This document shows, piece by piece, positions 1 through 64,000 of a DNA stretch of 64,000 nucleotides. The notes under the pieces are model-generated. The model saw only the letters and a list, made by a program, of their open reading frames with translations, was not told the DNA's origin and did no database searches. Source of the DNA: a bacterium (lineage in GTDB: Bacteria > Planctomycetota > UBA8108 > UBA1146). Each line of letters opens with the position of its first letter. The first letter of the stretch is position 1. The stretch is taken from positions 23,502 through 87,501 of the forward strand of contig JAPOLY010000002.1 in the NCBI GenBank assembly GCA_029976805.1, read 5' to 3'. The translations under genes and the position numbers were made by a program.

Positions 1-2
1 CC

Positions 3-947
3 ATGGGAATGACATCCACCGTCCCGGTGATGGACTTTACCCGGCCAGCTCATGCAAACCCACAGCACCTTCTCGACCTGATCGAGCGCTACGAAGTGAC
101 CAACCTTTTCGCCTCCCCGGCACTTCTCGGTACACTTTCCCAGCATCTTCAAAAAACCGGGAAACTACTCCGAGGATTGAAACGGGTCATCAGCGCAGGT
201 GCTCCGGCAAGACATGGAGCGATCGAAACGCTGAGCCAACACCTTTCACCAGAGACATCCATCGAAACACCTTATGGAGCCACTGAAGGATTGCCTCTCT
301 GTCATGTTCATCACGACCAGATCCTCGCAACTCATGAGGCCACTTCAGCGGGAAATGGCGTCTGCATTGGATCAGCCGTTGACGGGATCGATCTCAAAAT
401 TGTCGAACCCGGAGGAAAGCCGAACGAAGGCAGCCTGCCCAATGGTCACATAGGTGAAATCTGGGTTTCTGGCCCCACCATCAGTAGAGGCTACCTGTTC
501 GACGAGGAAGCGGATGCAGTCCATAAGTTTACAGATCAAAAAAACCGAATCTGGCATCGCACCGGTGATATAGGCATGAAAGATACTGACAATCAGATCT
601 GGTTCAGAGGCCGCACCAGTCAGAGAGTGATGACCTCTCAGGGACCTCTGGATACCGTGGCCACGGAGCGGATCTTTGAAACCCATCCGGGTGTTTTTCG
701 TACCGCTCTTGTCGGAGTGGGCCCCACTGACGATCAACGACCGGTTCTCTGCGTCGAGCCTGATCCGGATTCCAATATGAGCCATGCTCAAATCCAACAG
801 GATCTGTTAATGCAAGCACATGAAAACCCGCTGACCCGCGGAATTGACCGTATCGTCATTACAGGACCATTTCCTGTCGACATACGGCACAATGCCAAAA
901 TCCAGCGAGAGCAGCTCGCTCTCATGGCAGGCAGGACTATTTCATGA
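3..947 (+). CDS. AMP-dependent synthetase/ligase, C-terminal ~314 aa (5' end lies outside the window); OleC-like (olefin beta-lactone synthetase) candidate
   Basis: ORF open from the window edge. Adenylate-forming enzyme C-terminal motifs are present (ETPYGATEG, WHRTGDIG, FPVDIRHNAKIQRE). ATGA overlap with the downstream OleD-like reductase. Confidence 0.75.
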   Translation: MGMTSTVPVMDFTRPAHANPQHLLDLIERYEVTNLFASPALLGTLSQHLQKTGKLLRGLKRVISAGAPARHGAIETLSQHLSPETSIETPYGATEGLPLCHVHHDQILATHEATSAGNGVCIGSAVDGIDLKIVEPGGKPNEGSLPNGHIGEIWVSGPTISRGYLFDEEADAVHKFTDQKNRIWHRTGDIGMKDTDNQIWFRGRTSQRVMTSQGPLDTVATERIFETHPGVFRTALVGVGPTDDQRPVLCVEPDPDSNMSHAQIQQDLLMQAHENPLTRGIDRIVITGPFPVDIRHNAKIQREQLALMAGRTIS

Positions 948-1948
948 AATGCCTCGTGACGGGTGCCGGTGGTTTTATCGGTGGAAACATCACCCGCCGA
1001 CTCTTGAAGTTGGGGCATGAGGTTGTCACCTTTCAGCGAGGAAACTATCCCGAGCTGAATCAATTGGGTGGAACACACCTTCAGGGCAGTATCACTCAAA
1101 AAGAACTGCTCATGGACGCCATGAAAGAAGTCGATGCGGTTTTTCATGTTGCAGCACTGGCTGCCATCTCCGGCCCCCGTGAAGATTTTGAGCAAGCCAA
1201 CGTTCTGGGTACCAGAAATGTGATCGAAGCTTGCAAGGCTAATGGCGTCCAACGCCTGATTTTCACCTCTTCCCCAAGCGTGGTCTTCGATGGCAAAGAT
1301 CAAATCGGGATCGATGAATCAGAGTCCTACCCCAGCCATTATCTGGCAGATTATCCGAGAACCAAAGCCATCGCCGAGGCCGAGGTCATCGCTGCCAACA
1401 GCGATCAGTTTTGGACCATTTCACTTCGCCCTCATTTGGTTTGGGGCCCTGGAGACCGACACCTTTTTCCACGAATCATCGAACGTGCACGTCAGGGTAA
1501 GTTGAAATTGGTACGTCGTCGTGGCATGAAAATCGACGCTTGCTACATCGACAATGCAGTGGATGCCCATATCTGTGCCTTGAATCAGATCGCCACCAAT
1601 CCTGATTGCAGGGGAAAATCGTACTTTGTCTCTAATGGAGAACCCACTTCACCGGAAGATCTGATCAACAGCTTCCTCTCTTGTGCAGAAATGAACCCGA
1701 TTCGCCCATCCGTCTCTCCATTTCTCGCAAAGGCTGCCGGCTGGCTGATTGAAAATATCTACAGAACATCCTTCTTCAGTGGCGAGCCCCCTCTCACTCG
1801 ATTCGTTGCCCACCAGCAATCCACCAGTCACTGGTTTGACCTTTCCGCAGCCAAGCGGGATCTCGATTGGCAACCCACCATTTCTACCGCAGTTGGTATT
1901 GAACGTCTCAGACAGCATCATTCTGAGGAAGAGCCCGTCTCGACATGA
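944..1948 (+). CDS. NAD(P)-dependent epimerase/dehydratase of the 3-beta-HSD family; OleD-like 2-alkyl-3-oxoalkanoate reductase candidate
   Basis: N-terminal Rossmann motif VTGAGGFIGG, plus RPHLVWGPGDRHLFPR and YFVSNGEP motifs. Translationally coupled to flanking genes by ATGA overlaps on both sides. Confidence 0.75.
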   Translation: MKCLVTGAGGFIGGNITRRLLKLGHEVVTFQRGNYPELNQLGGTHLQGSITQKELLMDAMKEVDAVFHVAALAAISGPREDFEQANVLGTRNVIEACKANGVQRLIFTSSPSVVFDGKDQIGIDESESYPSHYLADYPRTKAIAEAEVIAANSDQFWTISLRPHLVWGPGDRHLFPRIIERARQGKLKLVRRRGMKIDACYIDNAVDAHICALNQIATNPDCRGKSYFVSNGEPTSPEDLINSFLSCAEMNPIRPSVSPFLAKAAGWLIENIYRTSFFSGEPPLTRFVAHQQSTSHWFDLSAAKRDLDWQPTISTAVGIERLRQHHSEEEPVST

Positions 1949-2703
1949 GTTCATTTGCTGAAGATCACCATAAAGAAGAGCAACCGGTCATCGAGATTGA
2001 CACCTGGAAGTTCAGCCTCAGCGGCAAACCGGACTCGATTCAAAATCACCTGGAAGACCTCGTAGGAGAAGAAAGACAGAGAATCGAACAGGGTATTTTT
2101 CCGGAATTAGGGGAACGAGCCACTCGTTCACGTCTCGGATTACGCTGGATTCTTGCTGACTATCTGCAGTGCAAACCTCATGAAGTCCCTTTGATTATCG
2201 GGGAACACGGAAAGCCGGAACTCGATTCAGAATCTTCCCATTTTCAAAACCTTCACTTCAATCTGAGTCATTGTGGAGATCGCGCTCTGATGGCGGTCAG
2301 TTGGGATTCTGTTTTGGGGGTCGATCTCGAACGGATTAGGGAAGAATCCCCCATCGAAGACCTCGCTCAGCGTTGTTTCTCCGAAATAGAACGAAATGCA
2401 TGGCAGGAATCACCTGCAGATCTGCGACGAGTCTCGTTTTTTCATCTCTGGGTTCAAAAAGAAGCGATGGTCAAGGCCCATGGGGATGGCATGACCCTTC
2501 CATTGAGACTCTTTTCTGGAAACCCCGACTCGCAGGCTCTTGAAGGAGCGATCACTTCAGAGTTACCAGAAATTGGAGTAAACCTCTGGCGTTATCGTGC
2601 CGAAGTTTGCTCCGAAGACCTTCGGTCCGCGATCGTCTTCAAGGGCAAGGAAGCAAAGATATCCGATTGTGACCCCAGCAGGGTCGGTCTCAGTCGATGG
2701 TGA
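1945..2703 (+). CDS. 4'-phosphopantetheinyl transferase (Sfp-type)
   Basis: PPTase motifs GKPEL, FNLSHCGDRALMAV, LGVDLERI and WVQKEAMVKAHG. Confidence 0.85.
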   Translation: MSSFAEDHHKEEQPVIEIDTWKFSLSGKPDSIQNHLEDLVGEERQRIEQGIFPELGERATRSRLGLRWILADYLQCKPHEVPLIIGEHGKPELDSESSHFQNLHFNLSHCGDRALMAVSWDSVLGVDLERIREESPIEDLAQRCFSEIERNAWQESPADLRRVSFFHLWVQKEAMVKAHGDGMTLPLRLFSGNPDSQALEGAITSELPEIGVNLWRYRAEVCSEDLRSAIVFKGKEAKISDCDPSRVGLSRW

Positions 2704-4513
2704 TCGTCAGGACACCCGGTCCCAACTCCGATTGACTGAGGGAATCGAATCCCCCCACCCGAATGAAATAGTGATCTCCTTCTGAAACAACGAAATCGTT
2801 GATCCTGGAAGTCAAAAGCGGGCAAGGATCCCCCTGCGCATCAACACCGTCTCCATTGCAGGCCTGCTGGACCAGCTGTCCACATGATCCGCTATAGATC
2901 ACCATATCTGAGTCAAATACCACTTCATTAGAGCACAGAGAGAAGGTCGCGTTTCCTGTTGAAGGTACCGTAAAGTCGAACCAGATATCGGCGTACATCT
3001 GTCCCAGGAAGGTGGATTCACAACCGGCGTCATCATAAGGATCCGTCGAATCTGTCATCAAAGACGTGTCAAAATTGTTATCTCCAAGTGTCACTGTGAT
3101 AGCACTGGCGCATTCATCCCCGGGAAACCCTGCACCACAGGTGACGTCAGGGCAGCCTGTGTCACATCCCAATGAGTCGGGTGTGGGATCCAGCCCCGCC
3201 AACGGGAATGGTGCAGCGGGTTCTGCTCCGCCCGTAAAGAGGAATGCCAGAAGGTTGACTGCGTCAGAAAGATCGAGTGAAGCGTCGTCGTTAAAGTCGG
3301 CAGCAGAAGCGCAGGGCATATCACCAAAAACAAAAAGGTACTGCAAAAGGGTCACCGGATCGACGAGGTTGAGTTCTCCATCACTATCGATGTCTCCTCG
3401 AATGAAGAGAACATCAGGAATAGGCAGAAAGATCTCGCAGGGCTCGGAATCGGCAGTGGTACCCGCCAAAGAACAGCGAAGAACATAATCCAGAGTGATT
3501 CCGGGTATGGGTCCGGAATCGACAAAGCTGTTCTCGAGTGAATTCAGAGTCGCAATCAGGTTTCCCTGCCTCAACACATCCACCTGTTCATAAGGCAGTG
3601 GGTTTTCCCATGTCAAGAGAACGGTGTTTGCATTTTGTGTACAACTCAAACCTATGGGAGTCTCAAGATCTCCATCTATAGAAACTTCACAAGAAACATC
3701 AGGCGAAGTGACCCCCGCCAGAATTCCTCTCAAAGAGTAGGATCTCTCGGTTCCAATCAAAGCGTCAGAATCTTCAAAGAAACCAAGACCACCGGAAATT
3801 TCTGCAATGAGCAATCCGTCTCTGCGGATTTGAATCTGTGAATAATCCACCGGTTCCTGCCAGGTCAGGAACACAGTTTCAGCAACTTCCCCACAAACCA
3901 ATTCGGTGGGACGTAAAACATCACTGATTTCCAAATCCAGAGTTCCCGGAAGTGTCGGCAGAATGACCCCATTCTGATCTGTGACGATGGAGCCGATCCA
4001 ACCACATGTCAGGTCCGGATCCGGTGTGGAAAGTTGAATCAGACCATTCGGTGCATTTCCGACGACCCTGAACTCCAGTTGGGCGATGGGAGTCGATGTC
4101 GCCGACAAACTCTCACTGAGAATCAATCCCAGACTGAATGCTTCCTGACCGGAACCATCCCACCAACTTGCACAACCCTGATCTCCACCACTTCCAGCAG
4201 GCTCAGGTGCATTCCAAACAAGAATTTCGGGGTCAGGTGATCCGTTCAGCGACCCTGGTAAGTCGACGGATAACAATTGGAGAGAGCCTGAGTCCCATGC
4301 AACCGCATGCTGTAAACCACGAACGGTCTCGCCAGATGGATTCTCCAGTGAAAGATCTACGACGAAGGACTCACCCGGAGCATAGACACTTGCCTGACTG
4401 CTCAGATTCAACTCGATTTGCTGACCCATTGCTGAAGAAGACAATAAGCATATGCAGAGCATAACGAAAACAGGGCTTTGGCTAACCTCTGCGAAACATT
4501 TCTGAAATGACAT
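2690..4513 (-). CDS. Secreted multidomain protein: cohesin-like N-domain, two Fn3-like repeats, dockerin-like module, C-terminal six-Cys domain
   Basis: Signal peptide MSFQKCFAEVSQSPVFVMLCICLLSSSAMG, with GGAGGGG seven nt upstream of the ATG at 4513. Two ~80-aa repeats (LVCGEVAETVFLTWQEP... and LSCTQNANTVLLTWENP...). FIRGDIDSDGELNLVD...DFNDDASLDLSDAVNLL...PFP dockerin-like EF-hand pair. The track ORF extends to 4561. Confidence 0.7.
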   Translation of the reverse strand: MSFQKCFAEVSQSPVFVMLCICLLSSSAMGQQIELNLSSQASVYAPGESFVVDLSLENPSGETVRGLQHAVAWDSGSLQLLSVDLPGSLNGSPDPEILVWNAPEPAGSGGDQGCASWWDGSGQEAFSLGLILSESLSATSTPIAQLEFRVVGNAPNGLIQLSTPDPDLTCGWIGSIVTDQNGVILPTLPGTLDLEISDVLRPTELVCGEVAETVFLTWQEPVDYSQIQIRRDGLLIAEISGGLGFFEDSDALIGTERSYSLRGILAGVTSPDVSCEVSIDGDLETPIGLSCTQNANTVLLTWENPLPYEQVDVLRQGNLIATLNSLENSFVDSGPIPGITLDYVLRCSLAGTTADSEPCEIFLPIPDVLFIRGDIDSDGELNLVDPVTLLQYLFVFGDMPCASAADFNDDASLDLSDAVNLLAFLFTGGAEPAAPFPLAGLDPTPDSLGCDTGCPDVTCGAGFPGDECASAITVTLGDNNFDTSLMTDSTDPYDDAGCESTFLGQMYADIWFDFTVPSTGNATFSLCSNEVVFDSDMVIYSGSCGQLVQQACNGDGVDAQGDPCPLLTSRINDFVVSEGDHYFIRVGGFDSLSQSELGPGVLTITID

Positions 4514-4603
4514 GTTGAACCCCTCCGAGATCCCAATAACCGTCAGGTTCAAGGATATCACCGGGGCTAAAATTTCCGCTTCAGGAAATCGCGATTATCA
4601 AAT

Positions 4604-6859
4604 TCAGGTCAGAGTATTGAGCGCTGCACCCGCCCAAAACCACTTCACCTGACTTTCGCTACAGGTGTGACTGCAAACAGCACGATCCTCTGAACCATCC
4701 TGATGACGGAAAACAGCGGTCAAAGTGGTGCCAGGAGCCAACTCTTCCAGTCCCTCTATGGTGACCACGTCACCTTGGAGAACCTTGTCATAATCGGCAG
4801 GATCCTGGAATCTAAGCGGCAAAATTCCCTGCTTTTTCAGATTCGTTTCATGAATCCTCGCAAAGGAACGAACGATGACAACTCCACAACCCATGAATCG
4901 GGGACACATGGCCGCATGTTCACGACTCGACCCCTCACCGTAATTTTCATCGCCGACAACCGCCCAAAAATGACCGGAATCCCTGAGGGAGGCTGCTATC
5001 TCATGCAGAGGTTTGCTGCTCCCTGTTTCAGGATCGTTCCCAAGCCCTGGACTGTCGTGGAATGCATTGACCGCACCCAGGAACATGTTGCGCGATATAT
5101 TTTCCAGATGGCCCCGGAACTTTAGCCATGGGCCGGCAGGTGAGATGTGGTCAGTGGTGCATTTGCCATTTGCCTTGAACAAAAGTGGCATATCCACCAG
5201 CTGCTCAGCTTCACGCGGTTTGAAAGGCTTTAACAGTTGAAGCCGCTCACTGTTTTCTGCGACGTCCACCACGACTGAGGTCCCTGACTCTGGTGGAGCG
5301 ACAAATCCCTCGGAATCCGTGACGAATCCCTGATCTGGAAGGCTGTCCCCTTCCGGTACCGGAAGTTTGATTTCCTCACCACTCTCGGTCGTGACGGTAT
5401 CTGTGAGAGGATTGAAATCGAGGGTGCCTGCGATCGCAAAAGCCGTCACCAGATCTGGGCTGGCAATAAAGGAAAGGGTTTGGGCATTTCCGTCATTACG
5501 CCCCGGAAAATTCCGATTGAACGAGCTGACGATACTGTTGGAAGTCCCCTTTTCCATATCATCCCTTTGCCACTGACCAATGCACGGGCCGCAAGCGTTG
5601 GCGAGTACAGTCCCCCCCAGATTCTCAAAGATTCCTGCCTGACCATCACGCTCGACAGTCTTGAAGACCTGAGTCGAACCAGGAGAAACAAGAAACTGGC
5701 TTTTTGCCTTCAGACCAGCCTTGACGGCTTCATCTGCGATGGAGGATGCTCTGTCCATGTCTTCATACGAGGAGTTCGTGCACGAACCGATGAGGGCTGC
5801 ACTGATTTCCAATGGCCAGCCATTTTCCTTTGCCTCTGCGCCCAACGCAGACACGGGCCTTGCCCGGTCAGGTGAATGGGGACCGACAACATGAGGCTCG
5901 AGAGAATCGAGATCAATCTCAAGAATCTGGTCGTAAAATTCTGACGGGTTTTCTTCGACTTCAGCGTCGGGAGCAAGAAGATCAGCATGGTCTCTTGCCA
6001 AAGTGGCAAGGTCTCCCCTGCCTGTCGACTCGAGGTACAGCGCCATCGCCTCGTCAAACGGGAACACTGAGCAAGTTGCCCCGATTTCTGCCCCCATATT
6101 GGTAATTGTCGCTTTACCAGTACAGGAAATCGAACGGGCCCCATCGCCGATGTATTCAACGATGGCACCGGTACCACCCTTGACTGTCAGCTCTCCTGCA
6201 ACCTTGAGGATCACGTCTTTGGCGGAAGTCCAACCACCCAGATTTCCCTTGAGATGCACAGCAATGGCTCCGGGCCACTTGACGTTCCAGGGCAATCCTG
6301 CCATCACGTCAACGGCGTCGGCTCCACCAACACCGACAGCCAGCATTCCCAGTCCACCCGCGTTTGGAGTGTGACTGTCCGTACCAATCATCAATCCACC
6401 GGGGAACGCATAATTCTCGAGAACGACCTGATGAATAATCCCGGAACCCGGCTTCCAGAAACCGATACCGTACTTCTCTGAAGACGAGCGAAGGAATCGG
6501 TAAACTTCAGCATTGACCTCTTCCGCTGCAGCAAGGTCAGTTTGCGCCTCATGACGTGCCTGAATCAGGTGATCACAGTGGACGGTGGAAGGAACCTGGA
6601 CCTGATCAAGTCCGGCCTGCATGAATTGAAGAATCGCCATCTGCGCAGTCGCATCCTGCATCGCCACCCTGTCAGGACGCAAATCACAGTAATCTTGACG
6701 ACGCTCCGGAACGGAAGTCAGGGTCTCCTGATCGACCTCAAGGTGCGAAAACAGGATTTTTTCGGCAAGAGTCAGTCCTCTGCCCAAAACCTGTCGAGCC
6801 TGATCGTGGCGTTGACGTGCATTTTCGTAAAGCCCGCGAATTGCGTGAATATCCGTCAT
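4604..6859 (-). CDS. Aconitate hydratase (about 750 aa, mitochondrial-type aconitase family)
   Basis: Full-length aconitase-like sequence with IGTDSHTPNAGGLG, the cluster-ligand context GSCTNSSYEDM, ANACGPCIGQW and a C-terminal swivel domain. AGGAG lies seven nt upstream of the ATG at 6859. The track ORF extends to 6880. Confidence 0.9.
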   Translation of the reverse strand: MTDIHAIRGLYENARQRHDQARQVLGRGLTLAEKILFSHLEVDQETLTSVPERRQDYCDLRPDRVAMQDATAQMAILQFMQAGLDQVQVPSTVHCDHLIQARHEAQTDLAAAEEVNAEVYRFLRSSSEKYGIGFWKPGSGIIHQVVLENYAFPGGLMIGTDSHTPNAGGLGMLAVGVGGADAVDVMAGLPWNVKWPGAIAVHLKGNLGGWTSAKDVILKVAGELTVKGGTGAIVEYIGDGARSISCTGKATITNMGAEIGATCSVFPFDEAMALYLESTGRGDLATLARDHADLLAPDAEVEENPSEFYDQILEIDLDSLEPHVVGPHSPDRARPVSALGAEAKENGWPLEISAALIGSCTNSSYEDMDRASSIADEAVKAGLKAKSQFLVSPGSTQVFKTVERDGQAGIFENLGGTVLANACGPCIGQWQRDDMEKGTSNSIVSSFNRNFPGRNDGNAQTLSFIASPDLVTAFAIAGTLDFNPLTDTVTTESGEEIKLPVPEGDSLPDQGFVTDSEGFVAPPESGTSVVVDVAENSERLQLLKPFKPREAEQLVDMPLLFKANGKCTTDHISPAGPWLKFRGHLENISRNMFLGAVNAFHDSPGLGNDPETGSSKPLHEIAASLRDSGHFWAVVGDENYGEGSSREHAAMCPRFMGCGVVIVRSFARIHETNLKKQGILPLRFQDPADYDKVLQGDVVTIEGLEELAPGTTLTAVFRHQDGSEDRAVCSHTCSESQVKWFWAGAALNTLT

Positions 6860-7078
6860 TTCAGCACTCCTGCATCCCACTTGAGACGTATCCCTGAGGG
6901 AGTATCATCTACTCTGGTCGATGTTTATTGATCTATTCAAACGGCAGTCATCGTATCCCAAGATGTGTTTTCAAGGGAGTGATTCCGAACGTCGATTTGT
7001 TGACAAAGTGCCCGCCTTAACGCGCCGAGTCGCTCAGCGACCAGCAGTGATGCTGTCAGGGAAAGAGGACTCTTGATC

Positions 7079-7948
7079 ATGATGAGTCAAATTGGATCGG
7101 AAACTCCCCGCACCGAATCGGACAAGTCCCCATACTTTTTTCGATTTGTATCTCTTTTGGCAGTGATCCTGCTGAGCGGTTCTTCCCTGATGGGCCAATC
7201 AACCACTCTGGGCATCGGTGATGTCACGGCACAACCCGGAGACCCAGTTTCGATTCCCGTGCTGGCTGACTGGAATGGCCAGATTGCAGGATTCAGTTTC
7301 TCTCTCGCATTCTCAGGGCCCACACCCTTTCCACTGTCCGCCATGACGATTGACGTTGAAGGCACACTCGCAGGCGCCATCGAGGCTGAATATGTTCAGG
7401 CGCAGATTGACCTCTCCACAAGCACAATCATTTGTGGTGTTCTTTTCGATGCCCTTCCCCCATTCAACGGCCAGACATTGCCTTCCCTTGGATATCCCCA
7501 GGAAGTGGCATTTGTTCATGGAACCGTTCTTCCAACGGCTGTGGAATCCACGGTTCAATTCAATCCTCAAGACGGGTTCGGCTCTCCTCCCATCAACAAT
7601 ATGCTCGTTTTTGGGACAACTTCAGTAGCGGTAGACACTCTATACCCGGGATCTTTGTTGATCGAACTTCCTCCGGTCCCTCAACTTTTCATCCGTGGTG
7701 ATGTCAATATGGATTCCGTTGTTGATCTTGCAGACGTGATTTTCCACCTTGATTACACTTTCCTTTCCGGACCACTCCCGAGCTGCATGGACGCGGGAGA
7801 TGCCAATGACGATGGTGTTTCAGATGTTTCCGATGCCATCTTCCTGCTCTACTGGTTTTTCCTGGATGGACCCGGTCCCTGGGTTCCCTTCCCGAATCCA
7901 GGAGAAGATTTCACAAATGACAGTCTGGATTGTGCTCAAGGGCTCTAA
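7079..7948 (+). CDS. Secreted cohesin-like plus dockerin-like protein
   Basis: Signal/TM segment FFRFVSLLAVILLSGSSLMG. Cohesin-like start LGIGDVTAQPGDPVSIPVLADWNGQIAGFSFSLAF. C-terminal FIRGDVNMDSVVDLADV...DANDDGVSDVSDAIFLL...PFP module. Confidence 0.65.
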   Translation: MMSQIGSETPRTESDKSPYFFRFVSLLAVILLSGSSLMGQSTTLGIGDVTAQPGDPVSIPVLADWNGQIAGFSFSLAFSGPTPFPLSAMTIDVEGTLAGAIEAEYVQAQIDLSTSTIICGVLFDALPPFNGQTLPSLGYPQEVAFVHGTVLPTAVESTVQFNPQDGFGSPPINNMLVFGTTSVAVDTLYPGSLLIELPPVPQLFIRGDVNMDSVVDLADVIFHLDYTFLSGPLPSCMDAGDANDDGVSDVSDAIFLLYWFFLDGPGPWVPFPNPGEDFTNDSLDCAQGL

Positions 7949-7970
7949 TCAGAATTTTTAATCACAATTG

Positions 7971-8008
7971 AAAAAGCCCCGGCATGGAATCCATGCCGGG
8001 GCTTTTTC
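7971..8008. terminator. Bidirectional rho-independent terminator between convergent genes
   Basis: AAAAAGCCCCGGCATGG-AAT-CCATGCCGGGGCTTTTT: perfect GC-rich stem flanked by an A-run and a T-run. Confidence 0.85.
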
Positions 8009-8028
8009 GTCAATCATGAAGCGGATTG

Positions 8029-8991
8029 TCAGCTCAAATCCCTGAATAGATCCAAAAAACGGTCTTCGTATAGTTTAAAGACTCCCAAGCGATCCAACTC
8101 CGCTTTCAGAAGCGGAGTCTGACTTCGATCAAATTTGGCTCTTGAAAAAAAGTTTTCGAGTTCATCGTGTTCCGCTTTACTGAGACTTTCCATTGGAGAT
8201 TCGAACTCTTTTATCTCTGATTCATTATGGAATCTATTATCAGATTCCCAGGACTCCCCGGCCTCATTGGAGAATGCATCTCGAAGGGCAGCCATCTTCT
8301 CTTCCAACGCCATAATTTGACCATTCAAATGGTCAAAGTTCAGACGTATCGACATCAGCGAACAAAATGTTCTCAGTAGCGATCGCGTCGCTTTTGGATT
8401 GGGTGAATGAAGACCCCAAACAGGAATCTCGGAAACGAGACAAATTCCCTTCAAACCCAGCTCCTGTGCCGCCAGAAGAGTGAGTCCATTTAATCCCACA
8501 ATTCGTTCCGATCGGAGAGGCGGAATGCCCGCTTTTGCCAATTCTTCGCCACTATGAAAATCGGTCGTCCCGAATCGAACAACAGGCTCTTCTTCCGGTT
8601 CCAAAACACCCGAGATCGCTGCGAAACAAATCACGGTTTGAATCCCAAAGGTAGACATGGCAGTTCTGATGACGGCCCTCGCCAAATCCAGGGGTTTATC
8701 CATCGTTTGGGTATCTGGAATGAATACAATCAACTCCTGATTCGAAGCGGAGAGTACTCTCTGAAAGATTAATTTTGGAAGGTTCCCCTGAAAGATAAGC
8801 CCATTTTTGACCTGAATATCTTCCAGCTCAAAGTGTGGATCCGGGTTGAGTGCGGAAACACTTTCGGACTGCAACCCTTGCGAGAGAGTTCTGACACAGG
8901 AGGAAGCGACTCCTCCCAGACCAGGCCATCCGACAACAAGAATTGGTGCACTCTTTGATTTGGAGGGGGCTCCAAACGAAAAATCACTCAT
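8029..8991 (-). CDS. PAC2 (proteasome assembly chaperone-like) family protein
   Basis: N-terminal PILVVGWPGLGGVASS motif typical of PAC2/ATP-grasp-like family proteins. Family call from memory only. Confidence 0.45.
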   Translation of the reverse strand: MSDFSFGAPSKSKSAPILVVGWPGLGGVASSCVRTLSQGLQSESVSALNPDPHFELEDIQVKNGLIFQGNLPKLIFQRVLSASNQELIVFIPDTQTMDKPLDLARAVIRTAMSTFGIQTVICFAAISGVLEPEEEPVVRFGTTDFHSGEELAKAGIPPLRSERIVGLNGLTLLAAQELGLKGICLVSEIPVWGLHSPNPKATRSLLRTFCSLMSIRLNFDHLNGQIMALEEKMAALRDAFSNEAGESWESDNRFHNESEIKEFESPMESLSKAEHDELENFFSRAKFDRSQTPLLKAELDRLGVFKLYEDRFLDLFRDLS

Positions 8992-9176
8992 GAGTAACCT
9001 TATAAGCCGTTACTTTTTATAGACATATATTGGACAAAGAGGGTCATTTCCCCTTCATGCAAATTAGATATTAACCCTTTGAATCCACATATCAATCAAC
9101 CGGTCAGTCCATGATCCATAAATCGACTAGATCAGCATTGACAGGTATGACAGGTCAGGGAGTTCCATAATGGGCT

Positions 9177-10142
9177 TCACCATTTGAGACCCAAGAACAC
9201 CATTAACAACCATAGTGGGATAATCCAGCGAGGCCAGACCGATTTAAGTACGACCTCCACAGGATCTCTTCCCTTTTCATGGAAAACGAGTTCCCTGAAA
9301 TAAAGGATCAACCCCAATGCGACAACAACAACACTCCACCACCAGCTCCCGGTTTTGAATAGATCTGAGTTGAAACAATACCACAGATAGGTCAACCCGC
9401 AGGCGGCCATCGTCAGGGCAAGGGCACGAGAGAGAACAGGCAGCCTGTACCCTGACAAGCTCGGGCGGTATTCAGGTCCGTATCCCCTGGTCAACTCGGA
9501 ATAACGTTTCCCCAAAGCCAGATTCAGTGCCAGCAAAAATCCGGTGATGAATAACATTCCACTGGCTTTGACAAGCACCAGTGAGCAACCCAATATGAGT
9601 CGTATCAGAAAGAAGCTTGCCAAAAACAAGACGTCTAACCACGGTAGAGAGCGAGCCCAAACAGTATAGAGAACATTTCCTGCGAGGTAACACCCCCCCA
9701 GTAACCATGGCTCTGGTGAGAAAGGTGACAGCAGTCCGGGAATTGAGAGAAGTGCAAAACCTGCCAGAGAGACGAATATCCCCCAAAGATATGCACTGAC
9801 TGGTGACACGATTCCAGCAGCCACGGCGCGCTGCTTCTTGACAGGATGCTTTTGATCACTGTGGCGATCATGGATGTCATTGAAGATATACACCCCTGAA
9901 CTCAAAAGGGAAAATCCAAGGATTCCAAGAGCCAGATTCAGCGGGTCCGGGTCCCCCCCGGAAGCGACCGCAAAAGGCAAGGGCAAGAGAATAAACAGAC
10001 TCTTGATCCAGTGAGGGATTCTCAGCAACCCGACATAAGGTCCCAATTTGAAAGGCCGAGAGTCGGAGTCTGGTCGTGGCTCAGAAACACCCGTCAAAAT
10101 CAGGCTCTCCCTTCTCCAAAACTGCTCTGTCTCGGTTAACAT
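9177..10142 (-). CDS. UbiA-family prenyltransferase (decaprenyl-phosphate phosphoribosyltransferase-like)
   Basis: NDIHDRHSDQKHPVKKQRAVAAG (NDxxDxxxD motif) and multiple TM helices. The start at 10142 (MLTETEQ) is preferred because the longer ORF to 10238 would overlap queG. Confidence 0.7.
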   Translation of the reverse strand: MLTETEQFWRRESLILTGVSEPRPDSDSRPFKLGPYVGLLRIPHWIKSLFILLPLPFAVASGGDPDPLNLALGILGFSLLSSGVYIFNDIHDRHSDQKHPVKKQRAVAAGIVSPVSAYLWGIFVSLAGFALLSIPGLLSPFSPEPWLLGGCYLAGNVLYTVWARSLPWLDVLFLASFFLIRLILGCSLVLVKASGMLFITGFLLALNLALGKRYSELTRGYGPEYRPSLSGYRLPVLSRALALTMAACGLTYLWYCFNSDLFKTGSWWWSVVVVALGLILYFRELVFHEKGRDPVEVVLKSVWPRWIIPLWLLMVFLGLKW

Positions 10143-10148
10143 TCCAGA

Positions 10149-11117
10149 ATGGAAGAACCCATGATACCCGCAACTGATAACGGGGAAAATTCCGAGCTCG
10201 GAGACCTCAAAGCCGCTGCACTCAGAATCGGCTTTCACTCACTGGGAGTTGCCAGAGCCGGTGAATCACCCCATGCCCACCGATTTCGTGAGTGGGTTGA
10301 TCAGGGCATGCATGCAGGCATGAAATGGATGGAATCCAACAAGGAAAGACGCTGCGACCCCACTCTCACTGTCGACGGTGCTCAGAGTGTGATTATGGTC
10401 ACCTTGCCCTACCCTGACGATCCGGAACTTCCTGAGAGTGCCCCCAAAGTGGCCCGATATGCGCGTGGCAGGGACTATCACAAAGTGATGAAACCGATGC
10501 TCAAACAACTCTGCGAATCCGTTTCGCAGAATGGAAAATGGGAAACATGGTACTGCGTCGACTCCTCCCCCATTCTGGAGCGAGATTGGGCTGAACTGTC
10601 GGGCCTGGGCTGGATCGGCAAAAATGGCCTCATCATCGATGAGGAAATCGGCAGCTGGTTCTTTTTGGGAGGAATTGTCACTAACCGTCCATTACCGACC
10701 ACTTCAGCGGTGATGGATCGTTGCGGAACCTGTACTCGATGCCTCGATGCTTGCCCCACTTCTGCGATCATTGAACCCCGCAGTATCGATGCGGGAAAAT
10801 GTATCTCGTACTGGACCATCGAACACCGCGGAGAGTTTCCAGAGAATACGAAGTTGCATGGCTGGCTCTTCGGTTGCGACGTTTGTCAGGAAGTCTGCCC
10901 CTGGAACCAACGGCCTGCCCGTCTCAAACCCGTCATCCACCCAGAATTGAAACCCGGAAAATCCGCTGACACCTGCAAGGAAGTCCTCGACCTCGACAGG
11001 GAGGGGTTTCTGGATATCTATGCGGGAACTCCTGTCACACGTACAGGACTGGAGGGCCTGAAGCGAAACGCTCAGAAGATTCTTCAAAAGGAAAACCTGG
11101 AAGAGGACCCCTCTTGA
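10149..11117 (+). CDS. queG: tRNA epoxyqueuosine(34) reductase
   Basis: QueG-like layout with two ferredoxin motifs, CGTCTRCLDACPTSAI and CDVCQEVCPWN. Confidence 0.85.
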   Translation: MEEPMIPATDNGENSELGDLKAAALRIGFHSLGVARAGESPHAHRFREWVDQGMHAGMKWMESNKERRCDPTLTVDGAQSVIMVTLPYPDDPELPESAPKVARYARGRDYHKVMKPMLKQLCESVSQNGKWETWYCVDSSPILERDWAELSGLGWIGKNGLIIDEEIGSWFFLGGIVTNRPLPTTSAVMDRCGTCTRCLDACPTSAIIEPRSIDAGKCISYWTIEHRGEFPENTKLHGWLFGCDVCQEVCPWNQRPARLKPVIHPELKPGKSADTCKEVLDLDREGFLDIYAGTPVTRTGLEGLKRNAQKILQKENLEEDPS

Positions 11118-11683
11118 GATCCCTGAGTTCGCCCAGTCAACTCTTCAATACCACGATGACCACCCATGGCCTGATTGCACTGGTGGCCGTCTCTTTCCTC
11201 CTTGCGCTGAATGGGCCACAATTTTTTCTGATCGATTCATTTTCCGATCTCTTTCAGGCGTTGCTTCTGGGAATATTCGCAGGAGGTGCACTTCAGGTTT
11301 TGCAATGGTTGGCTCGAAAGACAGTCCCCATCATTCGCAACATGAGTGCGTTGCTGGAGACACAATTTGAGGGCTGGACAGGGAAGGAGATCTTTTTTGT
11401 CGCATTGATCTCCTCCATCTCTGAAGAATTGCTCTTCAGGGCTCTGATACAGCCCTACCTCGGCTTGTGGCTGACCAGTCTCATTTTCGGGCTGGCACAC
11501 TGGACCGGAGTCAGGGAGTTGAGAATATGGGTCCCCCTCGCATTTCTGGGTGGACTGTTCCTTGGTGCACTTGCGGAGTCCTCCCTCTTCGGGATTCCGG
11601 GCAGCGTCGCTGCCCACTTCACCATCAACCTGACCAGTCTCTGGATCCTTACCCACAAACGCGGAAGTCCGGAAACCCCCTGA
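11114..11683 (+). CDS. CPBP family intramembrane glutamic endopeptidase (CAAX protease-like)
   Basis: SEELLFRALIQPYL, FGLAHW and HFTINL motifs in a polytopic membrane protein. ATGA-type overlap with queG. Confidence 0.8.
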   Translation: MRSLSSPSQLFNTTMTTHGLIALVAVSFLLALNGPQFFLIDSFSDLFQALLLGIFAGGALQVLQWLARKTVPIIRNMSALLETQFEGWTGKEIFFVALISSISEELLFRALIQPYLGLWLTSLIFGLAHWTGVRELRIWVPLAFLGGLFLGALAESSLFGIPGSVAAHFTINLTSLWILTHKRGSPETP

Positions 11684-11874
11684 AATCGCCCACAATTCTT
11701 CATCCGCACTGAAGTCCTGCATTTATCCAAAATGCCCTGATATCGTGGATTTCATGCGTTATTCGGTTGGTTGACTCCTCTCATTTTTGAATGGATGATG
11801 CTGGTTGGCCAACATGCTCCTTTCGGAACAAAGTTGAGCCGGGCTTTTCTTGAGGAGGGAATGGGGGAGGATTT

Positions 11875-12273
11875 ATGGTCATCAAGCGCATCGACCCTGA
11901 CAAGGCTCACGATCTGTTGCAGTCTGATCTGGGATTCCAATATCTCGATGTTCGCATGCCTGAGGAATTTGCTGAAGGGCATGTTCCCGAATCGACCAAC
12001 ATCCCCATCATGATTCGTGGAGATGGGGGCGTCGGCCTGCGAATGAATCCTGAATTCGTCGATTGTGTCGAAGCAGAATTCCCTGCAGACACCAAAATCA
12101 TTCTCGGTTGTCAAAAGGGTGGTCGCTCACAAAAAGCAGCGGATCTTCTCTCAGAAAAAGGGTTCAGCAATTTGCATGACATGCGCGGAGGATATGTGGG
12201 TGAAACCGACGTACTCGGCAACATCACCTTTCCTGGCTGGAATTCCCGAGGACTGCCCACCACTCGGAAATGA
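11875..12273 (+). CDS. Rhodanese-like domain protein (sulfurtransferase)
   Basis: YLDVRMPEEFAEGHVPESTNIP and the active-site loop CQKGGRSQKAA. Confidence 0.8.
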   Translation: MVIKRIDPDKAHDLLQSDLGFQYLDVRMPEEFAEGHVPESTNIPIMIRGDGGVGLRMNPEFVDCVEAEFPADTKIILGCQKGGRSQKAADLLSEKGFSNLHDMRGGYVGETDVLGNITFPGWNSRGLPTTRK

Positions 12274-12300
12274 TCGTTCACTGAGAGTTCTCGACGAATC

Positions 12301-13152
12301 TCAGGCCTTTTTCCCCTCGGTATGAGTCCCTGGGGTCAGTATTTGTGAGAAGATTTTTCTGGAAACCAGCCCGACCAGCCCGCGTGGGGCGAATCTCACC
12401 AGAAAAAGCAACAGACGGTTCCTCCAGCCAGCGACCACGACTCCACGGTCACTCAACAATCCCCGGATTGCTTCGCCCGCAACATCCTCGGGACTCATCT
12501 GTCCCGCTCTAATGTGGTCTTCAGATATTCCTGCAGCCTTGAAAAAGGAAGTTTGCGTTACCCCGGGTGCCAAAAGCAAAATCCTGATCGGTTGATCATG
12601 CATTTCCCAACCGAGGCTTTCCGCAAAACGGTTTACGAATCCCTTGGTACCGCTATAAGCGGCCATCCCGGGACCTCCTGCATACCCGATCAATGATCCG
12701 ACAAAGAGAATGAAACCTTTCTGCCTGTCTTTCATGGGTTGGAGCAGAGAATGACTCAACCTGACCAGGGCCTGACAGTTGAGAAAGATCATTTGATCCT
12801 GGTCCACCAGTGACAGATCCTCAAATCTCCCCCCCAGACCGACTCCGGCATTGTTGACGAGACCGTCAATATCTTCTCCAGAGACCTCGGACAACAGCTG
12901 ATCAACTCCCTCTGAGGTTGCGAGATCCGCGACAACCAATCGGCATGGAATCTTGCAGCGCTGTGCCGTCTCTTCCAGGCGACTTCTGTTACGCCCGGCG
13001 AGAATCAAGGATCCTGCGCCATTTTGGGCCAACTTGACCGCCAACTCGGCTCCGATCCCATCACTCGCTCCGGTGACGAGCACATTCATTCCAGACAGAT
13101 ATGAAGACATCCGATCCCTCCAGGTTTGGATCAGGGCTGCGATACACGGCAA
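12301..13152 (-). CDS. SDR family oxidoreductase
   Basis: VLVTGASDGIG cofactor motif and a YSGTK catalytic motif. The real start may be the internal Met at 13110. Confidence 0.8.
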   Translation of the reverse strand: MPCIAALIQTWRDRMSSYLSGMNVLVTGASDGIGAELAVKLAQNGAGSLILAGRNRSRLEETAQRCKIPCRLVVADLATSEGVDQLLSEVSGEDIDGLVNNAGVGLGGRFEDLSLVDQDQMIFLNCQALVRLSHSLLQPMKDRQKGFILFVGSLIGYAGGPGMAAYSGTKGFVNRFAESLGWEMHDQPIRILLLAPGVTQTSFFKAAGISEDHIRAGQMSPEDVAGEAIRGLLSDRGVVVAGWRNRLLLFLVRFAPRGLVGLVSRKIFSQILTPGTHTEGKKA

Positions 13153-13234
13153 AATGACGACTTGTCAGGCTCTCTTGACAAAAAATCCATAATTTGCGGA
13201 AATTAGCCCGCCGGCATTAAGGAGTTGATTCCAC

Positions 13235-13924
13235 ATGAGCACCCATGTTCCTGATTTGATGATCACCATCATCTCAGGAGCGTCCATCCTACCTGAGTGG
13301 CTGGACGGCACCAGAGCACTCAACAACCTCCATGCGTTCTGGCAGCAATGCAACTGGATCGACATCGTCATCCTGTTAGGCATGCTTGCAGGCTTGTTCA
13401 CGGGGGCAGGCCTCGGCTTTTATCGCTCGACGGCTCTGCTCTTCGGTTCAACCACGGGTGCTTTCATGGCTTTTCAATTTTCGAAGCCCTTTTCCCAAAC
13501 TCAACTCTTTCAATCGGTCGGAGTCGAATTAGGACCACTGGGAGCTCAGATCCTTGCCGGCCTCGCCATCTTCGCCGGATCCATCTTTTCAACAATGCTG
13601 ATCACCTACTTCTTTCGCAGCCACTTTGACAGAACCCTCAAAACTTGTGATGGAGTTCTCGGTGCGCTGATGGGTGGAGGAATCGCAGGCCTCGTCTTTG
13701 GCTTGATCCTCCTCGGAGTCTTTCAATGGCCCGATGGGCAGATTCATCAACCGATTCGGGATTCGGTCATCGGTGTGCCCCTTGCTGAGGCAACCGGGAC
13801 ACTTGACCACTTCTTTCCCACCGATTTCCGGGATCGCTTTCAACTGACGCTTTCAGAATCATTGGAAGCCAAGGCCCAGATCGTGCCAGCAACCGTGGAC
13901 CTGCAAGAGACCCGCCCTCGCTGA
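13235..13924 (+). CDS. CvpA family membrane protein
   Basis: Four predicted TM helices with a CvpA-like N-terminus (NWIDIVILLGMLAGLFTGAGLGFYRS). Confidence 0.6.
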   Translation: MSTHVPDLMITIISGASILPEWLDGTRALNNLHAFWQQCNWIDIVILLGMLAGLFTGAGLGFYRSTALLFGSTTGAFMAFQFSKPFSQTQLFQSVGVELGPLGAQILAGLAIFAGSIFSTMLITYFFRSHFDRTLKTCDGVLGALMGGGIAGLVFGLILLGVFQWPDGQIHQPIRDSVIGVPLAEATGTLDHFFPTDFRDRFQLTLSESLEAKAQIVPATVDLQETRPR

Positions 13925-13993
13925 CGCTCGTATTCCTGTCATTCTCAGGGTCGTATACACTGATCATGGTCACAAACCTGGCAAGGGTATTCC

Positions 13994-15898
13994 ATGATTC
14001 CGATCTCGTGTGCATCTGTCGAAAAGACATCTTCACGTAAAACAGTCCGACCCGGGCTCCCGCTTTCGCTAACAGTTCTTCTATGGGTGACGCTGTTTCC
14101 CATTTCAGGAATCGGAGGGCTTTTTTCACAGGATTTCATCCCACCTCCGATCACTGCCACAGACCAGGTACTGAATTCACTTGAGAAGATCTATGACGAC
14201 TTTTGGGAATACCAACTTTCAGTAAGTCCCATGCTTGCTGCAGAGTATGGGGATAAGGCCGCTCAGGGCAAACTCCCACAATCCGGACTGAAAACCATCG
14301 ACCGCGATCTGAAAAAATATTTCAGTTTTTTCAATGCCATGTATGCCCTGGATCTCTCACAGATCCCCGAACAGGATCGTCAACAGGCACAGATCCTGAT
14401 CAACATCATTGAGAACAAACTGGATGGCATTCGTGTGGGTGAGCATTTGGCCCCCATCAATCAACGCAGGGGACCGCAAGTATGGCTCCCTCGACTTCAC
14501 AGCCAACTTCGTTTTGTCAAAACAGAAGATCACGAAAACTACCTCTCACGGCTTGAGGGGATCCCTGCTTATATCAATGGAGTAAAGGAAGTTCTGGAGA
14601 GAGCCGTCAATGAGGGCTTTTTGCCCCCGAAAGCAACTCTGGCCGGGGTTCCTGAACAATTTCTGGCCTGTATTTCTCCAGCACCGGCAGAGTCTCTCTT
14701 TTATGCTCCCTTCAACAAGATGCCTGCAGGTATCAGCCTGGAGAAATGGAGCGAGGTTCAGGAAAGAGCTCAGAGTGTGATCGGCGAAAAGGTTCAACCT
14801 GCCCTTGCCGAACTCGCAGCATACCTGGAGTCGACCTACATCCCTCTGGCGAGGGATTCCTTTGGGGCCTATGAATTTCCCAACGGTAATGAGTACTACA
14901 GTTTTTGCATCCGCAAACACACTTCGACACAACTCTCTGCCACCGATATTCATCAGTTGGGCCTCAGGGAAGTGGCAAGAATCAAATCGGAGATGCAGAA
15001 GATCATCGAGGAAGTTGATTTTGACGGCGATTTTTCAGCATTTGTGCAGTTTCTTCGTGAGGACCCTCGCTTCTATCACGAATCTGCAGAAGATCTCCTG
15101 AAGGGTTATCGGGATATTTGCAAACGTGCCGATGCCATGATGCCATCCCTGTTTGGAAAACTGCCGAGAGCTCCTTACGGAGTCCGGGAGATCCCGTCCC
15201 ACGAAGCCCCGCGATCGACGACCGCCTATTACATGTCCCCCCCTGCGGATGGAAGCCAACCCGGTTGGTTCTATGCCAATACCTTTGACCTGAGAAGCCG
15301 TCCTATTTACGAAATGGAAGCATTGGCTCTCCATGAAGCCGTCCCCGGGCATCACCACCAGTTGGCACTTCAGGGGGAAATGGAGGGGCTTCCAAACTGG
15401 AGAAAGATCACTCATTTCACGGCCTACATCGAAGGCTGGGGACTGTATGCAGAATCTCTCGGTGACGAAATGGGCTTCTACCAGAACCCCTACTCCCGAT
15501 TTGGGAAGCTCTCCTATGAAATGTGGCGTGCTCTGAGACTCGTAGTCGATACCGGTATCCATCAACTGGGCTGGACCAGAGATCAGGCGATTCAGGTGAT
15601 GATGGAAAACTCTGCCCTCACTCGAAAGAACGTCGAGGCAGAAGTGGACCGTTACATCGCATGGCCCGGACAGGCACTGGCCTACAAGGTGGGAGAGTTG
15701 GAGATCCAGTCATTGGTCAAGAATGCTCGTGAAGAGTTGGGCAACGACTTTGACATTCGCGGATTCCATGACCACCTGCTCGCCGAAGGTTCGATGCCGC
15801 TGGAGATTTTGCGCTCACGGATGGAATCGTGGGTACAAGAACAGAAGGCTGCTCAGGCAGCGGAGAACGGTACACAGAAAAACTCTGAGGAGGATTAG
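13994..15898 (+). CDS. DUF885 domain-containing secreted protein (putative metallopeptidase-like)
   Basis: HEAVPGHHHQ motif, IAWPGQALAYKVG, and an N-terminal hydrophobic signal. Confidence 0.75.
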   Translation: MIPISCASVEKTSSRKTVRPGLPLSLTVLLWVTLFPISGIGGLFSQDFIPPPITATDQVLNSLEKIYDDFWEYQLSVSPMLAAEYGDKAAQGKLPQSGLKTIDRDLKKYFSFFNAMYALDLSQIPEQDRQQAQILINIIENKLDGIRVGEHLAPINQRRGPQVWLPRLHSQLRFVKTEDHENYLSRLEGIPAYINGVKEVLERAVNEGFLPPKATLAGVPEQFLACISPAPAESLFYAPFNKMPAGISLEKWSEVQERAQSVIGEKVQPALAELAAYLESTYIPLARDSFGAYEFPNGNEYYSFCIRKHTSTQLSATDIHQLGLREVARIKSEMQKIIEEVDFDGDFSAFVQFLREDPRFYHESAEDLLKGYRDICKRADAMMPSLFGKLPRAPYGVREIPSHEAPRSTTAYYMSPPADGSQPGWFYANTFDLRSRPIYEMEALALHEAVPGHHHQLALQGEMEGLPNWRKITHFTAYIEGWGLYAESLGDEMGFYQNPYSRFGKLSYEMWRALRLVVDTGIHQLGWTRDQAIQVMMENSALTRKNVEAEVDRYIAWPGQALAYKVGELEIQSLVKNAREELGNDFDIRGFHDHLLAEGSMPLEILRSRMESWVQEQKAAQAAENGTQKNSEED

Positions 15899-15903
15899 TC
15901 GGG

Positions 15904-16578
15904 TCAGCGTTGAAAAGACAGGGATTTCCCCGAATCGGCGGGGCCGAGATCGAGAAGAAAATCCACTGCAGACTGAGCCCACTCTTCCGGCTCGACCGCG
16001 AGTGCAGCATCCGCGCTTCCAAATGCACGGCTGAGCATCTCCGTGTGAACCACTCCAGGCGAAAGAGCCACAGCCGCCAATTCCGCAGGCAACTCCTGAG
16101 CCAGTGAGCCAATCAGGCCTTCCACTGCAAACTTGGAAGCACAATACGGGGCCACCTCGGGTGAAGTACTGCGCCCCCATCCGGAGGACAAGGCCACGAG
16201 AACCCCTCGCCCCAATTCCAGCATCTCGGGAACAAACGCACAGAGGGTGTGGTGAACCCCTTTGATATTGACGTCGATCACTGAAGAGAACTCAGCGGCG
16301 GATATTTCCCAGAGAGGTGCACGAACATTCAGTAATCCGGCATTGGCGATGACCAGATCCGGAGTGAACCCTGATCGCCGCAAATCGCCGGCCCACTGCT
16401 TCATCCCCTCTTCATCGCAGACGTCCACAGCCCTGAAATAGGGTTCCCCACCCAAATCCTCAAGCAAAGAGCCCTGCCTTGCGCAACCGGCCACTTCCAC
16501 ACTCCGCTTTTGGAATTCCGCCACCAGAGCTCTGCCGATTCCTCTACTGCACCCGGTGACGACAACCTGCCGTGCCAC
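15904..16578 (-). CDS. SDR family oxidoreductase
   Basis: VVVTGCSRGIGRAL and YCASK motifs. Its start overlaps the miaE stop. Confidence 0.8.
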   Translation of the reverse strand: MARQVVVTGCSRGIGRALVAEFQKRSVEVAGCARQGSLLEDLGGEPYFRAVDVCDEEGMKQWAGDLRRSGFTPDLVIANAGLLNVRAPLWEISAAEFSSVIDVNIKGVHHTLCAFVPEMLELGRGVLVALSSGWGRSTSPEVAPYCASKFAVEGLIGSLAQELPAELAAVALSPGVVHTEMLSRAFGSADAALAVEPEEWAQSAVDFLLDLGPADSGKSLSFQR

Positions 16579-17210
16579 TAGTGCATCCTTGCTTCGACCG
16601 GAAGTGATCGCAGCAAATCGGCCTCAATCTCTGCCGCTTCAGAGATCCTTCTGGTGACTACCGCCGGATCACACACCTGCATGGCCAAATCACGAAAGGA
16701 CTCCCAATGTCGCCCCTCCGCATCTGCCAGGCGCTGATAGAAATTGGACAGATCGGGATCCGCCTCTGGCCCCGATTCAAGGGCCCTGGCGAGGACTCGA
16801 AAGCGTTCACAAGACCGGGCCTCGACGAACGCGTTGACGATCAGGTGATCGCCAAGACCGCCGATCCCGGATCCCTTCGCACACAGGAGGCCACGCAGTT
16901 TTTTGACATAGGGATCGACAGGTGGAGGCCCCAGAGAGACCCCCCGCTGCTTCAGCAAGTCCGTCACCTGTCGAAAATGCAGCATCTCTTCCTGAACCAG
17001 CGCAACCATCGGCCGGTGCAAAAACTCATGTTCAGGAAATCGGGCCATCAAACCGAGACCGGCACTGGCAGCCTTGTATTCACACCACGCATGATCACGA
17101 AGAACCTGATCCAGATTTGCAAGGGCCAGAGGAGCCCATTCTTCGGAAGTTTCACAGGTGAGGGGCAAACCCTCCAACACTGCTGAATTCACGGTCCTAC
17201 TCCTCTTCAA
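16578..17210 (-). CDS. miaE: tRNA-(ms2io6A)-hydroxylase (MiaE family non-heme diiron protein)
   Basis: DHAWCEYKAASAG, EEMLHF, EARSCERF, AEGRHW and a C-terminal ...RMH, matching the short MiaE family. Confidence 0.8.
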   Translation of the reverse strand: MKRSRTVNSAVLEGLPLTCETSEEWAPLALANLDQVLRDHAWCEYKAASAGLGLMARFPEHEFLHRPMVALVQEEMLHFRQVTDLLKQRGVSLGPPPVDPYVKKLRGLLCAKGSGIGGLGDHLIVNAFVEARSCERFRVLARALESGPEADPDLSNFYQRLADAEGRHWESFRDLAMQVCDPAVVTRRISEAAEIEADLLRSLPVEARMH

Positions 17211-20041
17211 TCCTTGAAGTGGTATGCCTCGGGATCTCTTCCCAATGGACGCGGCAGCTCCCGGGGTCTTCTCAATCCACCGTTGCGATCGGGTCCTGCA
17301 GGTCGTGCCAGTTTCAACCAGTTCTGGTGTGCGGCCCTGGCTTTCTCCGGATGGACGACCACGTCACCATACTGGTCCTCGTCCGCAGCCTTCACCAATC
17401 GGACCTTCTGATGCCAGCAGTGCATACCGCTGACCGGGTCAGTCTGAACAGGGAAAGCGAGGTTTTGATGGACGCCACTTTCGTCCCACCAGGTCCTCTC
17501 ACTGTCGGGATCGTCACTCTTGAAAGGCTCAGAACCCTGAAGTCGACGCATTCGGGTACTGCCATCCGACAGCTCTTCAAAATTGACGGTGGCACTGCTC
17601 CAGCGTGACCCGGGTCCATCCTCTTTGCGCCAGCGGCCCATATGGTGGGAACAGGCGATCACCCCACTACGAATGCCATCCGTAATCCGGGCACGATTGA
17701 CGAAATGTCCAATCTCTGTCTCAACCCGCACCAGTGCACCATCGAGGATGTCGTGACGCTCTGCATCTTCCGGATGAATCCACACCGGATTGGCATGGGA
17801 GATCTCCATCAGATGCTTGGAGTTGGCAGAGCGGGAGTGAATCATCGTCGGCAAGCGGAACGTGGGAACGAGAACGTAGATGCCATTTTCCGGATCCAGA
17901 TTTTCCGGGCCTACATGAGATCGTGAAACGCCGGGGAGCGCCTCCTCCGAGAAACCCCACTCTTTGAGAAGACCCGAGTAGATCTCTATTCGGCGGCTGG
18001 GTGTCGGAAAGCCCTTGCGAATCGCACCATCCACCGCGACGCCGATCACTTTTCCATCGACACTGGCGAGCCCGGTTTGGGGATCGATCTCCGGGATCTG
18101 ATTTTCAACCAGATCCACTTCCTGCCGATGAAGTTCATAGGCTTCTCCAGGCAACTCGTGGGCACCCACTCGAGTCATGTACTCCATGGGGGTCATTTGA
18201 TTCTCTGCCGCTTTTTCCGGGAGGCCCGGAACACTGTTTTCGAACATGTGTTGATACTGCTCTTCAACAGTGACCTTTTCTCCCGGTCTGTAGGGAGATT
18301 CAAAATGTTTGCGAATTCCGAGACTGCCATCCGGGTCAATACGCCACGACAACTCGATCCAGAATTCGTCTTCCTCCCACACCTCGCCGGGGTTGAATCC
18401 ACGGGTATCGTCGCTGGGCTTTCCTTCCAGTCGAGCCAATGCCCTGAAGATCGGCTGCCGGAAAGAGAGCCAGCGCGCTGAATGCGTCTCCAGACTCTGA
18501 ACGTCGTGCCTCTCGGTGGAATGACCCATCGGCAGGACCAGATCGGCGTAATAGGCGGTTTCATTCCAGGTCGGAGTCAGGGCGACATGAAGGCCCACTT
18601 TCTCCTCGTCTTCAAGCATCCTCATCCACGACATGCCATCCGGATAGGTCCACACCGGATTGAAGACACGTGTGAAATAGACACCAATCTTGCCGATTCC
18701 GTCTTCCACCAGATGCGGCAGCAGATGACTCATTTCATAAAATGAGGTGGGAAATTGTCGCGGCCAGATTAATTCATTCCAGCGCTTGCCGGGATCTGGC
18801 ATCGAAAAGAAGTCCGGCTTGAACTTGTTCCAACCGGCTGGAGAGGTGCCCCCCTCCACTCCCAGTGAACCTGTGAAAGCATTGAGGATCGCCAGCGAAC
18901 GGGCGATCTGCCACCCTCCCAGATTGCCGCTGGCGGCACTGCGCCAGCAATGGGCGGCAATACGTGATCCGGCCCGGGCAATCTCGGCAGCCAATTTTTC
19001 AATGCTGCCACTTTCCAGTCCAGCGTAGCTCTCGGCCTCCGCGGGTGTCCACTCCGAAAGGTGTTCGGAGAAGCGCTTCAGGAAACGATCCACCGTCGGT
19101 ACGTCTTCTGGATGAAGCTCTTTCAGGTAGCCACGCCAATCGACCCACTCCTCGAGGAACTTGCGATCAATCCGATTCTCCTCGATGAGGATTCTCAATG
19201 CCGCGAGGATGACTGCGCCTTCGGTTCCCGGTTTCGTAGGCAACCACAGGTCCGCCCTCGAAGCGGTGTTCGACAATCGTGGATCGAGGACCACGATGCG
19301 AGCCCCACTGTGTTTGGCTTCAATGATTCTCTGGGCATGGGGATTGAAATAGTGCCCTGACTCGAGATGGGCACTGAGGAGCAGAATCAACTGGGCATTG
19401 GCGTGATCCGGTGCGGGACGGTCGTACCCCCAGGTGAACTGGTAACCGGCACGGGCACTGGCAGAACAAACCGTGGTGTGGCTGTTGTGGCCATCAATCC
19501 CCCACGCCTGCAAGACGCGCTCGACTGAGCCCTCATGTCCCGGCCTGCCCACGTGATACATCACCTCGTCGTGACGATCTTCCTTGAAACAATCCTGGAT
19601 CGAATTTGCGATCTGATTGAGAGCGGTTTCCCAACTGACCGGTTCAAACTTGCCCTCACCGCGAGGACCGACCCGGCGCATCGGTTGAAGAATCCGCTCC
19701 GGGTCCTGCACCTGATTCAGCGTCGCAGGTCCCTTGGCACAATTTTTTCCGCGGCTTCCGGGGTGGAGCGGATTTCCCTCGAGACGAAGGATCTCCCGGG
19801 AGTCCTTGTCCACCGCAGCCAACAACCCACAGGCCGCTTCACAGTTGAAACAGGTCGTCGGGACCATCGCCAGTCGTCGTGGCTTGCGCTTGCTGTCCAG
19901 CTCTTCCACTTCGAGCCACTTCTCGAAGGGAGGATAGTGCAACAATCCTTCTCCATAGGGATCGGGATCGGGCCACTTTCTTTCTCGGGGAACCAACCCG
20001 ACAAGTCCGGCAAGCTTTTCGATCCAGCTGATCTTACTCAT
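17207..20041 (-). CDS. Molybdopterin (bis-MGD) oxidoreductase catalytic subunit, no Tat signal
   Basis: N-terminal 4Fe-4S motif CFNCEAACG...GKNCAKG and the candidate Mo-ligand region HTTVCSASARAGY. About 940 aa. No twin-arginine motif at the N-terminus. Confidence 0.85.
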   Translation of the reverse strand: MSKISWIEKLAGLVGLVPRERKWPDPDPYGEGLLHYPPFEKWLEVEELDSKRKPRRLAMVPTTCFNCEAACGLLAAVDKDSREILRLEGNPLHPGSRGKNCAKGPATLNQVQDPERILQPMRRVGPRGEGKFEPVSWETALNQIANSIQDCFKEDRHDEVMYHVGRPGHEGSVERVLQAWGIDGHNSHTTVCSASARAGYQFTWGYDRPAPDHANAQLILLLSAHLESGHYFNPHAQRIIEAKHSGARIVVLDPRLSNTASRADLWLPTKPGTEGAVILAALRILIEENRIDRKFLEEWVDWRGYLKELHPEDVPTVDRFLKRFSEHLSEWTPAEAESYAGLESGSIEKLAAEIARAGSRIAAHCWRSAASGNLGGWQIARSLAILNAFTGSLGVEGGTSPAGWNKFKPDFFSMPDPGKRWNELIWPRQFPTSFYEMSHLLPHLVEDGIGKIGVYFTRVFNPVWTYPDGMSWMRMLEDEEKVGLHVALTPTWNETAYYADLVLPMGHSTERHDVQSLETHSARWLSFRQPIFRALARLEGKPSDDTRGFNPGEVWEEDEFWIELSWRIDPDGSLGIRKHFESPYRPGEKVTVEEQYQHMFENSVPGLPEKAAENQMTPMEYMTRVGAHELPGEAYELHRQEVDLVENQIPEIDPQTGLASVDGKVIGVAVDGAIRKGFPTPSRRIEIYSGLLKEWGFSEEALPGVSRSHVGPENLDPENGIYVLVPTFRLPTMIHSRSANSKHLMEISHANPVWIHPEDAERHDILDGALVRVETEIGHFVNRARITDGIRSGVIACSHHMGRWRKEDGPGSRWSSATVNFEELSDGSTRMRRLQGSEPFKSDDPDSERTWWDESGVHQNLAFPVQTDPVSGMHCWHQKVRLVKAADEDQYGDVVVHPEKARAAHQNWLKLARPAGPDRNGGLRRPRELPRPLGRDPEAYHFKD

Positions 20042-20053
20042 GCTGATCTCTCC

Positions 20054-21577
20054 TCATGCCAGGGGGAGGCGTTGTGGAGCCTCCACCCACAGGTGTTCCC
20101 AAAGGGCAATTCCCAACAACGCCAACAGCGCGGGGATGACGGCCAATCCCGATCCGGTATCGAGGAATGAGATCCACAGTAATGGAATCAATTTTCCAAG
20201 GCCCAGGACCCCCACCCAGTAAATCGGTGCACGGCGCCCTTCCAGAATCGAGTGGGCAGCACGACGGGCAGCTTCGGTGGAATGGCGTCCATGGACATCG
20301 AGCAGAACGAAAGGGGTTTCCAGAATCAGGGCAAAAAGTAACAGGCCCTTGAGTTCTCCCAGTTCACCGGGGTTCAACAACCAAAGCGCAGCCGCTCCGG
20401 CTACGACAGCTTGCAGACCCAAATGGAGTGGCGAAAGGGCCGATTGCCACATGTCTCTTCCCTTCGCCTGGCCGAAGAGCCAGCCGGAGTAGGCTGCCAC
20501 AAAAGTGCCGAGGACTCCCCCTGACAGTAACAACAGTGCACCGAGACCACTCGAACTGCTCTCACCCAACCACCAACCTGCAACCAGCACTCCGTTGTAG
20601 AGAGTGATTCCATAGGCTCCACGGACCAGCCAGGAAGACCATTGAGGCCGCAGAAGAACCCAGAGGAATCTCTCCGGTCTCTTCAGGTCGGCGACCAGCA
20701 AGACTCCGGTCACGGCCATGAAGATCAACGCCAGAGGCCAGGCTAGGTCGAGGGCCCCATCGATCAGGCTTCGTCTTTCAAAGGGCCAAAGCAGTGCGGG
20801 GACCATCAGTGCTCCTGCGGCAATCGACTTGGTCCACAGGTACGCACTGACCTTCCAGCCCCAGCTGAGGGCGTGACGCTGCTGGATGTCGTAAGTCCGC
20901 GTCGGAGCTCCCCGCTGGTATGTCACCGGGTTCTCGGCATCGTCGGTCCCATCCTCCTGTCTTTGACCCCAAAGCGTTCTCTGTGGTCGTTGACTGGCGA
21001 GCGGATCGAGAGCCTCCACATGACCTTCGATGTAATGAATCTTGGGACGGGTTCCTTTTTCCGGCTTGCGAACCATCGTCGGTTCACCCGCCACCAATCG
21101 TGCGATCCGGCTCTCTGGATCAGCCAGGTCTCCCGTCACGATCGCTCCCGTCGGACACACGACAGCACATGCCGGTTCTCGACCGGCATCGACACGGTGA
21201 CTGCAATAATTGCATTTGGTCGCGGTCCCCGTCTCCGGGTGGATATCGATGGCATCGTAGGGACAGGCCTGCATGCACGCTTTGCAGCCAATGCATCTCC
21301 CGGGATCAAAATCGACGATGGCATCCTTGCGAACGGAGAGGCTGGCTGTGGGGCAAATTTCCACACAGGGAGCATCGGCACAGTGATTGCATCGCAAAAC
21401 ATGGAAGGCACGCTCTGCGCGGGGATGAACCCCTTTTTCCAGATATTGGACCCAGGTCTTGTTGATCCCGACCGGATCAGAGTGCTCGGTCTTGCACGCC
21501 ACTGTGCAGGCGTGGCAACCGATACAGCTGCGGTTGTCGATCACGAATCCATAGGAGGGGTCAGTGTGGGAAGCCAT
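20054..21577 (-). CDS. Fusion of a four-cluster 4Fe-4S ferredoxin subunit with an NrfD/PsrC-like polytopic membrane anchor
   Basis: Cys motifs CIGCHACTVAC, CNHCADAPCVEICP, CIGCKACMQACP and CNYC...CAVVCP, followed by about 8 hydrophobic helices. Confidence 0.8.
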   Translation of the reverse strand: MASHTDPSYGFVIDNRSCIGCHACTVACKTEHSDPVGINKTWVQYLEKGVHPRAERAFHVLRCNHCADAPCVEICPTASLSVRKDAIVDFDPGRCIGCKACMQACPYDAIDIHPETGTATKCNYCSHRVDAGREPACAVVCPTGAIVTGDLADPESRIARLVAGEPTMVRKPEKGTRPKIHYIEGHVEALDPLASQRPQRTLWGQRQEDGTDDAENPVTYQRGAPTRTYDIQQRHALSWGWKVSAYLWTKSIAAGALMVPALLWPFERRSLIDGALDLAWPLALIFMAVTGVLLVADLKRPERFLWVLLRPQWSSWLVRGAYGITLYNGVLVAGWWLGESSSSGLGALLLLSGGVLGTFVAAYSGWLFGQAKGRDMWQSALSPLHLGLQAVVAGAAALWLLNPGELGELKGLLLFALILETPFVLLDVHGRHSTEAARRAAHSILEGRRAPIYWVGVLGLGKLIPLLWISFLDTGSGLAVIPALLALLGIALWEHLWVEAPQRLPLA

Positions 21578-21714
21578 GGGGTTGAATTTACCCTTGGGAA
21601 GGCCCAGAGGCCATCAGTACGGACCGTCTTGACGGGGAACTTTTCAGCCTGCAAGTTCAGACCTTGTCAGTTTCTGACACTTCAGGCGTAAATCTGGAGG
21701 AGGGAGGAAGCCCC

Positions 21715-24498
21715 ATGTCGAGGGTCGAACGTCACTTTCTGGGAAAATCCCAAGGATTCCTGCGGGCCGCTGCCGAGCGTCTGGTCACAGAGGTCTCGGG
21801 TGAGTCTGGCGATTCCGGACCCATCGATCTCAGGGACCGCCTGGTGGTTCTTCCGGGTAGCAGGGCTGCCCGCCTCCTCCTTCGACAACTGACGCAAATC
21901 AGCCACGACCGTGGAGTGGGTCTTCTCCCCCCTGAAATTGAGACTCCGGGTCAATTGGAGCCCCAACTCATCGATCGGGAACTTCCGCGGATCACTCCCG
22001 AAGAAGAGAGACTCTCCTGGTTAATGACCCTTCAAGCCGCCTCCCTCCCGCAGAAGGAGTTACTGGGGATTGAGGAAACCACCAGCGGGAATGCCTCCGG
22101 ATTGTTGAAAGTCGGTCAACTTCTCTCAAATACCGTTCGTCAGCTCAAACAGGAGGGGTCCAACCCCGGGGCTGCCGCCCACTGCATGGCCCCCCGCGAT
22201 ACTGAAGCGGCTAAACGATTACTCGTGGTTGAGGAATTGGAAAATTTCCGTCTGGAGTTGCTGCGCAACTGGGGAGTCCACCCCGGAGGATTCAGCCAGG
22301 CTTCCCCCCGCGAAGTTCACAGAAAAGTGATCCTGATCGGAATCCTTGAGTTGCCATCGACGACGCGAGCATGGCTGGAGGAACATTGCCGGTGCCAGAT
22401 CTGGATCGACGCCGAAAGTGAAGACCACCATCTCTACGACGACTGGGGACGGCCGATCTCCGAAATGTGGTCGCAACTGGAACTCGCCGATTCGATTCCC
22501 ATGATCGTTGCCGACCAACCTGCGGATCTGACCCTCGCCGTCGTTCAACACATCTCCGACCAGACTTCGATCGAAAAGATGGAGGACGTCTCCCTCGGGC
22601 TGCTGGACGAGGATTTGACCCCATGGTTAACCGAGGGCCTTCGTCGACATGGCATGGGAATCCACCCTGCTGCAGGAAAGCCCCACTCGCTGACCTCTAC
22701 AGGTCGACTGGTGGAAGGGATTCGCAGGGTCGTTGCTGGAGGCTCCTTTTCCGCATTTTCCGCGCTCGCACGCCACCCACTCGTGCTGAAACTTCTACCC
22801 ATGAGAACAGACCATAAAGGTGCGGAGATCGAAGTCCTGAAAGATCTCGATCGCTGGAGCACGGAGCGTCAACCGGATCAGGCAGAAGACCCGAATGCCC
22901 CTCCTGCGCTCCTTCACTTGCAGGAACAACTGTCTCCTCTCATGAGCGACGACGATCTTCTGCATCAGCGAATCGACCAATACCTGCAAGTTCTCGGAAA
23001 TCTCGTCGGAACAGATGCCGATGGATTTCCACTGATTCCCGAGGGTGAGGGAGATCTGCTCATCGAGACCCTCGAAAAGTTGCGTGAGTGTGGTCCTCAA
23101 ACAGAACTGCATCTGGCCGCAGACAACTTTGTCAGTCTCGTTTGTGCCTTGACGATGGACTCCCTGATTCCTGAAGAAAATGACCCCTCTTCTATTCAGG
23201 GACTCGGCTGGCTTGAACTCGCAATGGATGAAGCACCCCACTTGATACTGACCGGTATCAGCGAGGGAAAACTGTCAGGGTCACTGACCTCCGATCCCCT
23301 GATTCCCGAATCATTGAGAAGAGAACTGGGAATCCCCGGCTATGAGGAAAGAGTCGCCCGCGACACTCACCTGCTTCGCAGCCTGATCGATGGACGACGT
23401 CACACTGTCGTTGCTCTTTCAGCCAGAGATTCGCAGGGTAATCCGCAACTCCCCTCCCGTCTCCTGCTCCGCGGTGAAGCAGGAGTTCAACGACTGAGAG
23501 ATTTCCTCCAGCCCGAAAAGCGGGTGCTTTTGAAAGAGCAAATCACACAACCTGCTGAAGAGTTTGCGGATCTGGGTCCTCCACGATCGATCGATGCACC
23601 CACTCCTGAAAAAATTTCGGTCACCGGATTCGCCCGCTGGATTGCGGACCCCGTTCTCTTTCAACTGGAACGCACTCTCAAATGCTCCGAGTGTCACGAT
23701 CGTGATTTACAACTGTCGCCAATGGCATTCGGAAACATGGTTCATTGGGTCCTGGAGACGTACGGAAAAACCGAAGCGCTGCGGGATCTCAAGGACAGGG
23801 ATGCCATTCTCGAAGCGGTCGACTCCCTGCTCGATCAATACTGTCGAAAAAAACTGGCACAGCATCCCCGTGCAGCGGTTCTGGTCCAGGTTGAGCAGGC
23901 ACGGGCACGACTCGAGATCTGGGCAACCCAACAGACCACACTGCGCTTTCAGGGTTGGAAAATCATGGCCACAGAGATTGCACTTGACCCGGAACATTGC
24001 AGATTGACAGTGCCGGAAGGAAGTATCGGAGTCTCAGGCAGAATCGATCGAATTGATCGCAATGAAAAAACCGGTGAGTGGCGCATCCTCGACTACAAAA
24101 CCAGTGAACAGGGACCTTCTCCAGAAAAGGACCATGGAAGGCGACCAGGGAGAGAGACGGAGTGGAAGAAACTGCAACTCCCACTGTATCGTCATTTCGC
24201 GTCCACTCTGGTTCTTGAGGGTGTTCAGCTGCCAGCAGATCCGGAGGTTGGATTTTTCAATCTTCCGGGAACCACTTCGGCCCGCTCGGTTCAAATCGCT
24301 GCATGGACCGACGACGACTTCGATGATGCCATCGCGCGTGCCCATGAAATCGCTTCGGAGATTCTTTCTCCAGAAGAACGAACCCTCGAAGTGTTGACTC
24401 CCCCCTGGGACCGCGCTCTTGCAGGCGTGGTCATCGATGCTGAGAAAAGTCTTTCGGCAATGCTGGAAGTCTCTGCGGAAGATGAGGTGGAGGCATGA
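21715..24498 (+). CDS. AddB-like PD-(D/E)XK nuclease family protein (helicase-nuclease complex subunit B)
   Basis: C-terminal RecB-type nuclease motif GRIDRIDRNEKTGEWRILDYKTSE. Overlaps the downstream AddA-like gene by 4 nt. GGAGGAGGGAGGA lies upstream of the ATG at 21715. The track ORF starts at 21664. Confidence 0.7.
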   Translation: MSRVERHFLGKSQGFLRAAAERLVTEVSGESGDSGPIDLRDRLVVLPGSRAARLLLRQLTQISHDRGVGLLPPEIETPGQLEPQLIDRELPRITPEEERLSWLMTLQAASLPQKELLGIEETTSGNASGLLKVGQLLSNTVRQLKQEGSNPGAAAHCMAPRDTEAAKRLLVVEELENFRLELLRNWGVHPGGFSQASPREVHRKVILIGILELPSTTRAWLEEHCRCQIWIDAESEDHHLYDDWGRPISEMWSQLELADSIPMIVADQPADLTLAVVQHISDQTSIEKMEDVSLGLLDEDLTPWLTEGLRRHGMGIHPAAGKPHSLTSTGRLVEGIRRVVAGGSFSAFSALARHPLVLKLLPMRTDHKGAEIEVLKDLDRWSTERQPDQAEDPNAPPALLHLQEQLSPLMSDDDLLHQRIDQYLQVLGNLVGTDADGFPLIPEGEGDLLIETLEKLRECGPQTELHLAADNFVSLVCALTMDSLIPEENDPSSIQGLGWLELAMDEAPHLILTGISEGKLSGSLTSDPLIPESLRRELGIPGYEERVARDTHLLRSLIDGRRHTVVALSARDSQGNPQLPSRLLLRGEAGVQRLRDFLQPEKRVLLKEQITQPAEEFADLGPPRSIDAPTPEKISVTGFARWIADPVLFQLERTLKCSECHDRDLQLSPMAFGNMVHWVLETYGKTEALRDLKDRDAILEAVDSLLDQYCRKKLAQHPRAAVLVQVEQARARLEIWATQQTTLRFQGWKIMATEIALDPEHCRLTVPEGSIGVSGRIDRIDRNEKTGEWRILDYKTSEQGPSPEKDHGRRPGRETEWKKLQLPLYRHFASTLVLEGVQLPADPEVGFFNLPGTTSARSVQIAAWTDDDFDDAIARAHEIASEILSPEERTLEVLTPPWDRALAGVVIDAEKSLSAMLEVSAEDEVEA

Positions 24499-27400
24499 GT
24501 TTCCCCTATCACCGTATGATTCGGGCCAGTGCCGGCTCCGGAAAAACCTACGCTCTGACGACCCGTTATCTGGGATTGATTCTCTGTGGAGAATCCGCTG
24601 ACTCCATTCTGGCAGTGACCTTCACCCGTACTGCTGCCGGGGAAATCATGGAGAGAATCCTCGACAGATTGCTGAAGGCACTCGAACCCAAGGGACTGTC
24701 AGAGTTGAGCCATGCCCTGAAACTGGAAGGGTTTACTCAACTCGTTTCGGAACTGGAATCCACCTCACAGGATGAGGCCATCAGGAACCGGATTGAACCC
24801 GCACTGACTCAGATGCTCTCTGTTCTGCACAAATGCCAGGTCTCTACTCTGGATGCGTTCTTCTCACGTATTGCCACAGGATTTACATACGAATGCGATC
24901 TCTCTCCAGGCTGGCAAATTCTTGATGAAGAATCCCTGAACAAGATTCGCACCGGAGCAATCCAGAAGATTCTGGAAGATGAGGGAACCCGGGAAGCCCG
25001 CCAATTGATGCACCGCCTCAACAAGGGAAAGCTCAGCAGTCAGGTTGCTGCGGATCTGGACAGGCTCGTCTCTGACTTCCACGAAAAATGGCGCGAGTTT
25101 CCCCCACAAGCCTGGGAGCTGCCCGCTGACTGTGCAGGTCCCAAACCTGCAGACCTCGAACGTGCATGGGAAACTGTTCTCCGATTCGAGTGCCCCAAAG
25201 ACAAAGCAGGCAAAAAGAAACGCAAACACTGGGAGAATGGACTGCGAACCCTCCAAGAGGTTTGGGGAGAAGATCTTTTGACGAGGCTCGCAGCCTGTGA
25301 AAAAGGTCTTCTGTCCAAGGTGATCCACGGTGACCGAATCTTTGACCGGGTCGAAATTGATGACGACCTTTTCGAAGCGATTCAGACCTTTCTCCGACAG
25401 TTAGGCAGTGAATACTCCGCATTGATTCGAGTACAGAACCAGTCCACCGGTGAGTTTTTACAAAAGTACGACACCGAAAGAAGCCGCGGACTCAAGGAAC
25501 AGGGCGGCCTCAACTACAGCGATGTCCCTGTGGCTCTTCTGCAAGCCCGTATCCTTGGTCAGATGGGGCTCGTCGATGACCGCATGGATGCTTCAGTCAG
25601 GCACCTCCTTCTCGATGAGTTTCAGGATACCTCCCTGATCCAGTTTGCGGTTCTTGATCCCCTGATCGATGAGTTGGCAGCGGACAGCGCCGGTGGGAGA
25701 TCGATTTTTTGCGTCGGAGACAGCAAACAGGCCATCTATGGCTGGCGCGGTGGCCGGGCTGAAGTGATGGACCTGTTTGAACAAAAACTTTTGCCCGGAT
25801 CCGAGGAACGATTCGACGAATCCTGGAGATCATCAGCCCCAATTCTGGAGTGTGTGAACCAGACCTTTGGAGACCTCGGTTCTGCAGCGCCGGAAATTGA
25901 GGATCAGGCGGCTGTCGACAAGTGGAGCACCCTCTTCGATGAACATCGCGTGGCAGCTCCGCGTGCTCCCCTGGAAGCGGGTCATGTGACATTGCGGATT
26001 GCCAATGAGCATGAAGGCAAGTCCAGTAAAATCTGCCCCTATCTGGATACCCTTGCCGAAGTGGAAAGACTGCAGAACCTCTCGCCCGAGGGCACCATTG
26101 CCATCCTCGTTCGGAAAAATCAGCAGATTTCCCATTTGGTCAATGCCCTGAAAGCAAAGGGAATCGAAGCCAGTGAAGAGCGTGGAAACCCGCTGACCGA
26201 TTCGCCTGCCGTCGGTCGACTGATCGCCCTGCTCGAATGGATCGAACATCCCGGTGATAGCACTCTTGGAGTGGCAGTGGAACGCTCGCCACTTCCTGAG
26301 ATCCTGAAAAAAGATCCAGACAGCCCATGGAGAACCGTTCTCGACGAACTCCGGGAACGAATCTATTCGGAGGGATTACCGGAGGTCTTCAGCCCCATCT
26401 GCGATGAAATGGCAAAGGTCTGTACCGAGGAAGATCAGTTACGCATCCAGCAGTTCATGGAACAGTTGAGATCGATCGGATTTCATGGTTTGCGAATGGC
26501 AGACCTGATTGAGGGATTGCGCAACAGGTCCGTTCCGCGACCGGGAGGATCTCCTGTACAAGTGATGACGATTCACCAGGCCAAAGGCCTTGAGTTCGAT
26601 GCCGTCATCCTCCCCGAACTGGATTTCCGCTGGTTCCAGGTGATTCCGGGCCTTCTCACACTCGAGAACGATTTTCAGCCGGTTCACCTGTCACGCTACG
26701 TTGGCAAGAAACACCTCTCTCTGGTCGGTGACCCCTACCCCCAAATGTATCAGCAGAGTCGGGATCAACGGCTCACCGAAGCTCTCTGCCTTTTGTATGT
26801 CGCCATGACCCGGGCAAAACACACTTTGATCATGCTGCTGCCGAAACCACCCAAAAAGGGAGAGTACTCATCAGACTCCTACGCCTCTCTTCTCGTTCAA
26901 AAACTGGCACCAGGTGTAGAACTCTGCGCCGGCAATGTTCTGTACGAAATCGGCAAACCTGAAAATCAATCTTCCGCTGAGGAAAGCAGTGAGCGTGCCC
27001 GAATTCCGGTCGGCAGTCGTCGCCCGGAACCGAATTCTCAAAAAGAAAAGGCGAGCAGGGCTTCCGGTAAAGCGGGACATTTGACTGCCCCCCGTCGCAG
27101 GGCATTGCAACTCGGAAACCTCTCTCACCACTTGCTGGAACAGTGCCTGTGGACCGAGCTGTCTCCGACTGTCGCCATGGAAAGTCTCATGTCACGATTC
27201 CCGCGTGAAGAGTCTCTCCATCAGGAGGCGGTGACTCTCGTCTGCGAAGCATTCACCAAGGGACCTTTCGCAGATATCTTCGATGAGAATCTGACCCGAC
27301 AGCGATTGGGCTGCGAGGGCGATGATCAAATCGTTGTAGAAATGGAAATCCCTATCCTGACCCGGATTGGTGATCGTGATTTTCATGGAGTCATTGACCG

Positions 27401-27635
27401 CATGGTCATGCGAAAGACCGGGAATCATGTGGTGAGTGCCGAGTTGATTGATTTCAAAACAGATACTCTGGCCAGGGACTCAGCGGAACTGATCGAAAAG
27501 TATCAGGAGCAGATGCAAAAGTATCGCCAGGCGGTACATAGTGGCTGGGGAATCCCCGTCGAAAACATCGATTTGAAAATCGCCCATATCAATTCCGGCA
27601 CGTTCACTTCACTGGACGTTACCAGCCTTCCCTGA
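24495..27635 (+). CDS. UvrD/Rep-family helicase with C-terminal RecB-type nuclease (AddA-like)
   Basis: ASAGSGKTYALT (Walker A), LLLDEFQDTS, VGDSKQAIYGWRGG, TIHQAKGLEFD, LYVAMTRAK, and the C-terminal motif GVIDRMV...LIDFKTD. Confidence 0.85.
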   Translation: MSFPYHRMIRASAGSGKTYALTTRYLGLILCGESADSILAVTFTRTAAGEIMERILDRLLKALEPKGLSELSHALKLEGFTQLVSELESTSQDEAIRNRIEPALTQMLSVLHKCQVSTLDAFFSRIATGFTYECDLSPGWQILDEESLNKIRTGAIQKILEDEGTREARQLMHRLNKGKLSSQVAADLDRLVSDFHEKWREFPPQAWELPADCAGPKPADLERAWETVLRFECPKDKAGKKKRKHWENGLRTLQEVWGEDLLTRLAACEKGLLSKVIHGDRIFDRVEIDDDLFEAIQTFLRQLGSEYSALIRVQNQSTGEFLQKYDTERSRGLKEQGGLNYSDVPVALLQARILGQMGLVDDRMDASVRHLLLDEFQDTSLIQFAVLDPLIDELAADSAGGRSIFCVGDSKQAIYGWRGGRAEVMDLFEQKLLPGSEERFDESWRSSAPILECVNQTFGDLGSAAPEIEDQAAVDKWSTLFDEHRVAAPRAPLEAGHVTLRIANEHEGKSSKICPYLDTLAEVERLQNLSPEGTIAILVRKNQQISHLVNALKAKGIEASEERGNPLTDSPAVGRLIALLEWIEHPGDSTLGVAVERSPLPEILKKDPDSPWRTVLDELRERIYSEGLPEVFSPICDEMAKVCTEEDQLRIQQFMEQLRSIGFHGLRMADLIEGLRNRSVPRPGGSPVQVMTIHQAKGLEFDAVILPELDFRWFQVIPGLLTLENDFQPVHLSRYVGKKHLSLVGDPYPQMYQQSRDQRLTEALCLLYVAMTRAKHTLIMLLPKPPKKGEYSSDSYASLLVQKLAPGVELCAGNVLYEIGKPENQSSAEESSERARIPVGSRRPEPNSQKEKASRASGKAGHLTAPRRRALQLGNLSHHLLEQCLWTELSPTVAMESLMSRFPREESLHQEAVTLVCEAFTKGPFADIFDENLTRQRLGCEGDDQIVVEMEIPILTRIGDRDFHGVIDRMVMRKTGNHVVSAELIDFKTDTLARDSAELIEKYQEQMQKYRQAVHSGWGIPVENIDLKIAHINSGTFTSLDVTSLP

Positions 27636-27636
27636 A

Positions 27637-29682
27637 TCAGGGACAAGATGGGTGTTCAGTGCATGAGAAGTGAGCCTCAACAGGCGCAATTCCACACTCG
27701 GGGAATGGCGAAGGTGGATTGGCTCCACCAGAGAACTCATAGAAGAGCAGGTAGAGGCCGTCAGAAATATCCAGGAATCCATCCCCATTGGCATCGGCGG
27801 CTTCTTCACAGTTGATGATCACGAGATCACCGAAAACCCTTGAGATCAGCAGCACCGCGTCTGCCAGCCGGACTCCGGGGGTGCCATCTGCATCTCCACG
27901 GATAAAAGTCGGTTCGCATTCATCCACATACCCATTGCCATTCGTGTTCAACAGCGGATCACTCAAATCGCAATCATCCGGATGCAGGTTACCGTTGCAA
28001 TCCTCGACCACTCCGGAAAGGACTGCACAAACATCGGGCAGACCATCCTGATCGCAATCGTCTTCACAGATATCAGGGAGGCCATTCCCATCGCAGTCTG
28101 ACAACTGACCATTACTGATCTCACACTCATCCAGCTGGCCATTCTGATCGCAATCCTCTGAAGGATTGAGAACTTCACAGACGTCCGGTTCTCCATTTTG
28201 ATTGCAATCTTCCTGACAAATGTCGGGAATCAAATCCTCATTACAGTCGGAGACCAAACCCAAAGTCGTTGCGCATTCATCCGGGACACCGTCTGCATCA
28301 CAATCCGCTACTCCGCCTGAAAGTGTGGAACAACTATCGGGAATGAGGTCTCCGTCACAATCCGCAACAAGGCCCTGGGCGATGGCACAGGAATCCGGGA
28401 TACCGTCGAGATCACAATCGATTGTTGCACCTGTGACGATTTCACAGGCATCCGGTTCACCGTCCCCATTGCAATCCTGATCACCACTGACCGAGTACTT
28501 CACGCCCCCTCCCAGAACAGCGGCACTCGAATCGAGGGGGGCTCCTGCGAAGATCATTCCCTTGTCAATGGCAAGAGCGGTTCCCAGAAAAGACCCTGCG
28601 TATCCAGTCATGTCACTCTCGTGAACCCACTCTTGAAGATAGCGGTAGATCCGTACTCTTCCGGTTGGCATTGCCTCGTTGCCCATGTCCATCGGCGATC
28701 CCACTGCCAATAGATTTCCGTCGATGGCAAGGGTCGCCCCAAATCCAGTTCCAGAAGAACCACTGTCCGGTGTCAGGAAAGGCTGAAGAATCCAGATCGA
28801 GTTTGACCGGCGATAGGAAACTACCTGTCCGGCAAAGGGCCCGGAAAAACTGGAATAGGGGCTACCTATGAAAGCGTAATCATCCAGGAGACTGACAGAG
28901 GTTCCAAATCTGTCCCCCGGCTGTGCCACATTGTTGCCAAATCTGGCCGATTCAAACCAACCGTCAGGACCGCCTGAATAAAGAATGGCAATTCCGCTAT
29001 CGATCCCTGAAGCATCTCTGCCCGGAGATCCGACCAACAGTTGCCCGAGACTGTCTACCGATATGGAGGTTCCGAAGTTATCGCCTTCAACTCTGTCTTC
29101 GGCCAACAGTCTCTCTTCGAATTGCCATTGGCCCATGGAGTTCAGCCGCCAGACTGTGACGCAGCCTGCTTCACCGACATCGGTCGTGTATGTGGGACTT
29201 CCGACAACCAGTACACCGCCTTTGAGATCGAGACTGCTTCCAAAGCCATCCCCATCGACTCCCTGGCTGTCGATGATAATCGAGTGGTAAACCCACCCAA
29301 AACGGTCCCTCTTCCACATCTCGATGTATCCGAGCCCGATTGCACCGATGGCGAGCCAGTTTTCATCCGCTGCCAAAGAAGATCCGTACTCAGCCCCGGA
29401 CAATCCACTGAAGACATGCTCCAACTGGTATCCGGAAACCCCTCTCCTGAATGAACGGACACTTCCACTAAGGAAGCCTCCGCCATCGTCACCGATGGCA
29501 CCGACAAAAACCCGGCCTCCACTGACGGCAACAGAGCGCCCAACCCGGTCCCCGGGATTAATCCCAAAGACCTGCAAATCATCTTCCACGCACTGCGACC
29601 AGAGCTGAGAACCCTGAAGCATTGCAATCAGGCAGAGGATCTGAATAGACAACCGGAAAATCCGGGAAAATTGGGGTGGCAT
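27637..29682 (-). CDS. Secreted FG-GAP (integrin-alpha-like) repeat protein with a Cys-rich DCxxxGxPDxC repeat array and a dockerin-like C-terminus
   Basis: Signal peptide. Repeated GDxFGxSVA...G.P motifs (residues ~40-395). 10-11 DC(D/N)xxGxPDxC units. FIRGDADGTPGVRLADA...DANGDGFLDISDGLYLL...PFP. Confidence 0.75.
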   Translation of the reverse strand: MPPQFSRIFRLSIQILCLIAMLQGSQLWSQCVEDDLQVFGINPGDRVGRSVAVSGGRVFVGAIGDDGGGFLSGSVRSFRRGVSGYQLEHVFSGLSGAEYGSSLAADENWLAIGAIGLGYIEMWKRDRFGWVYHSIIIDSQGVDGDGFGSSLDLKGGVLVVGSPTYTTDVGEAGCVTVWRLNSMGQWQFEERLLAEDRVEGDNFGTSISVDSLGQLLVGSPGRDASGIDSGIAILYSGGPDGWFESARFGNNVAQPGDRFGTSVSLLDDYAFIGSPYSSFSGPFAGQVVSYRRSNSIWILQPFLTPDSGSSGTGFGATLAIDGNLLAVGSPMDMGNEAMPTGRVRIYRYLQEWVHESDMTGYAGSFLGTALAIDKGMIFAGAPLDSSAAVLGGGVKYSVSGDQDCNGDGEPDACEIVTGATIDCDLDGIPDSCAIAQGLVADCDGDLIPDSCSTLSGGVADCDADGVPDECATTLGLVSDCNEDLIPDICQEDCNQNGEPDVCEVLNPSEDCDQNGQLDECEISNGQLSDCDGNGLPDICEDDCDQDGLPDVCAVLSGVVEDCNGNLHPDDCDLSDPLLNTNGNGYVDECEPTFIRGDADGTPGVRLADAVLLISRVFGDLVIINCEEAADANGDGFLDISDGLYLLFYEFSGGANPPSPFPECGIAPVEAHFSCTEHPSCP
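27913..28482 (-). repeat. In-frame array of 10-11 degenerate repeats encoding DC(D/N)xxG(x)PDxC units, mostly at 19-codon period
   Basis: Units DCNGDGEPDAC, DCDLDGIPDSC, DCDGDLIPDSC, DCDADGVPDEC, DCNEDLIPDIC, DCNQNGEPDVC, DCDQNGQLDEC, DCDGNGLPDIC, DCDQDGLPDVC and DCNGNLHPDDC, read from the translation. Confidence 0.8.
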
Positions 29683-29764
29683 TTCGGGACCATTCTCACA
29701 GGGGATGAACGCGCTCAGAGGGCGTACTGCAGGAACACTGTGAGATCAATTCAAGCCGTCCTTC

Positions 29765-29801
29765 CGGAAGTGTCAATCCCGGAAGGACGGCCCAATCACG
29801 T
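29765..29801 (-). terminator. Strong hairpin after the amidohydrolase operon (probable terminator or RNA-stability element)
   Basis: GCCGTCCTTCCGG-11 nt-CCGGAAGGACGGC: perfect 13-bp stem 20 nt downstream of the stop at 29821. The tail on the minus strand is only partly T-rich. Confidence 0.55.
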
Positions 29802-29820
29802 GAGTCATAAAAGGCAGAGA

Positions 29821-31227
29821 CTAGCCTTTAAGGGGATCTCCCAATCGGCGTGGCCAGTGATCATCCGGCGGCGGAGCGTCGAGATCACCATCGGGTCTGA
29901 TGTGATCCAGAATGCCCTCTTCCTCCTTGTCGTACTGAATCTTGCCGTTGACGAAAGCCCAACGAACCAGAGTCATGTAACTGAGCAGGTCTCCGTCGGT
30001 AATGATGAAGTCGGCATCTTTTCCCACCTCAAGGGAGCCCACACGATCAGCCACACCCAGCAATCTCGCAGGTTCGATGGTGATCGCTTCGATGGCCACC
30101 TGTTCCGGCAACCCACCACGCACTGCAAAGGCCGCCTCCAGGGGAAGGTGAGACAAATCCCGCCCGGCAAGTCCCCAGAGAGCAATCCCTGTGTTTTGAG
30201 GAATGATGACCAACGGCACACCGGCATCGTGGAGCAACTTGGCATTCTCAATGCTCGATCCACTTTCACGATTGAGGTCCTCATTGGCATTCACGCGGGC
30301 GCGAGGTGAAATGACGGCACTGGCTCCGGCTCTCGAAAGAACCCCGGGATCGATCCATCCCTCTTCGGCTAATTCAAAGACGATTTCAAAACCGTATTTG
30401 CGGGCCAACGCAGAATACTCGCGAATCTCCGCCATCGAACGTGAACGAACCAGAGCCTGGCTTTGTCCGGTGAGAAGACTGCGAACCGTGGCGTAGATCC
30501 CCTTGATCCATTTGTCATCGGGGGCTTTCGCTTCCGGATCTTTCTTTTTCTCCTCAGCGTGGCGCTCCAACGCTCTCAGGTGCTCTTGAACCCGATCCAT
30601 CGCACGGCGCAGTTCACTGCGGCCTCTGGGATTCCTGTAGCTGTAATTGATACTGCTGAAGGATTTGGGGCGGATCGTCAGATCCTCAAGGCTTCCATGA
30701 ACCAGCTTGGTGACTCTCGAGCCATTCCAGGTAGCAGTAATACCGGCGGCCAGACCCATCGTCGTGTCGAGATCAAAGGGGTCCTGGCTCTTCTCCGCTT
30801 CACCGGAGCCCACCAGTCCGGAAGAACGAAACGCCACCAGACCCGGATAGACATGGTGCCCCGTCGCGTCGACCACCTCTGCCCCCTCGGGGCCATCCAC
30901 AGGACCGGCAACGATCTGGTAGATCTTGCCGTTCTTGCAGATCAGGGTTCCGTTCCGGTGTGTTCCACCTGTCACGGTGTGAAGGGTGGCCCCGCGAATG
31001 ACAAGGTATTCATCCTCTGAGTCCGCGGCGACGATCTCCTTCTTCTCCGGCTCCGGTTCCGGTGCGGGAGGAGGAGCCTGGCGACGGCGTCCACGACGAC
31101 GGCGCGGTGGATCCTGTGCTTCCGAGATGCTCTCGCTCAGACTATAGCCACCCGGAATCACCGGCATGTCCGTGAAGACGATGACAAAAGCCAACAGAGC
31201 GGTGATGATTCGAATATTCTTCAACAT
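29821..31227 (-). CDS. Secreted amidohydrolase-fold protein, degenerate metal site (operon position 8 of 8)
   Basis: Signal anchor MLKNIRIITALLAFVIVF. PGLVAFRSSG replaces the HxH motif. C-terminal family motif GSLEVGKDADFIITDGD. TGATG overlap with the upstream gene. Confidence 0.75.
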   Translation of the reverse strand: MLKNIRIITALLAFVIVFTDMPVIPGGYSLSESISEAQDPPRRRRGRRRQAPPPAPEPEPEKKEIVAADSEDEYLVIRGATLHTVTGGTHRNGTLICKNGKIYQIVAGPVDGPEGAEVVDATGHHVYPGLVAFRSSGLVGSGEAEKSQDPFDLDTTMGLAAGITATWNGSRVTKLVHGSLEDLTIRPKSFSSINYSYRNPRGRSELRRAMDRVQEHLRALERHAEEKKKDPEAKAPDDKWIKGIYATVRSLLTGQSQALVRSRSMAEIREYSALARKYGFEIVFELAEEGWIDPGVLSRAGASAVISPRARVNANEDLNRESGSSIENAKLLHDAGVPLVIIPQNTGIALWGLAGRDLSHLPLEAAFAVRGGLPEQVAIEAITIEPARLLGVADRVGSLEVGKDADFIITDGDLLSYMTLVRWAFVNGKIQYDKEEEGILDHIRPDGDLDAPPPDDHWPRRLGDPLKG

Positions 31228-32546
31228 CAGCGATCCTCCCGATCCCAGACCACTTCACCGGAGATCATGGTCTTCATGACTTTCACCCCCGGGTCGAGTA
31301 ACGATCCATTGAGAAGAATCAGGTGGGCCGCTTTGCCCTCCTCGATCGTCCCCATTTGATCGCCCAGTCCCAGAAACTCCGCCGGAGCAGAAGTCAGTGA
31401 GGCGATCGCATCCTTTTCAGACATGCCATATCGAACCTGCTCCGCCAGATATCCCGGCAGCTCTCTCATGCCACTGGCACTGTCTGCACGCGGCAGGCTG
31501 ATCACAGAACATCCTCCCCGTGAAAGTGCCGCAGGGACATGGTAGCGATAGTAGGTATCGGGCAGAACACTCATTCCGGGGGGGATCATGACCGTCGCCT
31601 TGCGTTCGATCAGTTCATCGACCACTTCATGGAACGCACCGTTGCGGGCTCCCGGCAAGACGAAAATCGATGCTGGATCTCGATCCTCCAGCTCCTTGAC
31701 GCTCGACATGGCCGCATCCACGTGCAGCATTGAACCGGGAGATGAGATCGAGATCACCAACGGCATGGCGGAAGATTTCTCTTCGAGAATATCCACCAAC
31801 GGAACCAGAGCCGGATTCATCGGCGGAGCCTTGAACTCTTTGGGACCTTCGTCTTTTTTGGACTTGTCCCCCTTCTCGGCTGCAGCCTTGTCCTTGTCTC
31901 CTTTTTCCGCTTCCTTCTTCTTCGCCTCTTCAGCGGCCTTCTTGGCCTCTTCCTGCTTTTTGTCCCACTCTTCGCGGGCCTTCTTCACCTTTTCGATTTC
32001 CTTGCGGGCACCGTCAAAGGCCTGAGACACGGTTCGGTAGAGTGAAGTAGAGCCTGTCACCGTCAGCGGCAGATAGACCGACTCCTTGAGGATCCGGTTT
32101 TCTGCTTCAGGTGCGGTGTGCACGATGACTGCCTGACCATGAAATCCGGTTCCGGCAGGAACAAAGGCGGCAGCAACAAATCCCGCCTCAAGGAAAGATT
32201 CCCAGTCCATTTCCCCATCGACCCAGCGATTGAGAACCGTCTGGTCACAGCCCACACCGCTGACTCTTCCACCAACCAGCCCCTGGCTCGTTCGCGAAAG
32301 GACCAGACCCGCCATCAGCGTCTGATTCCGGGCCTCAATAATTTTGGCGTTGTCAGGAATCTCGAGCTGGTTGCCAATCAGGGTGATCTTGCCATCTTCG
32401 ATGACGACTTCACCGGGACTGATCGTCTCGCCGGTACCCGTGATCACGGAGCCTGCACGAATGACCGTAACCCGGTCCCCCGCCAGCAGATCCGTGGAGA
32501 CCCCCGCCAACAGGGCAAGGATCCAGGTCCATTTAATGATTCTCAT
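31227..32546 (-). CDS. Secreted amidohydrolase-fold protein, degenerate metal site (position 7 of 8)
   Basis: Signal peptide MRIIKWTWILALLAGVSTDLLAG. AGLVLSRTSQG replaces HxH. Lys/Glu-rich insert KKAREEWDKKQEEAKKAAEEAKKKEAEKGDKDK. C-terminal GTIEEGKAAHLILLNG. Confidence 0.75.
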   Translation of the reverse strand: MRIIKWTWILALLAGVSTDLLAGDRVTVIRAGSVITGTGETISPGEVVIEDGKITLIGNQLEIPDNAKIIEARNQTLMAGLVLSRTSQGLVGGRVSGVGCDQTVLNRWVDGEMDWESFLEAGFVAAAFVPAGTGFHGQAVIVHTAPEAENRILKESVYLPLTVTGSTSLYRTVSQAFDGARKEIEKVKKAREEWDKKQEEAKKAAEEAKKKEAEKGDKDKAAAEKGDKSKKDEGPKEFKAPPMNPALVPLVDILEEKSSAMPLVISISSPGSMLHVDAAMSSVKELEDRDPASIFVLPGARNGAFHEVVDELIERKATVMIPPGMSVLPDTYYRYHVPAALSRGGCSVISLPRADSASGMRELPGYLAEQVRYGMSEKDAIASLTSAPAEFLGLGDQMGTIEEGKAAHLILLNGSLLDPGVKVMKTMISGEVVWDREDR

Positions 32547-33787
32547 TAGAAAACCCTCTTCTCACTGGCTTCGTAGGTGACTTCACCATCGATCACCGTC
32601 ATCTCGCAGGATGAACGGGGGTCGATCGGATCACCGGTCCAAAGGCAAAAATCTGCGTCGAGGCCCACAGTGATGCTGCCGAGACGATGGTCCATCATCA
32701 GTGCTTCCGCGGGGATTTTAGTGATCCCCTTCAGCGCCTCGTAGGGTTTCCAGCCGTAGTAGCAGGCCATGCTCGCCTGATAGGCCAACTCTTCCTGCGG
32801 CACCACCGGAGAGTCAGTATTGATACCCAGCTTGCGGACACCCCCCTGCCACCAGCGGGCAGCATTGCCCATCAGTCGTCTCTGGGTGCGATCGTAGTGG
32901 AGCTGTCTCGGTCCATTGATGGTGTAAATCGACTCGTCCGCGTTGACGAGCGGAGCGACTTTCCAGGCGTCGAAAGTGGAGTGATCCAGCACCGTGCGGA
33001 TGTTGAATTCTCCTGCAACCATTTTGACTGTGGTCATCAGCACCTGGTAAATCTGAGTGTGAACCGAAGCCACCGTTTCACGACGGAACAGCGGTCGAAA
33101 CTCTTCCCAGTTCAGATTGAAGGCGGGCTCGACCTCGAGGCGACCTTCTTCCCACTCGGTTCTGGCCAAGTGGTAATCCCGCGCTTTGCGCAGGGTCTGA
33201 CGGGTGTTGAAGTTCATGAAGGAACGTCCCACACCGTAGAAGTAACGCTCCGGGTTTCCTGCCTGGGCGATCTTCAGGGATCCGGGAGCCTTGATGACGG
33301 ATTCCGCAACAGTGCCCTCGGAAGTCTTCATGATCGTACCGAAGCCGGACATGTTGTTTCCGCTACCCGGGATCGTCAGCACCGTCGTCACACCACCGGC
33401 GCGAGCGCGAATCATCTCCGGGTTGTCGGGGACGATGGATTCCAGCGTGCGCAATCCGGGGTTTGTCAGATAGACGTAATCATGAAGGTCTGGAGAGCCG
33501 CCTCCGGTGTGGTTGTGACACTCGACAAAGCCGGGAACCAGCCACAGGTTCTTGTGCTCAAAGACCTTTGCTCCGGGGGGGATCATGATCTCTTTCGATT
33601 TCCCCACCGCCGTGATCTTACCATTTTCGACGATCACGGTTGCGTTGTTGATCACACGCTCTTCGGTATCAAAGGTCACCACCTTGCCGACCTTGAATGC
33701 CAGGGTCTCGGCGGTTGCATCCGCAGAAAGACATACGAGGAACAGGAAGGCCAGACTGAAAATCCATTGATTGGCAGAGATCCTCAT
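32546..33787 (-). CDS. Secreted amidohydrolase (COG1228-like), the only paralog with an intact HxH motif (position 6 of 8)
   Basis: Signal peptide. PGFVECHNHTGG (HxH), later His residues (ASVHTQ, VLDHST), GINTDSPV (Asp) and C-terminal GSITVGLDADFCLWTGDP. Confidence 0.85.
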   Translation of the reverse strand: MRISANQWIFSLAFLFLVCLSADATAETLAFKVGKVVTFDTEERVINNATVIVENGKITAVGKSKEIMIPPGAKVFEHKNLWLVPGFVECHNHTGGGSPDLHDYVYLTNPGLRTLESIVPDNPEMIRARAGGVTTVLTIPGSGNNMSGFGTIMKTSEGTVAESVIKAPGSLKIAQAGNPERYFYGVGRSFMNFNTRQTLRKARDYHLARTEWEEGRLEVEPAFNLNWEEFRPLFRRETVASVHTQIYQVLMTTVKMVAGEFNIRTVLDHSTFDAWKVAPLVNADESIYTINGPRQLHYDRTQRRLMGNAARWWQGGVRKLGINTDSPVVPQEELAYQASMACYYGWKPYEALKGITKIPAEALMMDHRLGSITVGLDADFCLWTGDPIDPRSSCEMTVIDGEVTYEASEKRVF

Positions 33788-36507
33788 CGTTGGACCTCCT
33801 CTCCATTGACAAATACCCTCTCGAGACGGCTACCCCCTTCGAAAGGATGTCCCTTCCAAATGAGCAGGTCTGCTTCCATGCCGACACCGATCTGACCGAT
33901 TCGGTCATGAGCACCGACCACCTTGGCCGCTCCACGGGTCAGCGCATCCAGCGCAGCATCCGCAGCCATTCCATTGGCCACTTCTCCTCGGACCCTGAAG
34001 GGCAATCTGCGGGCACCATCTGCGGCGGAACTTCTGAAGCCAACTGTCACTCCTGATCGTCCCAACCAGGTGGAGGGCATGTAGGTGGTGTCTGCAGCTT
34101 CGAAACTCATCTGATCCGGCAGCAACACGGGGATTTTCTTCTCCAGAAGAAGATCCTTGTGAAAGCGCATGAACTGATCGAGTTGAACGGCAAAAGGAAT
34201 CTCCTTGCCGGTGAAGTAATCGACCACGGACGGCAGGGTGTTGAAGCCTCTCACCGATACGAGAACCGGAATCTTCTTTTCCAGCACCGAACGGATCGGT
34301 TCCAGAGTCGCCCGGACTCTGGGCGGATTCGGTCGACCGTCTTCGTCCTGCTTCTTTCGACGGGTGACCTTGAAGGTTTTCGCCTCCTTGCTGGTCCGGG
34401 TCCCGGATAGATCCGCAGAGAAGGCCAGGATCGAAATCTTGCCCTCCATCGAATCTTCACCAATGAGCTCCGCTTCGATCCGCGGGGTATCCGGAAGATC
34501 TCCCTCGGGAACCTCGATGGTTCCCCGCAGAGTCGTCCCCTCAAGGGTGCCGACCATGCGCACCGGAACGGGCGGTGCAGGCTCGACCAGTCGACCCTCC
34601 CATTCTGATCCGGTCAGGGTGATCGAAAGAGTGGCGCTTTCAGGCTCGGGAATCGGACCACCACTGATGGTCATCTCCCAGATTCCGGTCAGGGGATCAT
34701 CCAGCTTTTCTTCCGGAACCTCCTCGACCTCCTCCTGCTTGCTCTTCTCTATCTTCTCCCCGGCTTCTTTTTTCTTCTTCCACTCGGCGAGATCTTTTTC
34801 GTATTTCTCCCATGACTCGAGGTACTTCTGCCCCTGATCAAAGAGACGACGAATCGCCCCGAATCCGCTATCAGAGATTTCCAGGAGAAGCATCGAATAG
34901 TGCTCGTCGATCCGCGCCTCACGGCTGTCGCCGGAAGTTTTGGCAAGAACCCCGACCCCTGCACCACGCTGCAGTCGCTTCGGTGCCAGCAACTGACTGG
35001 TCACTCCAGCCAGAGCCACGCTGTGCTCACGGTCGCCGGTCACACCCAGCGTTCGATGCAATCGATCTCCCGTTCCCATCGTGGCGGAGTCCCCCTCCAG
35101 TCCCAGATGGCCGTAACAATCGATAAATCCCGGGGCAAGAAAACTACCGGGTCCGGCGTCGATCACCTGACAATGCGGCGGGTGAGGAACACGGTGACCG
35201 ACCGCGGTAATCATACCGTTCTCGATCAGGACCTGAGCATCACTCAGCTGTTCCTCAGGAGAGATCCAGATCGTCTCCGCGCTGATCACTTTGGTGTGCT
35301 GCTCTTCCGGCTGCCACGCTCTCAGACCCTCGACAAAAACCTCGAGGGGACGGGCGTGAATCTTCCAGGGTGCATCATTCCAGACCACGATATCGGCGTC
35401 TGCTCCGGGATGGAGGTGTCCCACCCGGTCTGCAACTCCGAGGATGCGAGCTGCATTGTGAGTCACCCATGGAATCACCGATTCCGGGGAATCCATCGCA
35501 GCGGCCGCTTCACTCATCGCCCAACCCAATTGGGAAAGGTCATCACCGGGAGGGGCCAGCGCCCATGCGGGACTGTCCTTCAGGTGCGGAAAACCGTGGG
35601 AGCGAAGGACGCCTCCGTTGGGAATATCCCCCTGAGGTCCTCTCATGCGCAGGACCACCGGAACACCTGCAGCGGCCAGATCGGCTTCCATGGCGCCCAC
35701 CATCGCATCCGCCACAAGATATCCCTGACGATCCTCGGACTGCATCATCTGAAGCATGCCCTGGAGATCGGGAGCGGCATCCACAGAGATGCGCATGGGA
35801 ACACCGGTGCCCCAGACCTTGGCCAGCTCACCGTGAGCGAGAGAGTCTTTTCCCGCCATATCGATCGCCTCACGCAAGGCCAGAAGCCGATCGATTCGGC
35901 TTGCGGGTCTTTGTGGCGCGGGTGGTTCAATCTGAACATCACTGGAAGCGGGGAAGGGAATCTCCAGAAGAGGATCGGGATTGTCGACCCGGTCCCTGAG
36001 GGAGATCGCCAGATCGGATGAATCGACCAAAACCCTGCCAGAAGGAGCACCCTCCAGCTTCACCACCGCCCCCTGACCCGACAGCAGTCGGTGTTCACCG
36101 GGATTGACATGAATCGTGGTCACGCCTGTTTCCAGAAGCGGGCGATGATCTCCGTAGGTGTTGTATCCATCAACGGCCCGGAATGCGGCGGAAATCGACT
36201 CGTCACCACGGTGAGGACCGACAACCGCACTGGAGGCCGCAACAAGCCCGGGTGTCACATAGGCGTCGGGCCAATGCAACAGCGGAAGATCACCCACCAA
36301 ACCGGCAGAGATCTGGGCCCATGGACCGCTCTCCACGACACGGCCATCTCGAACAACGATGGCTCCATCTACCAGCGATTGCTGCCCGTTATGCAAATGC
36401 CCGGCGCGAAGAACAAAATCTCCGCCTGCCCGGACCTCTGCCGCTGGGAGCAACACCAGTATCAGGAGCAGTAACCCGGTCAGCCGGGTCCACTTGCCAG
36501 TCTGCAT
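33784..36507 (-). CDS. Secreted double amidohydrolase-fold protein (two tandem domains), both metal sites degenerate (position 5 of 8)
   Basis: Start MQTGKWTRLTGLLLLILVLLPAAEVRA at 36507, one nt after the upstream TAG stop. Domain 1 has PGLVAASSAV and GHLHPGADADIVVWND. Domain 2 has PGFIDCYGHLG (Tyr in place of the first His) and GQIGVGMEADLLIWKG. A charged insert lies between them. The track ORF extends to 36582. Confidence 0.75.
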   Translation of the reverse strand: MQTGKWTRLTGLLLLILVLLPAAEVRAGGDFVLRAGHLHNGQQSLVDGAIVVRDGRVVESGPWAQISAGLVGDLPLLHWPDAYVTPGLVAASSAVVGPHRGDESISAAFRAVDGYNTYGDHRPLLETGVTTIHVNPGEHRLLSGQGAVVKLEGAPSGRVLVDSSDLAISLRDRVDNPDPLLEIPFPASSDVQIEPPAPQRPASRIDRLLALREAIDMAGKDSLAHGELAKVWGTGVPMRISVDAAPDLQGMLQMMQSEDRQGYLVADAMVGAMEADLAAAGVPVVLRMRGPQGDIPNGGVLRSHGFPHLKDSPAWALAPPGDDLSQLGWAMSEAAAAMDSPESVIPWVTHNAARILGVADRVGHLHPGADADIVVWNDAPWKIHARPLEVFVEGLRAWQPEEQHTKVISAETIWISPEEQLSDAQVLIENGMITAVGHRVPHPPHCQVIDAGPGSFLAPGFIDCYGHLGLEGDSATMGTGDRLHRTLGVTGDREHSVALAGVTSQLLAPKRLQRGAGVGVLAKTSGDSREARIDEHYSMLLLEISDSGFGAIRRLFDQGQKYLESWEKYEKDLAEWKKKKEAGEKIEKSKQEEVEEVPEEKLDDPLTGIWEMTISGGPIPEPESATLSITLTGSEWEGRLVEPAPPVPVRMVGTLEGTTLRGTIEVPEGDLPDTPRIEAELIGEDSMEGKISILAFSADLSGTRTSKEAKTFKVTRRKKQDEDGRPNPPRVRATLEPIRSVLEKKIPVLVSVRGFNTLPSVVDYFTGKEIPFAVQLDQFMRFHKDLLLEKKIPVLLPDQMSFEAADTTYMPSTWLGRSGVTVGFRSSAADGARRLPFRVRGEVANGMAADAALDALTRGAAKVVGAHDRIGQIGVGMEADLLIWKGHPFEGGSRLERVFVNGEEVQR

Positions 36508-36508
36508 C

Positions 36509-38050
36509 CTAGAGTCCTCCCTTGCTTGCCGAATCAGTTTCGGGAGCGGGGCTGGGCGCGGGTTTCTCTTCGCTCTTGCCATCCTTCTTCAGGGGCTCGG
36601 CAGCTTCCTCGGTCTCTTCTGACCCTTTGGCTCCAGCTCCCTCTTCAGTCGAACCCTCTTCTCCCTGGGCTTCCTCGCCGGAAGCTCCCTCGGAAGTTTC
36701 TTCCATCTCCTTGGATTCGTCAGAACTCTCCTCTTCCTCCATTTCGGGGAAGAGACGCTGCAGACGGGCATCCATCTCTCGGTCGTAGGCGAGGATTCCT
36801 TCGATCCAGACCTTCTGAACCCATGAGGTCATCTCCAGAGGGTTTCCAGTCCACATGACAATATTGGCGACCTTGCCCTTGTCGATGGATCCGTATTGCT
36901 CTGCGACGCCACAGATCTCGGCAGCACCCAGAGTGATCGTGCGCAATGCCTGCTCCTGCGACATACCGTTACGAACGAGACGCGCAGCTTGATAGGTCAA
37001 AAGGTTTTCCGGCATGACATTGCTGCGACCCGCCTGCAGGGCGAAACGAATCCTGTTCTGACGCATCACCTCGGGAATAAAGGTCTCCTCCACCTCTCCG
37101 GTGATGGCATCTCTTTCGCGGTGGATCAGATCACTGTCGAGAACCACTGGCACCTTGGCTGCAGCAATCTCAGCCGCAGCAAGGTGAGCGTCCCCGGAGA
37201 GCACGAGAACCGCTCTTCCGGTCCAGCCCCTGTCAGCAATCATCGCGATAGCAGGAGCCACATCCGTCGCAGCACCGCAATGGATCCAGGCCCCCAGCTT
37301 TCCTCCATCGAGATAAGCCAGATGACGATGGCGGTCGTCGAGGTCCTCTTCACGGATCATCGACTTCCCTTTCTCACGCGCTTCGGCGGGAGGCAAGGAA
37401 TCCAGATCGTCACTGTTTTCTGCTTCCTGTTCGTAGCGAGTTTCAGCAAGGTTTTCATGCCAGCGATCAAACTCGCTGAAGACCCCTCGCAGTTCTGCAC
37501 GCTGGCGAAGACGGTCGTAACCCCCTTTGGGAGACACGGACATCTTGAGAGCGATCCCCGGCAAACGGGTCATCTCATCGGGAGAGAGACCAATCGGATG
37601 CACGATCCGGCTCACCCCGCCGACCACGCAGTTGTTGCCCTGCATGACGTGAACCGTGGAGATGCCGTTTCTCAGGGAGTTTTCAAAGAAGAAACGGGAT
37701 GGGTCGATGGCGTCGTAGACATCGACAAAGGGAGCCACCGACAGATTCTCGTTGGGAATGTCCAATCCTGCGGGATTGTGGGCATCCACCAATCCCGGTG
37801 CCAGGATCATTCCGCTGCAATCCACTTCCATGGCATCGTAGGGAACTGCCATATCTGCTCCGCCCACCGCCTGGATGATGCCATTCTCGATCAGAATGGT
37901 TCCATCGACGACGGGTGCACCGGAGACAGTCAGGATCTTGCCGCCTGTCAGGGCCACCTTGGGAGATGACTGGGCTTCTGCGACTCCCTGCTGGAAAAAC
38001 AGCAGAAGAGTGATTCCCAGAGTCAGGAATTTGTGAGTCAGGGTCGACAT
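36509..38050 (-). CDS. Secreted amidohydrolase-fold protein, partially degenerate metal site, acidic C-terminal tail (position 4 of 8)
   Basis: Signal peptide MSTLTHKFLTLGITLLLFFQQGVAEA. PGLVDAHNPAG (a single His). GSIDKGKVANIVMWTGNP. About 80-aa Glu/Ser/Gly-rich tail. Confidence 0.75.
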   Translation of the reverse strand: MSTLTHKFLTLGITLLLFFQQGVAEAQSSPKVALTGGKILTVSGAPVVDGTILIENGIIQAVGGADMAVPYDAMEVDCSGMILAPGLVDAHNPAGLDIPNENLSVAPFVDVYDAIDPSRFFFENSLRNGISTVHVMQGNNCVVGGVSRIVHPIGLSPDEMTRLPGIALKMSVSPKGGYDRLRQRAELRGVFSEFDRWHENLAETRYEQEAENSDDLDSLPPAEAREKGKSMIREEDLDDRHRHLAYLDGGKLGAWIHCGAATDVAPAIAMIADRGWTGRAVLVLSGDAHLAAAEIAAAKVPVVLDSDLIHRERDAITGEVEETFIPEVMRQNRIRFALQAGRSNVMPENLLTYQAARLVRNGMSQEQALRTITLGAAEICGVAEQYGSIDKGKVANIVMWTGNPLEMTSWVQKVWIEGILAYDREMDARLQRLFPEMEEEESSDESKEMEETSEGASGEEAQGEEGSTEEGAGAKGSEETEEAAEPLKKDGKSEEKPAPSPAPETDSASKGGL

Positions 38051-38101
38051 CGATTACCTCGGTTTCAATGCTTCCTCCGCAGTGCGGGTGGAAGGTTTAG
38101 C

Positions 38102-39631
38102 TCAATTTCTCTCGTATGAAAGTACGCCGTCCAGCATGACCTTTTCGATGCGGGTCAAGGCTGAGAAAGGGGAACCGTTCCAGCAAACCAGGTCTGCTCT
38201 GCGTCCCGGCTCAAGGGTTCCCACCTCTTTTTCGATTCCCAGCAATTGGGCCGGGTACTGAGTCACCATTCGCAACGCCTCCGCCGGATCGACTCCATAT
38301 CGAATCGCCAGCATCGCCTGACGGGCGAGACCCTCTTCACCGCGCAGATCCTGCGCACTGAGAGCCATCGGAATACCGGCGTCAGAAAGATCGCGAACCG
38401 TGTGAAGTCTTCGATTGCGCATTTCACGCGAGCCCGCAGTGATTCCGCTGGGCTGATCGAAGATGGGGCCGAAGACCACGGGTGTTTCTGTTTGCTTGAG
38501 GAGGTCGACCCTTTTCCACGCTTCCACCGGATCTTCCAGTGTGAAGGAAATGCCAAACTCATTGGCAAAGCGGAAGGCAGTTTCGATGTCACTGCCAGTT
38601 CTGGCCTGAATTCTCATCGGTACATCTCCGGCGAGGACTCCCTGCAAAACCCGGGAAGCCTCCGCAGAGGTTTTATCGGCACCGGTCGGCTCAAGGCCCC
38701 GGGCACGAAGAAGGGCATCGTAGAATGCTCTGCGGAAAACCCAGCCCACTCCCATACGGGAATCGGGGCGACGGGTGTAGATGGAAACAAAGCCTCGGAA
38801 AGGACTGCGATTCCGGGTGCCGTAGCGATAAGCATCGCTGCCGACCACCGTTTTGACAGAACCGGTTCCCATGAATCGATCGGTGATCGGACCGCCGGTG
38901 CGCATCGTGGCTCCACGGGATCCGATCACGGCAGATCCATCGGGACTGATGTAAACCGTGGTCACTCCCTCCTGGAGCAGTCGATCAAAATCTTTCGACC
39001 CGTGATCGATACCGTCCATGATCTCGAATTGGGGAACCACCTCGCTCGACTGGTCCGTGATCAGCCCGCTCTCGCTGGGAACCCCGGCAGCCATCGCTTC
39101 GCGCTTCAGCTCAGCGAGTTCCTCTTCTTCCTCTTCCTCATCATGAGCGTGAGCATGGGGGTCATGCTCCGGGTATCCACAGAAGAGACAGCTCTCGTCA
39201 TGACGGTGAAGCGTCTGGGCAGGACAGACCGTTCCGCAGGGACAGACATCGCCGCCGTGGTACTGGTCTTCCATCCCCAATGCTCGGAGAATCGACAGTC
39301 GCGGATCCTCCGTGGGATAAAGCATGGCATCCATGACGTCGATCTTGGCATTCGCATCGATCAGCCCGGGGGTCACTTCAGCAACCTCCATGACCTCCAG
39401 TCCTTCCGGAACGGCTCCACCGGAAGTGACACTCTCGATTCGTCCTTCACGGACGACGATGACCGCATTGTCGACGGTCTGGCCATTGCCGAGGTGAGCC
39501 TTGCCCGCCTTCACCACATAGGAGTTGATCGTTTTCACGGCCTCCTCTTCGGCAAGAAGTGGCGAGAAACAGAATCCGGTGACCAGAGCGAAGACCCACA
39601 GCATCAGGGGGTACTTGGATGTGTTGTTCAT
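38102..39631 (-). CDS. Secreted amidohydrolase-fold protein, degenerate metal site, Cys/His-rich insertion (position 3 of 8)
   Basis: Signal peptide MNNTSKYPLMLWVFALVTGFCFSPLLA. PGLIDANAKID replaces HxH. Insert GGDVCPCGTVCPAQTLHRHDESCLFCGYPEHDPHAHAHDEEEEEEE. GTLEPGRRADLVCWNGSP. Confidence 0.75.
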   Translation of the reverse strand: MNNTSKYPLMLWVFALVTGFCFSPLLAEEEAVKTINSYVVKAGKAHLGNGQTVDNAVIVVREGRIESVTSGGAVPEGLEVMEVAEVTPGLIDANAKIDVMDAMLYPTEDPRLSILRALGMEDQYHGGDVCPCGTVCPAQTLHRHDESCLFCGYPEHDPHAHAHDEEEEEEELAELKREAMAAGVPSESGLITDQSSEVVPQFEIMDGIDHGSKDFDRLLQEGVTTVYISPDGSAVIGSRGATMRTGGPITDRFMGTGSVKTVVGSDAYRYGTRNRSPFRGFVSIYTRRPDSRMGVGWVFRRAFYDALLRARGLEPTGADKTSAEASRVLQGVLAGDVPMRIQARTGSDIETAFRFANEFGISFTLEDPVEAWKRVDLLKQTETPVVFGPIFDQPSGITAGSREMRNRRLHTVRDLSDAGIPMALSAQDLRGEEGLARQAMLAIRYGVDPAEALRMVTQYPAQLLGIEKEVGTLEPGRRADLVCWNGSPFSALTRIEKVMLDGVLSYERN

Positions 39632-40821
39632 TTTCTGACGCTCTCCAATTCATTCACTTTTCCGGGTTCGGCAACCCGCATTCCCTGCCCCCCACGCCAG
39701 ACGTGAATCACGCTGGAAGCAGTGTCGAGAGGATCTCCAGAGAAAAGAACCAGGTCCGCTCTCTTGCCTGCGGAAACCTCTCCCGTTTCCAACGCTCCGG
39801 AGACTTTCGCCGGATTGCTGAAGAGGGCTCTGCGGGCAGCGTTGGCATCCATTCCTGCGGAAACTGCCATGGCAGCACTTCCACGGAGGTGATCGGCGGG
39901 ACCTGCCGGAAGTCCACCGGCAAAACTCAATTCCACCCCTTGCTTCGAAGCCCTTACGGCCATCATGAGATGGGCACGGCTTCCACCATCCAACAGAGGT
40001 CCGACGACCATATGCACCGGCTTGGGAAGATCTTTCACGAGATTCAAAGGGGAACGGCCATCTCCACCGGTGTGAATGAAGACCGGAATCGCATCGGCTG
40101 ACCAGGGCAATGCGAGTGCCTGGCGCAAATCGATTCCCTCCGCCACGTACAGGAGGCCCGGATTTTTCAGAGCCTCAGGGCCGGTCTGCATCCAATCTCT
40201 CCAGATGGAGAGCAATGCGGTTCGACTGGTCGGAACCCGGTTCGCAGAAAGAACGGAGTCACCCAATGCCAGCATCATTTTTCCGGATCCCAATCGGGTG
40301 GCCGAAAAATCGCTGTGGCAAAGGAAGGTCGCACTCTTTCCATTGACGACTCCGAGGGGCTGCGCCACCAGAGTGGTGTAGAGCACCCCGTGGTGAGCGG
40401 CGACATCCAGCCACGGATCCGAGGAGTCGAAACTGCTCCCGGCGTCGAGATGATCGTCGACCAGAACGGTTCCGGAGCGCAAGGATCCGGGTTTGCCACG
40501 GGTACCCAGCGCACCCATGAGATCGTGCAATCCCGGGGTCAGGACGGATCCTTCAGGGGCTCGGTGAATATGGTCAAACGCCTTCTCATCGACGGTGGAA
40601 CTGGGCACCAGGGCCTGAATCTTGCCGTCATTGCCGACGATGACCGCCCAGTCCCCCTCCAGATTTCCATCGGGGAGAAGAACCTGTGCACCGGTGATCG
40701 CCACTCCGCTGCCACCGGCGTCTGCCGGGATGGAAAGCGTCAGGGTGAAGAGCAGTGCAAGCCCGAACAGGAACAACCTGTTTCCCGAGTTCGGTTTTTG
40801 ATGGTTGGAGCGATTCAACAT
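39628..40821 (-). CDS. Secreted amidohydrolase-fold protein, degenerate metal site (position 2 of 8)
   Basis: Start MLNRSNHQKP at 40821, overlapping the upstream stop (TAATG). PGLHDLMGALG replaces HxH. GEVSAGKRADLVLFSGDP. ATGA overlap with the next gene. The track ORF extends to 40929. Confidence 0.7.
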   Translation of the reverse strand: MLNRSNHQKPNSGNRLFLFGLALLFTLTLSIPADAGGSGVAITGAQVLLPDGNLEGDWAVIVGNDGKIQALVPSSTVDEKAFDHIHRAPEGSVLTPGLHDLMGALGTRGKPGSLRSGTVLVDDHLDAGSSFDSSDPWLDVAAHHGVLYTTLVAQPLGVVNGKSATFLCHSDFSATRLGSGKMMLALGDSVLSANRVPTSRTALLSIWRDWMQTGPEALKNPGLLYVAEGIDLRQALALPWSADAIPVFIHTGGDGRSPLNLVKDLPKPVHMVVGPLLDGGSRAHLMMAVRASKQGVELSFAGGLPAGPADHLRGSAAMAVSAGMDANAARRALFSNPAKVSGALETGEVSAGKRADLVLFSGDPLDTASSVIHVWRGGQGMRVAEPGKVNELESVRK

Positions 40822-42134
40822 TAGAAGCGCCCTCCTCTCGCCGCAGAGGCTTCTTGCCAGACCACTTCCCCGTCGATGATCACCTTTACAGGGCGAGCTG
40901 CCGGCTGGGTCGCCGGGTTGGCACTCCACAGAACAATGTGATTCTGTCCGGGTCTAAGGGTATCCCGACGACTGCGAAGACCTCTGAGGTTCGTCGACTG
41001 GGCACTCGTGAGCGCAGCCTCCCCCGTCATCTTGCGGGTCATTCGCCAGAGGCCTTCTCCTGAGCCTCCACTGCCGACCACCCAATCCATTTCATGCTCC
41101 TCCAGGAGGGCAGCGAGATTGGAAGATCTTCGGGGAGTCGTACTCAGAACTCCAGGACCGGAGACCGCCATCGACGTCGCTGGCTGGTCGATAATGAAGG
41201 AAAGGTCATCCAGTTTTTTCAAGTCATCGATCACCAGAGCCGCTTCATCCGCCCCATGAATGATCGCGTCCAACTGGAACATTTGAATCAACTCGCAGGC
41301 ATTCAAAAGATCTGCAGATCGCCGGGCGGTGATCAAAACCGGAATCTTGTGGTCCAGTGCACGAAGGAGGATATCACTGTCCTCATCGAGATCGGGACGA
41401 CGGGGCTTTTCGGGTGCCTTCTTCTCCTCGTCGTCCTTTTTGCCATCTTCGGAAGACTTTTCGCCCTCCCCTTCACCGTCCTTGGCCTGTTCCTCGACCC
41501 ACTTCTTCAGCTCCTCGAGGTACTCCTCCAGGTCTGATTCATAACTGTCGAGGCTGTCGCGACGGTCACGGGCATTGTTGAACTGCTCGACGATTTTGTC
41601 GAAAGCACGAATGCGCGCGGAAGGGGCTCCCGATGAAAGATTGATGCAAAGGGCGGCCTCTTCCTCGATCAGGACGCCATGCCCGCCACCTTCCGCCTCT
41701 TCCAGTGAAACCCAGCAGGATCTGCCAGAGATACCGCTGCCGCGAACCGGAACCAGATGGACCCGGGTCACGCCTGACGAGAGGACCATTTCGATATCAT
41801 CCTTGGAAAAGCGATCGAAGCCGTCCCAACTCCACTGCTTGGCCTCTCCCGATCCGCCCACTGGAAGGGTGAGAACGGAAGCGTGATCCACGAGGCCTGC
41901 TGTGGCAAAAAGCCCCTGGGCCGGGATTTTTTTAGACATGAGTGGCACGTCTGCAGTCTGGGAGATTTCGGCGATCCTGCCGCCACGGATCATGATCGTC
42001 AGATCCTCGAGAGTCCCGCCACGCGTCGGGGCGCTGACGCCCTCCAGAACAACCGGACGTTGAAACAACTGACCCTCTACCCAACCCGGGTAGAACAGAA
42101 GGATCAGCATCAGCCACACTCTGGGTGAAGACAT
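40821..42134 (-). CDS. Secreted amidohydrolase-fold protein, degenerate metal site (position 1 of 8)
   Basis: Probable start MSSPRVWLMLILLFYPGWVEG at 42134. AGLVDHASVL replaces HxH. Charged insert EELKKWVEEQAKDGEGEGEKSSEDGKKDDEEKKAPEK. The track ORF extends to 42239. Confidence 0.65.
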   Translation of the reverse strand: MSSPRVWLMLILLFYPGWVEGQLFQRPVVLEGVSAPTRGGTLEDLTIMIRGGRIAEISQTADVPLMSKKIPAQGLFATAGLVDHASVLTLPVGGSGEAKQWSWDGFDRFSKDDIEMVLSSGVTRVHLVPVRGSGISGRSCWVSLEEAEGGGHGVLIEEEAALCINLSSGAPSARIRAFDKIVEQFNNARDRRDSLDSYESDLEEYLEELKKWVEEQAKDGEGEGEKSSEDGKKDDEEKKAPEKPRRPDLDEDSDILLRALDHKIPVLITARRSADLLNACELIQMFQLDAIIHGADEAALVIDDLKKLDDLSFIIDQPATSMAVSGPGVLSTTPRRSSNLAALLEEHEMDWVVGSGGSGEGLWRMTRKMTGEAALTSAQSTNLRGLRSRRDTLRPGQNHIVLWSANPATQPAARPVKVIIDGEVVWQEASAARGGRF

Positions 42135-42682
42135 ATGCTTGGCTCTTTCCTCATAAGCCGTTGCCCTCGCAACGACTCGGCGCTCATTCACACTGATTCG
42201 ATCAAAGTCATGTGATGCCTGCGGTTGACAAGCCTGCACCCGGACACAGCCGTTGAGCAGACTCGTTATTACTTGGGGCAGACTTCATTCCTGCAGATGG
42301 TGAAACTCCCTCATAACAGGGAACAGATCCTCCACCTGTAGAAGCCGGTACACAGACCGGTATCCCTCTCGTCAAACAATCAGGGCTGATCGCGCGGGGA
42401 TTCCCCCCAGTTCGCTGAATACCCCTGCTGAAATCGTCTATCTCTATTCCCCCACCTCTGGTGAGCTCCAAAGGGATTGGAGAGCTCCAAAGGTATCCCC
42501 GCGATTCATGTCCCCGAATTTCCCGCAGGTCGAGGTACAGAATAACCACCAGAATCCACCCATGAAACCTGTAACGTCCGCCGATCTGCTCGCATCGGAG
42601 CAATTCCGGGTGCAAACTCGGACTGATGTGACAGAGCAGCGAAAGCCCCTGAAACCGCTTTCCAGACTGTCAGCCAGAAAGG

Positions 42683-43609
42683 ATGCAACCGATGAATGAC
42701 GGATATTCCTCCCCGCTCCGGGGAACCGGGCTCTCTGAAGCTCACAGAACCCGTATTGGCCTCGCTGAAATGCTTCGCGGTGGCGTCATCATGGACGTGA
42801 CCACAGCCGAGGAGGCTCATGTGGCCCAAGAGGCCGGAGCAGTCGCGGTGATGGCTCTCGAAAGAGTGCCCTCCGACATCCGCAGGGATGGTGGTGTCGC
42901 CCGCATGTCCCCGGTCGAAAAAGTGGAAGAGATCCAAAAGGTCTGCTCGATTCCGGTGATGGCGAAAGCACGCATTGGGCATTTTGTTGAAGCCGAGATT
43001 CTGGAATCCCTCGAAGTGGATTTCATCGACGAATCGGAAGTGCTGACCCCCGCAGATCACGCCTACCACATCGATAAAAATCGTTTCAACGTTCCCTTCG
43101 TCTGTGGAGCCACCAATCTGGGTGAAGCCCTGCGTCGAATCGGCGAAGGTGCGGCCATGTTGCGCACCAAGGGCGAAGCAGGAACCGGTGATATCACCGA
43201 GGCCGTGCGTCACCTGCGGGCGATTCACTCCGAAATCCGCCGTCTCACCACTGCTCCTGAGGAAGAGTGGATGACTCTGGCCAAAGATCACGGTGCTCCC
43301 TATTCCCTCGTATGCCAGGTGGCAAAGGAAGGCCGACTCCCGGTTCCCAACTTTGCGGCCGGTGGTATTGCCACTCCTGCTGACGCAGCGCTGGCAATGC
43401 GACTCGGTGCGGAAGCGGTCTTCGTCGGTTCAGGAATCTTCAAATCGAAGGACCCCCTGCGCACAGCCAAGGCCATCGTTCATGCCACCGCCCACTTTGA
43501 AGATGCGGCTGAACTCGCCAACGCCTCCCGTAACCTGGGAGAAGCGATGCCGGGAATCGATGCCAGCAAGCTGCCGGAAGCGGAGCGTCTTCAGGATCGC
43601 GGCTGGTAA
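42683..43609 (+). CDS. pdxS: Pyridoxal 5'-phosphate synthase lyase subunit
   Basis: Highly conserved PdxS sequence ([66 protein letters not shown]). Confidence 0.95.
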
Positions 43610-43612
43610 ATC

Positions 43613-44185
43613 TTGGCCACTGTTCAGGCCGCTGTTCTCGCCTTGCAGGGATCTGTGGAACCCCACCTCAGATCCCTGCATGCTGCGGGTGCGGAACCCA
43701 TCGAATTAAGAAAGCCCACAGAGTTGAACGGGATTACCCATCTGGTGATCCCCGGTGGCGAAAGCACCACTCTGCATCATCTGCTCAAGATTCACGGTCT
43801 TGATCAGCAGATCCCTGAGCGGGTCCGCGCAGGTTCACTGGCCCTGTTGGGCACCTGCGCAGGAGCGATTCTGATGGGCAAGAATCCGGATCAGGCTCCA
43901 CCCCGTTTTGAACTGATCGATGTGGATGTCGACCGCAATGCCTATGGTCGTCAGATCCACTCCTTCGTCGGGGAAGTCGAGTGGCAATCGGGACCCGGGC
44001 CCGGCACCGGCGAGGGGGTCTTCATCCGCGCCCCGAAATTTGTCCGCATTGGCGAAGGGGTCAACGTCATCGCTCGCAGGGAGGATGAGGTGGTCGCAGT
44101 CCAACAGGGACGTTGCGTCGCATGCTGCTTCCACCCGGAGCTCACCACCGATCCCCGCCTCCACCGCTGGTTTCTGGGGATCTGA
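43613..44185 (+). CDS. pdxT: Pyridoxal 5'-phosphate synthase glutaminase subunit
   Basis: VLALQGSVEPH, LVIPGGESTT, GTCAGAILM (nucleophile Cys) and FHPELT. TTG start four nt after the pdxS stop. Confidence 0.9.
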   Translation: MATVQAAVLALQGSVEPHLRSLHAAGAEPIELRKPTELNGITHLVIPGGESTTLHHLLKIHGLDQQIPERVRAGSLALLGTCAGAILMGKNPDQAPPRFELIDVDVDRNAYGRQIHSFVGEVEWQSGPGPGTGEGVFIRAPKFVRIGEGVNVIARREDEVVAVQQGRCVACCFHPELTTDPRLHRWFLGI

Positions 44186-44341
44186 CCCCCGCACTTCCTT
44201 CGCACAACTGAGCCATTTTTCCTCCCGGACTGCGATTCTGCAGGGACACACCGGATATTCACTGGATCAGGAACCGCTGACACCGGACTATGCATTTACG
44301 GGAAATCCTTCAGATTCAGGGATGTGGGCGAGGAGATTTCG

Positions 44342-45937
44342 ATGAATGAACCGGTAAAGACGGATTCAAATCCGAGAATCGGCATCTTTGGCTGGGGAGT
44401 CATCGCTCCCGGCTGCGACAGTGTCGAGACCTTCCGTGAGAAACTTTACACAGGAGGTTCATGGCTCGAAAAGTTTGAGGACTTTGGTCCCAGTAACTTT
44501 CTCGTCGGAGACCCAGACTTTGACTTTGAAAAATATCACTCCTGGATCGATGACCGCTTCCCCCCCAACCGCTTCGGTCAACTTCAGAGCAAGATGGGTG
44601 ACCCAACTCTGATGGCGGTGGGCAGTTTCATTCAGGCCCTCGAGCAGAACCCCGGAATCGAAAAGACACTTCAAGACCTGGGCAATGCAGCCCATGTCTA
44701 CGTGGGCACCGGTCTCGGCGATTTGCCGACGATTTCCGAAGTGGCCCTGACTGCAGATCGCGCCCAGGCCCGTTGGGATGAGTTTTGGGCGAGCCCGGAA
44801 AACTGTCCGGCCAGAGCCGCTTTCACCGCCGGGGATGCGGATCCTGAAACGCTGCAAGATCTTCCCGAAGATCCGGAAACCGTCGCCCCCGAAGCCCGGG
44901 AAGATGCTCGAAGAAGCTGGAATCGATATTGGGCTGAAAAATCCACCCGTCTCACTGATTACCTGGAAAAGAGTCGGGAGATTGAAGGTGAAAGTATTGA
45001 GGGTGAGGTCGAGAGCAACAAGGCTGCGGTGATCCGTGGCAAGATGAAAAAGGCCGCCCAGTTAAGAAAAGACTGGGGAGTCCCCCTCGAGCCCTGGAAT
45101 GCGGTTTCTCCAAATCTGCTGTGGAATATTCACAGTTCCGTGGCCACACAGATCACCATGATGGGCAAGATCACTGGACCCAGTTTCTCCCCGGTGGCGG
45201 CGTGTTCCACCTTTGGAGTCGCCCTCAAGCTGGGCATGGACGCCATTACCCGCGGTGAAGCGGAAGCGGTCGTCGTCGGGGCTGCAGATCCGCCACCACA
45301 CTCCATGGTCGTGGGAGCGTTCAATGCCGCCCGCGTGCTTTCCAATGATGGTGAAGTCTCCAAACCCCTCACCGGTTTGCGTGGAACCCACATCAGTGGA
45401 GGCTCCTGTGTCTGGATCATCGGTGACCTCGAAAAGATGCAGGCACGGGGATTCAAACCCCTCGGAATGGAACCGGTGGGAGTCGGTCTGACATCGGATG
45501 CAGACCACATCATTACCCCGAGTGAAGAAGGGCCGACCGCTTCGATTCATTCCGCCCTTGAAGCGGCCTCAGCAAATGTAGAATCTGTCTCGACCTGGGA
45601 CCTTCACTGCACCGCAACTCCCGGCGATTACCTTGAAGTTGAAAATGCACGCAAACTTTTCCCCGAACACATCCTGATGACCGCCCGCAAGGGTACCTTC
45701 GGTCACGGTATGGGTGTCTGCGGTGGCTGGGAATTGACGGCTCAAATGCTTGCTGGAGAATCAGGACAAATTGCTCCCACATCTCTCGCTGAGACAGAGC
45801 TGAATTCACAGATCTCCGAAGTCCATCGGAACTTTACCGGAAAGGAAGCCGTCCCCCTTCCAGAGGGACTCTCCGGAAAACTCTCCATGGGTGTCGGTGG
45901 CATCAATGCGTGTGTGATCTGTCGTCCCTTCGACTGA
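44342..45937 (+). CDS. Beta-ketoacyl-[ACP] synthase family protein with a large N-domain insertion
   Basis: KAS triad contexts AACSTFG (Cys), DADHIITP (His), LHCTATPGD (His) and KGTFGH. GGCGAGGAG lies upstream of the ATG at 44342. The track ORF starts at GTG 44324. Confidence 0.8.
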   Translation: MNEPVKTDSNPRIGIFGWGVIAPGCDSVETFREKLYTGGSWLEKFEDFGPSNFLVGDPDFDFEKYHSWIDDRFPPNRFGQLQSKMGDPTLMAVGSFIQALEQNPGIEKTLQDLGNAAHVYVGTGLGDLPTISEVALTADRAQARWDEFWASPENCPARAAFTAGDADPETLQDLPEDPETVAPEAREDARRSWNRYWAEKSTRLTDYLEKSREIEGESIEGEVESNKAAVIRGKMKKAAQLRKDWGVPLEPWNAVSPNLLWNIHSSVATQITMMGKITGPSFSPVAACSTFGVALKLGMDAITRGEAEAVVVGAADPPPHSMVVGAFNAARVLSNDGEVSKPLTGLRGTHISGGSCVWIIGDLEKMQARGFKPLGMEPVGVGLTSDADHIITPSEEGPTASIHSALEAASANVESVSTWDLHCTATPGDYLEVENARKLFPEHILMTARKGTFGHGMGVCGGWELTAQMLAGESGQIAPTSLAETELNSQISEVHRNFTGKEAVPLPEGLSGKLSMGVGGINACVICRPFD

Positions 45938-46182
45938 CCCGCAGAGCGTACACAGGGAGCGCAAAGTCGGTACATTTCCCATCAAAACCGTCCATAAAAG
46001 CAGATATCGCCACGGTTCGCTTCAGATGCGATTCAAACCCGCTTCCGGAGGGTCCGCCGATCGGCTAATCTGTCCGTTTCAATCAGGATCCGAATTTTTG
46101 CCAGAGGCGGATCCGGTGATTTTCGTCCTCCCAAAGGAGGCCTTTTCAATCCTCACGGATCAAACCCCAGCAAGGAGAACCC

Positions 46183-47139
46183 ATGAAGTCAGCTCTGACA
46201 GGGATCCTGTTTCTGTGCCTTTTGATGTTCGTTGCGACCCCCTTCCTTTCTGCGACCGAAAAGGCCGCCGAAGGTCTTTCCTGGGAAACGGATATCTCCG
46301 TTGCCATGGAGAAGGCCAAAAAGGAGGGCAAGGACATTCTGATCAACTTCACCGGCAGTGACTGGTGCGGCTGGTGCAAAAAACTCGACGCCGAGGTTTT
46401 CTCCAAGCCGGACTTTGATGCCACTGCAGGCAAGCAGTTCGTCTACCTTTACCTGGATTTCCCCCAGGCTGAAGAGCTGAAAGCCAAAGTGGTTGACCCC
46501 AAAATGAATGACAAGCATCGCGATGAGATGGGAGTCAACGGGTACCCCACCATCATGCTCGCCGATGCCATGATGCGCCCTTACGGTCGTACCGGATACC
46601 TTCCGGGTGGACCCGAAGCTTATCTCAAGAATCTCGAGGAGTTGCGTACCGAAGGAGACAAGCTGAGGAAGATGCTTGTCGCTGAAGATGCGGAAGCCGG
46701 CAAGATGCTCGCTGACGTTTTTGGCGTGTTGAGCAAAAACGAGCTTCTCGGATACCCCGGATATTCCAAGTATCTGGAGATGGCTGAGAAATCTGACAAC
46801 GCCGATCTGAAAAAATTGGTCGCCGCCCACAAGTCCAACATGCGTCTCAAAGAGTTGATGAACACCCGCGAGCCGGACTTCCCGACACTGGTCGCTTTCC
46901 TGACCGAAAACCCGGAGGCCAGCGGACCGGATGCCCTCAATGCTCTCTGGTTTGCCCACCAGTGGTTGGCTGAGCAAGATCGCAGGGACGAGGCCAAAGC
47001 TTTCCTGAATCGCATGCTCAAAGATCCTCTGGTCGCCGACAATCCTCAGGGCAAGCAGATGATCGAACAGGCCATCCACAATCTGGACCATCCTGACGGA
47101 AACCATGACCACGACGGTGACGGGGTTCCCGACCACTAG
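46183..47139 (+). CDS. Secreted thioredoxin-family protein with a His/Asp-rich C-terminal tail
   Basis: Signal peptide MKSALTGILFLCLLMFVATPFLSA. FTGSDWCGWCKKLD (CxxC). Tail HPDGNHDHDGDGVPDH. The mirror ORF 46189..47136 on the minus strand has no recognisable motif. Confidence 0.8.
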   Translation: MKSALTGILFLCLLMFVATPFLSATEKAAEGLSWETDISVAMEKAKKEGKDILINFTGSDWCGWCKKLDAEVFSKPDFDATAGKQFVYLYLDFPQAEELKAKVVDPKMNDKHRDEMGVNGYPTIMLADAMMRPYGRTGYLPGGPEAYLKNLEELRTEGDKLRKMLVAEDAEAGKMLADVFGVLSKNELLGYPGYSKYLEMAEKSDNADLKKLVAAHKSNMRLKELMNTREPDFPTLVAFLTENPEASGPDALNALWFAHQWLAEQDRRDEAKAFLNRMLKDPLVADNPQGKQMIEQAIHNLDHPDGNHDHDGDGVPDH

Positions 47140-47160
47140 GCCGGCCTCCCGTACACATTG

Positions 47161-47201
47161 AAACGGAGGGTGGATCCCCGGGGATCCACCCTCCGTTTTT
47201 T
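47161..47201 (+). terminator. Rho-independent terminator
   Basis: AAACGGAGGGTGGATCCCCGGGGATCCACCCTCCGTTTTTT: long perfect palindromic stem followed by a T-run. Confidence 0.9.
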
Positions 47202-47263
47202 GATGCCTGATCTACAAATTGGATCACTTCTGCCCGTAAACCGACTGATCAGCATTCTCGAAA

Positions 47264-49171
47264 TTGCGCCCAGTCGTTATGATCGTGAGCAGAAGAGGGA
47301 GCAATACTTTGGCCAGGGACACCAAGCCCAAACCAGGATGTGAAGGATTTCGCCGATCCGGCAACCGGACCCCCGGTCGTTCGGGAAAGCGACGGGCATG
47401 GGTTCTCGGATTTGTCCATCTCCTCATCGCAGGCCATCTGATTCACTGGTGGGTCACGGGGCGCACCCTCTCTCCTATCGAACCTTCAGAGAGTATGTAC
47501 ACTCTCGAAAATGGTCAGGTGAATGCGGGCTTCATCTTTTTTGTGGTCGCCATCTTGTCGACCGCAGTACTGGGGCGGTGGTTCTGTGGCTGGGCATGTC
47601 ACATGGTGGCACTCCAGGACCTGTGTGGCTGGATGATGAAAAAAGTCGGAATCACGCCCCGCCCCTTCCGCAGCCGCCTGCTCTCCCTGATCCCCTTCAT
47701 TCTCGCCTTCTACATGTTTCTCTGGCCCACCTTCAAACGGGAAGTGTTTCCCATCATTGAATCTTTCCTTCCGGGAGTGACCTCGTGGTTCGCCCCCGTG
47801 AAAGCATGGCCGGGATTCAGCAACCACCTTTTCGTGGAAGATTTCTGGGCCACATTCCCTTCGGTCATCGTCTCGATTCCATTCTTTCTGATCTGCGGGT
47901 TCGTCGTGGTCTACCTTCTGGGGGCCAAAGGTTTCTGTACTTATGGGTGCCCCTATGGAGCCTTCTTCAACATTGCTGACCGTGTCTCACCGATGCGCAT
48001 CGTCGCAGACATGTCGAAGTGTGAATCGTGTGGATTGTGCACGGCAAACTGCACCTCCAATGTTCAGATCTCCCGTGAAATCCGGGTTCATGAGCAGGTG
48101 GTCGATCCGGGCTGCATGAAGTGCCTCGACTGCGTGGATGTCTGCCCCAACAGCGTGCTTTCATTTGGTTTGGGGAAGCCAGGACTCTTGGCGAGCAAAG
48201 GTCCTGAAGCAAAAAAAATCGCCCGAAAATCTCAGCTCTCCTGGGGTGGTGAACTGGCACTCGCATTGGTGTTTGCCCTGAGCTGGTTCAGTTGGCGTGG
48301 AGTCTATGAGCAAGTCCCCCTGCTGATGGCCACCGGGATCGCACTGATGGTGACGTTTCTGAGTTGGAAAGCAGCTCAGTTGTTGAAGGAGAAGGATGTT
48401 TCCCTGCAGCAACAGCCCCTTCGGAGATCCGGGAGGTGGACTTCATCCGGCAAGTGGGTTCTCGTCACGGCTTTCCTCTGCCTGACGATGACGGCCTCTG
48501 CAGGGAAATCCCGTTGGGACCTCCAGCAGTCCTCCCAATGGATGGAGAAAGCGGCGGTCAATCTGGATCAGGTCTTTTTGCCGGGGAAACCTCCGGTCCC
48601 AGCCGAAGCCATCTCCGCGGCTGAAAGTGCGCTCGGGTTTTTACACTCACAACTCTCTGTCACCCGGGGTGGATTCGCCCTCTTTGAGCCGGAGGGGACC
48701 CGCCTTGAAGAACGACTCGGTTACATGAGCGCCGTGTCCGGTGATCTCGCTGAGGCCAAAAGATGGTGGAGCAGCGCTCTCGAAGAACCTCTCGAACCGA
48801 GCCACGATCTGGTGTTGCGTTTTGGCCAACTGATTGAAAAGCAGGAGGGCCCGAAGGCATTGGCCGACTGGCTGAACTCCTCCAGAGAGCGCTGGGGGTT
48901 AATCCCTCCCCTTGTCACTCTTCGGGGAATTCTGGCGCAGAAACAGGCTACTGCCTCTGTTCAGAATGGAAGCTACTTTGCTGCGGCCCTGCACTTGGAA
49001 GCCCTGATCCCCTGGATCGGACCCAACCCCGGCTTGCTCGATGACATGGGTCGACTGCTCGACTCAGCGGTCCCGAGTCAGGAAGTTGACGAGATGCGTC
49101 AACGCCTCAGCCAACTTCGATCCAACAACGTTATTCCGGGATCCACTTCAGGGACGGTTCAGGAAGACTGA
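47264..49171 (+). CDS. Polytopic 4Fe-4S binding membrane protein (CcoG/FixG/NapH-like N-part) with a long C-terminal helical domain of unknown function
   Basis: RWFCGWACHMVALQDL, GFCTYGCPYGAFFN, CESCGLCTANCTS and CMKCLDCVDVCPN. Start uncertain. Confidence 0.7.
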   Translation: MRPVVMIVSRRGSNTLARDTKPKPGCEGFRRSGNRTPGRSGKRRAWVLGFVHLLIAGHLIHWWVTGRTLSPIEPSESMYTLENGQVNAGFIFFVVAILSTAVLGRWFCGWACHMVALQDLCGWMMKKVGITPRPFRSRLLSLIPFILAFYMFLWPTFKREVFPIIESFLPGVTSWFAPVKAWPGFSNHLFVEDFWATFPSVIVSIPFFLICGFVVVYLLGAKGFCTYGCPYGAFFNIADRVSPMRIVADMSKCESCGLCTANCTSNVQISREIRVHEQVVDPGCMKCLDCVDVCPNSVLSFGLGKPGLLASKGPEAKKIARKSQLSWGGELALALVFALSWFSWRGVYEQVPLLMATGIALMVTFLSWKAAQLLKEKDVSLQQQPLRRSGRWTSSGKWVLVTAFLCLTMTASAGKSRWDLQQSSQWMEKAAVNLDQVFLPGKPPVPAEAISAAESALGFLHSQLSVTRGGFALFEPEGTRLEERLGYMSAVSGDLAEAKRWWSSALEEPLEPSHDLVLRFGQLIEKQEGPKALADWLNSSRERWGLIPPLVTLRGILAQKQATASVQNGSYFAAALHLEALIPWIGPNPGLLDDMGRLLDSAVPSQEVDEMRQRLSQLRSNNVIPGSTSGTVQED

Positions 49172-50121
49172 TCTTCTCCAGTCAGTTTCAGGTAGGCCTG
49201 CTCAAGACTTGCTCCCTCACGCACTTCATGGGGAGGCAAGCCCTTCTCTACCAGAAAACGGTACAGCTGAGACAAGGCGCCATTGAGGCCATTTTCCTGA
49301 TCCGCATTCAGACTGACCGTCAGTTGCTGGTCAGAGAACTCCACTTCGTTGATGTGGCTCAACTGCTTCAGCTCAACGACCAATTCCACCTCCACCTTTG
49401 CATCGAGGTGTATCTCAAAGCGGCGCGCCCGTCGTGTGACCTCTTCCACGGTACCACTGGAAATTAACTCGCCACCGACGATCACACCGACGGAATCGAT
49501 GAGGTCCTGTAACTCCAACAGGTTGTGCGAGGAAACGATGACCAGCGAAGATTCTGCCAACTCCCGCATCAGATGACGAATCTGACGTGCGTTGGCGGGG
49601 TCGAGGCCGGCTGTCGGCTCATCGAGGAGGACGATTTCAGGCTTGGCGAGAATCGCCTGAGCCACACCGAGTCTCTTGCCCATTCCATGAGAGAGAACAG
49701 CGGCTCCCCGAAAAAGTTCTGTCTCGAGGCCCACCCGCTGCATCACTTCGCGAACGCGCTGCTCCGCCACTTCCCCTTGATAACCATCCAGTTTCAACAG
49801 AAACAGAAGTTGATCAAAGATGGAGATGTCTCTGGCGAAGATGGCGTCCTGAGGCATGACGCCCACCCGACTCATGAGGGCAGAAGCCACGGGACTCGAT
49901 TCCCCCAATACTGAAATCGTCCCCTTCTGCAAAGTCAGGAACCCGGCGATCAGGGAAAACAGTGTCGTCTTGCCTGCACCATTGGGCCCGACCAGTCCGA
50001 CGATGCCTTTTTGGGGCAGAACCCAATCGATGTCCTTCAGGGCCTGCTTATCACCAAAGTGATGACTCAAGCCGCTGATGCGAATGGCTTCACCGGTGGT
50101 CACTTCAGAAGAGTTGCTCAA
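49159..50121 (-). CDS. ABC transporter ATP-binding protein
   Basis: Walker A GPNGAGKTT, signature LSHGMGKRL, Walker B IVLLDEPTAGLD. Confidence 0.9.
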   Translation of the reverse strand: MSNSSEVTTGEAIRISGLSHHFGDKQALKDIDWVLPQKGIVGLVGPNGAGKTTLFSLIAGFLTLQKGTISVLGESSPVASALMSRVGVMPQDAIFARDISIFDQLLFLLKLDGYQGEVAEQRVREVMQRVGLETELFRGAAVLSHGMGKRLGVAQAILAKPEIVLLDEPTAGLDPANARQIRHLMRELAESSLVIVSSHNLLELQDLIDSVGVIVGGELISSGTVEEVTRRARRFEIHLDAKVEVELVVELKQLSHINEVEFSDQQLTVSLNADQENGLNGALSQLYRFLVEKGLPPHEVREGASLEQAYLKLTGEDQSS

Positions 50122-51044
50122 AGGTCAGCCCTCCGGAATCTCCATGCAGCAAGAGTCATGAACAGAAGACTGTGGCCCAACGAATATGCCACGGCGGTGA
50201 AAACCTTGTCTCCGTCAGGAGAGAGCAGCTCGTGCGAGTATCCCCAGGGCAGCAGATACAGAAGATTACCAAGGGGATCCCATGCCTCCTGGAGACTGAG
50301 TGACAGCAACGGTGTCCCCACCGTGGCTCCCACTGCAGCAAGGAGAGCGACCATCGGGACCCTGAAGACCGCAGAACAAAGAACTCCAAGGGAAACATAG
50401 GGGGTCGCCAGACAACATAAAGAAAAAAGGCAACGTCCCGCCCATGGCACCATCGATTCAGTCGCCTCCGGAGGCAACATGATCGACAGATAGACCACGA
50501 CTGAGAACAAGAGCAGCAGTATCAAAACCCATGACAGGAACAGAGTCCCCAGCCAGCGCCCCACCAACAGGGACAGGCGGCTGGTTCGGGGAAGGAGATA
50601 GCGAACCGTTCTGTGTTGGACATCGCTGGAGATCGCCGTGAATGAACCCAGCGGCAAAATCAGAGGGAGGACCACTCCCAACAGCAATACCGTGATCGAC
50701 AGCAACATCGGATTATCCAGGATCAGATACCGTGCCCACATACCCAGATCGATCAGGTCTCCGGATTCCATTCGAGAGAGAATATCCGTGTCCGGTGGAA
50801 GATTTTCATCTTCCACGCCCATACGCAAACTTGCCGTCGCAAGGGCAAACCCGATGGCCTTGCTTGCGGATTCACTAAACTCTTCAGCTGTCGTAAACCC
50901 CAACTCCACAGGAGTGATCGAGAGATTCGCCAGTGATAAACCGATCAAGATCGTCAGAAAGATGAAGGCGACTCCCGAGCCGGTCCGCAAGGAGTGAATG
51001 ATCAGTTTTTGTGCATGGAGAAGAACATGACGAAATTGAATCAT
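50118..51044 (-). CDS. ABC-2 type transporter permease
   Basis: Six predicted TM helices. ATGA overlaps with the ATPase gene and the upstream membrane protein gene. Confidence 0.65.
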   Translation of the reverse strand: MIQFRHVLLHAQKLIIHSLRTGSGVAFIFLTILIGLSLANLSITPVELGFTTAEEFSESASKAIGFALATASLRMGVEDENLPPDTDILSRMESGDLIDLGMWARYLILDNPMLLSITVLLLGVVLPLILPLGSFTAISSDVQHRTVRYLLPRTSRLSLLVGRWLGTLFLSWVLILLLLFSVVVYLSIMLPPEATESMVPWAGRCLFSLCCLATPYVSLGVLCSAVFRVPMVALLAAVGATVGTPLLSLSLQEAWDPLGNLLYLLPWGYSHELLSPDGDKVFTAVAYSLGHSLLFMTLAAWRFRRADL

Positions 51045-51625
51045 CCGGATTTCCCCTGAGCTTGAAGAAAGTCACGGCGAAAAATCACATGGAGCATGAA
51101 GATCAGGAAGAGAGGGTAGAAAATTTGGCGTGCAATGGAGAGTCCACTTCCCCTGAGATACGTTTCCGGCAACCAGTCGATGTTCAAAATGTAAAAGGCT
51201 GCCAAAGCGACGCCGCCGAGGGTGCCGAGCCAACGCCCGATCAAATTGCTGCGCTTCAGCAATCCCCAAATCGAAACCAGAAGCAGCAGTGTTGCTACCA
51301 ATCCGATCAGGGCGAGGATTTGCAGATCCATGGGAGTGAGCCCCTCATCGAGGAGAGAATTCAGGTATCTTCGACGCCAGCCCCGGCCCCGCACCTCGCC
51401 CTCTGCCACCTCCATGAGATCATAGGAAGTCATGAATCGCTGGATCGTCGTTCCACCGACGGCAAGAGCAAAGAACCCATTGAGAACAGAGAGAGCGGTC
51501 AGCCCACCGGGACGATCACTCGCTGCCAACGGCGTTTTCCCCGAGAAGCATCCGCAGTTCAGAAACGTGCTCAGACTCCAGAGCCACCTGTTGACGTGCG
51601 AACTCCTCGAGAACCACGTCCCCAC
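51041..51625 (-). CDS. Small integral membrane protein, start uncertain
   Basis: Hydrophobic helices (ILALIGLVATLLLLVSIWGLL, LGGVALAAFYILNI, IFYPLFLIFMLHVIF). The 5' part of the ORF overlaps the ferritin-like gene, so the true start may be the Met at 51433. Confidence 0.5.
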   Translation of the reverse strand: MGTWFSRSSHVNRWLWSLSTFLNCGCFSGKTPLAASDRPGGLTALSVLNGFFALAVGGTTIQRFMTSYDLMEVAEGEVRGRGWRRRYLNSLLDEGLTPMDLQILALIGLVATLLLLVSIWGLLKRSNLIGRWLGTLGGVALAAFYILNIDWLPETYLRGSGLSIARQIFYPLFLIFMLHVIFRRDFLQAQGKSG

Positions 51626-51965
51626 TACCCTCTACCACCTCGAGAAACTCTTTGTACGCATCCAGAGCCGCCTGCTCAAAGAGCAGTGCCGTTTGAAGAG
51701 CTTCGACACCCGTGCACTTTTCACCCGTCAACTCGAGATTGATTTTGGGTTTTGGGGTTCCCCCCACCTGAAGAATCTTCTCGGAAACCTGCTGTGCATG
51801 CTCGACCGTTTCTTCATGATTTTCCTGAAGCACCTTTTGGATGACCAATCGATCGATTCCCTGAACCAGTGTGCCCAGATGCAAGTATCGGATCGAAGCT
51901 TCCAACTCTTCCGCCAACAATTCATTCAGGCGGCTCAAAGCAACCTCGCGGGAATATTCACTCAT
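51516..51965 (-). CDS. Ferritin-like diiron domain protein (bacterioferritin/Dps-like)
   Basis: Four-helix diiron pattern ELEASIRYLH, EETVEHAQ, FEQAALDAY and LESEHVSEL. Start MSEYSREV at 51965 overlaps the regulator stop by 8 nt. The track ORF extends to 52082. Confidence 0.75.
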   Translation of the reverse strand: MSEYSREVALSRLNELLAEELEASIRYLHLGTLVQGIDRLVIQKVLQENHEETVEHAQQVSEKILQVGGTPKPKINLELTGEKCTGVEALQTALLFEQAALDAYKEFLEVVEGSGDVVLEEFARQQVALESEHVSELRMLLGENAVGSE

Positions 51966-52515
51966 CGTCTTTATCCTTGCTTTGCTCTTCAGACCTGCTC
52001 TGCAATCGCTCGGAGATGGTCTCGATCTCTTTTCCTGGGAACGCCTCAACCCGGCCTTCACGGATGCTGTCCTCGAGAGCATTCACTTGCCGGTCACGAT
52101 CCGAAGAAGAATCCGAAGCATCTTCTCTTCGATCGATGTAAATCGCCAGCGCCTCAGCAGTCAGATCGCTGACCAGGTGCTCAATCTTGCAGGCGTCCAT
52201 TTCCGCCAGATCCGCGGGCAGGCCGAGGGATTTTTCCAAAAACGCCTTAAACAGGACCCGCTTGGTGTGAATTCCCCGTGCAATCCGCTGGCCTTCATCA
52301 GAAAGCCCCAAATGCTTGTGCTGGTCTTCCACCACCAGCCCTCTTTGCCGGAGCCCCTTGAGGGAGACGGAAACACTTCCGCGGGTGATACCCAGCTTTC
52401 GGGCAACATCCGACACTCGGGCATACCCCTGATCTTCCAGGAGTTGCTGAATCGCCGTCAAATGGTGGGCAGCGGAATGACTTACGGGGTTCTGATCGAA
52501 CTCTCGCCAATCCAT
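51958..52515 (-). CDS. DtxR/MntR-family metal-dependent transcriptional regulator
   Basis: From MDWREF: wHTH segment YARVSDVARKLGITRGSVSVSLKGLRQRGLV, then a dimerisation/metal-site helix region and an acidic tail. GAGGAGGAGG RBS upstream. The track ORF extends to 52773. Confidence 0.8.
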   Translation of the reverse strand: MDWREFDQNPVSHSAAHHLTAIQQLLEDQGYARVSDVARKLGITRGSVSVSLKGLRQRGLVVEDQHKHLGLSDEGQRIARGIHTKRVLFKAFLEKSLGLPADLAEMDACKIEHLVSDLTAEALAIYIDRREDASDSSSDRDRQVNALEDSIREGRVEAFPGKEIETISERLQSRSEEQSKDKDDE

Positions 52516-52532
52516 TCGCACCTCCTCCTCTT

Positions 52533-52548
52533 GTTTGGGTACCCAAAC
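52533..52548. promoter_or_regulatory. Perfect 16-bp palindrome GTTTGGGTACCCAAAC, candidate operator (copy 1 of 3)
   Basis: Lies 18 nt upstream of the DtxR-family regulator start, in the intergenic region shared with divergent feoA. Related copies at 58921..58936 and 60308..60323. Confidence 0.55.
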
Positions 52549-52705
52549 GGGTTGATGAGCACTCAAACAGCATGTAAAAATAGGCCTGTTGAGCACTGTG
52601 TTCCTGGATCTGCAGATTAATGCCCGATTCACGTAAGGACAAGTGTTCGTAAAAGTTGCGAGGCTCACTTGAGCCTTCATCTCAGGACTTTCGAACTGGA
52701 GATCC

Positions 52706-53008
52706 ATGCAAACCGGCAACCCCAGCCCTGAAAAGAGTGTGCGACCCTCGCTGGAACAGGCGGCTCTCAGCACGTCTGCTCAGGTCAGATCACTCTTCGA
52801 CATGAAATTGGGAGATCGGGGCCGCCTGGTAGAAGAGTCGATCCCCCAGAATCAGCGCCCCCTCCTGGAAGCGATGGGCATGTGCGGGGATTGTGAACTC
52901 CGGGTTTGCCACAATTCCGGTTCCTGTATTCTGGAGATCGACGGACAAAGGGTAGGGCTCAGCGAAGAGATCGCCTCTTCCCTTCGGGTTCTCCCCCTGG
53001 ACAGTTGA
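52706..53008 (+). CDS. feoA: FeoA family protein
   Basis: FeoA/SH3-like pattern LFDMKLGDRGRLVEE...LLEAMGMCGDCELRV...ILEIDGQRVGLSEEIASSLRV. Confidence 0.75.
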   Translation: MQTGNPSPEKSVRPSLEQAALSTSAQVRSLFDMKLGDRGRLVEESIPQNQRPLLEAMGMCGDCELRVCHNSGSCILEIDGQRVGLSEEIASSLRVLPLDS

Positions 53009-53133
53009 TCCAGATTTCCTTCCTTGAACACGCTTTCCTTTCACAAATCTGATTCATTGTTTTTACAACCGCAAAGTAGTCTACATTCCGTAGTCTGCAT
53101 TCCAGTGTTGATTTTCAGGGTTGAACAGGGTGG

Positions 53134-53823
53134 GTGAAGACTGACATGACCCGATTCTACAAGCAGTCCGGATTTACCCTTGCTCGCTCCAACACCTCCA
53201 CCCGTTGGCTCCTAACGCTCTTTTTTCTGACCGTCATCGCTGGCTGTGTCGTTGCTGCAGTTCAGTACTCCAGCAGTGCAGGAGGATTCTCCGTCGACAA
53301 TGCCCGAGAATGGGTTCTGGGCAATGAGGACGACCTCGATGCTGAAGAATTGATGTCCGAAAAAACTCCCAGGGAACTGCTCTCCTTTATTCATGACCAT
53401 ATCTTCTCTCTGGGAATGTTGCTCTTCGTTGTCCTGCACCTGTTTGAACTGACTCCCTGGTCGACTGGGGTCAAGGTCACCCTTTCCTTCACAGGCTTTG
53501 GAAGTCTTGTCGGGTTGCTCTTCTCACCCCTCGCCATTGCTTCCGGAAGTTCAATGGCACTCTTCACCCAGATCATCGGTGGAAGCCTTCTGTTGCTCAG
53601 TCTGGTACTGGGATCTTTGGCGTGCCTCGACGAGCTGTGGTGGGCCCCTCGCCGAAGAAATCGAGCGGGCAAGGCCGATCCCCCGGCATCAAATCCGCTC
53701 TTTCCGGCCAAAGGCTCGGGAAAGCCTGACTCGGACAACCCTGACTCGGGAAGCTGCCCCATGGGCTTTGGATCGGATCAAAAAAATCCCGGGAAACCTT
53801 CCTCAGAAGATTCCCCGGGATAA
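53134..53823 (+). CDS. Membrane protein of unknown function (about 4 TM helices, Pro/Gly/Ser-rich C-tail)
   Basis: ORF with hydrophobic helices, directly downstream of feoA. No motif recognised. Confidence 0.5.
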   Translation: MKTDMTRFYKQSGFTLARSNTSTRWLLTLFFLTVIAGCVVAAVQYSSSAGGFSVDNAREWVLGNEDDLDAEELMSEKTPRELLSFIHDHIFSLGMLLFVVLHLFELTPWSTGVKVTLSFTGFGSLVGLLFSPLAIASGSSMALFTQIIGGSLLLLSLVLGSLACLDELWWAPRRRNRAGKADPPASNPLFPAKGSGKPDSDNPDSGSCPMGFGSDQKNPGKPSSEDSPG

Positions 53824-53849
53824 TCCATGACGCATGGGAATGCGTGGCT

Positions 53850-55019
53850 TTACTTACTCTTTTCAGTGGCCTGTTCGGCTTTCGCTTCCTGAACCAGCAA
53901 CTCGATGGCGTCATCCATTTCTTTGCCACGGACATCCTTGTAACGAATGATTCCCTTGGCGTCGATCAGGTAGATCGTCGGCCAACCGGTCACGTTCCAA
54001 CGCGTTGAAATCGGTCCGCCCGGACTCCCATCGTAAAAACTGAGCCAGTTGATCTTGTTTTTCTCGACCACTTCACGGGCTTTTTCAATGGAGGAATCCG
54101 AGTTGATTCCGACGATGGCAAAAGGATCTGCAGAGTATTTCTCCACGAGCGACCGCTCGTGTGGGTACATGGCCCTGCAGGGACCTCACCAATCACCCCA
54201 GAAATCAAGCAGGATCACCTTGCCTCGGAAAGAGGACAGCTGCATCAGCTTGCCGGAGATCTCCTTGCCGATGATTTCGGGTGCGACACAACCGACCTGA
54301 AGATTCTTCATTTCGAAAAGGTCGCCTTTGACCTTGTCGGCATAAACGGATCTCCCGTAAGAGACATCTCCATACTCATCCTGGACCCTTTTGAGCAGAG
54401 CCAGGCCCTCACTGCGGGTTTCTTCCTTCTTGCCCTTGATCTTGGCAAGAGAATAACAGCCGGCGGCCTGAACTTCCCTGTGAGGAGAGTCACTGACGAC
54501 CACGCTGAGAAAATCGCACATGGCTGGCGCCATGGCCTCCGAGCAGTAGTGGGAGTAGCGCAAGACGTCGGCCAGTTTCTCGTTCTTCAGGTAGTGAGTC
54601 TTGAGCGCCGACATGGCCTTTTCAGCCATCCAACCGGCAGATTCACTTCTGCCAGCCAAAGCCAGCATTTGGTCGCAAGCACCGAGGGCTGCTTCTGTCC
54701 CCGCATACTTGTCGATGGTTTTGAGCATCTCCGGGCCGACGACCATTACTGGATCGAGTGCCGGATCGAGTTCGATCTTCTCCATCTCTTTATCGCTGAG
54801 ACCTTTTTCCCGAGCCTCTGTCAGGGGCTTGTAATAAGCCTCCTGAGCCTTATTCATTTTTTTGTTGATCTCTTCAAATGCCTTTTCAGCGGCCGCTTCC
54901 ATCTTTTCGTCTGCGACCCCCACTGAAACGGGGGAATAAGAGAAAGCCACTGCCGGACCCGACAGCATAAAAGCGATTACGAGACAAACGGTCCCGTATC
55001 GACGAAGACGAGGAATCAT
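53850..55019 (-). CDS. TlpA/ResA-like thiol-disulfide oxidoreductase, candidate selenoprotein (in-frame UGA at 54186..54188 read as Sec in a UxxC redox motif)
   Basis: Track ORFs 54186..55070 and 53850..54170 are in the same frame. Read-through gives ...GKVILLDFWGDW-U-GPCRAMYPHERSLVEKYSADPFAIVGINSD...GWPTIYLIDAKG, a canonical thioredoxin-fold W-C-G-P-C context with TGA at the first Cys. Neither half is a complete fold alone. Signal peptide MIPRLRRYGTVCLVIAFMLSGPAVAFS from 55019. Confidence 0.75.
54128..54185 (-). promoter_or_regulatory. SECIS-like stem-loop immediately 3' of the in-frame UGA
   Basis: In the mRNA, the lower stem pairs CUGCAGGG with CUCUGCAG. The upper stem CACGAGC/GCUCGUG (7 bp) closes a GGUC apical loop that starts 32 nt after the UGA. 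Confidence 0.6.
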
Positions 55020-55112
55020 GGGATACCCTTCCAATTTTGACCTTCCGGTCGATCCACATCCGTGGATCAAACTGAAAACAAAGATACCACAGTGAAATAA
55101 ATTGGCAGGGTC

Positions 55113-55232
55113 CTATTTGGAGCAGGGTCCACAATCTCCTCCGGACGCGCGGCTCCGCTTCCGGACCAGCAACAGGAGAGCGATAACTGCGAGGAGAGTC
55201 ACGATCCAGAATTGGGGATCGGATTCAAACAT
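55113..55232 (-). CDS. FeoB-associated Cys-rich small membrane protein (39 aa; below the ORF-track length cutoff)
   Basis: MFESDPQFWIVTLLAVIALLLLVRKRSRASGGDCGPCSK: one TM helix, a basic stretch and a C-terminal Cys pair. Starts 7 nt after the feoB stop. Confidence 0.6.
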   Translation of the reverse strand: MFESDPQFWIVTLLAVIALLLLVRKRSRASGGDCGPCSK

Positions 55233-55238
55233 GGATCC

Positions 55239-57182
55239 TCACTCCCACCCGAGAAGCAGAATCAGCATGCGCATGGCTGCAGCCATGCCCCAAGCCAGAA
55301 GGCTCATCCATGTCAACTGAAGGATCGCCCACTTCCATGCCCCGGACTCCTTACGAGTGACCGCAAGCGTGGGCAGGCATTGCATTGCCAGCACGAAAAA
55401 GACCAACAATCCAGCAGCCGACGAGGGCGTCAAAAGAGGCGAACCATCATCGCGCCTGGAGTTTCTGATCTTGTCCATCAAAGGTTCCGCCTCTGCCTCT
55501 TCACCGGTTCCCAATAGAACACTGGTTGAGGACACAAAAACTTCCCTGGCGGCAAAACTGGCCATGATCGAAATCGACAACTGCCAATCGGCTCCGATGG
55601 GTGCAAACACCGGCTCCACACTCTTGCCGATACGACCCAGGTAGGAAGCGGCTGTACTCTCTCGAGAAGCGAGAGAATCCGCTTCCTCGACGAGCGCTTC
55701 GGCTTCCTCTACAGATTCCACCGCTTCAGCTTTGGCTCGCAAATCGGCGACTGCTGAACTCTCCGTACTCTTGGGGTAGGTTCCCAACCACCAGAGAACA
55801 ATACACATCAGCAGAATGACGGTTCCCGCATTTTTCAGGAAGATCCAACCACGCTGGCAGGCGATTTTCAGGGAGTCCACCAATGACGGTCGCTGAAAGG
55901 GAGGCAGCTCGAGAACCAGATCGGGACTCGGCCCTGGCAACAGGAAACGCCGAACTATCCAGGCGCTGAAGACCGCTGCCAATGCTCCCAGCAGGTAACA
56001 CCCGGCAAAAGCCAATCCGGCAATGAAGGGATTTTCAGGAAAGAGCAACCCCACCAGTAATTGGTAAACCGGCAATCTGGCGGCGCAAGAGAGGAATGGA
56101 GCAACCAGAATCGCTGCCAGACGATCCTTGCGATCCGGAATCAAACGCGTGCACAAAATTCCCGGAATGGCACAGGCGTGACTCGACAACAAGGGAACGA
56201 AGGAATGCCCCGGCAGGCCGAACGGCCTCAGCCAACGATCCGCAACCAATGCGGCACGGGCCAGATAACCGGTTTCCTCCAAAATACTGATGAGGAAAAA
56301 CAGCAGCAAAACCTGAGGCAGGAAAATCAGTGTACCCGATACCCCACCGATGATTCCCTCGACGACGAGACTTCTGACCTCGCCTTCCGGCATGCTTGTA
56401 GAAACCCAATCCGCGATCAAAGCAAAGGTATTGTCGAGCCATTCCATGGGAATCTGGGCCAACCAGAACACACATCCAAAGAGCAGGCTCATGATGATGA
56501 AAAAGGTCGTCAGCCCCCAGAAGGGATGTAGCAGGAATCGATCGAGGCGATCCTCTTTTTCCCTTCTCTTTCGGGCCTCCTCTGGTCGAACCGGGCGTGT
56601 CACCGCTGCGACAGTATCGTCGACCCATTTCGAGTCGAGAACCGTATCCTGGGGACTCACGGGCCGCTCTGCCGCTGCCAGAATAAATTCTTTGAGGCCT
56701 GCATTTCGGTGAGCATGCCGATGTGCCAGTTCCAATACAGGGACCTGAAGCATCTCCTCCAAGCGCTGGAAGTCGATCTCAACGCCCCTGAGTCGTGCTT
56801 CATCGGTTCGGGTCACAATGACCGCATTGGGCGTTCCTTTTTGCATGCACTCGGCCAACAGGTTCATGTTTCTGCGCAAGCTGACCGCATCGATCACACT
56901 GACGATCAAGTCGGACTTTTGGGGGGCACCCAAATGTTGTTGGCAATGACGGGATTCGGGAAGGTCCAGTTGAAGCCCGTAGCATCCGGGGAGATCCGTG
57001 ACCTCTACATCGATGTCTCCCCAGCGATCCTTACCCACCAGCGATTCTGCAGTGATCCCGGGAAAATTGGAGACTCTGGCATTCCCCGTCACAAGGGCAT
57101 TGAAGAGGGTGGATTTTCCAACGTTGGGATTACCGGTAACAGAGATGCGGAGTGTTTTTCCGGATTGTTCTTGGTTCTTCAC
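55239..57182 (-). CDS. feoB: Ferrous iron transport protein B
   Basis: N-terminal G-domain GNPNVGKSTLFNAL and DLPG, followed by a polytopic membrane domain. About 650 aa. Confidence 0.9.
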   Translation of the reverse strand: MKNQEQSGKTLRISVTGNPNVGKSTLFNALVTGNARVSNFPGITAESLVGKDRWGDIDVEVTDLPGCYGLQLDLPESRHCQQHLGAPQKSDLIVSVIDAVSLRRNMNLLAECMQKGTPNAVIVTRTDEARLRGVEIDFQRLEEMLQVPVLELAHRHAHRNAGLKEFILAAAERPVSPQDTVLDSKWVDDTVAAVTRPVRPEEARKRREKEDRLDRFLLHPFWGLTTFFIIMSLLFGCVFWLAQIPMEWLDNTFALIADWVSTSMPEGEVRSLVVEGIIGGVSGTLIFLPQVLLLFFLISILEETGYLARAALVADRWLRPFGLPGHSFVPLLSSHACAIPGILCTRLIPDRKDRLAAILVAPFLSCAARLPVYQLLVGLLFPENPFIAGLAFAGCYLLGALAAVFSAWIVRRFLLPGPSPDLVLELPPFQRPSLVDSLKIACQRGWIFLKNAGTVILLMCIVLWWLGTYPKSTESSAVADLRAKAEAVESVEEAEALVEEADSLASRESTAASYLGRIGKSVEPVFAPIGADWQLSISIMASFAAREVFVSSTSVLLGTGEEAEAEPLMDKIRNSRRDDGSPLLTPSSAAGLLVFFVLAMQCLPTLAVTRKESGAWKWAILQLTWMSLLAWGMAAAMRMLILLLGWE

Positions 57183-57225
57183 TTACGCCCCCTGAAAAAG
57201 CACTGCTCAATCAGCCAGAAGAGTC

Positions 57226-58842
57226 TCAGCGCTGAGTGCGTCCGACAAAACGCGGCTGGCTCTCACCCTCAATCAGAATCACTGCGGAAGCATTCGGGCA
57301 GTTATTCAGGATCGATCGTGCCCCCTCTTGTCCGAGAAGAGCAACAGTGGTGCTCAAGGCATCCGCCTCGGTGGCACTGCTGGAAAGCACTGAAGTGGTC
57401 AGAATACGTCCTTGCGAAGAATTGTCGAGAAGTTGCACCAGGTGATCCCCGCGTTCATAGCACGCGGTGGTCGCCAGTGAGGAGCGAATCAGTGCAAGCT
57501 CATGAAGGACAGATTTGCCATCCCGGGGGTCGTGGATCCCCACAGCCCATGATTTTTCACCGGGGGGCGGATCGAGAGCCAGCAGTTGGCCTCCGAAATC
57601 GAGAAGAGCACGGGAGCAACCGTGAGACTCGAGTACGACGGCCGCACGATCGAGGGCATAACCCTTGCCGATTCCTCCCAAGTCGAGAATCAGACCGGGA
57701 CGCAACAGAGTGATCGTCTCCTTTTCCCGATCCACCTTGACGCTGCGGAAGCCATCCTTCTTCAGAGTCAAATCGAAGGCTCCACCACTCTCCCTGGACA
57801 TGGCGAGTGCTTTTTCGACGACCTCGATGGTTTCCCGGGCAACCTTGACCGGCTCTCCCACAGGTGCCGCTTCTACCCTCAAGACGTCGCTCCCCGCTTT
57901 CCAGCGGCTGTGCAACGATTCCAGGCGCTCTACTTCAGAATAAGCGGCTTCCACGGCCTTGAGTGCCTGCTCTCCGTAGACCTCCATCTTGAGGACGGTT
58001 CCCATGGCGGGACGAGCCCTCTCGACAGGTGCATCTTTATCTCCCAACCCTGATCTGAGCACAGAAACTTCCTCAGGGCCCGCAGCAGAAACCGGTTCCG
58101 CCGAGGCGGGTTCACCGTAAGCCAGAGATGAGCCGGAAAGAGATTGCCAAACCAGATCCAGATTCTGTTTCTGCGAAACCTCAACAGTCGCCATCGATCT
58201 TCGCACTGCGCGAACAGCCGCGCGGGCAGAGAGAGTCGCTCCTGAGAGATTACGGATTCCGCGGTGGAGCTTCAGCGACTTGCCGAGTTTTTTATTTCTG
58301 AACTGCCGGGTGAATCGCGGAGATTCAATCTCTTGGCCGATGTGCTCTCGGTAAACAAGAACCTGAAGGTCGAGGACACGAAGATCATTGTCGAGAGCAA
58401 CAAAGAAAGTGATGGGACGATACTTACCGACCTCATCGAGGATCACCACAGATCCCAGTCTGTTGCCTTGGGGAGAGGTGACCCGGAACAGGGTGGTCTG
58501 TTGGTCCCTGGTTCTCACCCTGCTGATCTCAACGATCTTCTTCTTCACTTCCCCTTCGACTGGAACATGACAGCGCTCCACGTGTACATCCGCACTCCAC
58601 AGATCTGCGATCAGATCCCTGCTGAAGAAGCCGGAGGTCTTTTCGGGGAGCGTCGTCTCAGTCGACACACCCGTCTCCGAAGAGACGGATTCAGATGTAC
58701 CTGGCCCAAGGGCCAGTGCCTGAGAAGAAACCGACAGAACCAACAGCAAACCCGCAACCAACCCGCGGTACCGGAAGCAGACCCGCGACTCGCGGATCTG
58801 TTCGGAATGCGTGCTGAAATCACTGCAGGAAACGGGGCTCAT
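57226..58842 (-). CDS. Secreted fusion protein: FMN-binding domain (RnfG/NqrC/NosR type) plus ApbE-like FAD:protein FMN transferase
   Basis: Signal segment RYRGLVAGLLLVLSVSSQALA. FMN_bind-like segment ending NLSGATLSARAAVRAVRRSM (SGAT flavinylation motif). ApbE-like MGTVLKMEVYG, FDLT, DLGGIGKGYALDRAA and ATEADALSTTV. The start at 58842 is preferred because the track TTG start at 58938 lies inside palindrome copy 2. Confidence 0.75.
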   Translation of the reverse strand: MSPVSCSDFSTHSEQIRESRVCFRYRGLVAGLLLVLSVSSQALALGPGTSESVSSETGVSTETTLPEKTSGFFSRDLIADLWSADVHVERCHVPVEGEVKKKIVEISRVRTRDQQTTLFRVTSPQGNRLGSVVILDEVGKYRPITFFVALDNDLRVLDLQVLVYREHIGQEIESPRFTRQFRNKKLGKSLKLHRGIRNLSGATLSARAAVRAVRRSMATVEVSQKQNLDLVWQSLSGSSLAYGEPASAEPVSAAGPEEVSVLRSGLGDKDAPVERARPAMGTVLKMEVYGEQALKAVEAAYSEVERLESLHSRWKAGSDVLRVEAAPVGEPVKVARETIEVVEKALAMSRESGGAFDLTLKKDGFRSVKVDREKETITLLRPGLILDLGGIGKGYALDRAAVVLESHGCSRALLDFGGQLLALDPPPGEKSWAVGIHDPRDGKSVLHELALIRSSLATTACYERGDHLVQLLDNSSQGRILTTSVLSSSATEADALSTTVALLGQEGARSILNNCPNASAVILIEGESQPRFVGRTQR

Positions 58843-58920
58843 CGACTTCTTCCTCTGATTGAAAGGGACGGTTTCGGGTTCCTTTTGCGGACCCGCCGAA
58901 AATAGAACTGATTTGGTACC

Positions 58921-58936
58921 GTTTGGCAACCCAAAC
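58921..58936. promoter_or_regulatory. Near-perfect palindrome GTTTGGCAACCCAAAC, candidate operator (copy 2 of 3)
   Basis: 79 nt upstream of the FMN-binding/ApbE start at 58842. Same 7-2-7 architecture as copies 1 and 3. Confidence 0.5.
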
Positions 58937-59060
58937 AAATGACTTCTTTTACTGCTTTTGATCAGATTTACCCAAATTCAGCCTTCAGACTCTCATTGCC
59001 CATATTTTGACAAGGATCCCCACTCCCACCCCGAAGGGCGAGAGTAGGGGAAAAAAGGGC

Positions 59061-60215
59061 TTAGAAGTAAGTCGCTGCTGAGAAGATGAAGGTTCCGTCG
59101 GGGTCCTCTGAACCCTCGATCGACTCCTGCTCGTAGTCGAATTTGAGAACCGTCTCATCCGTCGGTCGCATGTTGAAGCCGTAAGTCATACGGCTGGTCA
59201 CCGGGCCGGTGAGATCCTGCTCTTCCCAACGGATCGTCACAGCACAAGAGGAGTCATCCCCCCACAGGTTGGTGACGAAATCCGGGAAGAACTTTTTGGA
59301 GACTTCGATGGAAGTTGCGCTGATATCGTCGGGAACTCCACCGGCGATCGCCGCTGCGTCGCGGTCGATGGAGACATTCCCCAACTCAAAGTTCAGGATC
59401 GTCGCCCCCACTGCCTCAACCCAGCTGCCCAGATCGGTCGTAATATCGATGACGGTAATACTCAGATCGAGGTCACCGGCGTCATCCCAGGGACCAGTCC
59501 AATTTGAGAATCCAATTTCGGTTCCGAGCACAGGGCTGTAAGTGAAACGCCCCACAAAACTGGCGGGACGATCCCCTTTATTGGTTTTCAGGCTGGGACG
59601 TCCTCCACGAATACCGCTGGAAGTGTTGAAGTTGTACCCACCGGCACCGTCTTCACCCTGGAAACCGTTGACGGCATAGAACTCCATTCCCCAAGTTCCA
59701 TCATCCGCCCCCCACACTCCTCCCAAACCGGCACTGGTCATCGTTGAAGGAACGATAGAGCGGGCCACGAAAGGGCGGTTCGTCAACTGGCGCATGGGCG
59801 AGTCGTGGTAAAGGTTGGTGGAACCCAATGGGATCAGAATCGCTCCCGATCTGAGGGTCCAACCACCAAAATCCACATCGGCATAGGCGTATTCAACTTT
59901 GGTTTCACCATCACCTCTGGGAGCGCTGGCACCTCCATATTCGAATTCGATTTCGGCGGAGAAACTCACATTTTCGCTGATGTTCGCATCCAGCATTGGA
60001 ACCAGTCGATGCTGTTTGAAATCGAGACGATCACTGTTCATGAACAACTCGAGATCCAGGTATCCCCCCAGGCGAATATCCCGATCGCCTTCTGCCGCAG
60101 GGCGATTGTCGTAACGGTCAACCTGAGCTTCGAGAGCTCCAGAACTGGACAGAGTCAAAGCCAGTACACAGACCAAAAGTGTGATTCTGGTGCAGATCAC
60201 TTCGTTCGAAGGCAT
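59061..60215 (-). CDS. Outer-membrane beta-barrel porin-like protein
   Basis: Signal peptide ending SSGALEAQ, alternating amphipathic strands rich in G/Y/F/T, and a C-terminal aromatic residue (...SAATYF). Confidence 0.55.
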   Translation of the reverse strand: MPSNEVICTRITLLVCVLALTLSSSGALEAQVDRYDNRPAAEGDRDIRLGGYLDLELFMNSDRLDFKQHRLVPMLDANISENVSFSAEIEFEYGGASAPRGDGETKVEYAYADVDFGGWTLRSGAILIPLGSTNLYHDSPMRQLTNRPFVARSIVPSTMTSAGLGGVWGADDGTWGMEFYAVNGFQGEDGAGGYNFNTSSGIRGGRPSLKTNKGDRPASFVGRFTYSPVLGTEIGFSNWTGPWDDAGDLDLSITVIDITTDLGSWVEAVGATILNFELGNVSIDRDAAAIAGGVPDDISATSIEVSKKFFPDFVTNLWGDDSSCAVTIRWEEQDLTGPVTSRMTYGFNMRPTDETVLKFDYEQESIEGSEDPDGTFIFSAATYF

Positions 60216-60307
60216 TCTTTCGTTTCCTCTCTGAGCGGGGGCGAAATGGAACTATCGCACCTCAAGTAAAATCAGCATTCTGGCGTTGGTTATATAGCCA
60301 CTCTTGT

Positions 60308-60323
60308 GTTTGGCAAGCCAAAC
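60308..60323. promoter_or_regulatory. Palindrome GTTTGGCAAGCCAAAC, candidate operator (copy 3 of 3)
   Basis: Perfect 7-bp arms with a 2-bp spacer. 93 nt upstream of the porin start and 59 nt upstream of the divergent methyltransferase start. Confidence 0.5.
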
Positions 60324-60381
60324 AATTGAAATTGTCGCCAAAATACCTGAATTTTGTCAATTTCCCGCAAACCTCCATAGG

Positions 60382-61563
60382 ATGGAATCCATGAGGGATA
60401 TCTGGCAAAAACTGATCTCGGGTCAACTCGATTCTCTGCTCCAAATGGCGCAGGACACCCCTCAGGGTGACGTTGCAGCCATCTCCAGGTTAAGGCGACA
60501 TGGGTCTCTCGAAGAGGTCTCCGTGGTCCTTGAAGCTCTCGAGGCTCGCCGTCGCTCCCGGGGTCGGCTTCGTGAATCCCCATCATGGCTGATGGATCGT
60601 GAAGGCATGGAACAAGCCACCCGAACGACCGTCGCCGAGCACAAGGCACAGAGAATGCGATCTGCCATCGGCTCTGAAACTGTCATCGACCTCTGTTGTG
60701 GAATCGGCAGTGACACGGCAGCTCTCGCCCAATCCGGACCGGTGATCTACGTCGACCATGATCCGGTTCGGGTCGAATTGACCCGCTTCAATCTCACCCG
60801 GTCAGCGAAGAATCCCAGCAACTCACACCCTCTCGTTGCGGACGCAAAGTGCCTGCCCCTCCCCCCCTTGCCACTGCATGTCGATCCCGCACGCCGCGTC
60901 GATGGCCGCCGGGTTCACGACTTTGAAGGAATGGTGCCGGGACCTGAGATACTGAACAGACTGATCGAGAGACATCATTCCGTTGCATTGAAGTGCGGCC
61001 CCGGTATTTCGGTCGAGGATTTACCTCCCGGTGAGATCGAGTGGCTTCAGGATGGCAACGACCTCGTCGAAGCCACACTCTGGTGTGGAAATCTGGCCCA
61101 ATCAGCCAGACGCAGTGCAACACTTCTGCGCCAATCCCTGACGATCAGCGGTGAACAGGAACCTCTTCAACAGAGCAGCCTGAAAAATCCCGCCTTTCTG
61201 CACGAACCCTGTTCCGTCATCGAGCGCTCCGGATTGGTGTGCAAGGTTCAGGGAGAAGTCGCTGCCGGTGAATGGCATCCCGGCCTCGGCTGGCTCGCCG
61301 GTGAAGAAGAGAGAACCAGCCCCTGGTTTCGCAGTTTTGCAGTGGTCGCCCAGATGGGGTGGCACGAAAAGAAAATCATCGACTGGTTTCGCCAACAGGG
61401 GTGTTCACCTGCAAGCATCAAAACCCGGGGGGTGCAGGAAAATCCCTCACAGTTGATCAAACGCTTCAAGGGAGACCCGGGGCCGTGGATTCTCGCACTG
61501 CTCAGAAGAGGGCGTCAGATTGAAGCCTGCATCCTCAAAGAGCTGAATCCATTGGCAGGTTAA
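60382..61563 (+). CDS. Class I SAM-dependent methyltransferase (THUMP-like C-terminal domain type)
   Basis: SAM motif I VIDLCCGIGSDTAALA. Start MESMRDIW at 60382 is preferred over the track start at 60304. Confidence 0.65.
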   Translation: MESMRDIWQKLISGQLDSLLQMAQDTPQGDVAAISRLRRHGSLEEVSVVLEALEARRRSRGRLRESPSWLMDREGMEQATRTTVAEHKAQRMRSAIGSETVIDLCCGIGSDTAALAQSGPVIYVDHDPVRVELTRFNLTRSAKNPSNSHPLVADAKCLPLPPLPLHVDPARRVDGRRVHDFEGMVPGPEILNRLIERHHSVALKCGPGISVEDLPPGEIEWLQDGNDLVEATLWCGNLAQSARRSATLLRQSLTISGEQEPLQQSSLKNPAFLHEPCSVIERSGLVCKVQGEVAAGEWHPGLGWLAGEEERTSPWFRSFAVVAQMGWHEKKIIDWFRQQGCSPASIKTRGVQENPSQLIKRFKGDPGPWILALLRRGRQIEACILKELNPLAG

Positions 61564-61566
61564 GTC

Positions 61567-62748
61567 CTAGATACGGAACTCTTCGGGAACCGAAAAGTTT
61601 TCATGGATTTCGTTCTTCCCCGTGAGGGAATCCACCAGCCATTCGGCAGTTTTGGGGCCAATCAGAAGACCCGTTCGGTAATGTCCGGATGCAATCCACA
61701 GAGTGCGTCCAATATCGATGGGCCCCATCAGAGGGCCGCCGTGTCTCAGGGATTTGGGACGAAGACCTGCCCAATGACGGACGATCCGGCTTTCCACCCC
61801 TGAACCGAAAAAGGAGATCGCCGCCTCGATCAGGCGCGCACGCCCGGTGGCCGTCGGTTCCGGCAGAGTTTCTTTTCCTTCACCGGTATCCCCCACACTG
61901 TTACCGAACCACGAGGAGCCTCCGGGCCCCGGTATCCATGAGAATCGACTGCGATTGCCTGAAGGATCATCCACGTCTGCCAGCTTTGCATCAAAGGTCA
62001 CGATGTGAGGAGGAGCGGGAATGTCGAGGGCGATCGCTTCACCCCTTACGGGTTTGAGCGGCAAGGGTTTGACCAGAGCCGGATTGATCAAAGCGGAAGT
62101 TTCCCATCCGGCGGACAAAACCAGAGGGTTTTTTTCATCGATAGGAGGGAGGGGAGTCTCCAGAGAAGATCTCACAATCCTGTGGCCCTCTTCGATGCCC
62201 AGCGAAATTTCCCCGAGATCATCGGTAATCTCCACACCCATTCCCAAACAGGAGCGTCTCAATGCTTCCATCAATCCGTCAGGGTCAACGACCGCTTGAT
62301 GCTCTATGTAGAGTCCAGCCTGAGGTTCCCTGTGCATTTCCGGGAGAAGCCGCTGCAATTCCTGCTGATCGAGAACCCGAACATTTCCTCCGGAACCATG
62401 GAGTTTCTCCAAAGCTCTGTGCGGATCCTGAACCGTGCGGTCCCGCAGATCCAACCCCCCACAAATTCTGAATCCACAATCGACCCCCCCACTTTCATCC
62501 TTGAGCTGTTCAGCCAACTGCGGCCACTCCTCCCAGCTCTGGTGACGCAAATCAAGATAGGGAGAACGACGGTGTTCCGGGGCCTTGAGCACTCCTGTGG
62601 CAGCATGGGAGCAACTTGTACCGAAACTGCGGGAATCGAGAACCCGAACCGGAAGACCCCTCAGGCGTGCTTGTCTGGCGACAGAGAGGCCGATGACTCC
62701 AGCTCCAAGAATCGTCAGGCTTTGCAGTTTCATCCCTGTTCCTTGCAT
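61567..62748 (-). CDS. FAD-dependent oxidoreductase (DAO family, glycine oxidase ThiO-like)
   Basis: Dinucleotide motif ILGAGVIGLSVA and C-terminal SGHYRTGLLIGPKTA. Confidence 0.75.
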   Translation of the reverse strand: MQGTGMKLQSLTILGAGVIGLSVARQARLRGLPVRVLDSRSFGTSCSHAATGVLKAPEHRRSPYLDLRHQSWEEWPQLAEQLKDESGGVDCGFRICGGLDLRDRTVQDPHRALEKLHGSGGNVRVLDQQELQRLLPEMHREPQAGLYIEHQAVVDPDGLMEALRRSCLGMGVEITDDLGEISLGIEEGHRIVRSSLETPLPPIDEKNPLVLSAGWETSALINPALVKPLPLKPVRGEAIALDIPAPPHIVTFDAKLADVDDPSGNRSRFSWIPGPGGSSWFGNSVGDTGEGKETLPEPTATGRARLIEAAISFFGSGVESRIVRHWAGLRPKSLRHGGPLMGPIDIGRTLWIASGHYRTGLLIGPKTAEWLVDSLTGKNEIHENFSVPEEFRI

Positions 62749-62843
62749 TTACTCACGCATCGAATCGCGATCGACTAGGGGGTACAATCGTAACCAGTCG
62801 TTACAAAGTGAATAATACCTCAAGGAACGACGGAGGAGGCCGT

Positions 62844-64000
62844 GTGATTCGTTGGATTCTCATTCTGCCGGTCTTTTTTCAAGCGTCATATACTGGCCAG
62901 TTCTACCTTTCTGCCCAAGCCGTGAATGATGAATGTTTTCAGGCGACAATTATTGGTGAGGGCATCCACTCCATCGACACCACTCAGGCCACCACGGGTA
63001 CCGATCCCGTACCGGTCGACACTTGCCCGGGAACCGCGCTCGGTGAGGTGCTTTTTGATGTCTGGTATTCATTTGAAGTCCCCGAGTCGGGACTGATGAC
63101 GATCACGACCTGCGATACCGTCAACTTTGATACGGATGTCATCGTCTACAATGGAACCTGCGACAATCTGTCACCGCTGGCTTGCCATGGAGATTCCCCT
63201 TCCTGTCTGGTTCAGGGAACCGGCAACTCCTGGAACACCGTTCTCGCCGATGTTCCCGTGACCTCCGGGGAGACACTTTTAATCCGAATCGGCGGCTACG
63301 GAAATCAGGATCTGGGAATCGGCACTTTCGAGCTCAGTCTTGCCCCGCCGCCGCCACCACCGCCACCGGCGATTCCCCATGACGATTGCTCCGATGCCCG
63401 GCCAGCAACTGTGGGACTCAATCCCCTGGAAACCACGGGCGGAAGCACCAGCCCTGAGCCCTACTCATCCATCACCGGCTGCAGTGCCCTCGGACAAATG
63501 CAGGCAGATGTCTGGTTTCGCTGGGTCAGCCCAGAGGATGGAGTGATCCATCTGAGGACCTGTGAGATCGTCGACTTCGACACCGATCTCGTCGTCTACA
63601 CCGGAGAGTGCGATGATCTGAGTCAACGCGCCTGCAGTGGAGACGAGTCCAGTTGCACCCTCTCGGGAACCGGGATGCCTTCATACAACTCGCGTATCGA
63701 AAACCTCTCCGTCTTTGCTGGAGAGGTCCTCCACTTTCGAGTGGGTGGATGGGGTCCCAACGACTTCGGTTCCGGCGACCTGCTTCTCGAACTTGAAGTG
63801 GATGTAATTTCAGCCCTCGTTGGGTCCTCAGAACCTGGATCCTGGGAATTGAATGTCGAGGCAGAACTCTCCGGGGCCTGTGACGCACTGTTGTTTTCAA
63901 CCACAGGCTCGGAACTTCTCGTCAACGGTCCCTTCACAGCAGGCGAGGTGGTGACAGCAATGCTACCGACCACCGCTTCTCCGGGATTCATCGATTTCTG
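62844..64000 (+). CDS. Secreted protein with two tandem six-Cys domains joined by a poly-Pro linker (3' end outside the window; not in the ORF track)
   Basis: GTG at 62844 preceded by GGAGGAGG. The frame is open to the window end. Translation VIRWILILPVFFQASYTGQFYLSAQA (signal), then NDECFQAT...IRIGGYGNQDLGIGTFELSL, APPPPPPPPA, and HDDCSDAR...FRVGGWGPNDFGSGDLLLELEV. Confidence 0.75.
   Translation, partial: MIRWILILPVFFQASYTGQFYLSAQAVNDECFQATIIGEGIHSIDTTQATTGTDPVPVDTCPGTALGEVLFDVWYSFEVPESGLMTITTCDTVNFDTDVIVYNGTCDNLSPLACHGDSPSCLVQGTGNSWNTVLADVPVTSGETLLIRIGGYGNQDLGIGTFELSLAPPPPPPPPAIPHDDCSDARPATVGLNPLETTGGSTSPEPYSSITGCSALGQMQADVWFRWVSPEDGVIHLRTCEIVDFDTDLVVYTGECDDLSQRACSGDESSCTLSGTGMPSYNSRIENLSVFAGEVLHFRVGGWGPNDFGSGDLLLELEVDVISALVGSSEPGSWELNVEAELSGACDALLFSTTGSELLVNGPFTAGEVVTAMLPTTASPGFIDF

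Follow-up and report, generated by a model that had tools for sequence, protein, structure and literature searches.

Why would a bacterium keep and export eight related amidohydrolase-fold proteins when only one of them can bind catalytic metals? The question is raised by positions 29821-42134 of the window (the whole 64,000-nucleotide stretch of DNA analyzed here), whose minus strand carries eight consecutive, tightly packed open reading frames encoding nine modules. In the order of the block, with the names used below, and with the adjoining intergenic region, these are:

40821-42134, minus strand: g8, 437 aa, the first gene of the block; exported degenerate module related to PDB entry 3OOQ
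39628-40821, minus strand: g7, 397 aa, exported degenerate module; start refined to the ATG at 40821
38102-39631, minus strand: g6, 509 aa, exported degenerate module with a Cys/His-rich insert and then an acidic run
36509-38050, minus strand: g5, 513 aa, exported degenerate module
33784-36507, minus strand: g4, 907 aa, two modules
35308-36507, minus strand: g4N, N-terminal module of g4, residues 1-400 including the signal peptide; degenerate, start refined
33784-35307, minus strand: g4C, C-terminal module of g4, residues 401-907; degenerate
32546-33787, minus strand: g3, 413 aa, complete ligand set
31227-32546, minus strand: g2, 439 aa, exported degenerate module
29821-31227, minus strand: g1, 468 aa, last gene, degenerate module
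42135-42682, no strand assigned: intergenic region between g8 and the divergent pdxS; by position only, the sole place in the window for a promoter of the block

The original prediction of eight consecutive minus-strand genes with signal peptides was borne out: the reading frames lie where it had placed them, and each of the eight proteins begins with a hydrophobic segment of the signal type that lacks a twin-arginine motif and is kept in 29-41 of the 32-41 orthologues per gene. Junctions had been described as overlaps or gaps of 1 to 51 nt, and re-reading them after start refinement gave the same types, namely TAATG between g8 and g7 and between g3 and g2, ATGA between g7 and g6 and between g4 and g3, TGATG between g2 and g1, and gaps of 51 nt (g6 to g5) and 1 nt (g5 to g4). 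A GGAGG-like (SD-like) stretch precedes each start in the block. A consensus scan of positions 27000-43000 of the window returned no sigma-70 match above chance.

By profile-profile alignment, every one of the nine modules is homologous to g3 over its full length (probability 99.7-100%, E about 1e-26 to 1e-39). Only g1-g6 passed the Pfam threshold on their own; the match of g7 was sub-threshold and g8 had none, and these two were therefore assigned to the family on the profile-profile result (hhalign against the g3 profile: g7, probability 99.8%, E 1.9e-28; g8, the most divergent paralogue, 99.7%, E 6.5e-26 over the full length). The corresponding probability for g4N was 99.9%. For every module the nearest solved structure, by a wide margin, is 3OOQ, a structural-genomics entry of unknown function for an amidohydrolase of Thermotoga maritima MSB8. 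It was matched by g3 with an E value of 4.1e-42 over residues 49-404 (phmmer), with HxH, K, H, H and D aligned to its own, and by the g5 profile over the full length (E 5.8e-55). The AF2 model of g4, covering both modules, was confident (pLDDT 85.5, pTM 0.74), and the best Foldseek match of the whole model was again 3OOQ (E 5.5e-20, TM 0.73 normalized to the target; next match 2.6e-9). A PG(L/F)(V/I)(D/E) hallmark had been proposed for all members; it holds only approximately, as g2 and g8 have AG, and g1, g2, and g4N lack the acidic residue.

Scoring of the metal ligands in the profile alignment of the nine domains set g3 apart. Between 39 and 41 of its 41 orthologues share each of H91, H93, K172, H243, H269, and D325, whose codons are as follows:

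33509-33517, minus strand: HxH codons (H91-N-H93) of g3, from translation
33272-33274, minus strand: K172 codon of g3
33059-33061, minus strand: H243 codon of g3
32981-32983, minus strand: H269 codon of g3
32813-32815, minus strand: D325 codon of g3

The complete six-ligand set is absent from the other eight modules; g3, as the sole module with a complete binuclear-metal ligand set, is therefore predicted to be the catalytic subunit. Its dN/dS of 0.012-0.022 is the lowest in the block, and 40% of its columns are conserved at ≥90%, vs. 10-25% in the other modules. The sequences at the HxH position are those originally listed (ECHNH in g3; AFRS, LSRT, AASS, CYGH, AHNP, ANAK, LMGA, and HASV elsewhere), and the proposed division into one catalytic and seven degenerate proteins stands, the latter comprising eight degenerate modules. 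Intact ligands at shifted positions were also looked for, and no shifted metal site was visible in most paralogues.

Among the degenerate modules, g8 (AGLVDHASV at the HxH position) and g4N (PGLVAASSA) keep no ligand; the corresponding sequences of g7 and g6 are PGLHDLMGA and PGLIDANAK. No His is conserved at ≥90% in g6, g7, or g8, and only two are in g4N, outside the barrel site. The strand-8 Asp, the universal general base of the superfamily, is the sole ligand kept in g2 (AGLVLSRTS; D355, 37 of 41 orthologues), and the second His of HxH the only one in g4C (PGFIDCYGH; H72, 39 of 40). Three of the six positions are kept and conserved in g5 (H91, K169, H241), which lacks the second His, the strand-6 His, and the strand-8 Asp. 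Ligand replacements are themselves conserved in g6 (Asn and Gln, 33 of 35 orthologues each), and an Arg occupies the first His position in g1 (PGLVAFRSS; 29 of 41) and g2 (32 of 41). The conserved His of g1 (H83, H125, H360, H442) lie mostly outside the barrel ligand positions, H83 and H125 preceding the strand-1 motif and H442 being C-terminal.

Charged low-complexity inserts or tails are abundant in g1, g2, g4C, g5, g6, and g8, including a Lys/Glu-rich insert in g2 and an acidic C-terminal tail in g5. The N-terminus of g1 has a hydrophobic segment and then about 40 aa of linker rich in Arg and Pro, which together could form a membrane tether. Two further inserts were located:

39143-39259, minus strand: Cys/His-rich insert of g6, HGGDVCPCGTVCPAQTLHRHDESCLFCGYPEHDPHAHAH, directly after the strand 1 position; coordinates from translation
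34390-34686, minus strand: beta-sandwich insert of g4C, residues 608-706, eight strands E608-E706 in the AF2 model

The g6 insert may be a structural metal or disulfide knot; its C130, C132, C136, H142, C148, C151, H156, and H159 recur in 21-29 of 35 orthologues. In the AF2 model g4C also has a long helix (549-581); its beta-sandwich matched no Pfam family, and the DPxTGxW and GGP motifs within it are conserved in alignments of 59-62 sequences.

Strong purifying selection acts on the degenerate copies, with dN/dS of 0.02-0.14 (g6, 0.02-0.04; g5, 0.03-0.06; g2, 0.04-0.07; g1, 0.045-0.07; g8, 0.05-0.08; g7, 0.10-0.14), and their reading frames are intact in all loci, so they are not decaying. 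Synteny was examined in 112 non-redundant loci: 78 are complete and have the same order, 34 are cut by contig ends, and none is rearranged. Each module scored 516-849 bits with the HMM of its own orthologues and at most 180 bits with any other, and each degenerate copy has its own orthologue at the same position, that of g8 occurring in all complete loci. The fusion of g4N to g4C is found in every locus holding g4. Recurrence of the block in 112 independent assemblies excludes chance. An origin as decaying pseudogenes, or as an assembly or duplication artefact, is refuted and vanishingly improbable: the loss of ligands is all that speaks for it, against intact reading frames of conserved length in those 112 assemblies, the dN/dS range, and a separate orthologue group for each copy.

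The loci belong almost entirely to metagenome-assembled genomes of uncultured Planctomycetota, and in our scans the distribution was restricted to PVC lineages; the block was not seen in any cultured organism, including the cultured Planctomycetota in the scans. A shorter locus in CP070666 (labeled Gemmatimonadota) has six modules only, and the full set is therefore not obligatory everywhere. Both this locus and the lack of a cultured carrier were counted against a hetero-oligomeric reading of the block. No other gene is conserved beside the block across distant lineages, an absence that was counted in favor of that reading. In line with the view that this was not a described system, databases hold only generic names for the block and no description was found in the literature searched.

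The ligand pattern of 3OOQ is that of g3. Genes of the 3OOQ type (Thermotogota, thermophilic Clostridia) are single-copy, about 390 aa long, and without a signal peptide, whereas the block has nine exported modules. The 3OOQ crystal holds 10 identical chains, and a benchmark of 10-30-chain complexes lists the entry as dihedral; 3OOQ is therefore a homo-oligomer with every subunit active, in contrast to nine different modules of which one is active. A decamer of the 3OOQ type has ten positions, one more than the block has modules, which was counted against a hetero-oligomer; the observed module counts of 3, 6, and 9 suggest some other stoichiometry. The next-best sequence matches are characterized COG1228-type enzymes of the same superfamily, the Lys/Arg carboxypeptidase Cc2672 (3MTW), Sgx9260-type dipeptidases (3FEQ/3N2C, 3BE7), and ochratoxinase. 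To our knowledge, none of these has dead paralogous partners. They share the binuclear HxH/K/H/H/D site of g3, but only their N- and C-terminal parts align with the block, and the highest score for NCBIfam NF051886 was 68 bits, where the cut-off is 500. These enzymes assemble into large homo-oligomers: 8 chains are found in many related PDB entries, and ochratoxinase is a D4 homo-octamer (PMC11342369).

Dead amidohydrolase-fold proteins have precedents. CRMP/DPYSL (dihydropyrimidinase-related) proteins form homo- and hetero-tetramers, and PyrC', an inactive dihydroorotase, is needed to assemble Pseudomonas aspartate transcarbamoylase; CRMP structures appeared as weak matches in structure-database searches with the block sequences. 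Like the dead modules of the block, both have lost metal ligands and kept the fold under purifying selection, and their structural or partner role within an oligomer is one that the dead modules may share. They are, however, single, cytoplasmic paralogues, whereas the block combines eight dead modules with a live one, exported, in one invariant operon. A smaller version is widespread in marine Opitutae (Verrucomicrobiota), with exported 3OOQ-like modules, ligands in one module only, and generic annotation. Where the block has nine modules in eight genes, this version has three in two: a two-module fusion, whose C-terminal half is catalytic, and a separate module, the remaining two modules being dead. 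In g4, by contrast, neither half is live. The Opitutae modules do not pair off one to one as orthologues with the nine of Planctomycetota (the profiles of g1 and g5 come closest), and the version was counted as an independent parallel for a hetero-oligomer. At the C-terminus of some Opitutae relatives lies a periplasmic domain that resembles ExbD/TolR. In the eukaryotic 20S proteasome beta ring, three of seven subunits are active, and the CCT and V-ATPase rings are also paralogue-differentiated. These resemble the block in having many paralogues of fixed identity, most of them inactive, and descent from a symmetric homo-oligomer family; their fold and chemistry are unrelated, and assembly of the block's proteins into one particle is a proposal. 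On how heteromers in general come to replace homomers once a gene is duplicated, see PMC11066126 and PMC10888846.

We put at about even the chance that the block encodes an exported hetero-oligomeric hydrolase with one active subunit and structural dead modules, for which we infer assembly, stoichiometry, tether, and substrate class. One co-translated unit would yield eight polypeptides (nine 3OOQ-like modules) exported through Sec to the periplasm, where they would most likely form the hydrolase. Catalysis in it would fall to g3 alone, through a binuclear metal center held by H91, H93, (carboxylated) K172, H243, H269, and D325, and g1, g2, g4N, g4C, g5, g6, g7, and g8 would fill the other positions of an assembly descended from the large dihedral homo-oligomer of single-gene relatives. 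The architecture of the particle would come from the dead modules, which would probably also shape substrate access or recognition, and g1 may tether the particle to the membrane. Circumstantially, invariant order, coupling, the conserved g4 fusion with its confident model, and large homo-oligomeric relatives argue for such a particle. By analogy with Cc2672, Sgx9260-type dipeptidases, and ochratoxinase, the enzyme might hydrolyze a C-terminal amino-acid or N-acyl-amino-acid amide bond, a weak proposal because the function of 3OOQ is unknown and scores against characterized families are far below cut-offs.

A single periplasmic process could also operate without a stable particle, with g3 a free enzyme and the dead modules separate ligand-binding, chaperone-like, or sequestering proteins whose old substrate pocket only binds, e.g., capturing peptides or amides for g3 or for transporters. 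Degenerate pockets under purifying selection, export signals, and strict co-occurrence fit this equally well, and the conservation of ligand-replacing residues within orthologue groups (Arg in g1 and g2, Asn and Gln in g6) favors it. We nevertheless consider it somewhat unlikely: phylum-wide invariant order and stop/start overlaps are more typical of fixed-ratio subunits, g4N and g4C are permanently fused, all solved relatives are obligate large oligomers, and the neighborhood has no conserved transporter or other partner gene.

It is improbable, in our estimation, that the degenerate modules are still enzymes with a non-canonical or relocated catalytic apparatus, the operon being a multi-step or multi-substrate hydrolytic pathway. 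The ligands retained in g5, the four conserved His of g1, and the g6 insert could be taken that way, but the strand-8 Asp is missing from every degenerate module except g2, which lacks all other ligands; the scarcity of conserved His in g6, g7, g8, and g4N, the mostly off-site His of g1, and the lower column conservation relative to g3 also speak against it. We give similarly little credence to a mainly structural part of a PVC-type envelope or periplasm (lattice, scaffold), in which g3 activity would serve only its own maturation or anchoring. The charged low-complexity regions of six modules, the possible g1 tether, the ExbD/TolR-like domain of some Opitutae relatives, and the PVC-restricted distribution agree with such a role. 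Yet g3 is the most constrained gene and its active site is invariant, which speaks for catalysis as the purpose of the system, and the absence of the block from cultured Planctomycetota in our scans means that it is not a general envelope component.

Returning to the exported hetero-oligomeric hydrolase, that only one of eight exported relatives can bind catalytic metals suggests a previously undescribed multi-subunit enzyme built mostly from its own "dead" copies.

Eight consecutive ORFs, with no other substantial content, occupy the minus strand between positions 29821 and 42134, and are named g8 to g1 in the order of transcription.

Genes of the block, in order of transcription
40821-42134, minus strand: g8, 437 aa
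39628-40821, minus strand: g7, 397 aa
38102-39631, minus strand: g6, 509 aa
36509-38050, minus strand: g5, 513 aa
33784-36507, minus strand: g4, 907 aa
32546-33787, minus strand: g3, 413 aa
31227-32546, minus strand: g2, 439 aa
29821-31227, minus strand: g1, 468 aa

After refinement of three start codons, every gene begins with an ATG that has a GGAGG-like stretch before it and a hydrophobic segment after it. The stop/start overlaps or short gaps that the original prediction had read at the gene junctions were borne out, the sequence from g8 to g1 being TAATG, ATGA, 51 nt, 1 nt, ATGA, TAATG, and TGATG. All eight N-termini have the look of Sec-type signals without a twin-arginine motif, and an equivalent hydrophobic segment is kept in nearly all orthologues of each gene. 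A motif scan of window positions 27000-43000 for sigma-70-like promoters and intrinsic terminators around the block returned nothing above chance. The N-terminus of g1 (residues 1-75; window 31003-31227) has a hydrophobic segment with no evident cleavage site, followed by a charged, Arg/Pro-rich linker of ∼40 residues (DPPRRRRGRRRQAPPPAPEPEPEKKE); this segment may be an anchor instead of a cleaved signal, and g1 could serve as a membrane tether for the set of eight proteins.

The proteins were compared with the Pfam families Amidohydro_1 (PF01979) and Amidohydro_3 (PF07969). Six of them (g1-g6) exceeded the Amidohydro_1 gathering score (39.8-61.6 bits vs. 25), mostly via their N- and C-terminal parts, g7 was sub-threshold in Pfam (17.7 and 24.3 bits), and g8 had no Pfam match. 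We therefore rely on profile-profile comparison, in which an orthologue alignment was built for each gene and compared with that of g3, with the two-module g4 split into g4N and g4C. All nine modules aligned full-length with g3 at a probability of 99.7-100% (E 1e-26 to 1e-39). The nearest solved relative is the uncharacterized Thermotoga maritima amidohydrolase of PDB entry 3OOQ, which matched g3 at E 4.1e-42 in a sequence search (next match 1.5e-10) and the g5 profile at 5.8e-55 (next match 1.3e-14). An AF2 model of g4, made from 62 sequences and covering both modules, had a pLDDT of 85.5 and a pTM of 0.74, the latter in keeping with a defined packing of the two modules. Besides its two amidohydrolase-like modules, the model has a 33-residue helix and a beta-sandwich insert (residues 608-706) that matched no Pfam family. 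For g4 the superfamily fold, a (beta/alpha)8 barrel with a composite beta-sandwich domain, is supported by this model and its structural matches, and the fold of the other modules is assigned through full-length homology only. Foldseek placed 3OOQ at the top of the matches to the g4 model (E 5.5e-20, TM 0.73 normalized to the target), followed by a match at 2.6e-9; the further matches were other amidohydrolases. On homology, and for g4 also on predicted fold, we assign all nine modules to the amidohydrolase superfamily and within it to a 3OOQ-like subfamily.

More specific labels fared poorly. The best score against NCBIfam NF051886 (Xaa-Pro dipeptidase/Cc2672-type carboxypeptidase) was 68 bits, for g3, vs. 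a cut-off of 500, and the best against TIGR01224 (imidazolonepropionase HutI) was 55.5 bits, for g4, vs. a cut-off of 298. The public labels “imidazolonepropionase-like” and “adenine deaminase” are unsupported. A role in anti-phage defence was likewise rejected, as none of the eight proteins matched PADLOC-DB at E ≤ 0.01. Lys/Glu-rich or acidic low-complexity stretches occur inside six modules (g1, g2, g4C, g5, g6, and g8); that of g4C comes after the long helix at residues 549-581 of the AF2 model, and g5 ends in an acidic tail of ∼80 aa.

Catalytic members of the superfamily are defined by HxH on strand 1, Lys/Glu on strand 4, His on strand 5, His on strand 6, and Asp on strand 8. The 3OOQ ligands aligned with g3 residues H91, H93, K172, H243, H269, and D325, and these six positions were carried via the profile alignments onto each module and their residues counted across orthologues. 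Each of the six is conserved in 39-41 of the 41 g3 orthologues. None is kept in g1, g4N, g7, or g8; g2 keeps the Asp only, g4C the second His only, and g6 the Lys only; g5 keeps His, Lys, and His, lacking the second HxH His as well as the strand-6 His and strand-8 Asp. The original prediction that a single protein of the block retains the metal motif thus holds, and extends to the entire ligand set: by these alignments g3 alone has the residues that define a catalytic member. Columns conserved at ≥90% make up 40% of g3 and 10-25% of the other modules. A site at shifted positions was sought by listing every H, D, E, K, or C residue conserved at ≥90% in each module. No His reaches this level in g6, g7, or g8, the two that do so in g4N lie away from the barrel site, and no alternative cluster of conserved His/Asp/Cys was found in g4N, g6 (its insert apart), g7, or g8. 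Four His are conserved in g1, mostly off the barrel ligand positions, with H83 and H125 before the strand-1 motif and H442 C-terminal. The g6 insert (residues 125-163; window 39143-39259) is Cys/His-rich, of the form CxC...C...H...CxxC...HxxH followed by a Glu run, and occupies the place where strand 1 would bear HxH; present in 21-29 of 35 g6 orthologues, it could form a structural metal site or disulfide knot.

An exact-sequence look-up found no record of g3, and the marine MAG contig CAJXMG010000002.1 carries a copy that is 100% identical. A genome scan with g3 yielded 40 loci, almost all labeled Planctomycetota. Further scans with the g5 orthologue alignment and with a divergent g5 lead gave 263 and 121 stretches, respectively; the best 80 of each came from Planctomycetota MAGs (Phycisphaerae, Pirellulaceae, Planctomycetaceae, and Isosphaeraceae labels) with a few odd labels, and included MAGs only, with no cultured host. 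As assigned by tblastn and HMMs, the genes stand on one strand in the order g8-g7-g6-g5-g4(N+C)-g3-g2-g1 in every locus, as far as present. The synteny search thus found the block kept in 112 de-duplicated loci, 78 of them complete and 34 contiguous parts ended by a contig or locus boundary, and none was rearranged. The sole shortened block, on CP070666.1 (labeled Gemmatimonadota bin75; loci L030, L074, and L131), consists of g5-g4-g3-g2-g1, or six modules; g6-g8 were not found upstream of it despite room, and the ORFs there are unrelated and have no Pfam matches. In a further locus (L008:5801-10222, on the UBA1146 contig DCAA01000001.1 shared with L052 and L171), g5 and g4 lie in a single uninterrupted frame, either because the three modules are naturally fused or because a stop was lost or mis-called; the window copies are 1 nt apart, in different frames.

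Window proteins scored 516-849 bits against their own orthologue HMM and ≤180 bits against any other, and we therefore regard the nine modules as nine old, separate orthologue groups. A search of the window for a tenth paralogue that would complete a decamer found none. Identity in the most distant loci is highest for g3 (57-66%), against 28-52% for the other genes. When the window was compared with three close relatives (dS 0.12-0.36), Nei-Gojobori dN/dS was 0.012-0.022 for g3, 0.02-0.085 for g1, g2, g4, g5, g6, and g8, and 0.10-0.14 for g7, with 0.045-0.053 for the unrelated downstream FG-GAP gene as a comparison. Decay of the degenerate copies, which would have spoken against the original prediction, is therefore excluded: they are under purifying selection (0.02-0.14) and constrained like ordinary genes.

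Relatives with fewer modules were found outside the Planctomycetota. From Thermotogota and thermophilic Clostridia, a scan with the 3OOQ sequence recovered single genes of ∼390 aa that encode no signal peptide and scored ∼200 bits against the module profiles, with no orthologue-level match to any one profile. Marine Opitutae (Verrucomicrobia MAG locus L220, 4438-8581, and also L221-L225) have three modules in two genes. The first encodes an exported two-module protein of ∼930 aa, with a degenerate N half and a C half with the full site; the second, whose start overlaps the stop of the first, encodes an exported degenerate module of 430 aa. Ligand mapping gives one live module and two dead ones. 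Five contexts of this two-gene unit showed the same pair with unrelated flanks, and a one-to-one orthology search between Opitutae and Planctomycetota modules gave no resolved pairs. At E ≤ 1e-10 the 430-aa module matched 2,357 database clusters from Opitutae, whose names go no further than “imidazolonepropionase(-like)” or “amidohydrolase family protein.” Some Opitutae single-module proteins (P0327, and also P0282, P0319, and P0323) have an ExbD/TolR-like C-terminal stretch, which in P0327 (L221:5382-7046) is a borderline match of residues 486-553 to the ExbD/TolR periplasmic domain (24.9 bits vs. a gathering score of 25.4). The window has no such stretch; in the Opitutae it may point to a connection with Ton/Tol-type machinery. 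Module numbers are therefore 1 in Thermotogota, 3 in Opitutae, 6 in one locus, and 9 in Planctomycetota, the last three all multiples of three; given the 3-, 6-, and 9-module forms, the pattern of one live member accompanied by dead paralogues, all exported, recurs within the PVC group.

When flanking ORFs were clustered over all loci, no neighbor was kept with the block across distant lineages, and the block is a self-contained unit. The upstream neighbors in the window are a divergent pdxS/pdxT and a ketoacyl-synthase-like (KAS-like) gene. Downstream of g1 by 138 nt, on the same strand, lies a gene for an exported FG-GAP/dockerin-like protein (27637-29682, minus strand) whose C-terminal half has a repeat region rich in Cys and Asp; it accompanies the block within the marine clade to which the window belongs, as it does in the more distant loci L026 and L118, and the window has two more FG-GAP paralogues (2693-4594, minus strand; 7004-7945, plus strand). 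Two large adjoining ORFs of 944 and 1046 aa with a 4-nt overlap (21664-27635, plus strand), the second a UvrD-type helicase by Pfam, are possibly an AddAB/helicase-nuclease pair; the helicase is found close to the block in the distant locus L021 as well. The FG-GAP gene, pdxS/pdxT, the KAS-like gene, and the UvrD-like helicases were all rejected as parts of the system, given that they co-occur with the block mainly in the window's marine clade, with exceptions outside it only scattered (L021, L026, and L118).

The block thus combines a single intact catalytic module with eight dead ones. All eight proteins have export signals, and the genes are under purifying selection, co-inherited without exception, and translationally coupled; two of the dead modules are permanently fused. 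Its solved relatives are large homo-oligomers. The PDB entry 3OOQ has ten identical chains and is listed as dihedral in a benchmark confined to complexes of 10-30 chains, which together imply a D5 decamer; many related PDB entries have eight chains, and ochratoxinase is a D4 octamer (PMC11342369). The planctomycete block, in contrast, encodes nine different modules. We propose that, after duplication, diverging paralogues took over the positions of an ancestral homo-oligomer and that all except one then lost the active site, so that the operon would now produce a single periplasmic hydrolase, hetero-oligomeric and catalytic through its g3 subunit. Translational coupling, invariant gene order, the conserved g4N-g4C fusion, and the oligomeric relatives lend this indirect support, and we put the chances of such a complex at about even. 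Its substrate might, as a low-confidence guess, be C-terminal amino acids or N-acyl-amino acids, as cleaved by the nearest characterized enzymes.

A more specific form of the hetero-oligomer proposal, which we consider possible but rather doubtful, derives from the 3OOQ dihedral homo-oligomer a single exported, pseudo-symmetric particle in which each position is held by its own paralogue and one active site remains; nine modules fall short of the ten positions in a 3OOQ-type decamer. The eight proteins might instead function together without assembling, an arrangement that co-inherited and exported genes under purifying selection would also fit and which, set beside the coupling, the fusion, and the oligomeric relatives, we judge unlikely. 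What probability remains goes to a hidden enzymatic activity of the dead modules, whose conserved residues form no alternative cluster in g4N, g6 outside its insert, g7, or g8, or to a structural role. As for the original prediction of one catalytic subunit among pseudo-enzyme paralogues, its sequence observation stands in full, and its interpretation agrees with the results wherever computation could bear on it and is otherwise plausible.

Dead amidohydrolase-fold proteins are known as subunits, among them the CRMPs and the inactive dihydroorotase of Pseudomonas ATCase, the proteasome is a ring with differentiated paralogues, and individual pseudoenzymes are known that persist as partners of active relatives. 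Searches of NCBIfam, Pfam, PADLOC, database protein names, and full-text literature turned up no earlier description of an operon in which eight paralogues are exported and one of them is live.

As a pseudoenzyme case, eight different dead paralogue modules around one live enzyme, exported and with the gene order kept throughout a phylum, would stand at the extreme. The dead-to-live ratio, the phylum-wide invariance, and the series of module numbers make the block of interest to the study of enzyme evolution and pseudoenzymes. It bears on how a homo-oligomer becomes an obligate hetero-oligomer after duplication, whether adaptively or through constructive neutral evolution, a question that becomes testable because 1-, 3-, 6-, and 9-module versions coexist in nature. 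If the single-particle form of the hetero-oligomer proposal is true, the particle would parallel, in the bacterial periplasm, the way in which proteasome or CCT subunits have differentiated, and the module series would record its stepwise build-up. For annotation, more than 2,300 clusters (for one Opitutae module) and hundreds more (for the Planctomycetota modules) of marine PVC proteins are flagged, since labels such as “imidazolonepropionase-like amidohydrolase” and “adenine deaminase” imply activities that most such proteins cannot have. The substrate of g3 may be relevant to the turnover of nitrogen or peptides in the periplasm of abundant marine bacteria that are still uncultured.

Follow-up and report, generated by a model that had tools for sequence, protein, structure and literature searches.

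DtxR and IdeR of Corynebacterium, Mycobacterium and Saccharopolyspora, for which repression by the holo form is the expected logic, recognise a 19-bp iron box, TTAGGTTAGSCTAACCTAA (PMC8464063). MntR of Bacillus subtilis and E. coli binds as one dimer to an 18-bp site made of two 9-bp inverted repeats, spanning about 20 bp and with an A7:T-7 pair conserved in the half-sites (PMC11275975). DR2539 of Deinococcus radiodurans places one dimer on a 21-bp pseudo-palindrome, where each DNA-binding domain contacts about 5 bp in successive major grooves, and its target is dr1709, termed a manganese transporter (bioRxiv 10.1101/2024.02.12.579695). Regulator genes within feo operons have been noted by FeGenie, namely feoC or fur (PMC7005843). 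Our literature searches found no description of a feo-linked DtxR-family regulator pairing or of its motif.

The window, by which we mean the whole 64-kb stretch of DNA analysed, comes from a marine planctomycete and carries an iron-uptake gene island. Its regulator gene adjoins feo genes as feoC and fur do, but belongs to the DtxR family. It is accompanied by three copies of a palindrome, which a first-pass annotation had put forward as its candidate operator:

49159-50121, minus strand: ABC ATPase, downstream in the regulator's operon (synteny in L001-L009)
50118-51044, minus strand: ABC-2 permease, downstream in the same operon (synteny in L001-L009)
51041-51625, minus strand: membrane protein, downstream in the same operon (synteny in L001-L009)
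51516..51962, minus strand: ferritin-like protein, 148 aa (Pfam PF00210), its start overlapping the regulator's stop codon
51958..52515, minus strand: DtxR-family regulator, 185 aa (Pfam PF01325 and PF02742, Fe_dep_repress and Fe_dep_repr_C)
52533..52548, no strand: palindrome copy 1, GTTTGGGTACCCAAAC, candidate operator; exact match in the divergent dtxR-like/feoA spacer
52706-53008, plus strand: feoA (Pfam FeoA), divergent from the regulator, syntenic
53134-53823, plus strand: membrane protein, 229 aa, divergent from the regulator, syntenic
53850..55070, minus strand: thioredoxin-fold protein, last gene of the feoB operon, C-terminal part DsbE/ResA-like (NCBIfam)
55239..57182, minus strand: FeoB ferrous-iron transporter (NCBIfam TIGR00437, 382 bits, above cut-off)
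57226..58842, minus strand: secreted FMN_bind and ApbE fusion (Pfam PF04205 and PF02424; NCBIfam RnfG/NqrC-like and ApbE)
58921..58936, no strand: palindrome copy 2, GTTTGGCAACCCAAAC, candidate operator; 5' of the FMN_bind/ApbE-feoB-thioredoxin genes and 3' of the porin gene
59061..60215, minus strand: predicted outer-membrane porin (AF2 model), first gene of the uptake operon
60308..60323, no strand: palindrome copy 3, GTTTGGCAAGCCAAAC, candidate operator; 5' of the porin gene, in a spacer shared with a THUMP-like methyltransferase gene

Judged from sequence, the palindromes are almost certainly sites bound by the adjoining DtxR-type metal sensor. To the fuller reading, that all three are operators of the regulator at 51958-52515, each occupied by one metal-loaded dimer, and serve to repress the Feo genes, the porin and the regulator itself, we would assign a probability of roughly 0.75.

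An exact search of the 64 kb for GTTTGGSNNSCCAAAC returned three matches, all intergenic and at the positions first reported, where none is expected; 100 dinucleotide-preserving shuffles of the window gave no exact match. Allowing up to two mismatches to GTTTGG-N4-CCAAAC added a single match, at 51835 within the ferritin-like gene, which is at chance level (2.7 expected). Coding regions, whose motif frequency had been named as a check on the proposal, held no match with up to one mismatch, either in the window or in the roughly 180 kb of related loci; all such matches were intergenic, in the spacers of the island or their orthologues. Seventeen nucleotides separate copy 1 from the ATG of the DtxR-like gene (52515, minus strand); the copy sits in the 190-nt spacer between this gene and the divergent feoA. 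Copy 2 is 78 nt 5' of the FMN_bind/ApbE ATG (58842), and copy 3 is 92 nt 5' of the porin ATG (60215), with the methyltransferase gene divergent. The 7-2-7 inverted repeat ascribed to all three copies holds for copy 1, the only perfect one, but not for copy 2, which has C/C at the seventh pair. Based on 20 non-redundant sites of relatives, the unit that is kept is GTTTGG/CCAAAC, a 6-4-6 core whose outward extension gives the 18-bp palindrome tTGTTTGG-(S W W S)-CCAAACAa, or TGTTTGG-N4-CCAAACA in short form.

These relatives comprise seven independent syntenic loci (L002-L008, of which L008 is rearranged) and L009, with regulators 54-77% identical over the best tblastn segment. The whole island is common to L002-L007, whereas L008 and L009 have the regulator side only. 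A palindrome with up to one mismatch occurs between feoA and the DtxR-like gene in every one of L002-L009, and before the head gene of the feoB operon in L002-L007, so that the conservation upstream of orthologous operons on which the first-pass proposal was to be judged is present on both sides. The latter holds whichever gene heads the operon, which is the porin gene in four loci (L002, L003, L005 and L006) and a remnant of it in L004; L007 has neither porin nor ApbE, and its operon begins with feoB. Orthologous sites of copy 1 are found in L001-L009 and those of copy 3 in L001-L007, doubled in L003 and L005 with 55 nt between the tandem sites, whereas copy 2 has its counterpart in L001 and L002 only and is, by this comparison, a lineage-specific extra site. 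Across the footprint the arms are 0.98-1.00 identical (0.98 for copy 1, 1.00 for copy 3), compared with about 0.5 for the spacer and a near-random 0.28-0.37 for the flanks (0.28-0.54 around copy 1).

Beyond this synteny, GTTT-N8-AAAC was found within 300 nt 5' of a regulator homologue in 27 of 80 loci. Several phyla are represented, among them Planctomycetota, Latescibacterota, Verrucomicrobiota, Kiritimatiellia and KSB1. The core has a density of 1.13 per kb in these upstream regions versus 0.024 per kb elsewhere, a 47-fold enrichment, and the control spacings N6, N7 and N9 gave no match 5' of the homologues in the 80 loci. The core with up to one mismatch lies upstream in 46 of 79 loci, as opposed to 5-9 in control regions, and in 43 of those 46 it is within 150 nt of the start codon; the remaining 33 loci have no such core upstream, so autoregulation by way of this motif does not extend to the whole family. 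The recognition helix and the two inner arm bases co-vary: ITRGSVSV[ST]LKGL pairs with GTTTGG..CCAAAC, ITRGSASLTLKALK with GTTTTA..TAAAAC, ITPGSASIMIKSL with ATTTGA..CCAAAC, and ITRGSCSISLKPLK with GTTTGR..TCAAWC. Because the motif variant follows the helix variant, and because of the 47-fold upstream enrichment, the link between motif and DtxR-family regulator is, at the level of sequence, more than mere adjacency. Together with conservation, these two lines of evidence support the proposed role as candidate operator. Furthermore, a KSB1 locus (L027) carries GTTTATACACTAAAAC, with the GTTT-N8-AAAC core, about 100 nt 5' of a porin homologue, and an unbiased metagenome scan picked up the palindrome as a 20-mer beside a DtxR-family gene that is more distantly related and runs divergently from a gene for a solute-binding protein (L167). 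Within 3.5 kb of the homologue, feoB is present in 36 of 80 loci.

The regulator consists of a winged helix, a dimerisation/metal domain and a helical tail. Its PDB sequence matches are MntR, DR2539, IdeR and DtxR, and its AF2 model (pLDDT 85), which has the DtxR/MntR fold, best matches DR2539, with an rmsd of 1.4 A over 118 residues and just 28% identity. It scores below the NCBIfam equivalog cut-offs of both MntR (70 versus 153 and 52 versus 138 bits) and DtxR (31 versus 290 bits). His17, Cys109, Glu112 and His113, invariant in 34 homologues, align to Met10, Cys102, Glu105 and His106 of DtxR and to Asp8, Glu99, Glu102 and His103 of MntR; this ligand set favours Fe(II) as the sensed metal. 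The regulator shares with DtxR/IdeR the family, the fold, the Cys-Glu-His triad of the primary metal site and a palindromic operator, here a candidate one, in promoters of iron-uptake genes, but it differs in having His17 for Met10, in carrying Arg86, Lys90 and Glu105 (by alignment offset) where DtxR has the ancillary His79, Glu83 and His98, and in lacking the SH3-like third domain. The candidate operator too is unrelated, TGTTTGG-N4-CCAAACA as opposed to TTAGGTTAGSCTAACCTAA with its four CCTAA repeats and two dimers (PMC8464063), which confirms the early remark that the motif is unlike the classical box. Closer in architecture is MntR, which is two-domain as well and the closest sequence match. 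It has an A:T pair at position 7 of each half-site, and the sites here carry an invariant A:T seven positions out from their centre. By analogy with MntR and DR2539, the best reading is one dimer per 18-bp site. MntR nevertheless differs in its ligands (Asp/Glu/Glu/His plus Glu11 and His77, versus His/Cys/Glu/His), in its targets (mntH/mntABC rather than the candidate Feo genes) and in its cooperative activation from 19-bp arrays, compared with tandem sites 55 nt apart, while DR2539 senses Mn, has an ancillary third domain and acts on a different gene, dr1709.

Could the same operator and regulator answer to Mn(II) or another metal, in a manganese island whose FeoB-type transporter imports Mn? 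Mn transport has been ascribed to some FeoB paralogues, and the regulator resembles MntR in being two-domain and without SH3. Sequence and NCBIfam searches match it best to MntR models, albeit far under their cut-offs; its top structural match is a Mn sensor, and JGI homologues bear the label 'Mn-dependent DtxR family'. That label is a generic COG name, however, and an invariant Cys stands at the Cys102/Glu99 position and an invariant His at the Met10/Asp8 position, where work by Guedon and Helmann in 2003 on DtxR and MntR reportedly tied Cys/Met to Fe and Glu/Asp to Mn. With feoA, a feoB above the TIGR00437 cut-off, a ferritin-like protein and a flavin module possibly reducing Fe(III) as neighbours, we consider this unlikely. 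It is more improbable still that another factor encoded elsewhere, for example of the Fur family, binds the palindrome and that the DtxR-like gene is near only as part of a common metal regulon: the DtxR homologue is the sole gene that constantly adjoins the motif across several phyla, the motif changes with its recognition helix, and the palindrome seems unlike the A/T-rich Fur box. Pfam and NCBIfam profiles found no other gene with a DNA-binding domain in the island.

The palindrome might also act as an RNA hairpin in 5' leaders or in the porin-ApbE gap, with a role in stability, attenuation or termination. Every copy can fold into a hairpin of 6-8 bp (-6.8 to -8.0 kcal/mol), copy 2 lies between two co-oriented genes, and copies 1 and 3 would fall within transcripts should the predicted promoters be correct; yet the hairpins are no more stable than those of shuffles (z -0.8 to -1.4), match no Rfam family, and the porin gene is already followed by a separate GC-rich terminator-like hairpin. 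Moreover, enrichment is specific to one spacing and to the 5' side of regulator genes in divergent orientation, and the arm sequence is invariant, beyond pairing, across genomes with 54-77% identical proteins. The few arm substitutions among the relatives' sites have no compensatory changes, which argues for sequence-specific recognition rather than a hairpin and leaves such a role very improbable. Least credible is chance or a selfish repeat (a REP/MITE fragment) without regulatory role: exact 20-mers of this kind are indeed present in many metagenome contigs that are unrelated and mostly AT-rich, but no match is expected in the window, the 16-18 bp are not part of any longer repeat and have unrelated flanks, and the sites are retained at orthologous promoters over deep divergence.

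Metatranscriptome contigs show that the island is transcribed. The first-pass call of a porin is backed by an AF2 model (pLDDT 87) with a predicted 16-strand beta-barrel that matches OmpF, OmpC, OmpT and OprP; the gene itself has no Pfam match, and PF07396 (Porin_O_P) is present in some homologues. The thioredoxin-fold gene has an in-frame TGA (54186-54188) in a W-U-G-P-C motif, and the split by TGA is kept in L001-L008. The ferritin-like gene directly follows the regulator in L001-L009, adjoins its homologue in 20 of 80 loci, and is fused to it in P0079. Three promoter-like elements are predicted:

52552..52580, plus strand: putative feoA-facing element TTGATG-17-TAAAAA, read from the sequence
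52614..52642, minus strand: putative regulator-facing element TTGTCC-17-TAATCT
60331..60360, minus strand: putative porin-facing element TTGACA-18-GACAAT, from a consensus scan

The predicted -35 box facing feoA begins 3 nt past copy 1, and its equivalent, TTGACN-18-TANNNT, abuts the palindrome in seven of nine non-redundant loci, while the regulator-facing pattern TTGNNN-17-TANNCT lies 89-114 nt from the palindrome in all nine. If these promoters are right, the centre of copy 1 would fall at about -48 relative to the feoA promoter and at about +66 in the regulator leader, where the copy would span about +59 to +74. Neither position is on a core promoter, which counts against the operator reading. 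The porin-facing element ends 7 nt before copy 3, which would cover about +1 to +17 of the transcript, and a -10-like hexamer (GACTAT, CACTAT or TAAATA) precedes the palindrome by 6-8 nt in L001, L002, L004 and L007.

For the mechanism, we infer that the regulator physically binds the sites as single dimers, that it responds to Fe(II), that it represses and does not activate, and that the promoters lie where predicted. One homodimer would occupy each 18-bp site, as two 9-bp inverted repeats TGTTTGGsw/wsCCAAACA, with its two recognition helices in successive major grooves and half-site centres 10 bp apart, and binding would need the metal-loaded regulator, most probably with Fe(II). Through copy 1, in its leader, the dtxR-ferritin-like-ABC operon would be under negative autoregulation. 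High-iron repression of a ferritin-like protein and an ABC-2 exporter is the opposite of the usual storage and efflux need and physiologically awkward; IdeR and MntR activate storage and efflux genes of this sort. The pair of palindrome and regulator would be a switch of an ordinary type: under iron sufficiency, the holo-repressor would turn off feoA from the same copy 1, where it abuts the -35 box, and the porin-FMN_bind/ApbE-feoB-selenothioredoxin operon from copy 3, at or just after the predicted transcription start, and from copy 2 at an internal promoter.

The pattern GTTTGGSNNSCCAAAC matches the 64-kb window exactly three times, with starts at 52533, 58921 and 60308, and not once in 100 dinucleotide-preserving shuffles of it, so that the three copies of the palindrome which the first-pass annotation had placed in promoter regions of the iron-uptake island are found just where they were reported. 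Allowing up to two mismatches over the 12 arm positions adds a single match within the window, inside a gene, where 2.7 are expected by chance.

Copies of the palindrome in the window
52533-52548, copy 1, 17 nt from the regulator ATG, in the spacer common with feoA
58921-58936, copy 2, 78 nt 5' of the ATG of the ApbE fusion
60308-60323, copy 3, 92 nt 5' of the porin ATG

Genes of the island, from the ORF listing and domain searches
49159-50121, minus strand, ABC ATPase
50118-51044, minus strand, ABC-2 permease
51041-51625, minus strand, membrane protein
51516-51962, minus strand, ferritin-like protein
51958-52515, minus strand, DtxR-family regulator
52706-53008, plus strand, feoA
53134-53823, plus strand, membrane protein
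53850-55070, minus strand, thioredoxin-fold protein with in-frame TGA
55239-57182, minus strand, feoB
57226-58842, minus strand, FMN_bind+ApbE fusion
59061-60215, minus strand, porin
about 60382-61563, plus strand, THUMP-like methyltransferase

Since intergenic DNA makes up only about 7.5% of the 49-61.6 kb island (by the sum of gene coordinates), it is unlikely by chance that all three matches are intergenic. The 7-2-7 architecture originally ascribed to every copy is perfect in copy 1, while copies 2 and 3 depart from it; the unit that is kept is a 6-4-6 core within the 18-bp palindrome tTGTTTGG-SWWS-CCAAACAa. Metatranscriptomes show that the porin, feoB, ApbE, thioredoxin-fold, feoA and ferritin genes are transcribed, with 5-11 short contigs per run, which is too sparse for locating 5' ends.

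A profile search with one genome per species gave 80 loci encoding homologues of the regulator. The regulator's homologues come from uncultured marine Planctomycetota, and DNA runs with the locus are metagenomes of seawater, estuary and marine origin. With 94-98% protein identity, L001 belongs to essentially the same species and does not count as independent. The whole island is common to L002-L007 (regulator identity 59-70% over the profile-search segment, 68-78% over the tblastn segment), and L008 and L009, whose regulators are 54% identical, carry its regulator side. Between feoA and the start of the regulator gene, every one of L002-L009 has GTTTGG-N4-CCAAAC with no more than one mismatch, and L002-L007 have a further site 5' of whichever gene heads the feoB operon: the porin in L002, L003, L005 and L006, a porin remnant in L004, and feoB itself in L007, which is without porin and ApbE. 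In L003 and L005 two sites lie 5' of the porin, 55 nt apart from start to start (2568 and 2623 in L003, 2760 and 2815 in L005), and the porin-ApbE interval is free of sites; copy 2, the extra internal site, is instead a feature of the window, L001 and L002. Thus the number of sites evolves, yet the sites always track promoters, and the paired operators could allow cooperative binding or looping.

When the sites are aligned on the palindrome, the arms show a mean pairwise identity of 0.98-1.00, against about 0.5 for the 4-nt spacer and 0.28-0.37 for the flanks, in which only a promoter-like stretch next to copy 1 stands out as conserved. Conservation upstream of orthologous operons, which the first-pass annotation had named as a check, is thus observed, the motif being kept at those promoters while the flanks diverge. 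Likewise, its concern that the motif might be frequent in coding DNA is not borne out in the related loci: in about 180 kb in total, all matches with at most one mismatch fall at the feoA/regulator or feoB-operon promoters, and there is no further one. Some 10-15 nt downstream of the palindrome on the feoB/porin side, L004, L005 and L007 also carry a conserved GTGGTCCCTTG (cgtGGTCCCTTG in L004 and L007), in flanks that are otherwise unrelated among the three; this element is absent from the window.

Among all 80 loci, 27 from several phyla have the core GTTT-N8-AAAC no more than 300 nt upstream of the homologue. Its density there, 1.13 per kb, is 47 times that of the remaining locus DNA (0.024 per kb), and the control spacings N6, N7 and N9 have no upstream match in these 80 loci. 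With one mismatch allowed, 46 of 79 loci have a site (43 of these sites within 150 nt of the start codon), against 5-9 loci in each of four control regions of equal size; about 40% of the homologue loci are without a recognisable upstream site. Furthermore, the two inner arm bases vary together with the recognition helix.

Recognition helix, motif and taxa
ITRGSVSV[ST]LKGL, GTTTGG..CCAAAC, the window's Planctomycetota clade
ITRGSASLTLKALK, GTTTTA..TAAAAC, Latescibacterota and others
ITPGSASIMIKSL, ATTTGA..CCAAAC, Gemmatimonadota
ITRGSCSISLKPLK, GTTTGR..TCAAWC, Verrucomicrobiota and Kiritimatiellia

The variable helix residues 48 and 50 align with Val39 and Lys41 of Bacillus subtilis MntR, and the variable bases of the motif are at positions 3-4 from its centre. 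In the cryo-EM structure of MntR on DNA, Lys41 lies against base pairs 4-5 of the half-site (PMC11275975). With the Lys41 equivalent expected near the variable bases, we infer that the co-variation is structurally plausible. The same GTTT-N8-AAAC core is found as GTTTATACACTAAAAC about 100 nt 5' of a porin homologue in a KSB1 locus (L027). The regulator family is Feo-linked: 36 of the 80 loci have feoB no more than 3.5 kb away from the regulator, 20 have a ferritin-like gene at such a distance and 10 a porin homologue. An unbiased metagenome scan with TTGTTTGG-N4-CCAAACAA gave listed matches dominated by chance matches in AT-rich contigs; among the matches listed, only 6 of 120 loci have feo or DtxR-family genes beside the site (L083, L110, L111, L154, L167 and L196), and spot checks of GC-rich matches led to unrelated genes (NusG, formyl transferase, OEP). 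The scan confirms the motif through L167, where the 20-mer has a solute-binding-protein gene on one side and a more distant DtxR-family gene on the other, and is of no use for extending the regulon.

What else could such a repeat be? A chance or selfish repeat is excluded by the shuffle result together with the unrelated flanks; the palindrome is a non-random inverted repeat, restricted to promoter-bearing intergenic regions in the window and the related loci. An inverted repeat may also be read as an RNA hairpin, and this we reject: the hairpins are unremarkable, with a stability that is ordinary (z of -0.8 to -1.4), there is no Rfam match, and the arms keep their sequence instead of co-varying, the rare arm substitutions having no compensation on the opposite arm. 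That the palindrome is bound by a factor other than the DtxR homologue is unlikely, given that it co-occurs and co-varies with the regulator across taxa, both in its presence beside the homologue in several phyla and in the match between helix and inner bases. A second, unrelated palindrome, GGCAACA-CGAT-GGTTGCC, is found at about -47 from the regulator start in six Gemmatimonadota loci (L041, L044, L045, L052, L054 and L080), on the regulator-gene side of the ATTTGA..CCAAAC site (about -76), and may be bound by another factor.

The regulator itself, of 185 aa, is a member of the DtxR/MntR superfamily, with winged helix, PF02742 and metal ligands all present. The winged-helix domain PF01325 scores 31.8 bits (E 1.6e-07, cut-off 26 bits) and the dimerisation/metal domain PF02742 41.6 bits (E 1.3e-10, cut-off 27 bits). 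Its AF2 model has a helix-turn-helix with a two-strand wing and a helical dimerisation domain (pLDDT 85), and Foldseek gives probability 1.00 to DR2539, MntR, DtxR and IdeR, with DR2539 the best match (rmsd 1.4 A). An SH3-like domain is absent, residues 130-185 being two predicted helices without an SH3 or FeoA-like Pfam match. Scores far below the cut-offs of the DtxR equivalog (NF053665, 30.9 vs 290 bits) and the MntR equivalogs (NF008273, 69.6 vs 153 bits; NF003025, 51.5 vs 138 bits) place it in neither named group.

By sequence alignment, the metal ligand His17 corresponds to DtxR Met10 and MntR Asp8, Cys109 to DtxR Cys102 and MntR Glu99, Glu112 to DtxR Glu105 and MntR Glu102, and His113 to DtxR His106 and MntR His103. 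These four residues are invariant in 34 homologues, as are His13, Ser14 and Asp107, and His18 is nearly so. The ancillary ligands of DtxR (His79, Glu83, His98) are not kept, being Arg86, Lys90 and Glu105 by the ungapped offset of the phmmer match (query 19-123 to DtxR 12-116), nor is the binuclear site of MntR (Asp8, Glu11, His77, Glu99, Glu102, His103) matched by His17, Thr20, Arg86, Cys109, Glu112 and His113. Work by Guedon and Helmann in 2003 is said to associate a Cys at the position of DtxR Cys102 with Fe(II) sensing, and carboxylates with Mn(II). Because of this Cys ligand and the feo and ferritin neighbourhood, Fe(II) is favoured and is probably the effector, whereas Mn(II) or another metal is rather improbable.

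The first reading had also held that the motif differs from the classical DtxR/IdeR box, and indeed TGTTTGG-N4-CCAAACA is unlike the 19-bp TTAGGTTAGSCTAACCTAA, on whose four CCTAA repeats two dimers sit (PMC8464063). DtxR and IdeR thus differ in having an operator for two dimers, and in the SH3-like domain that the window's regulator is without. The likeness is greater to MntR, a single dimer of which binds an 18-bp site over a 20-bp span with A7:T-7 conserved (PMC11275975), as both sites consist of two 9-bp inverted repeats with conserved blocks one helical turn apart, and to DR2539, with one dimer on a pseudo-palindrome (bioRxiv 10.1101/2024.02.12.579695) that spans 21 bp compared with 18 bp in the window. 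A literature search found no paper on this regulator subfamily, its motif, its feo pairing, or DtxR regulation in Planctomycetes.

The promoter elements below are consensus-type predictions, and Planctomycetota promoters are poorly known.

Predicted promoters (consensus predictions)
60331-60360, minus strand, porin promoter TTGACA-18-GACAAT, ending 7 nt before copy 3
52552-52580, plus strand, feoA-facing TTGAYG-17/18-TANNNT, -35 box starting 3 nt from copy 1
52614-52642, minus strand, regulator-facing TTGTCY-17-TAYCCT, 89-114 nt from copy 1 in 9/9 loci

The feoA-facing element is matched by regular expression in 7 of 9 loci, the window having TAAAAA and L002 TAAAAC instead. A second imperfect inverted repeat beside copy 1, GTTTGA-N6-ATCAAC, is more readily taken as part of this promoter (its -35 box and spacer). 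The dtxR/feoA spacer holds two conserved sigma-70-like elements that point at each other (52552-52642, with equivalents in L002-L009), and transcripts from their predicted starts would overlap in antisense over about 20 nt of the 5' leaders. On these predictions, copy 3 would span about +1 to +17 of the porin transcript, and copy 1 would lie at about +59 to +74 in the regulator leader. One metal-loaded dimer would occupy each 18-bp site, blocking RNA polymerase at the porin/feoB and feoA promoters and acting as a roadblock or occluder on the regulator's own operon; binding by the metal-loaded dimer, with uptake promoters shut, is the expected logic of the family. After the porin stop codon there is a GC-rich terminator-like hairpin, CCCCTACTCTCGCCC-TTCG-GGGTGGGAGTGGGG, beside a T-run (59016-59060), in keeping with a separate internal promoter of ApbE-feoB that copy 2 would serve. 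The THUMP-like methyltransferase is always divergent from the porin/feoB operon, with the operator-bearing spacer common to both (L001-L007, L110, L154).

With the ferritin-like protein and the ABC-2 exporter in the autoregulated operon, high iron would repress both. IdeR and MntR activate storage or efflux genes, and such repression would be at odds with this. However, the regulator stop codon overlaps the ferritin-like start (51958-51962), and a homologue from a Phycisphaerales MAG (P0079) is a 323-aa fusion of Ferritin and DtxR domains; the ferritin-like protein may therefore be a sensor partner and not bulk storage. These features hint at a physical or functional partner of the sensor.

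Several other genes of the island deserve mention. In the last gene of the feoB operon, which encodes the thioredoxin-fold protein, there is an in-frame TGA (54186-54188, in ...FWGDW-U-GPC...) where Sec would take the place of the first Cys of CxxC. The two-part reading frame of this gene is conserved in L001-L008; its product is probably a selenoprotein co-expressed with FeoB. The FMN_bind+ApbE fusion within the feoB operon is secreted, and a NapH/NosR-like 4Fe-4S membrane protein is encoded at the island edge (47264-49171, plus strand; conserved in L001-L009 and L012). The two resemble a split NosR-type flavin electron-transfer module, which could be a periplasmic ferric reductase feeding FeoB.

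Taken more widely, the palindrome may define the operator code for a large subfamily of DtxR-type Fe(II) sensors that are two-domain proteins linked to Feo, in which helix residues 48 and 50 would set both inner bases of a half-site; we put this reading at slightly under even odds (about 0.45). The subfamily would be marked by the signatures HSAAHH and D-x-C-K-x-E-H and would extend over Planctomycetota, Verrucomicrobiota/Kiritimatiellia, Latescibacterota, Gemmatimonadota and KSB1. In the window's marine planctomycete, the sensor would control the full iron route from outer membrane to cytoplasm, consisting of a dedicated porin, a periplasmic flavin (FMN_bind/ApbE, NosR-like) ferric reductase, FeoAB and the Sec-containing thioredoxin-fold protein, with a ferritin-like partner that in some cases forms one protein with the sensor. 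Growth is iron-limited over much of the ocean, where Planctomycetota and their relatives are common, and to our knowledge their metal regulation is essentially uncharacterised. The principle is textbook: uptake genes, along with the regulator gene, are repressed through a palindrome by a DtxR-family dimer in its metal-loaded form. The gain is one of breadth and annotation, a testable regulon prediction for many uncultured lineages rather than a new principle. If the operator is validated, iron regulons would be predictable straight from MAGs of several phyla, in situ iron stress would be readable from metatranscriptomes, and the helix and motif variants would provide a natural co-variation series for how DtxR-family helices specify DNA bases.

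Follow-up and report, generated by a model that had tools for sequence, protein, structure and literature searches.

The locus and its reading frame

The window, by which is meant the whole 64-kb stretch of DNA analysed, carries on its minus strand a frame from 55019 to 53850 that is open apart from a sole interruption, a TGA, at which the ORF track divides it into two halves (54186..55070 and 53850..54170). Rereading of the frame bears out the preliminary description of two same-frame ORFs parted by just one TGA: from the ATG at 55019, which has GGAAGGG 6 nt 5′ of it, 277 codons lead to the TGA, and a further 111 sense codons lead from there to the TAA at 53852..53850.

53850..55019, minus strand: Sec-TlpA-like gene, complete, of 389 codons including one UGA (putative Sec278), starting with the ATG at 55019 and ending with the TAA at 53850
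54186..54188, minus strand: in-frame TGA, very probably read as selenocysteine, as residue 1 of a U-G-P-C redox motif
53786..53821, minus strand: hairpin of 16 bp resembling an intrinsic terminator, with TTTTTTT after it, 29 nt past the TAA stop

The TGA stands in the context LLDFWGDW-[TGA]-GPCRAMYPHERSLVEKY, that is within W-[TGA]-G-P-C. UGA is the terminator of 27 of the 39 long ORFs in the window, that of feoB included, and as the main stop codon there it is not reassigned in this organism. No terminator-like hairpin comparable to that at 53786..53821 follows the TGA at 54186. A search for other selenoprotein genes, in which all TGA-separated same-frame ORF pairs in the window were listed, brought out only this one, and a scan of both strands of the 64 kb for an in-frame TGA flanked by ORFs and followed at 14-40 nt by a stem of 5 bp or more with a GGUC-type loop returned the same single site. 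It is unlikely that the TGA, the flanking ORFs and the GGUC hairpin occur together by chance.

The encoded protein

54939..55019, minus strand: signal-peptide-like N-terminus MIPRLRRYGTVCLVIAFMLSGPAVAFS, recognised on direct reading of the sequence by its basic n-region, hydrophobic core and AVA-FS
54303..54908, minus strand: solenoid domain of alpha-helical repeats, at about residues 38-239, from an AlphaFold2 model, with no family assignment
53853..54296, minus strand: TlpA/ResA-like thioredoxin-fold domain with the UGPC motif, from Pfam and PDB sequence matches

The AlphaFold2 model of the 277-aa N-terminal product has a mean pLDDT of 89.5, with about 97 over the repeat domain, which consists of helices throughout, and with a helix of low pLDDT at residues 6-19. 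The repeat domain, of roughly 200 aa, has no match in Pfam, and a fold search of the PDB gave nothing with E < 0.01, its matches being generic helical-repeat ones; the domain is conserved in the full-length homologues that have Cys at the UGA position.

The thioredoxin-fold domain scores above the Pfam cut-offs for AhpC-TSA (60.2 versus 26 bits), Thioredoxin_8 (59.4 versus 27) and Redoxin (57.6 versus 26.6), with E about 1e-16, and by sequence it matches the PDB entries 2lrn (1e-17), 3gl3, 4nmu and 1jfu. In alignment with solved TlpA/ResA/DsbE structures the TGA falls on the first Cys of CxxC, and with the Pfam matches this upholds the earlier placing of the TGA at the N-terminal redox Cys of a TlpA/ResA layout. 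Scores against the NCBIfam models for ResA/TlpA/DsbE are far below cut-off (66.8 versus 170 for NF002854, 58.8 versus 230 for NF047696 and 49.2 versus 123 for TIGR00385), and the protein is, as its sequence matches have it, TlpA-like by fold and not an orthologue of the characterised ResA/TlpA/DsbE enzymes. Also below cut-off are the NCBIfam families of thioredoxin-fold proteins with Sec, namely WAxxUGC_long (NF041054, 37.1 versus 300), TUGYCR (NF053656, 17.1 versus 100) and TsoB (NF045694, 18.9 versus 805); the redox motif here is W-U-[GP]-P-C, which differs from both WAxxUGC and TUGYCR.

The TGA codon across relatives

The tblastn query used to find relatives carried Cys at the UGA position, so their ranking is without bias to TGA. 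TGA occupies this codon in 27 loci from metagenomes and in 88 genes from 78 of 80 GTDB genome loci, with TAA or TAG in none, and it is kept in every close and mid-distance orthologue examined; in a further 44 loci, more distant, the codon is TGC or TGT. The TGA-containing relatives comprise 107 distinct 90-nt sequences, from MAGs of Planctomycetota, Verrucomicrobiota and Kiritimatiellia and from metagenomes. In all relatives the frame after the TGA is open for 105-131 codons. Members of the family are often present as tandem copies. The Cys homologues are single full-length proteins; two of them (P0010 and P0011) have WCPPC and WCGPC with the Cys aligned to the UGA column, which is therefore that of the first Cys of CxxC, as had been anticipated.

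Only one base separates TGA from TGC or TGT, and a near relative (L174) has TGC in a context that is otherwise identical, with its hairpin intact. A sequencing or assembly error in a Cys codon, or a recent inactivating mutation that made a pseudogene of the gene, might be imagined on those grounds. TGA recurs, however, in assemblies made independently, across many studies and habitats and over protein identities of 35-97%, and strong purifying selection acts on the part after it (dN/dS 0-0.15 against relatives at dS 0.17-1.6); the conservation effectively refutes such an origin, the probability of which is next to nil.

Annotation treats the TGA as a stop. In every public MAG examined the gene is entered as two, a 'hypothetical protein' and a small thioredoxin fragment; the annotated proteins of the 14 closest database homologues examined (96% to about 35% identity) end exactly at ...FWG[DN]W, orthologues are entered as proteins of about 275 aa, and one C-terminal half is annotated separately, starting MYPHERSLV. 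Were the TGA a true stop, the products would be a 277-aa exported helical protein and a 106-aa thioredoxin-fold fragment re-initiated at the ATG at 54170, possibly by translational coupling, and that possibility gains something from a Met 6 codons past the TGA, invariant in the Sec forms, and from an AGGG a few nt before the ATG at 54170. Against it, and making it very improbable, is first of all the stretch between the TGA and that ATG: over codons +1 to +5 (G/P-P-C-R-A) the amino acids are kept and the third positions are free (Pro+2 is CCC in 9, CCG in 8, CCT in 7 and CCA in 1), and this pairing of conserved residues with variable synonymous sites shows that the mRNA is translated across the UGA. 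The 106-aa fragment would, moreover, be without the whole UxxC/CxxC motif, as had been remarked of the downstream ORF taken alone, and without the first beta-strand. Finally the 'stop' is TGA in 107 of the 107 distinct sequences, never TAA or TAG, the Cys homologues are not divided, and the sister sequence L174 has a sense codon, TGC, at this point. Translation through the UGA to give one protein is the reading followed below.

The hairpin 3′ of the UGA

54144..54161, minus strand: apical hairpin CACGAGC-GGUC-GCUCGUG, conserved (nt 28-45 when the U of UGA is nt 1)
54128..54180, minus strand: extended hairpin with lower stem CUGCAGGG/CUCUGCAG, which folds in this window and for which the family shows no conservation

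The 7-bp upper stem (CACGAGC/GCUCGUG, 54161..54144) begins 24 nt beyond the UGA and closes a GGUC loop at 54154..54151, the first G of which is nt 32 after the UGA, leaving a UGA-loop gap of 31 nt; a hairpin 3′ of a UGA with G and U in its apical loop is of the SECIS type. The 86-nt hairpin region has an MFE of -33.5 kcal/mol (z = -3.07), and 1 of 200 shuffles folds equally well. Of the two tiers in the preliminary description both stems fold in the window, with the GGUC loop at nt 32, but the lower stem is specific to the window and unconserved: the pairs enclosing the apical hairpin are missing in 49 of 107 relatives, and the spacer has 84 distinct sequences across the 107.

The hairpin core ACGAGCGGUCGCUCGU (ACGAGC-GGUC-GCUCGU) is nearly invariant across the 107 distinct sequences, six-fold degenerate codons included. 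Synonymous variation in the stem-loop codons CGG, TCG and CTC is zero (23 of 23, 22 of 22 and 24 of 24) versus 1.2-2.0 bits at comparable sites, and variation returns at the third position of the Val codon that directly adjoins the 6-bp core (G 66, A 13, C 10, T 7). These frozen synonymous sites reveal constraint on the hairpin at the RNA level. The changes seen in the stem are one compensatory G-C to A-U and two U-G wobbles, and with the stem essentially invariant the covariation test has one compensatory pair to work with, a score that 51 of 500 shuffles equal or exceed; because covariation is minimal, the evidence for the RNA comes from the frozen synonymous sites and not from covariation. 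Rfam has no curated family for the hairpin, and a permissive E-value search with the hairpin region gave only a snoRNA match (E 0.97), which was rejected as meaningless. An alternative pairing of the UGA region proposed by RNAalifold was also set aside, as it rests on invariant Trp and Gly codons.

The likeness to the SECIS of E. coli fdhF is in the placing of the hairpin within the coding sequence, directly 3′ of the UGA, and in the GGUC apical loop, which we take to be the SelB-binding loop of fdhF (sequence GGUUGCAGGUCUGCACC). In fdhF the hairpin comes 11 nt after the UGA; here the spacing is 24 nt, the bulged U is absent and the conserved stem is of only 6-7 bp. The UGA-loop range of bSECISearch is 16-37 nt, and the 31 nt of the present hairpin fall inside it.

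Selenocysteine machinery

In three verrucomicrobial MAGs (L121, L142 and L151) the orthologue adjoins a divergent set of genes for Sec incorporation, with tRNA-Sec, selD, selA and selB lying 0.8-1.5 kb upstream of it. Their tRNA-Sec was identified with both ARAGORN and Rfam RF01852 (60-62 bits versus a gathering score of 47), and the sel gene products have 31-43% identity to the E. coli proteins, with E from 1e-64 to 1e-86. Within the 64-kb window ARAGORN found no tRNA, Rfam gave nothing at the gathering threshold, and a Pfam scan of the ten size-matched ORFs disclosed no SelA, SelB or SelD. The 10 kb that lie outside the window at its start, traced by way of an identical protein, have a PKS-like cluster and no sel genes.

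Read-through of the UGA could in principle be independent of Sec machinery, with near-cognate insertion of Trp or Cys or with a recoding signal other than a SECIS, and an ordinary residue would then occupy the position. That no Sec machinery was found for this genome in the window or the 10-kb flank, and that the hairpin spacing is unlike the E. coli paradigm, would both be compatible with this. It has, however, only a slim chance of being correct, as UGA is the organism's main stop codon, recoding falls exactly on the column of the catalytic Cys, GGUC is presumably the loop that SelB binds in E. coli fdhF, and in the three verrucomicrobial loci the neighbours of the orthologue are precisely the tRNA-Sec, selD, selA and selB genes. 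Planctomycetes are, in addition, a group in which Sec decoding and complete Sec machinery are documented (PMC4807772).

The initial suggestion of a candidate selenoprotein with a SECIS is strongly supported by the conserved TGA, the Cys homologues, the purifying selection, the frozen hairpin and the adjoining Sec genes in three MAGs. The interval 53850..55019 is thus very probably a single gene for an exported selenoprotein, in which a signal-peptide-like N-terminus, a helical repeat of about 200 aa and a TlpA/ResA-like fold with U-G-P-C are joined, the UGA being read as Sec.

Gene neighbourhood

55113..55232, minus strand: small ORF MFESDPQFWIVTLLAVIALLLLVRKRSRASGGDCGPCSK with one TM helix and a C-terminal CGPC, between feoB and the Sec-TlpA gene
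55239..57182, minus strand: feoB, the upstream gene, with Pfam FeoB_N, Gate and FeoB_C found on the orthologue
57226..58938, minus strand: FMN_bind and ApbE fusion upstream of feoB, from Pfam on the orthologue, with sub-threshold ApbE and RnfG-type matches

The small ORF at 55113..55232 matches PF12669 (E 0.0047) at 17.6 bits, under the cut-off of 27, and in L086 and L087 a 45-aa ORF is annotated at its position; judged by its sequence it is likely to be a FeoB-associated Cys-rich membrane protein. On one strand the order is apbE-like gene, feoB, small Cys-rich ORF, Sec-TlpA gene and terminator, and the layout fits the proposal that the gene is the last of a feoB operon; the metal-handling role attached to that proposal is less secure, as the linkage is restricted to a clade. 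Next to this string of genes is a DtxR-like regulator. In L086-L089 and L092-L110, where the orthologues are 38-97% identical and belong to the marine clade, feoB is immediately upstream; in L090 and L091 a feoB fragment is two genes off, and in L111-L171 no feoB is present within 10 kb of the orthologue. The linkage is therefore limited to one marine planctomycete clade and two short sediment contigs, and because it is so confined a metal-handling role is something that we infer. Synteny in the marine clade extends over the whole 20-kb neighbourhood, and that of feoB could mirror shared ancestry instead of shared function.

What synteny suggests is a possible role of the Sec-TlpA-like protein in iron uptake. 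Taken further, in the marine clade it would be a periplasmic redox component dedicated to a module for Feo-type uptake of Fe(II), the other members of which would be a porin-like protein, the FMN_bind-ApbE fusion, FeoB and the small CGPC membrane peptide; efficient acquisition of iron would be selenium-dependent, and the alpha-solenoid would act as an adaptor for a Feo-associated substrate. So specific an arrangement is rather unlikely.

Relationship to known selenoproteins and thioredoxin-like proteins

Selenoproteins termed 'Prx-like 1', or Prx-like thiol:disulfide oxidoreductases, were listed in the marine selenoproteome of the GOS survey (Zhang & Gladyshev 2008, PMC2398784) and figure also in PMC1794560 and PMC13188914. 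The strings PHERSLV and WUPPCRAM are present in section '#Prx-like 1' of supplement file 3 of the 2008 work, and reads there share the signature of the present gene, as in ...SDYRGKVVMLSFWGHW-U-GPCREMYPHERSLVEKH... and ...LLDFWGFW-U-PPCRRMIPHERSLVEKW... (PMC2398784). A UxxC motif, a thioredoxin fold and marine origin are common to both. The GOS 'Prx-like 1' set brings read fragments together in one broad bin, and other motifs, such as WUPYC, prevail among its members; no description was found for it of the full-length helical-repeat architecture, the PVC-wide distribution, the near-invariant SECIS or the contexts of feoB and the sel operon. On the shared signature the gene, as a predicted selenoprotein, is a new member of a kind already listed in 2008. 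That the family might be the 'thiol-disulfide isomerase-like' one of the Sargasso Sea was considered and rejected, the motif there being DW-U-TWC, and the Sargasso Sea 2005 supplement contains neither the PHERSLV nor the WUPPCRAM string.

With TlpA, ResA and CcmG(DsbE) (cd02966) the protein shares the fold and the position of the redox motif, and export is predicted for it; it differs from them in having Sec for the first Cys and an extra alpha-solenoid of roughly 200 aa. No genes for cytochrome-c or Cu-centre maturation are near the present gene. For the planctomycete P1, 'thiol-disulfide isomerase-like thioredoxin' selenoprotein candidates were reported in which bSECISearch gave no SECIS (Kim et al. 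2016, PMC4807772, Table S9); by their description they resemble the present gene in the two-ORF annotation, their closest Cys homologue is in another planctomycete, and the P1 genome has a full Sec machinery. In iron-uptake clusters of the P19/Ftr1 and flavinylation-associated types, thioredoxin-like proteins have been proposed to give redox help to the uptake (Meheust et al. 2021, PMC8238504). By description the likeness is in a gene set that joins a periplasmic thioredoxin-like protein to an iron transporter and to ApbE/FMN-binding proteins; the difference is that the transporters there are P19/Ftr1 or VIT1 and not FeoB, and that the proteins have Cys, not Sec.

Proposed mechanism and significance

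During translation the UGA at 54186..54188 would be decoded as selenocysteine, with the hairpin 24 nt downstream acting in the manner of bacterial SECIS elements, binding SelB·GTP·Sec-tRNASec and delivering it to the ribosome; the conservation pattern and the E. coli fdhF paradigm both point to such delivery by SelB. The mature protein would be a thiol:disulfide reductase of the periplasm or envelope, an activity that TlpA/ResA chemistry suggests, in which the selenolate of Sec278 would attack a substrate disulfide and Cys281 would resolve the selenenyl-sulfide. When selenium or Sec machinery is limiting, translation would stop at the UGA and only the 277-aa helical domain would be made. As the Sec-TlpA gene is the last in a string of apbE-like/FMN-bind gene, feoB and small Cys-rich ORF, the substrate in the marine clade might conceivably have its place in redox reactions of the periplasm that serve Fe(II) uptake.

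The family is common in planctomycetes and verrucomicrobia, and scans for it also reach Kiritimatiellia MAGs. Neither NCBIfam nor Rfam has a curated model that captures the family or its SECIS, and a family model together with the 16-nt SECIS core would mend many of the records in which the gene is now split. The family is an unusually clean case of a bacterial SECIS frozen within coding sequence, and L174 would represent a one-nucleotide Sec/Cys switch that has left a fossil SECIS behind. The position of the gene behind feoB in the marine clade hints, speculatively, at a selenium-dependent step of iron uptake and, should the dedicated Feo module be real, it would amount to direct nutritional coupling of selenium and iron in ocean bacteria.

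An in-frame UGA at the redox cysteine

The gene at 53850..55019 on the minus strand, currently split into two ORFs (54186..55070 and 53850..54170), very probably encodes a single selenoprotein in which UGA is read as selenocysteine (Sec). Its frame, from the sequence, is as follows.

55019..53850, minus strand: read-through frame, from ATG at 55019 through 277 sense codons to TGA at 54186..54188, then 111 sense codons to TAA at 53852..53850

That the two ORFs share a frame and are parted by a single TGA, as the preliminary description had it, is confirmed, and the flanking residues are LLDFWGDW-[TGA]-GPCRAMYPHERSLVEKY. With Cys substituted for the stop, Pfam AhpC-TSA, Thioredoxin_8 and Redoxin all match the last 150 residues (E ~1e-16, above gathering scores), and solved TlpA, ResA and DsbE-type structures align with the TGA column at the first Cys of CxxC, the position originally proposed for it in a TlpA/ResA-like fold. 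On both strands of the 64-kb window, this is the only site where an in-frame TGA flanked on both sides by open frames has a hairpin of the kind described below 14-40 nt downstream. Genome-wide reassignment of UGA is excluded because this organism otherwise uses TGA as a normal stop: it terminates 27 of the 39 window ORFs of at least 200 aa, feoB among them, and is by far the commonest stop (window GC content 55%).

Conservation of the TGA and of the sequence beyond it

Homologues were sought with the read-through protein, and two classes emerged. The closest relatives (96% to ~35% identity) are proteins of ~262-300 aa that lack a Pfam domain and all end exactly in ...LDFWG[DN]W, and one database protein, starting MYPHERSLV, is the second half of the gene called on its own. 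Farther out, at 30-40% identity, relatives span the full length (330-430 aa) and carry WCGPC or WCPPC; together with the structures they place Cys at the UGA column, as a check on Cys homologues had been expected to do.

A metagenome scan gave TGA at the Sec codon in 27 loci and TGC or TGT in 44. In GTDB, scanned at one genome per species, TGA stands there in 78 of the best 80 loci considered (88 genes with tandem paralogues included). Among the 107 distinct 90-nt sequences around the codon, both sets pooled, none has TAA or TAG. The query used for ranking carried Cys at this codon, so TGA loci were not favoured. The TGA form is carried by uncultured members of Planctomycetota, Verrucomicrobiota and Kiritimatiellia; closest to the target are the marine planctomycete MAGs JACETR01, CAJXMG01 and JAAXJX01 (96-97% protein and ~92-94% nucleotide identity). 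Many genomes of these phyla have two family copies 0.6-8 kb apart, each with its own TGA and hairpin, as in the fetched loci L123, L124, L125, L126, L135, L143, L153, L161, L163 and L170. Some contigs with a gene typical of these phyla bear unrelated taxon labels (L106 and L152, 'Bacillota bacterium MAG 7'; L139, an 'Akkermansia muciniphila' MAG; L167, a 'Bifidobacterium sp.' MAG; the protein P0140, 'Proteobacteria bacterium'); L106 has marine planctomycete Feo synteny, and these public MAGs appear to be misbinned or mislabelled.

Sequencing error or a pseudogene as the source of the TGA has next to no probability. Over the 100 codons downstream, dN/dS is 0-0.15 against relatives at dS 0.17 to 1.6. 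A Cys form does exist in L174 (4001..4999; P0010, GCA_905168365.1), reading TGG TGC CCG CCT TGC ... CAC GAG CGG TCG CTC GTG; its hairpin is fully intact and TGA to TGC is the sole difference, which is either a very recent Sec-to-Cys conversion with a leftover 'fossil SECIS' or a base-call difference.

Five codons separate the TGA from the next ATG, and virtually every sequence has them as [G/P]-P-C-R-A with free third positions (for Pro+2, CCC 9, CCG 8, CCT 7 and CCA 1), so selection there is on protein sequence. Such selection is unexpected if the TGA were a true stop and translation restarted at the ATG to give two separate proteins, as the database entries for the halves would have it, and that explanation is very unlikely.

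The SECIS-like hairpin

The 86-nt stretch spanning and following the UGA folds at -33.5 kcal/mol (z = -3.07). The hairpin had been described as two-tiered. Its upper stem, 7 bp of CACGAGC/GCUCGUG closed by a GGUC loop (hairpin 54144..54161), is borne out; the lower stem, CUGCAGGG/CUCUGCAG, is confined to this window, the apical hairpin being unenclosed in 49 of 107 relatives. Across the 107-sequence set the core ACGAGC-GGUC-GCUCGU hardly changes. Within CAC GAG CGG TCG CTC GTG the three six-fold-degenerate codons do not vary (CGG 23/23, TCG 22/22, CTC 24/24), and Leu, Ser, Arg, Gly, Val and Pro codons at other, equally conserved positions of the alignment have a codon entropy of 1.2-2.0 bits. 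The Val third position, just outside the 6-bp core, varies in the larger set (G 66, A 13, C 10, T 7). Frozen degenerate codons beside a free Val third position are the mark of an RNA constraint on top of the coding one. Because true covariation is scarce (one G-C to A-U compensatory change and two U-G wobbles), a formal covariation test is uninformative. No Rfam family matches the element.

In the E. coli fdhF SECIS, G23 and U24 of the GGUC loop contact SelB. The target hairpin shares that apical loop but, compared with fdhF, stands 24 rather than 11 nt from the UGA and lacks the bulged U. Bacterial SECIS predictors work with a range of UGA-to-loop distances that includes its 31 nt.

Selenocysteine machinery

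The window contains no tRNA and no Rfam match, SelA, SelB and SelD are absent from the ten size-matched ORFs scanned in it, and no sel genes lie in the 10 kb beyond its start. The indirect evidence for the machinery is good. Local tblastn of the E. coli proteins against all fetched loci matched SelA, SelB and SelD together in three loci from verrucomicrobial MAGs (31-43% identity, E 1e-64 to 1e-86). Each also has a tRNA-Sec by ARAGORN and by Rfam RF01852 (60-62 bits; gathering score 47). The four Sec genes run selB-selA-selD-tRNA-Sec along one strand, and the opposite strand has the UGA-containing orthologue 0.8-1.5 kb off, in these regions.

L121, 4163..8810: Sec set and orthologue
L142, 924..7708: Sec set and orthologue
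L151, 2232..9168: Sec set and orthologue

A published study describes planctomycetes that have the complete Sec machinery together with split selenoprotein candidates of the 'thiol-disulfide isomerase-like thioredoxin' type (PMC4807772). Read-through of the UGA in the absence of Sec machinery is as improbable as the two-protein explanation.

Protein architecture and relation to known selenoproteins

The N-terminus, MIPRLRRYGTVCLVIAFMLSGPAVAFS, looks by eye like a putative signal peptide. No Pfam domain matches residues ~38-239; AlphaFold2, run on the 277-aa N-terminal product, gives a confident model (mean pLDDT 89.5, ~97 across this region) that builds them as stacked helices throughout, and Foldseek against the PDB returned generic helical-repeat proteins only (E > 0.01). 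The domain, also found in full-length Cys homologues, is read as a putative protein-binding scaffold. The C-terminal TlpA-like fold falls well short of the NCBIfam cut-offs for ResA, TlpA and DsbE. It also scores under the cut-offs of WAxxUGC and TUGYCR, curated selenoprotein families with a thioredoxin fold, and is not orthologous to any characterised enzyme.

Thioredoxin-fold UxxC selenoproteins are a long-known class. The supplement to the 2008 GOS selenoproteome lists 'Prx-like 1' reads FWGHW-U-GPCREMYPHERSLVEKH and FWGFW-U-PPCRRMIPHERSLVEKW (PMC2398784), which bear the exact signature of this family, and the target is therefore an unannotated addition to an already known selenoprotein type. 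The Sargasso Sea 'thiol-disulfide isomerase-like' family, with the motif DW-U-TWC, is a different one. On a limited literature search, the full-length architecture, the spread across these phyla with tandem copies, the near-invariant 16-nt SECIS core, the Feo context and the sel-gene neighbourhood in Verrucomicrobiota seem undescribed. The preliminary call of a selenoprotein was correct, and is cleanly documented.

Gene neighbourhood and the Feo link

57226..58938, minus strand: FMN_bind-ApbE fusion, upstream of the target
55239..57182, minus strand: feoB, upstream of the target
55113..55232, minus strand: unannotated 39-codon ORF, MFESDPQFWIVTLLAVIALLLLVRKRSRASGGDCGPCSK, at the end of feoB
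53134..53823 and 52706..53008, plus strand: Aq_1264_TM membrane protein between feoA and the target gene (precomputed Pfam match on the orthologue)

The 39-codon ORF, with GGAG/GAGG before its ATG, encodes a single TM helix and, at the C-terminus, GGDCGPCSK; its match to Pfam FeoB_associated (PF12669) is weak (E 0.0047, below cut-off), and a 45-aa ORF is called at its position in the loci L086 and L087. The adjacent UGPC protein could act on this CGPC tail as a substrate or have it as a partner. A 16-bp hairpin and T-run lie 3' of the target's TAA. Convergent with the target are the Aq_1264_TM protein and feoA, then a DtxR-like regulator and ferritin. The Aq_1264_TM protein weakly resembles cytochrome b561 (E 0.004) and might carry electrons across the membrane for the cluster. 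Upstream of feoB, 57226..60215 (minus strand) holds the FMN_bind-ApbE fusion and a 384-aa protein that weakly resembles a phosphate porin (PF07396, E 0.0011, below cut-off).

Elsewhere in the window, at 46183..49171 (plus strand), a Thioredoxin_7/DsbH-like exported protein (318 aa) adjoins a NapH-like polyferredoxin membrane protein (Fer4_5, 635 aa), a pairing kept in all relatives of the clade and putatively another extracytoplasmic electron-transfer pair. The window begins (1..2703, plus strand; L175 1..11760) inside a large polyketide/PUFA-synthase-like cluster with a 2295-aa ketoacyl-synthase/FabA protein, thiolase-like KAS III, hydrolase, AMP-ligase, epimerase and PPTase.

The Feo arrangement is retained in relatives down to ~40% identity, with the whole 20-kb neighbourhood syntenic; the other 61 genome loci have no feoB within 10 kb, and two short sediment contigs have a feoB fragment two genes from the family gene. 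The description of the target as the last gene of a feoB operon therefore fits the marine clade, but the family overall is not Feo-specific.

feoB, the FMN_bind-ApbE fusion and the 384-aa protein resemble the flavinylation/iron-transporter clusters in which ApbE/FMN-binding and thioredoxin-like proteins have been linked to iron transporters and redox chemistry aiding iron uptake was proposed (PMC8238504). Such chemistry is, at low confidence, the best lead for local function; a selenium-dependent redox step in the Feo-type iron uptake of marine planctomycetes would be a doubtful extension of it. Reading the gene as a selenoprotein sets right a widespread mis-annotation.
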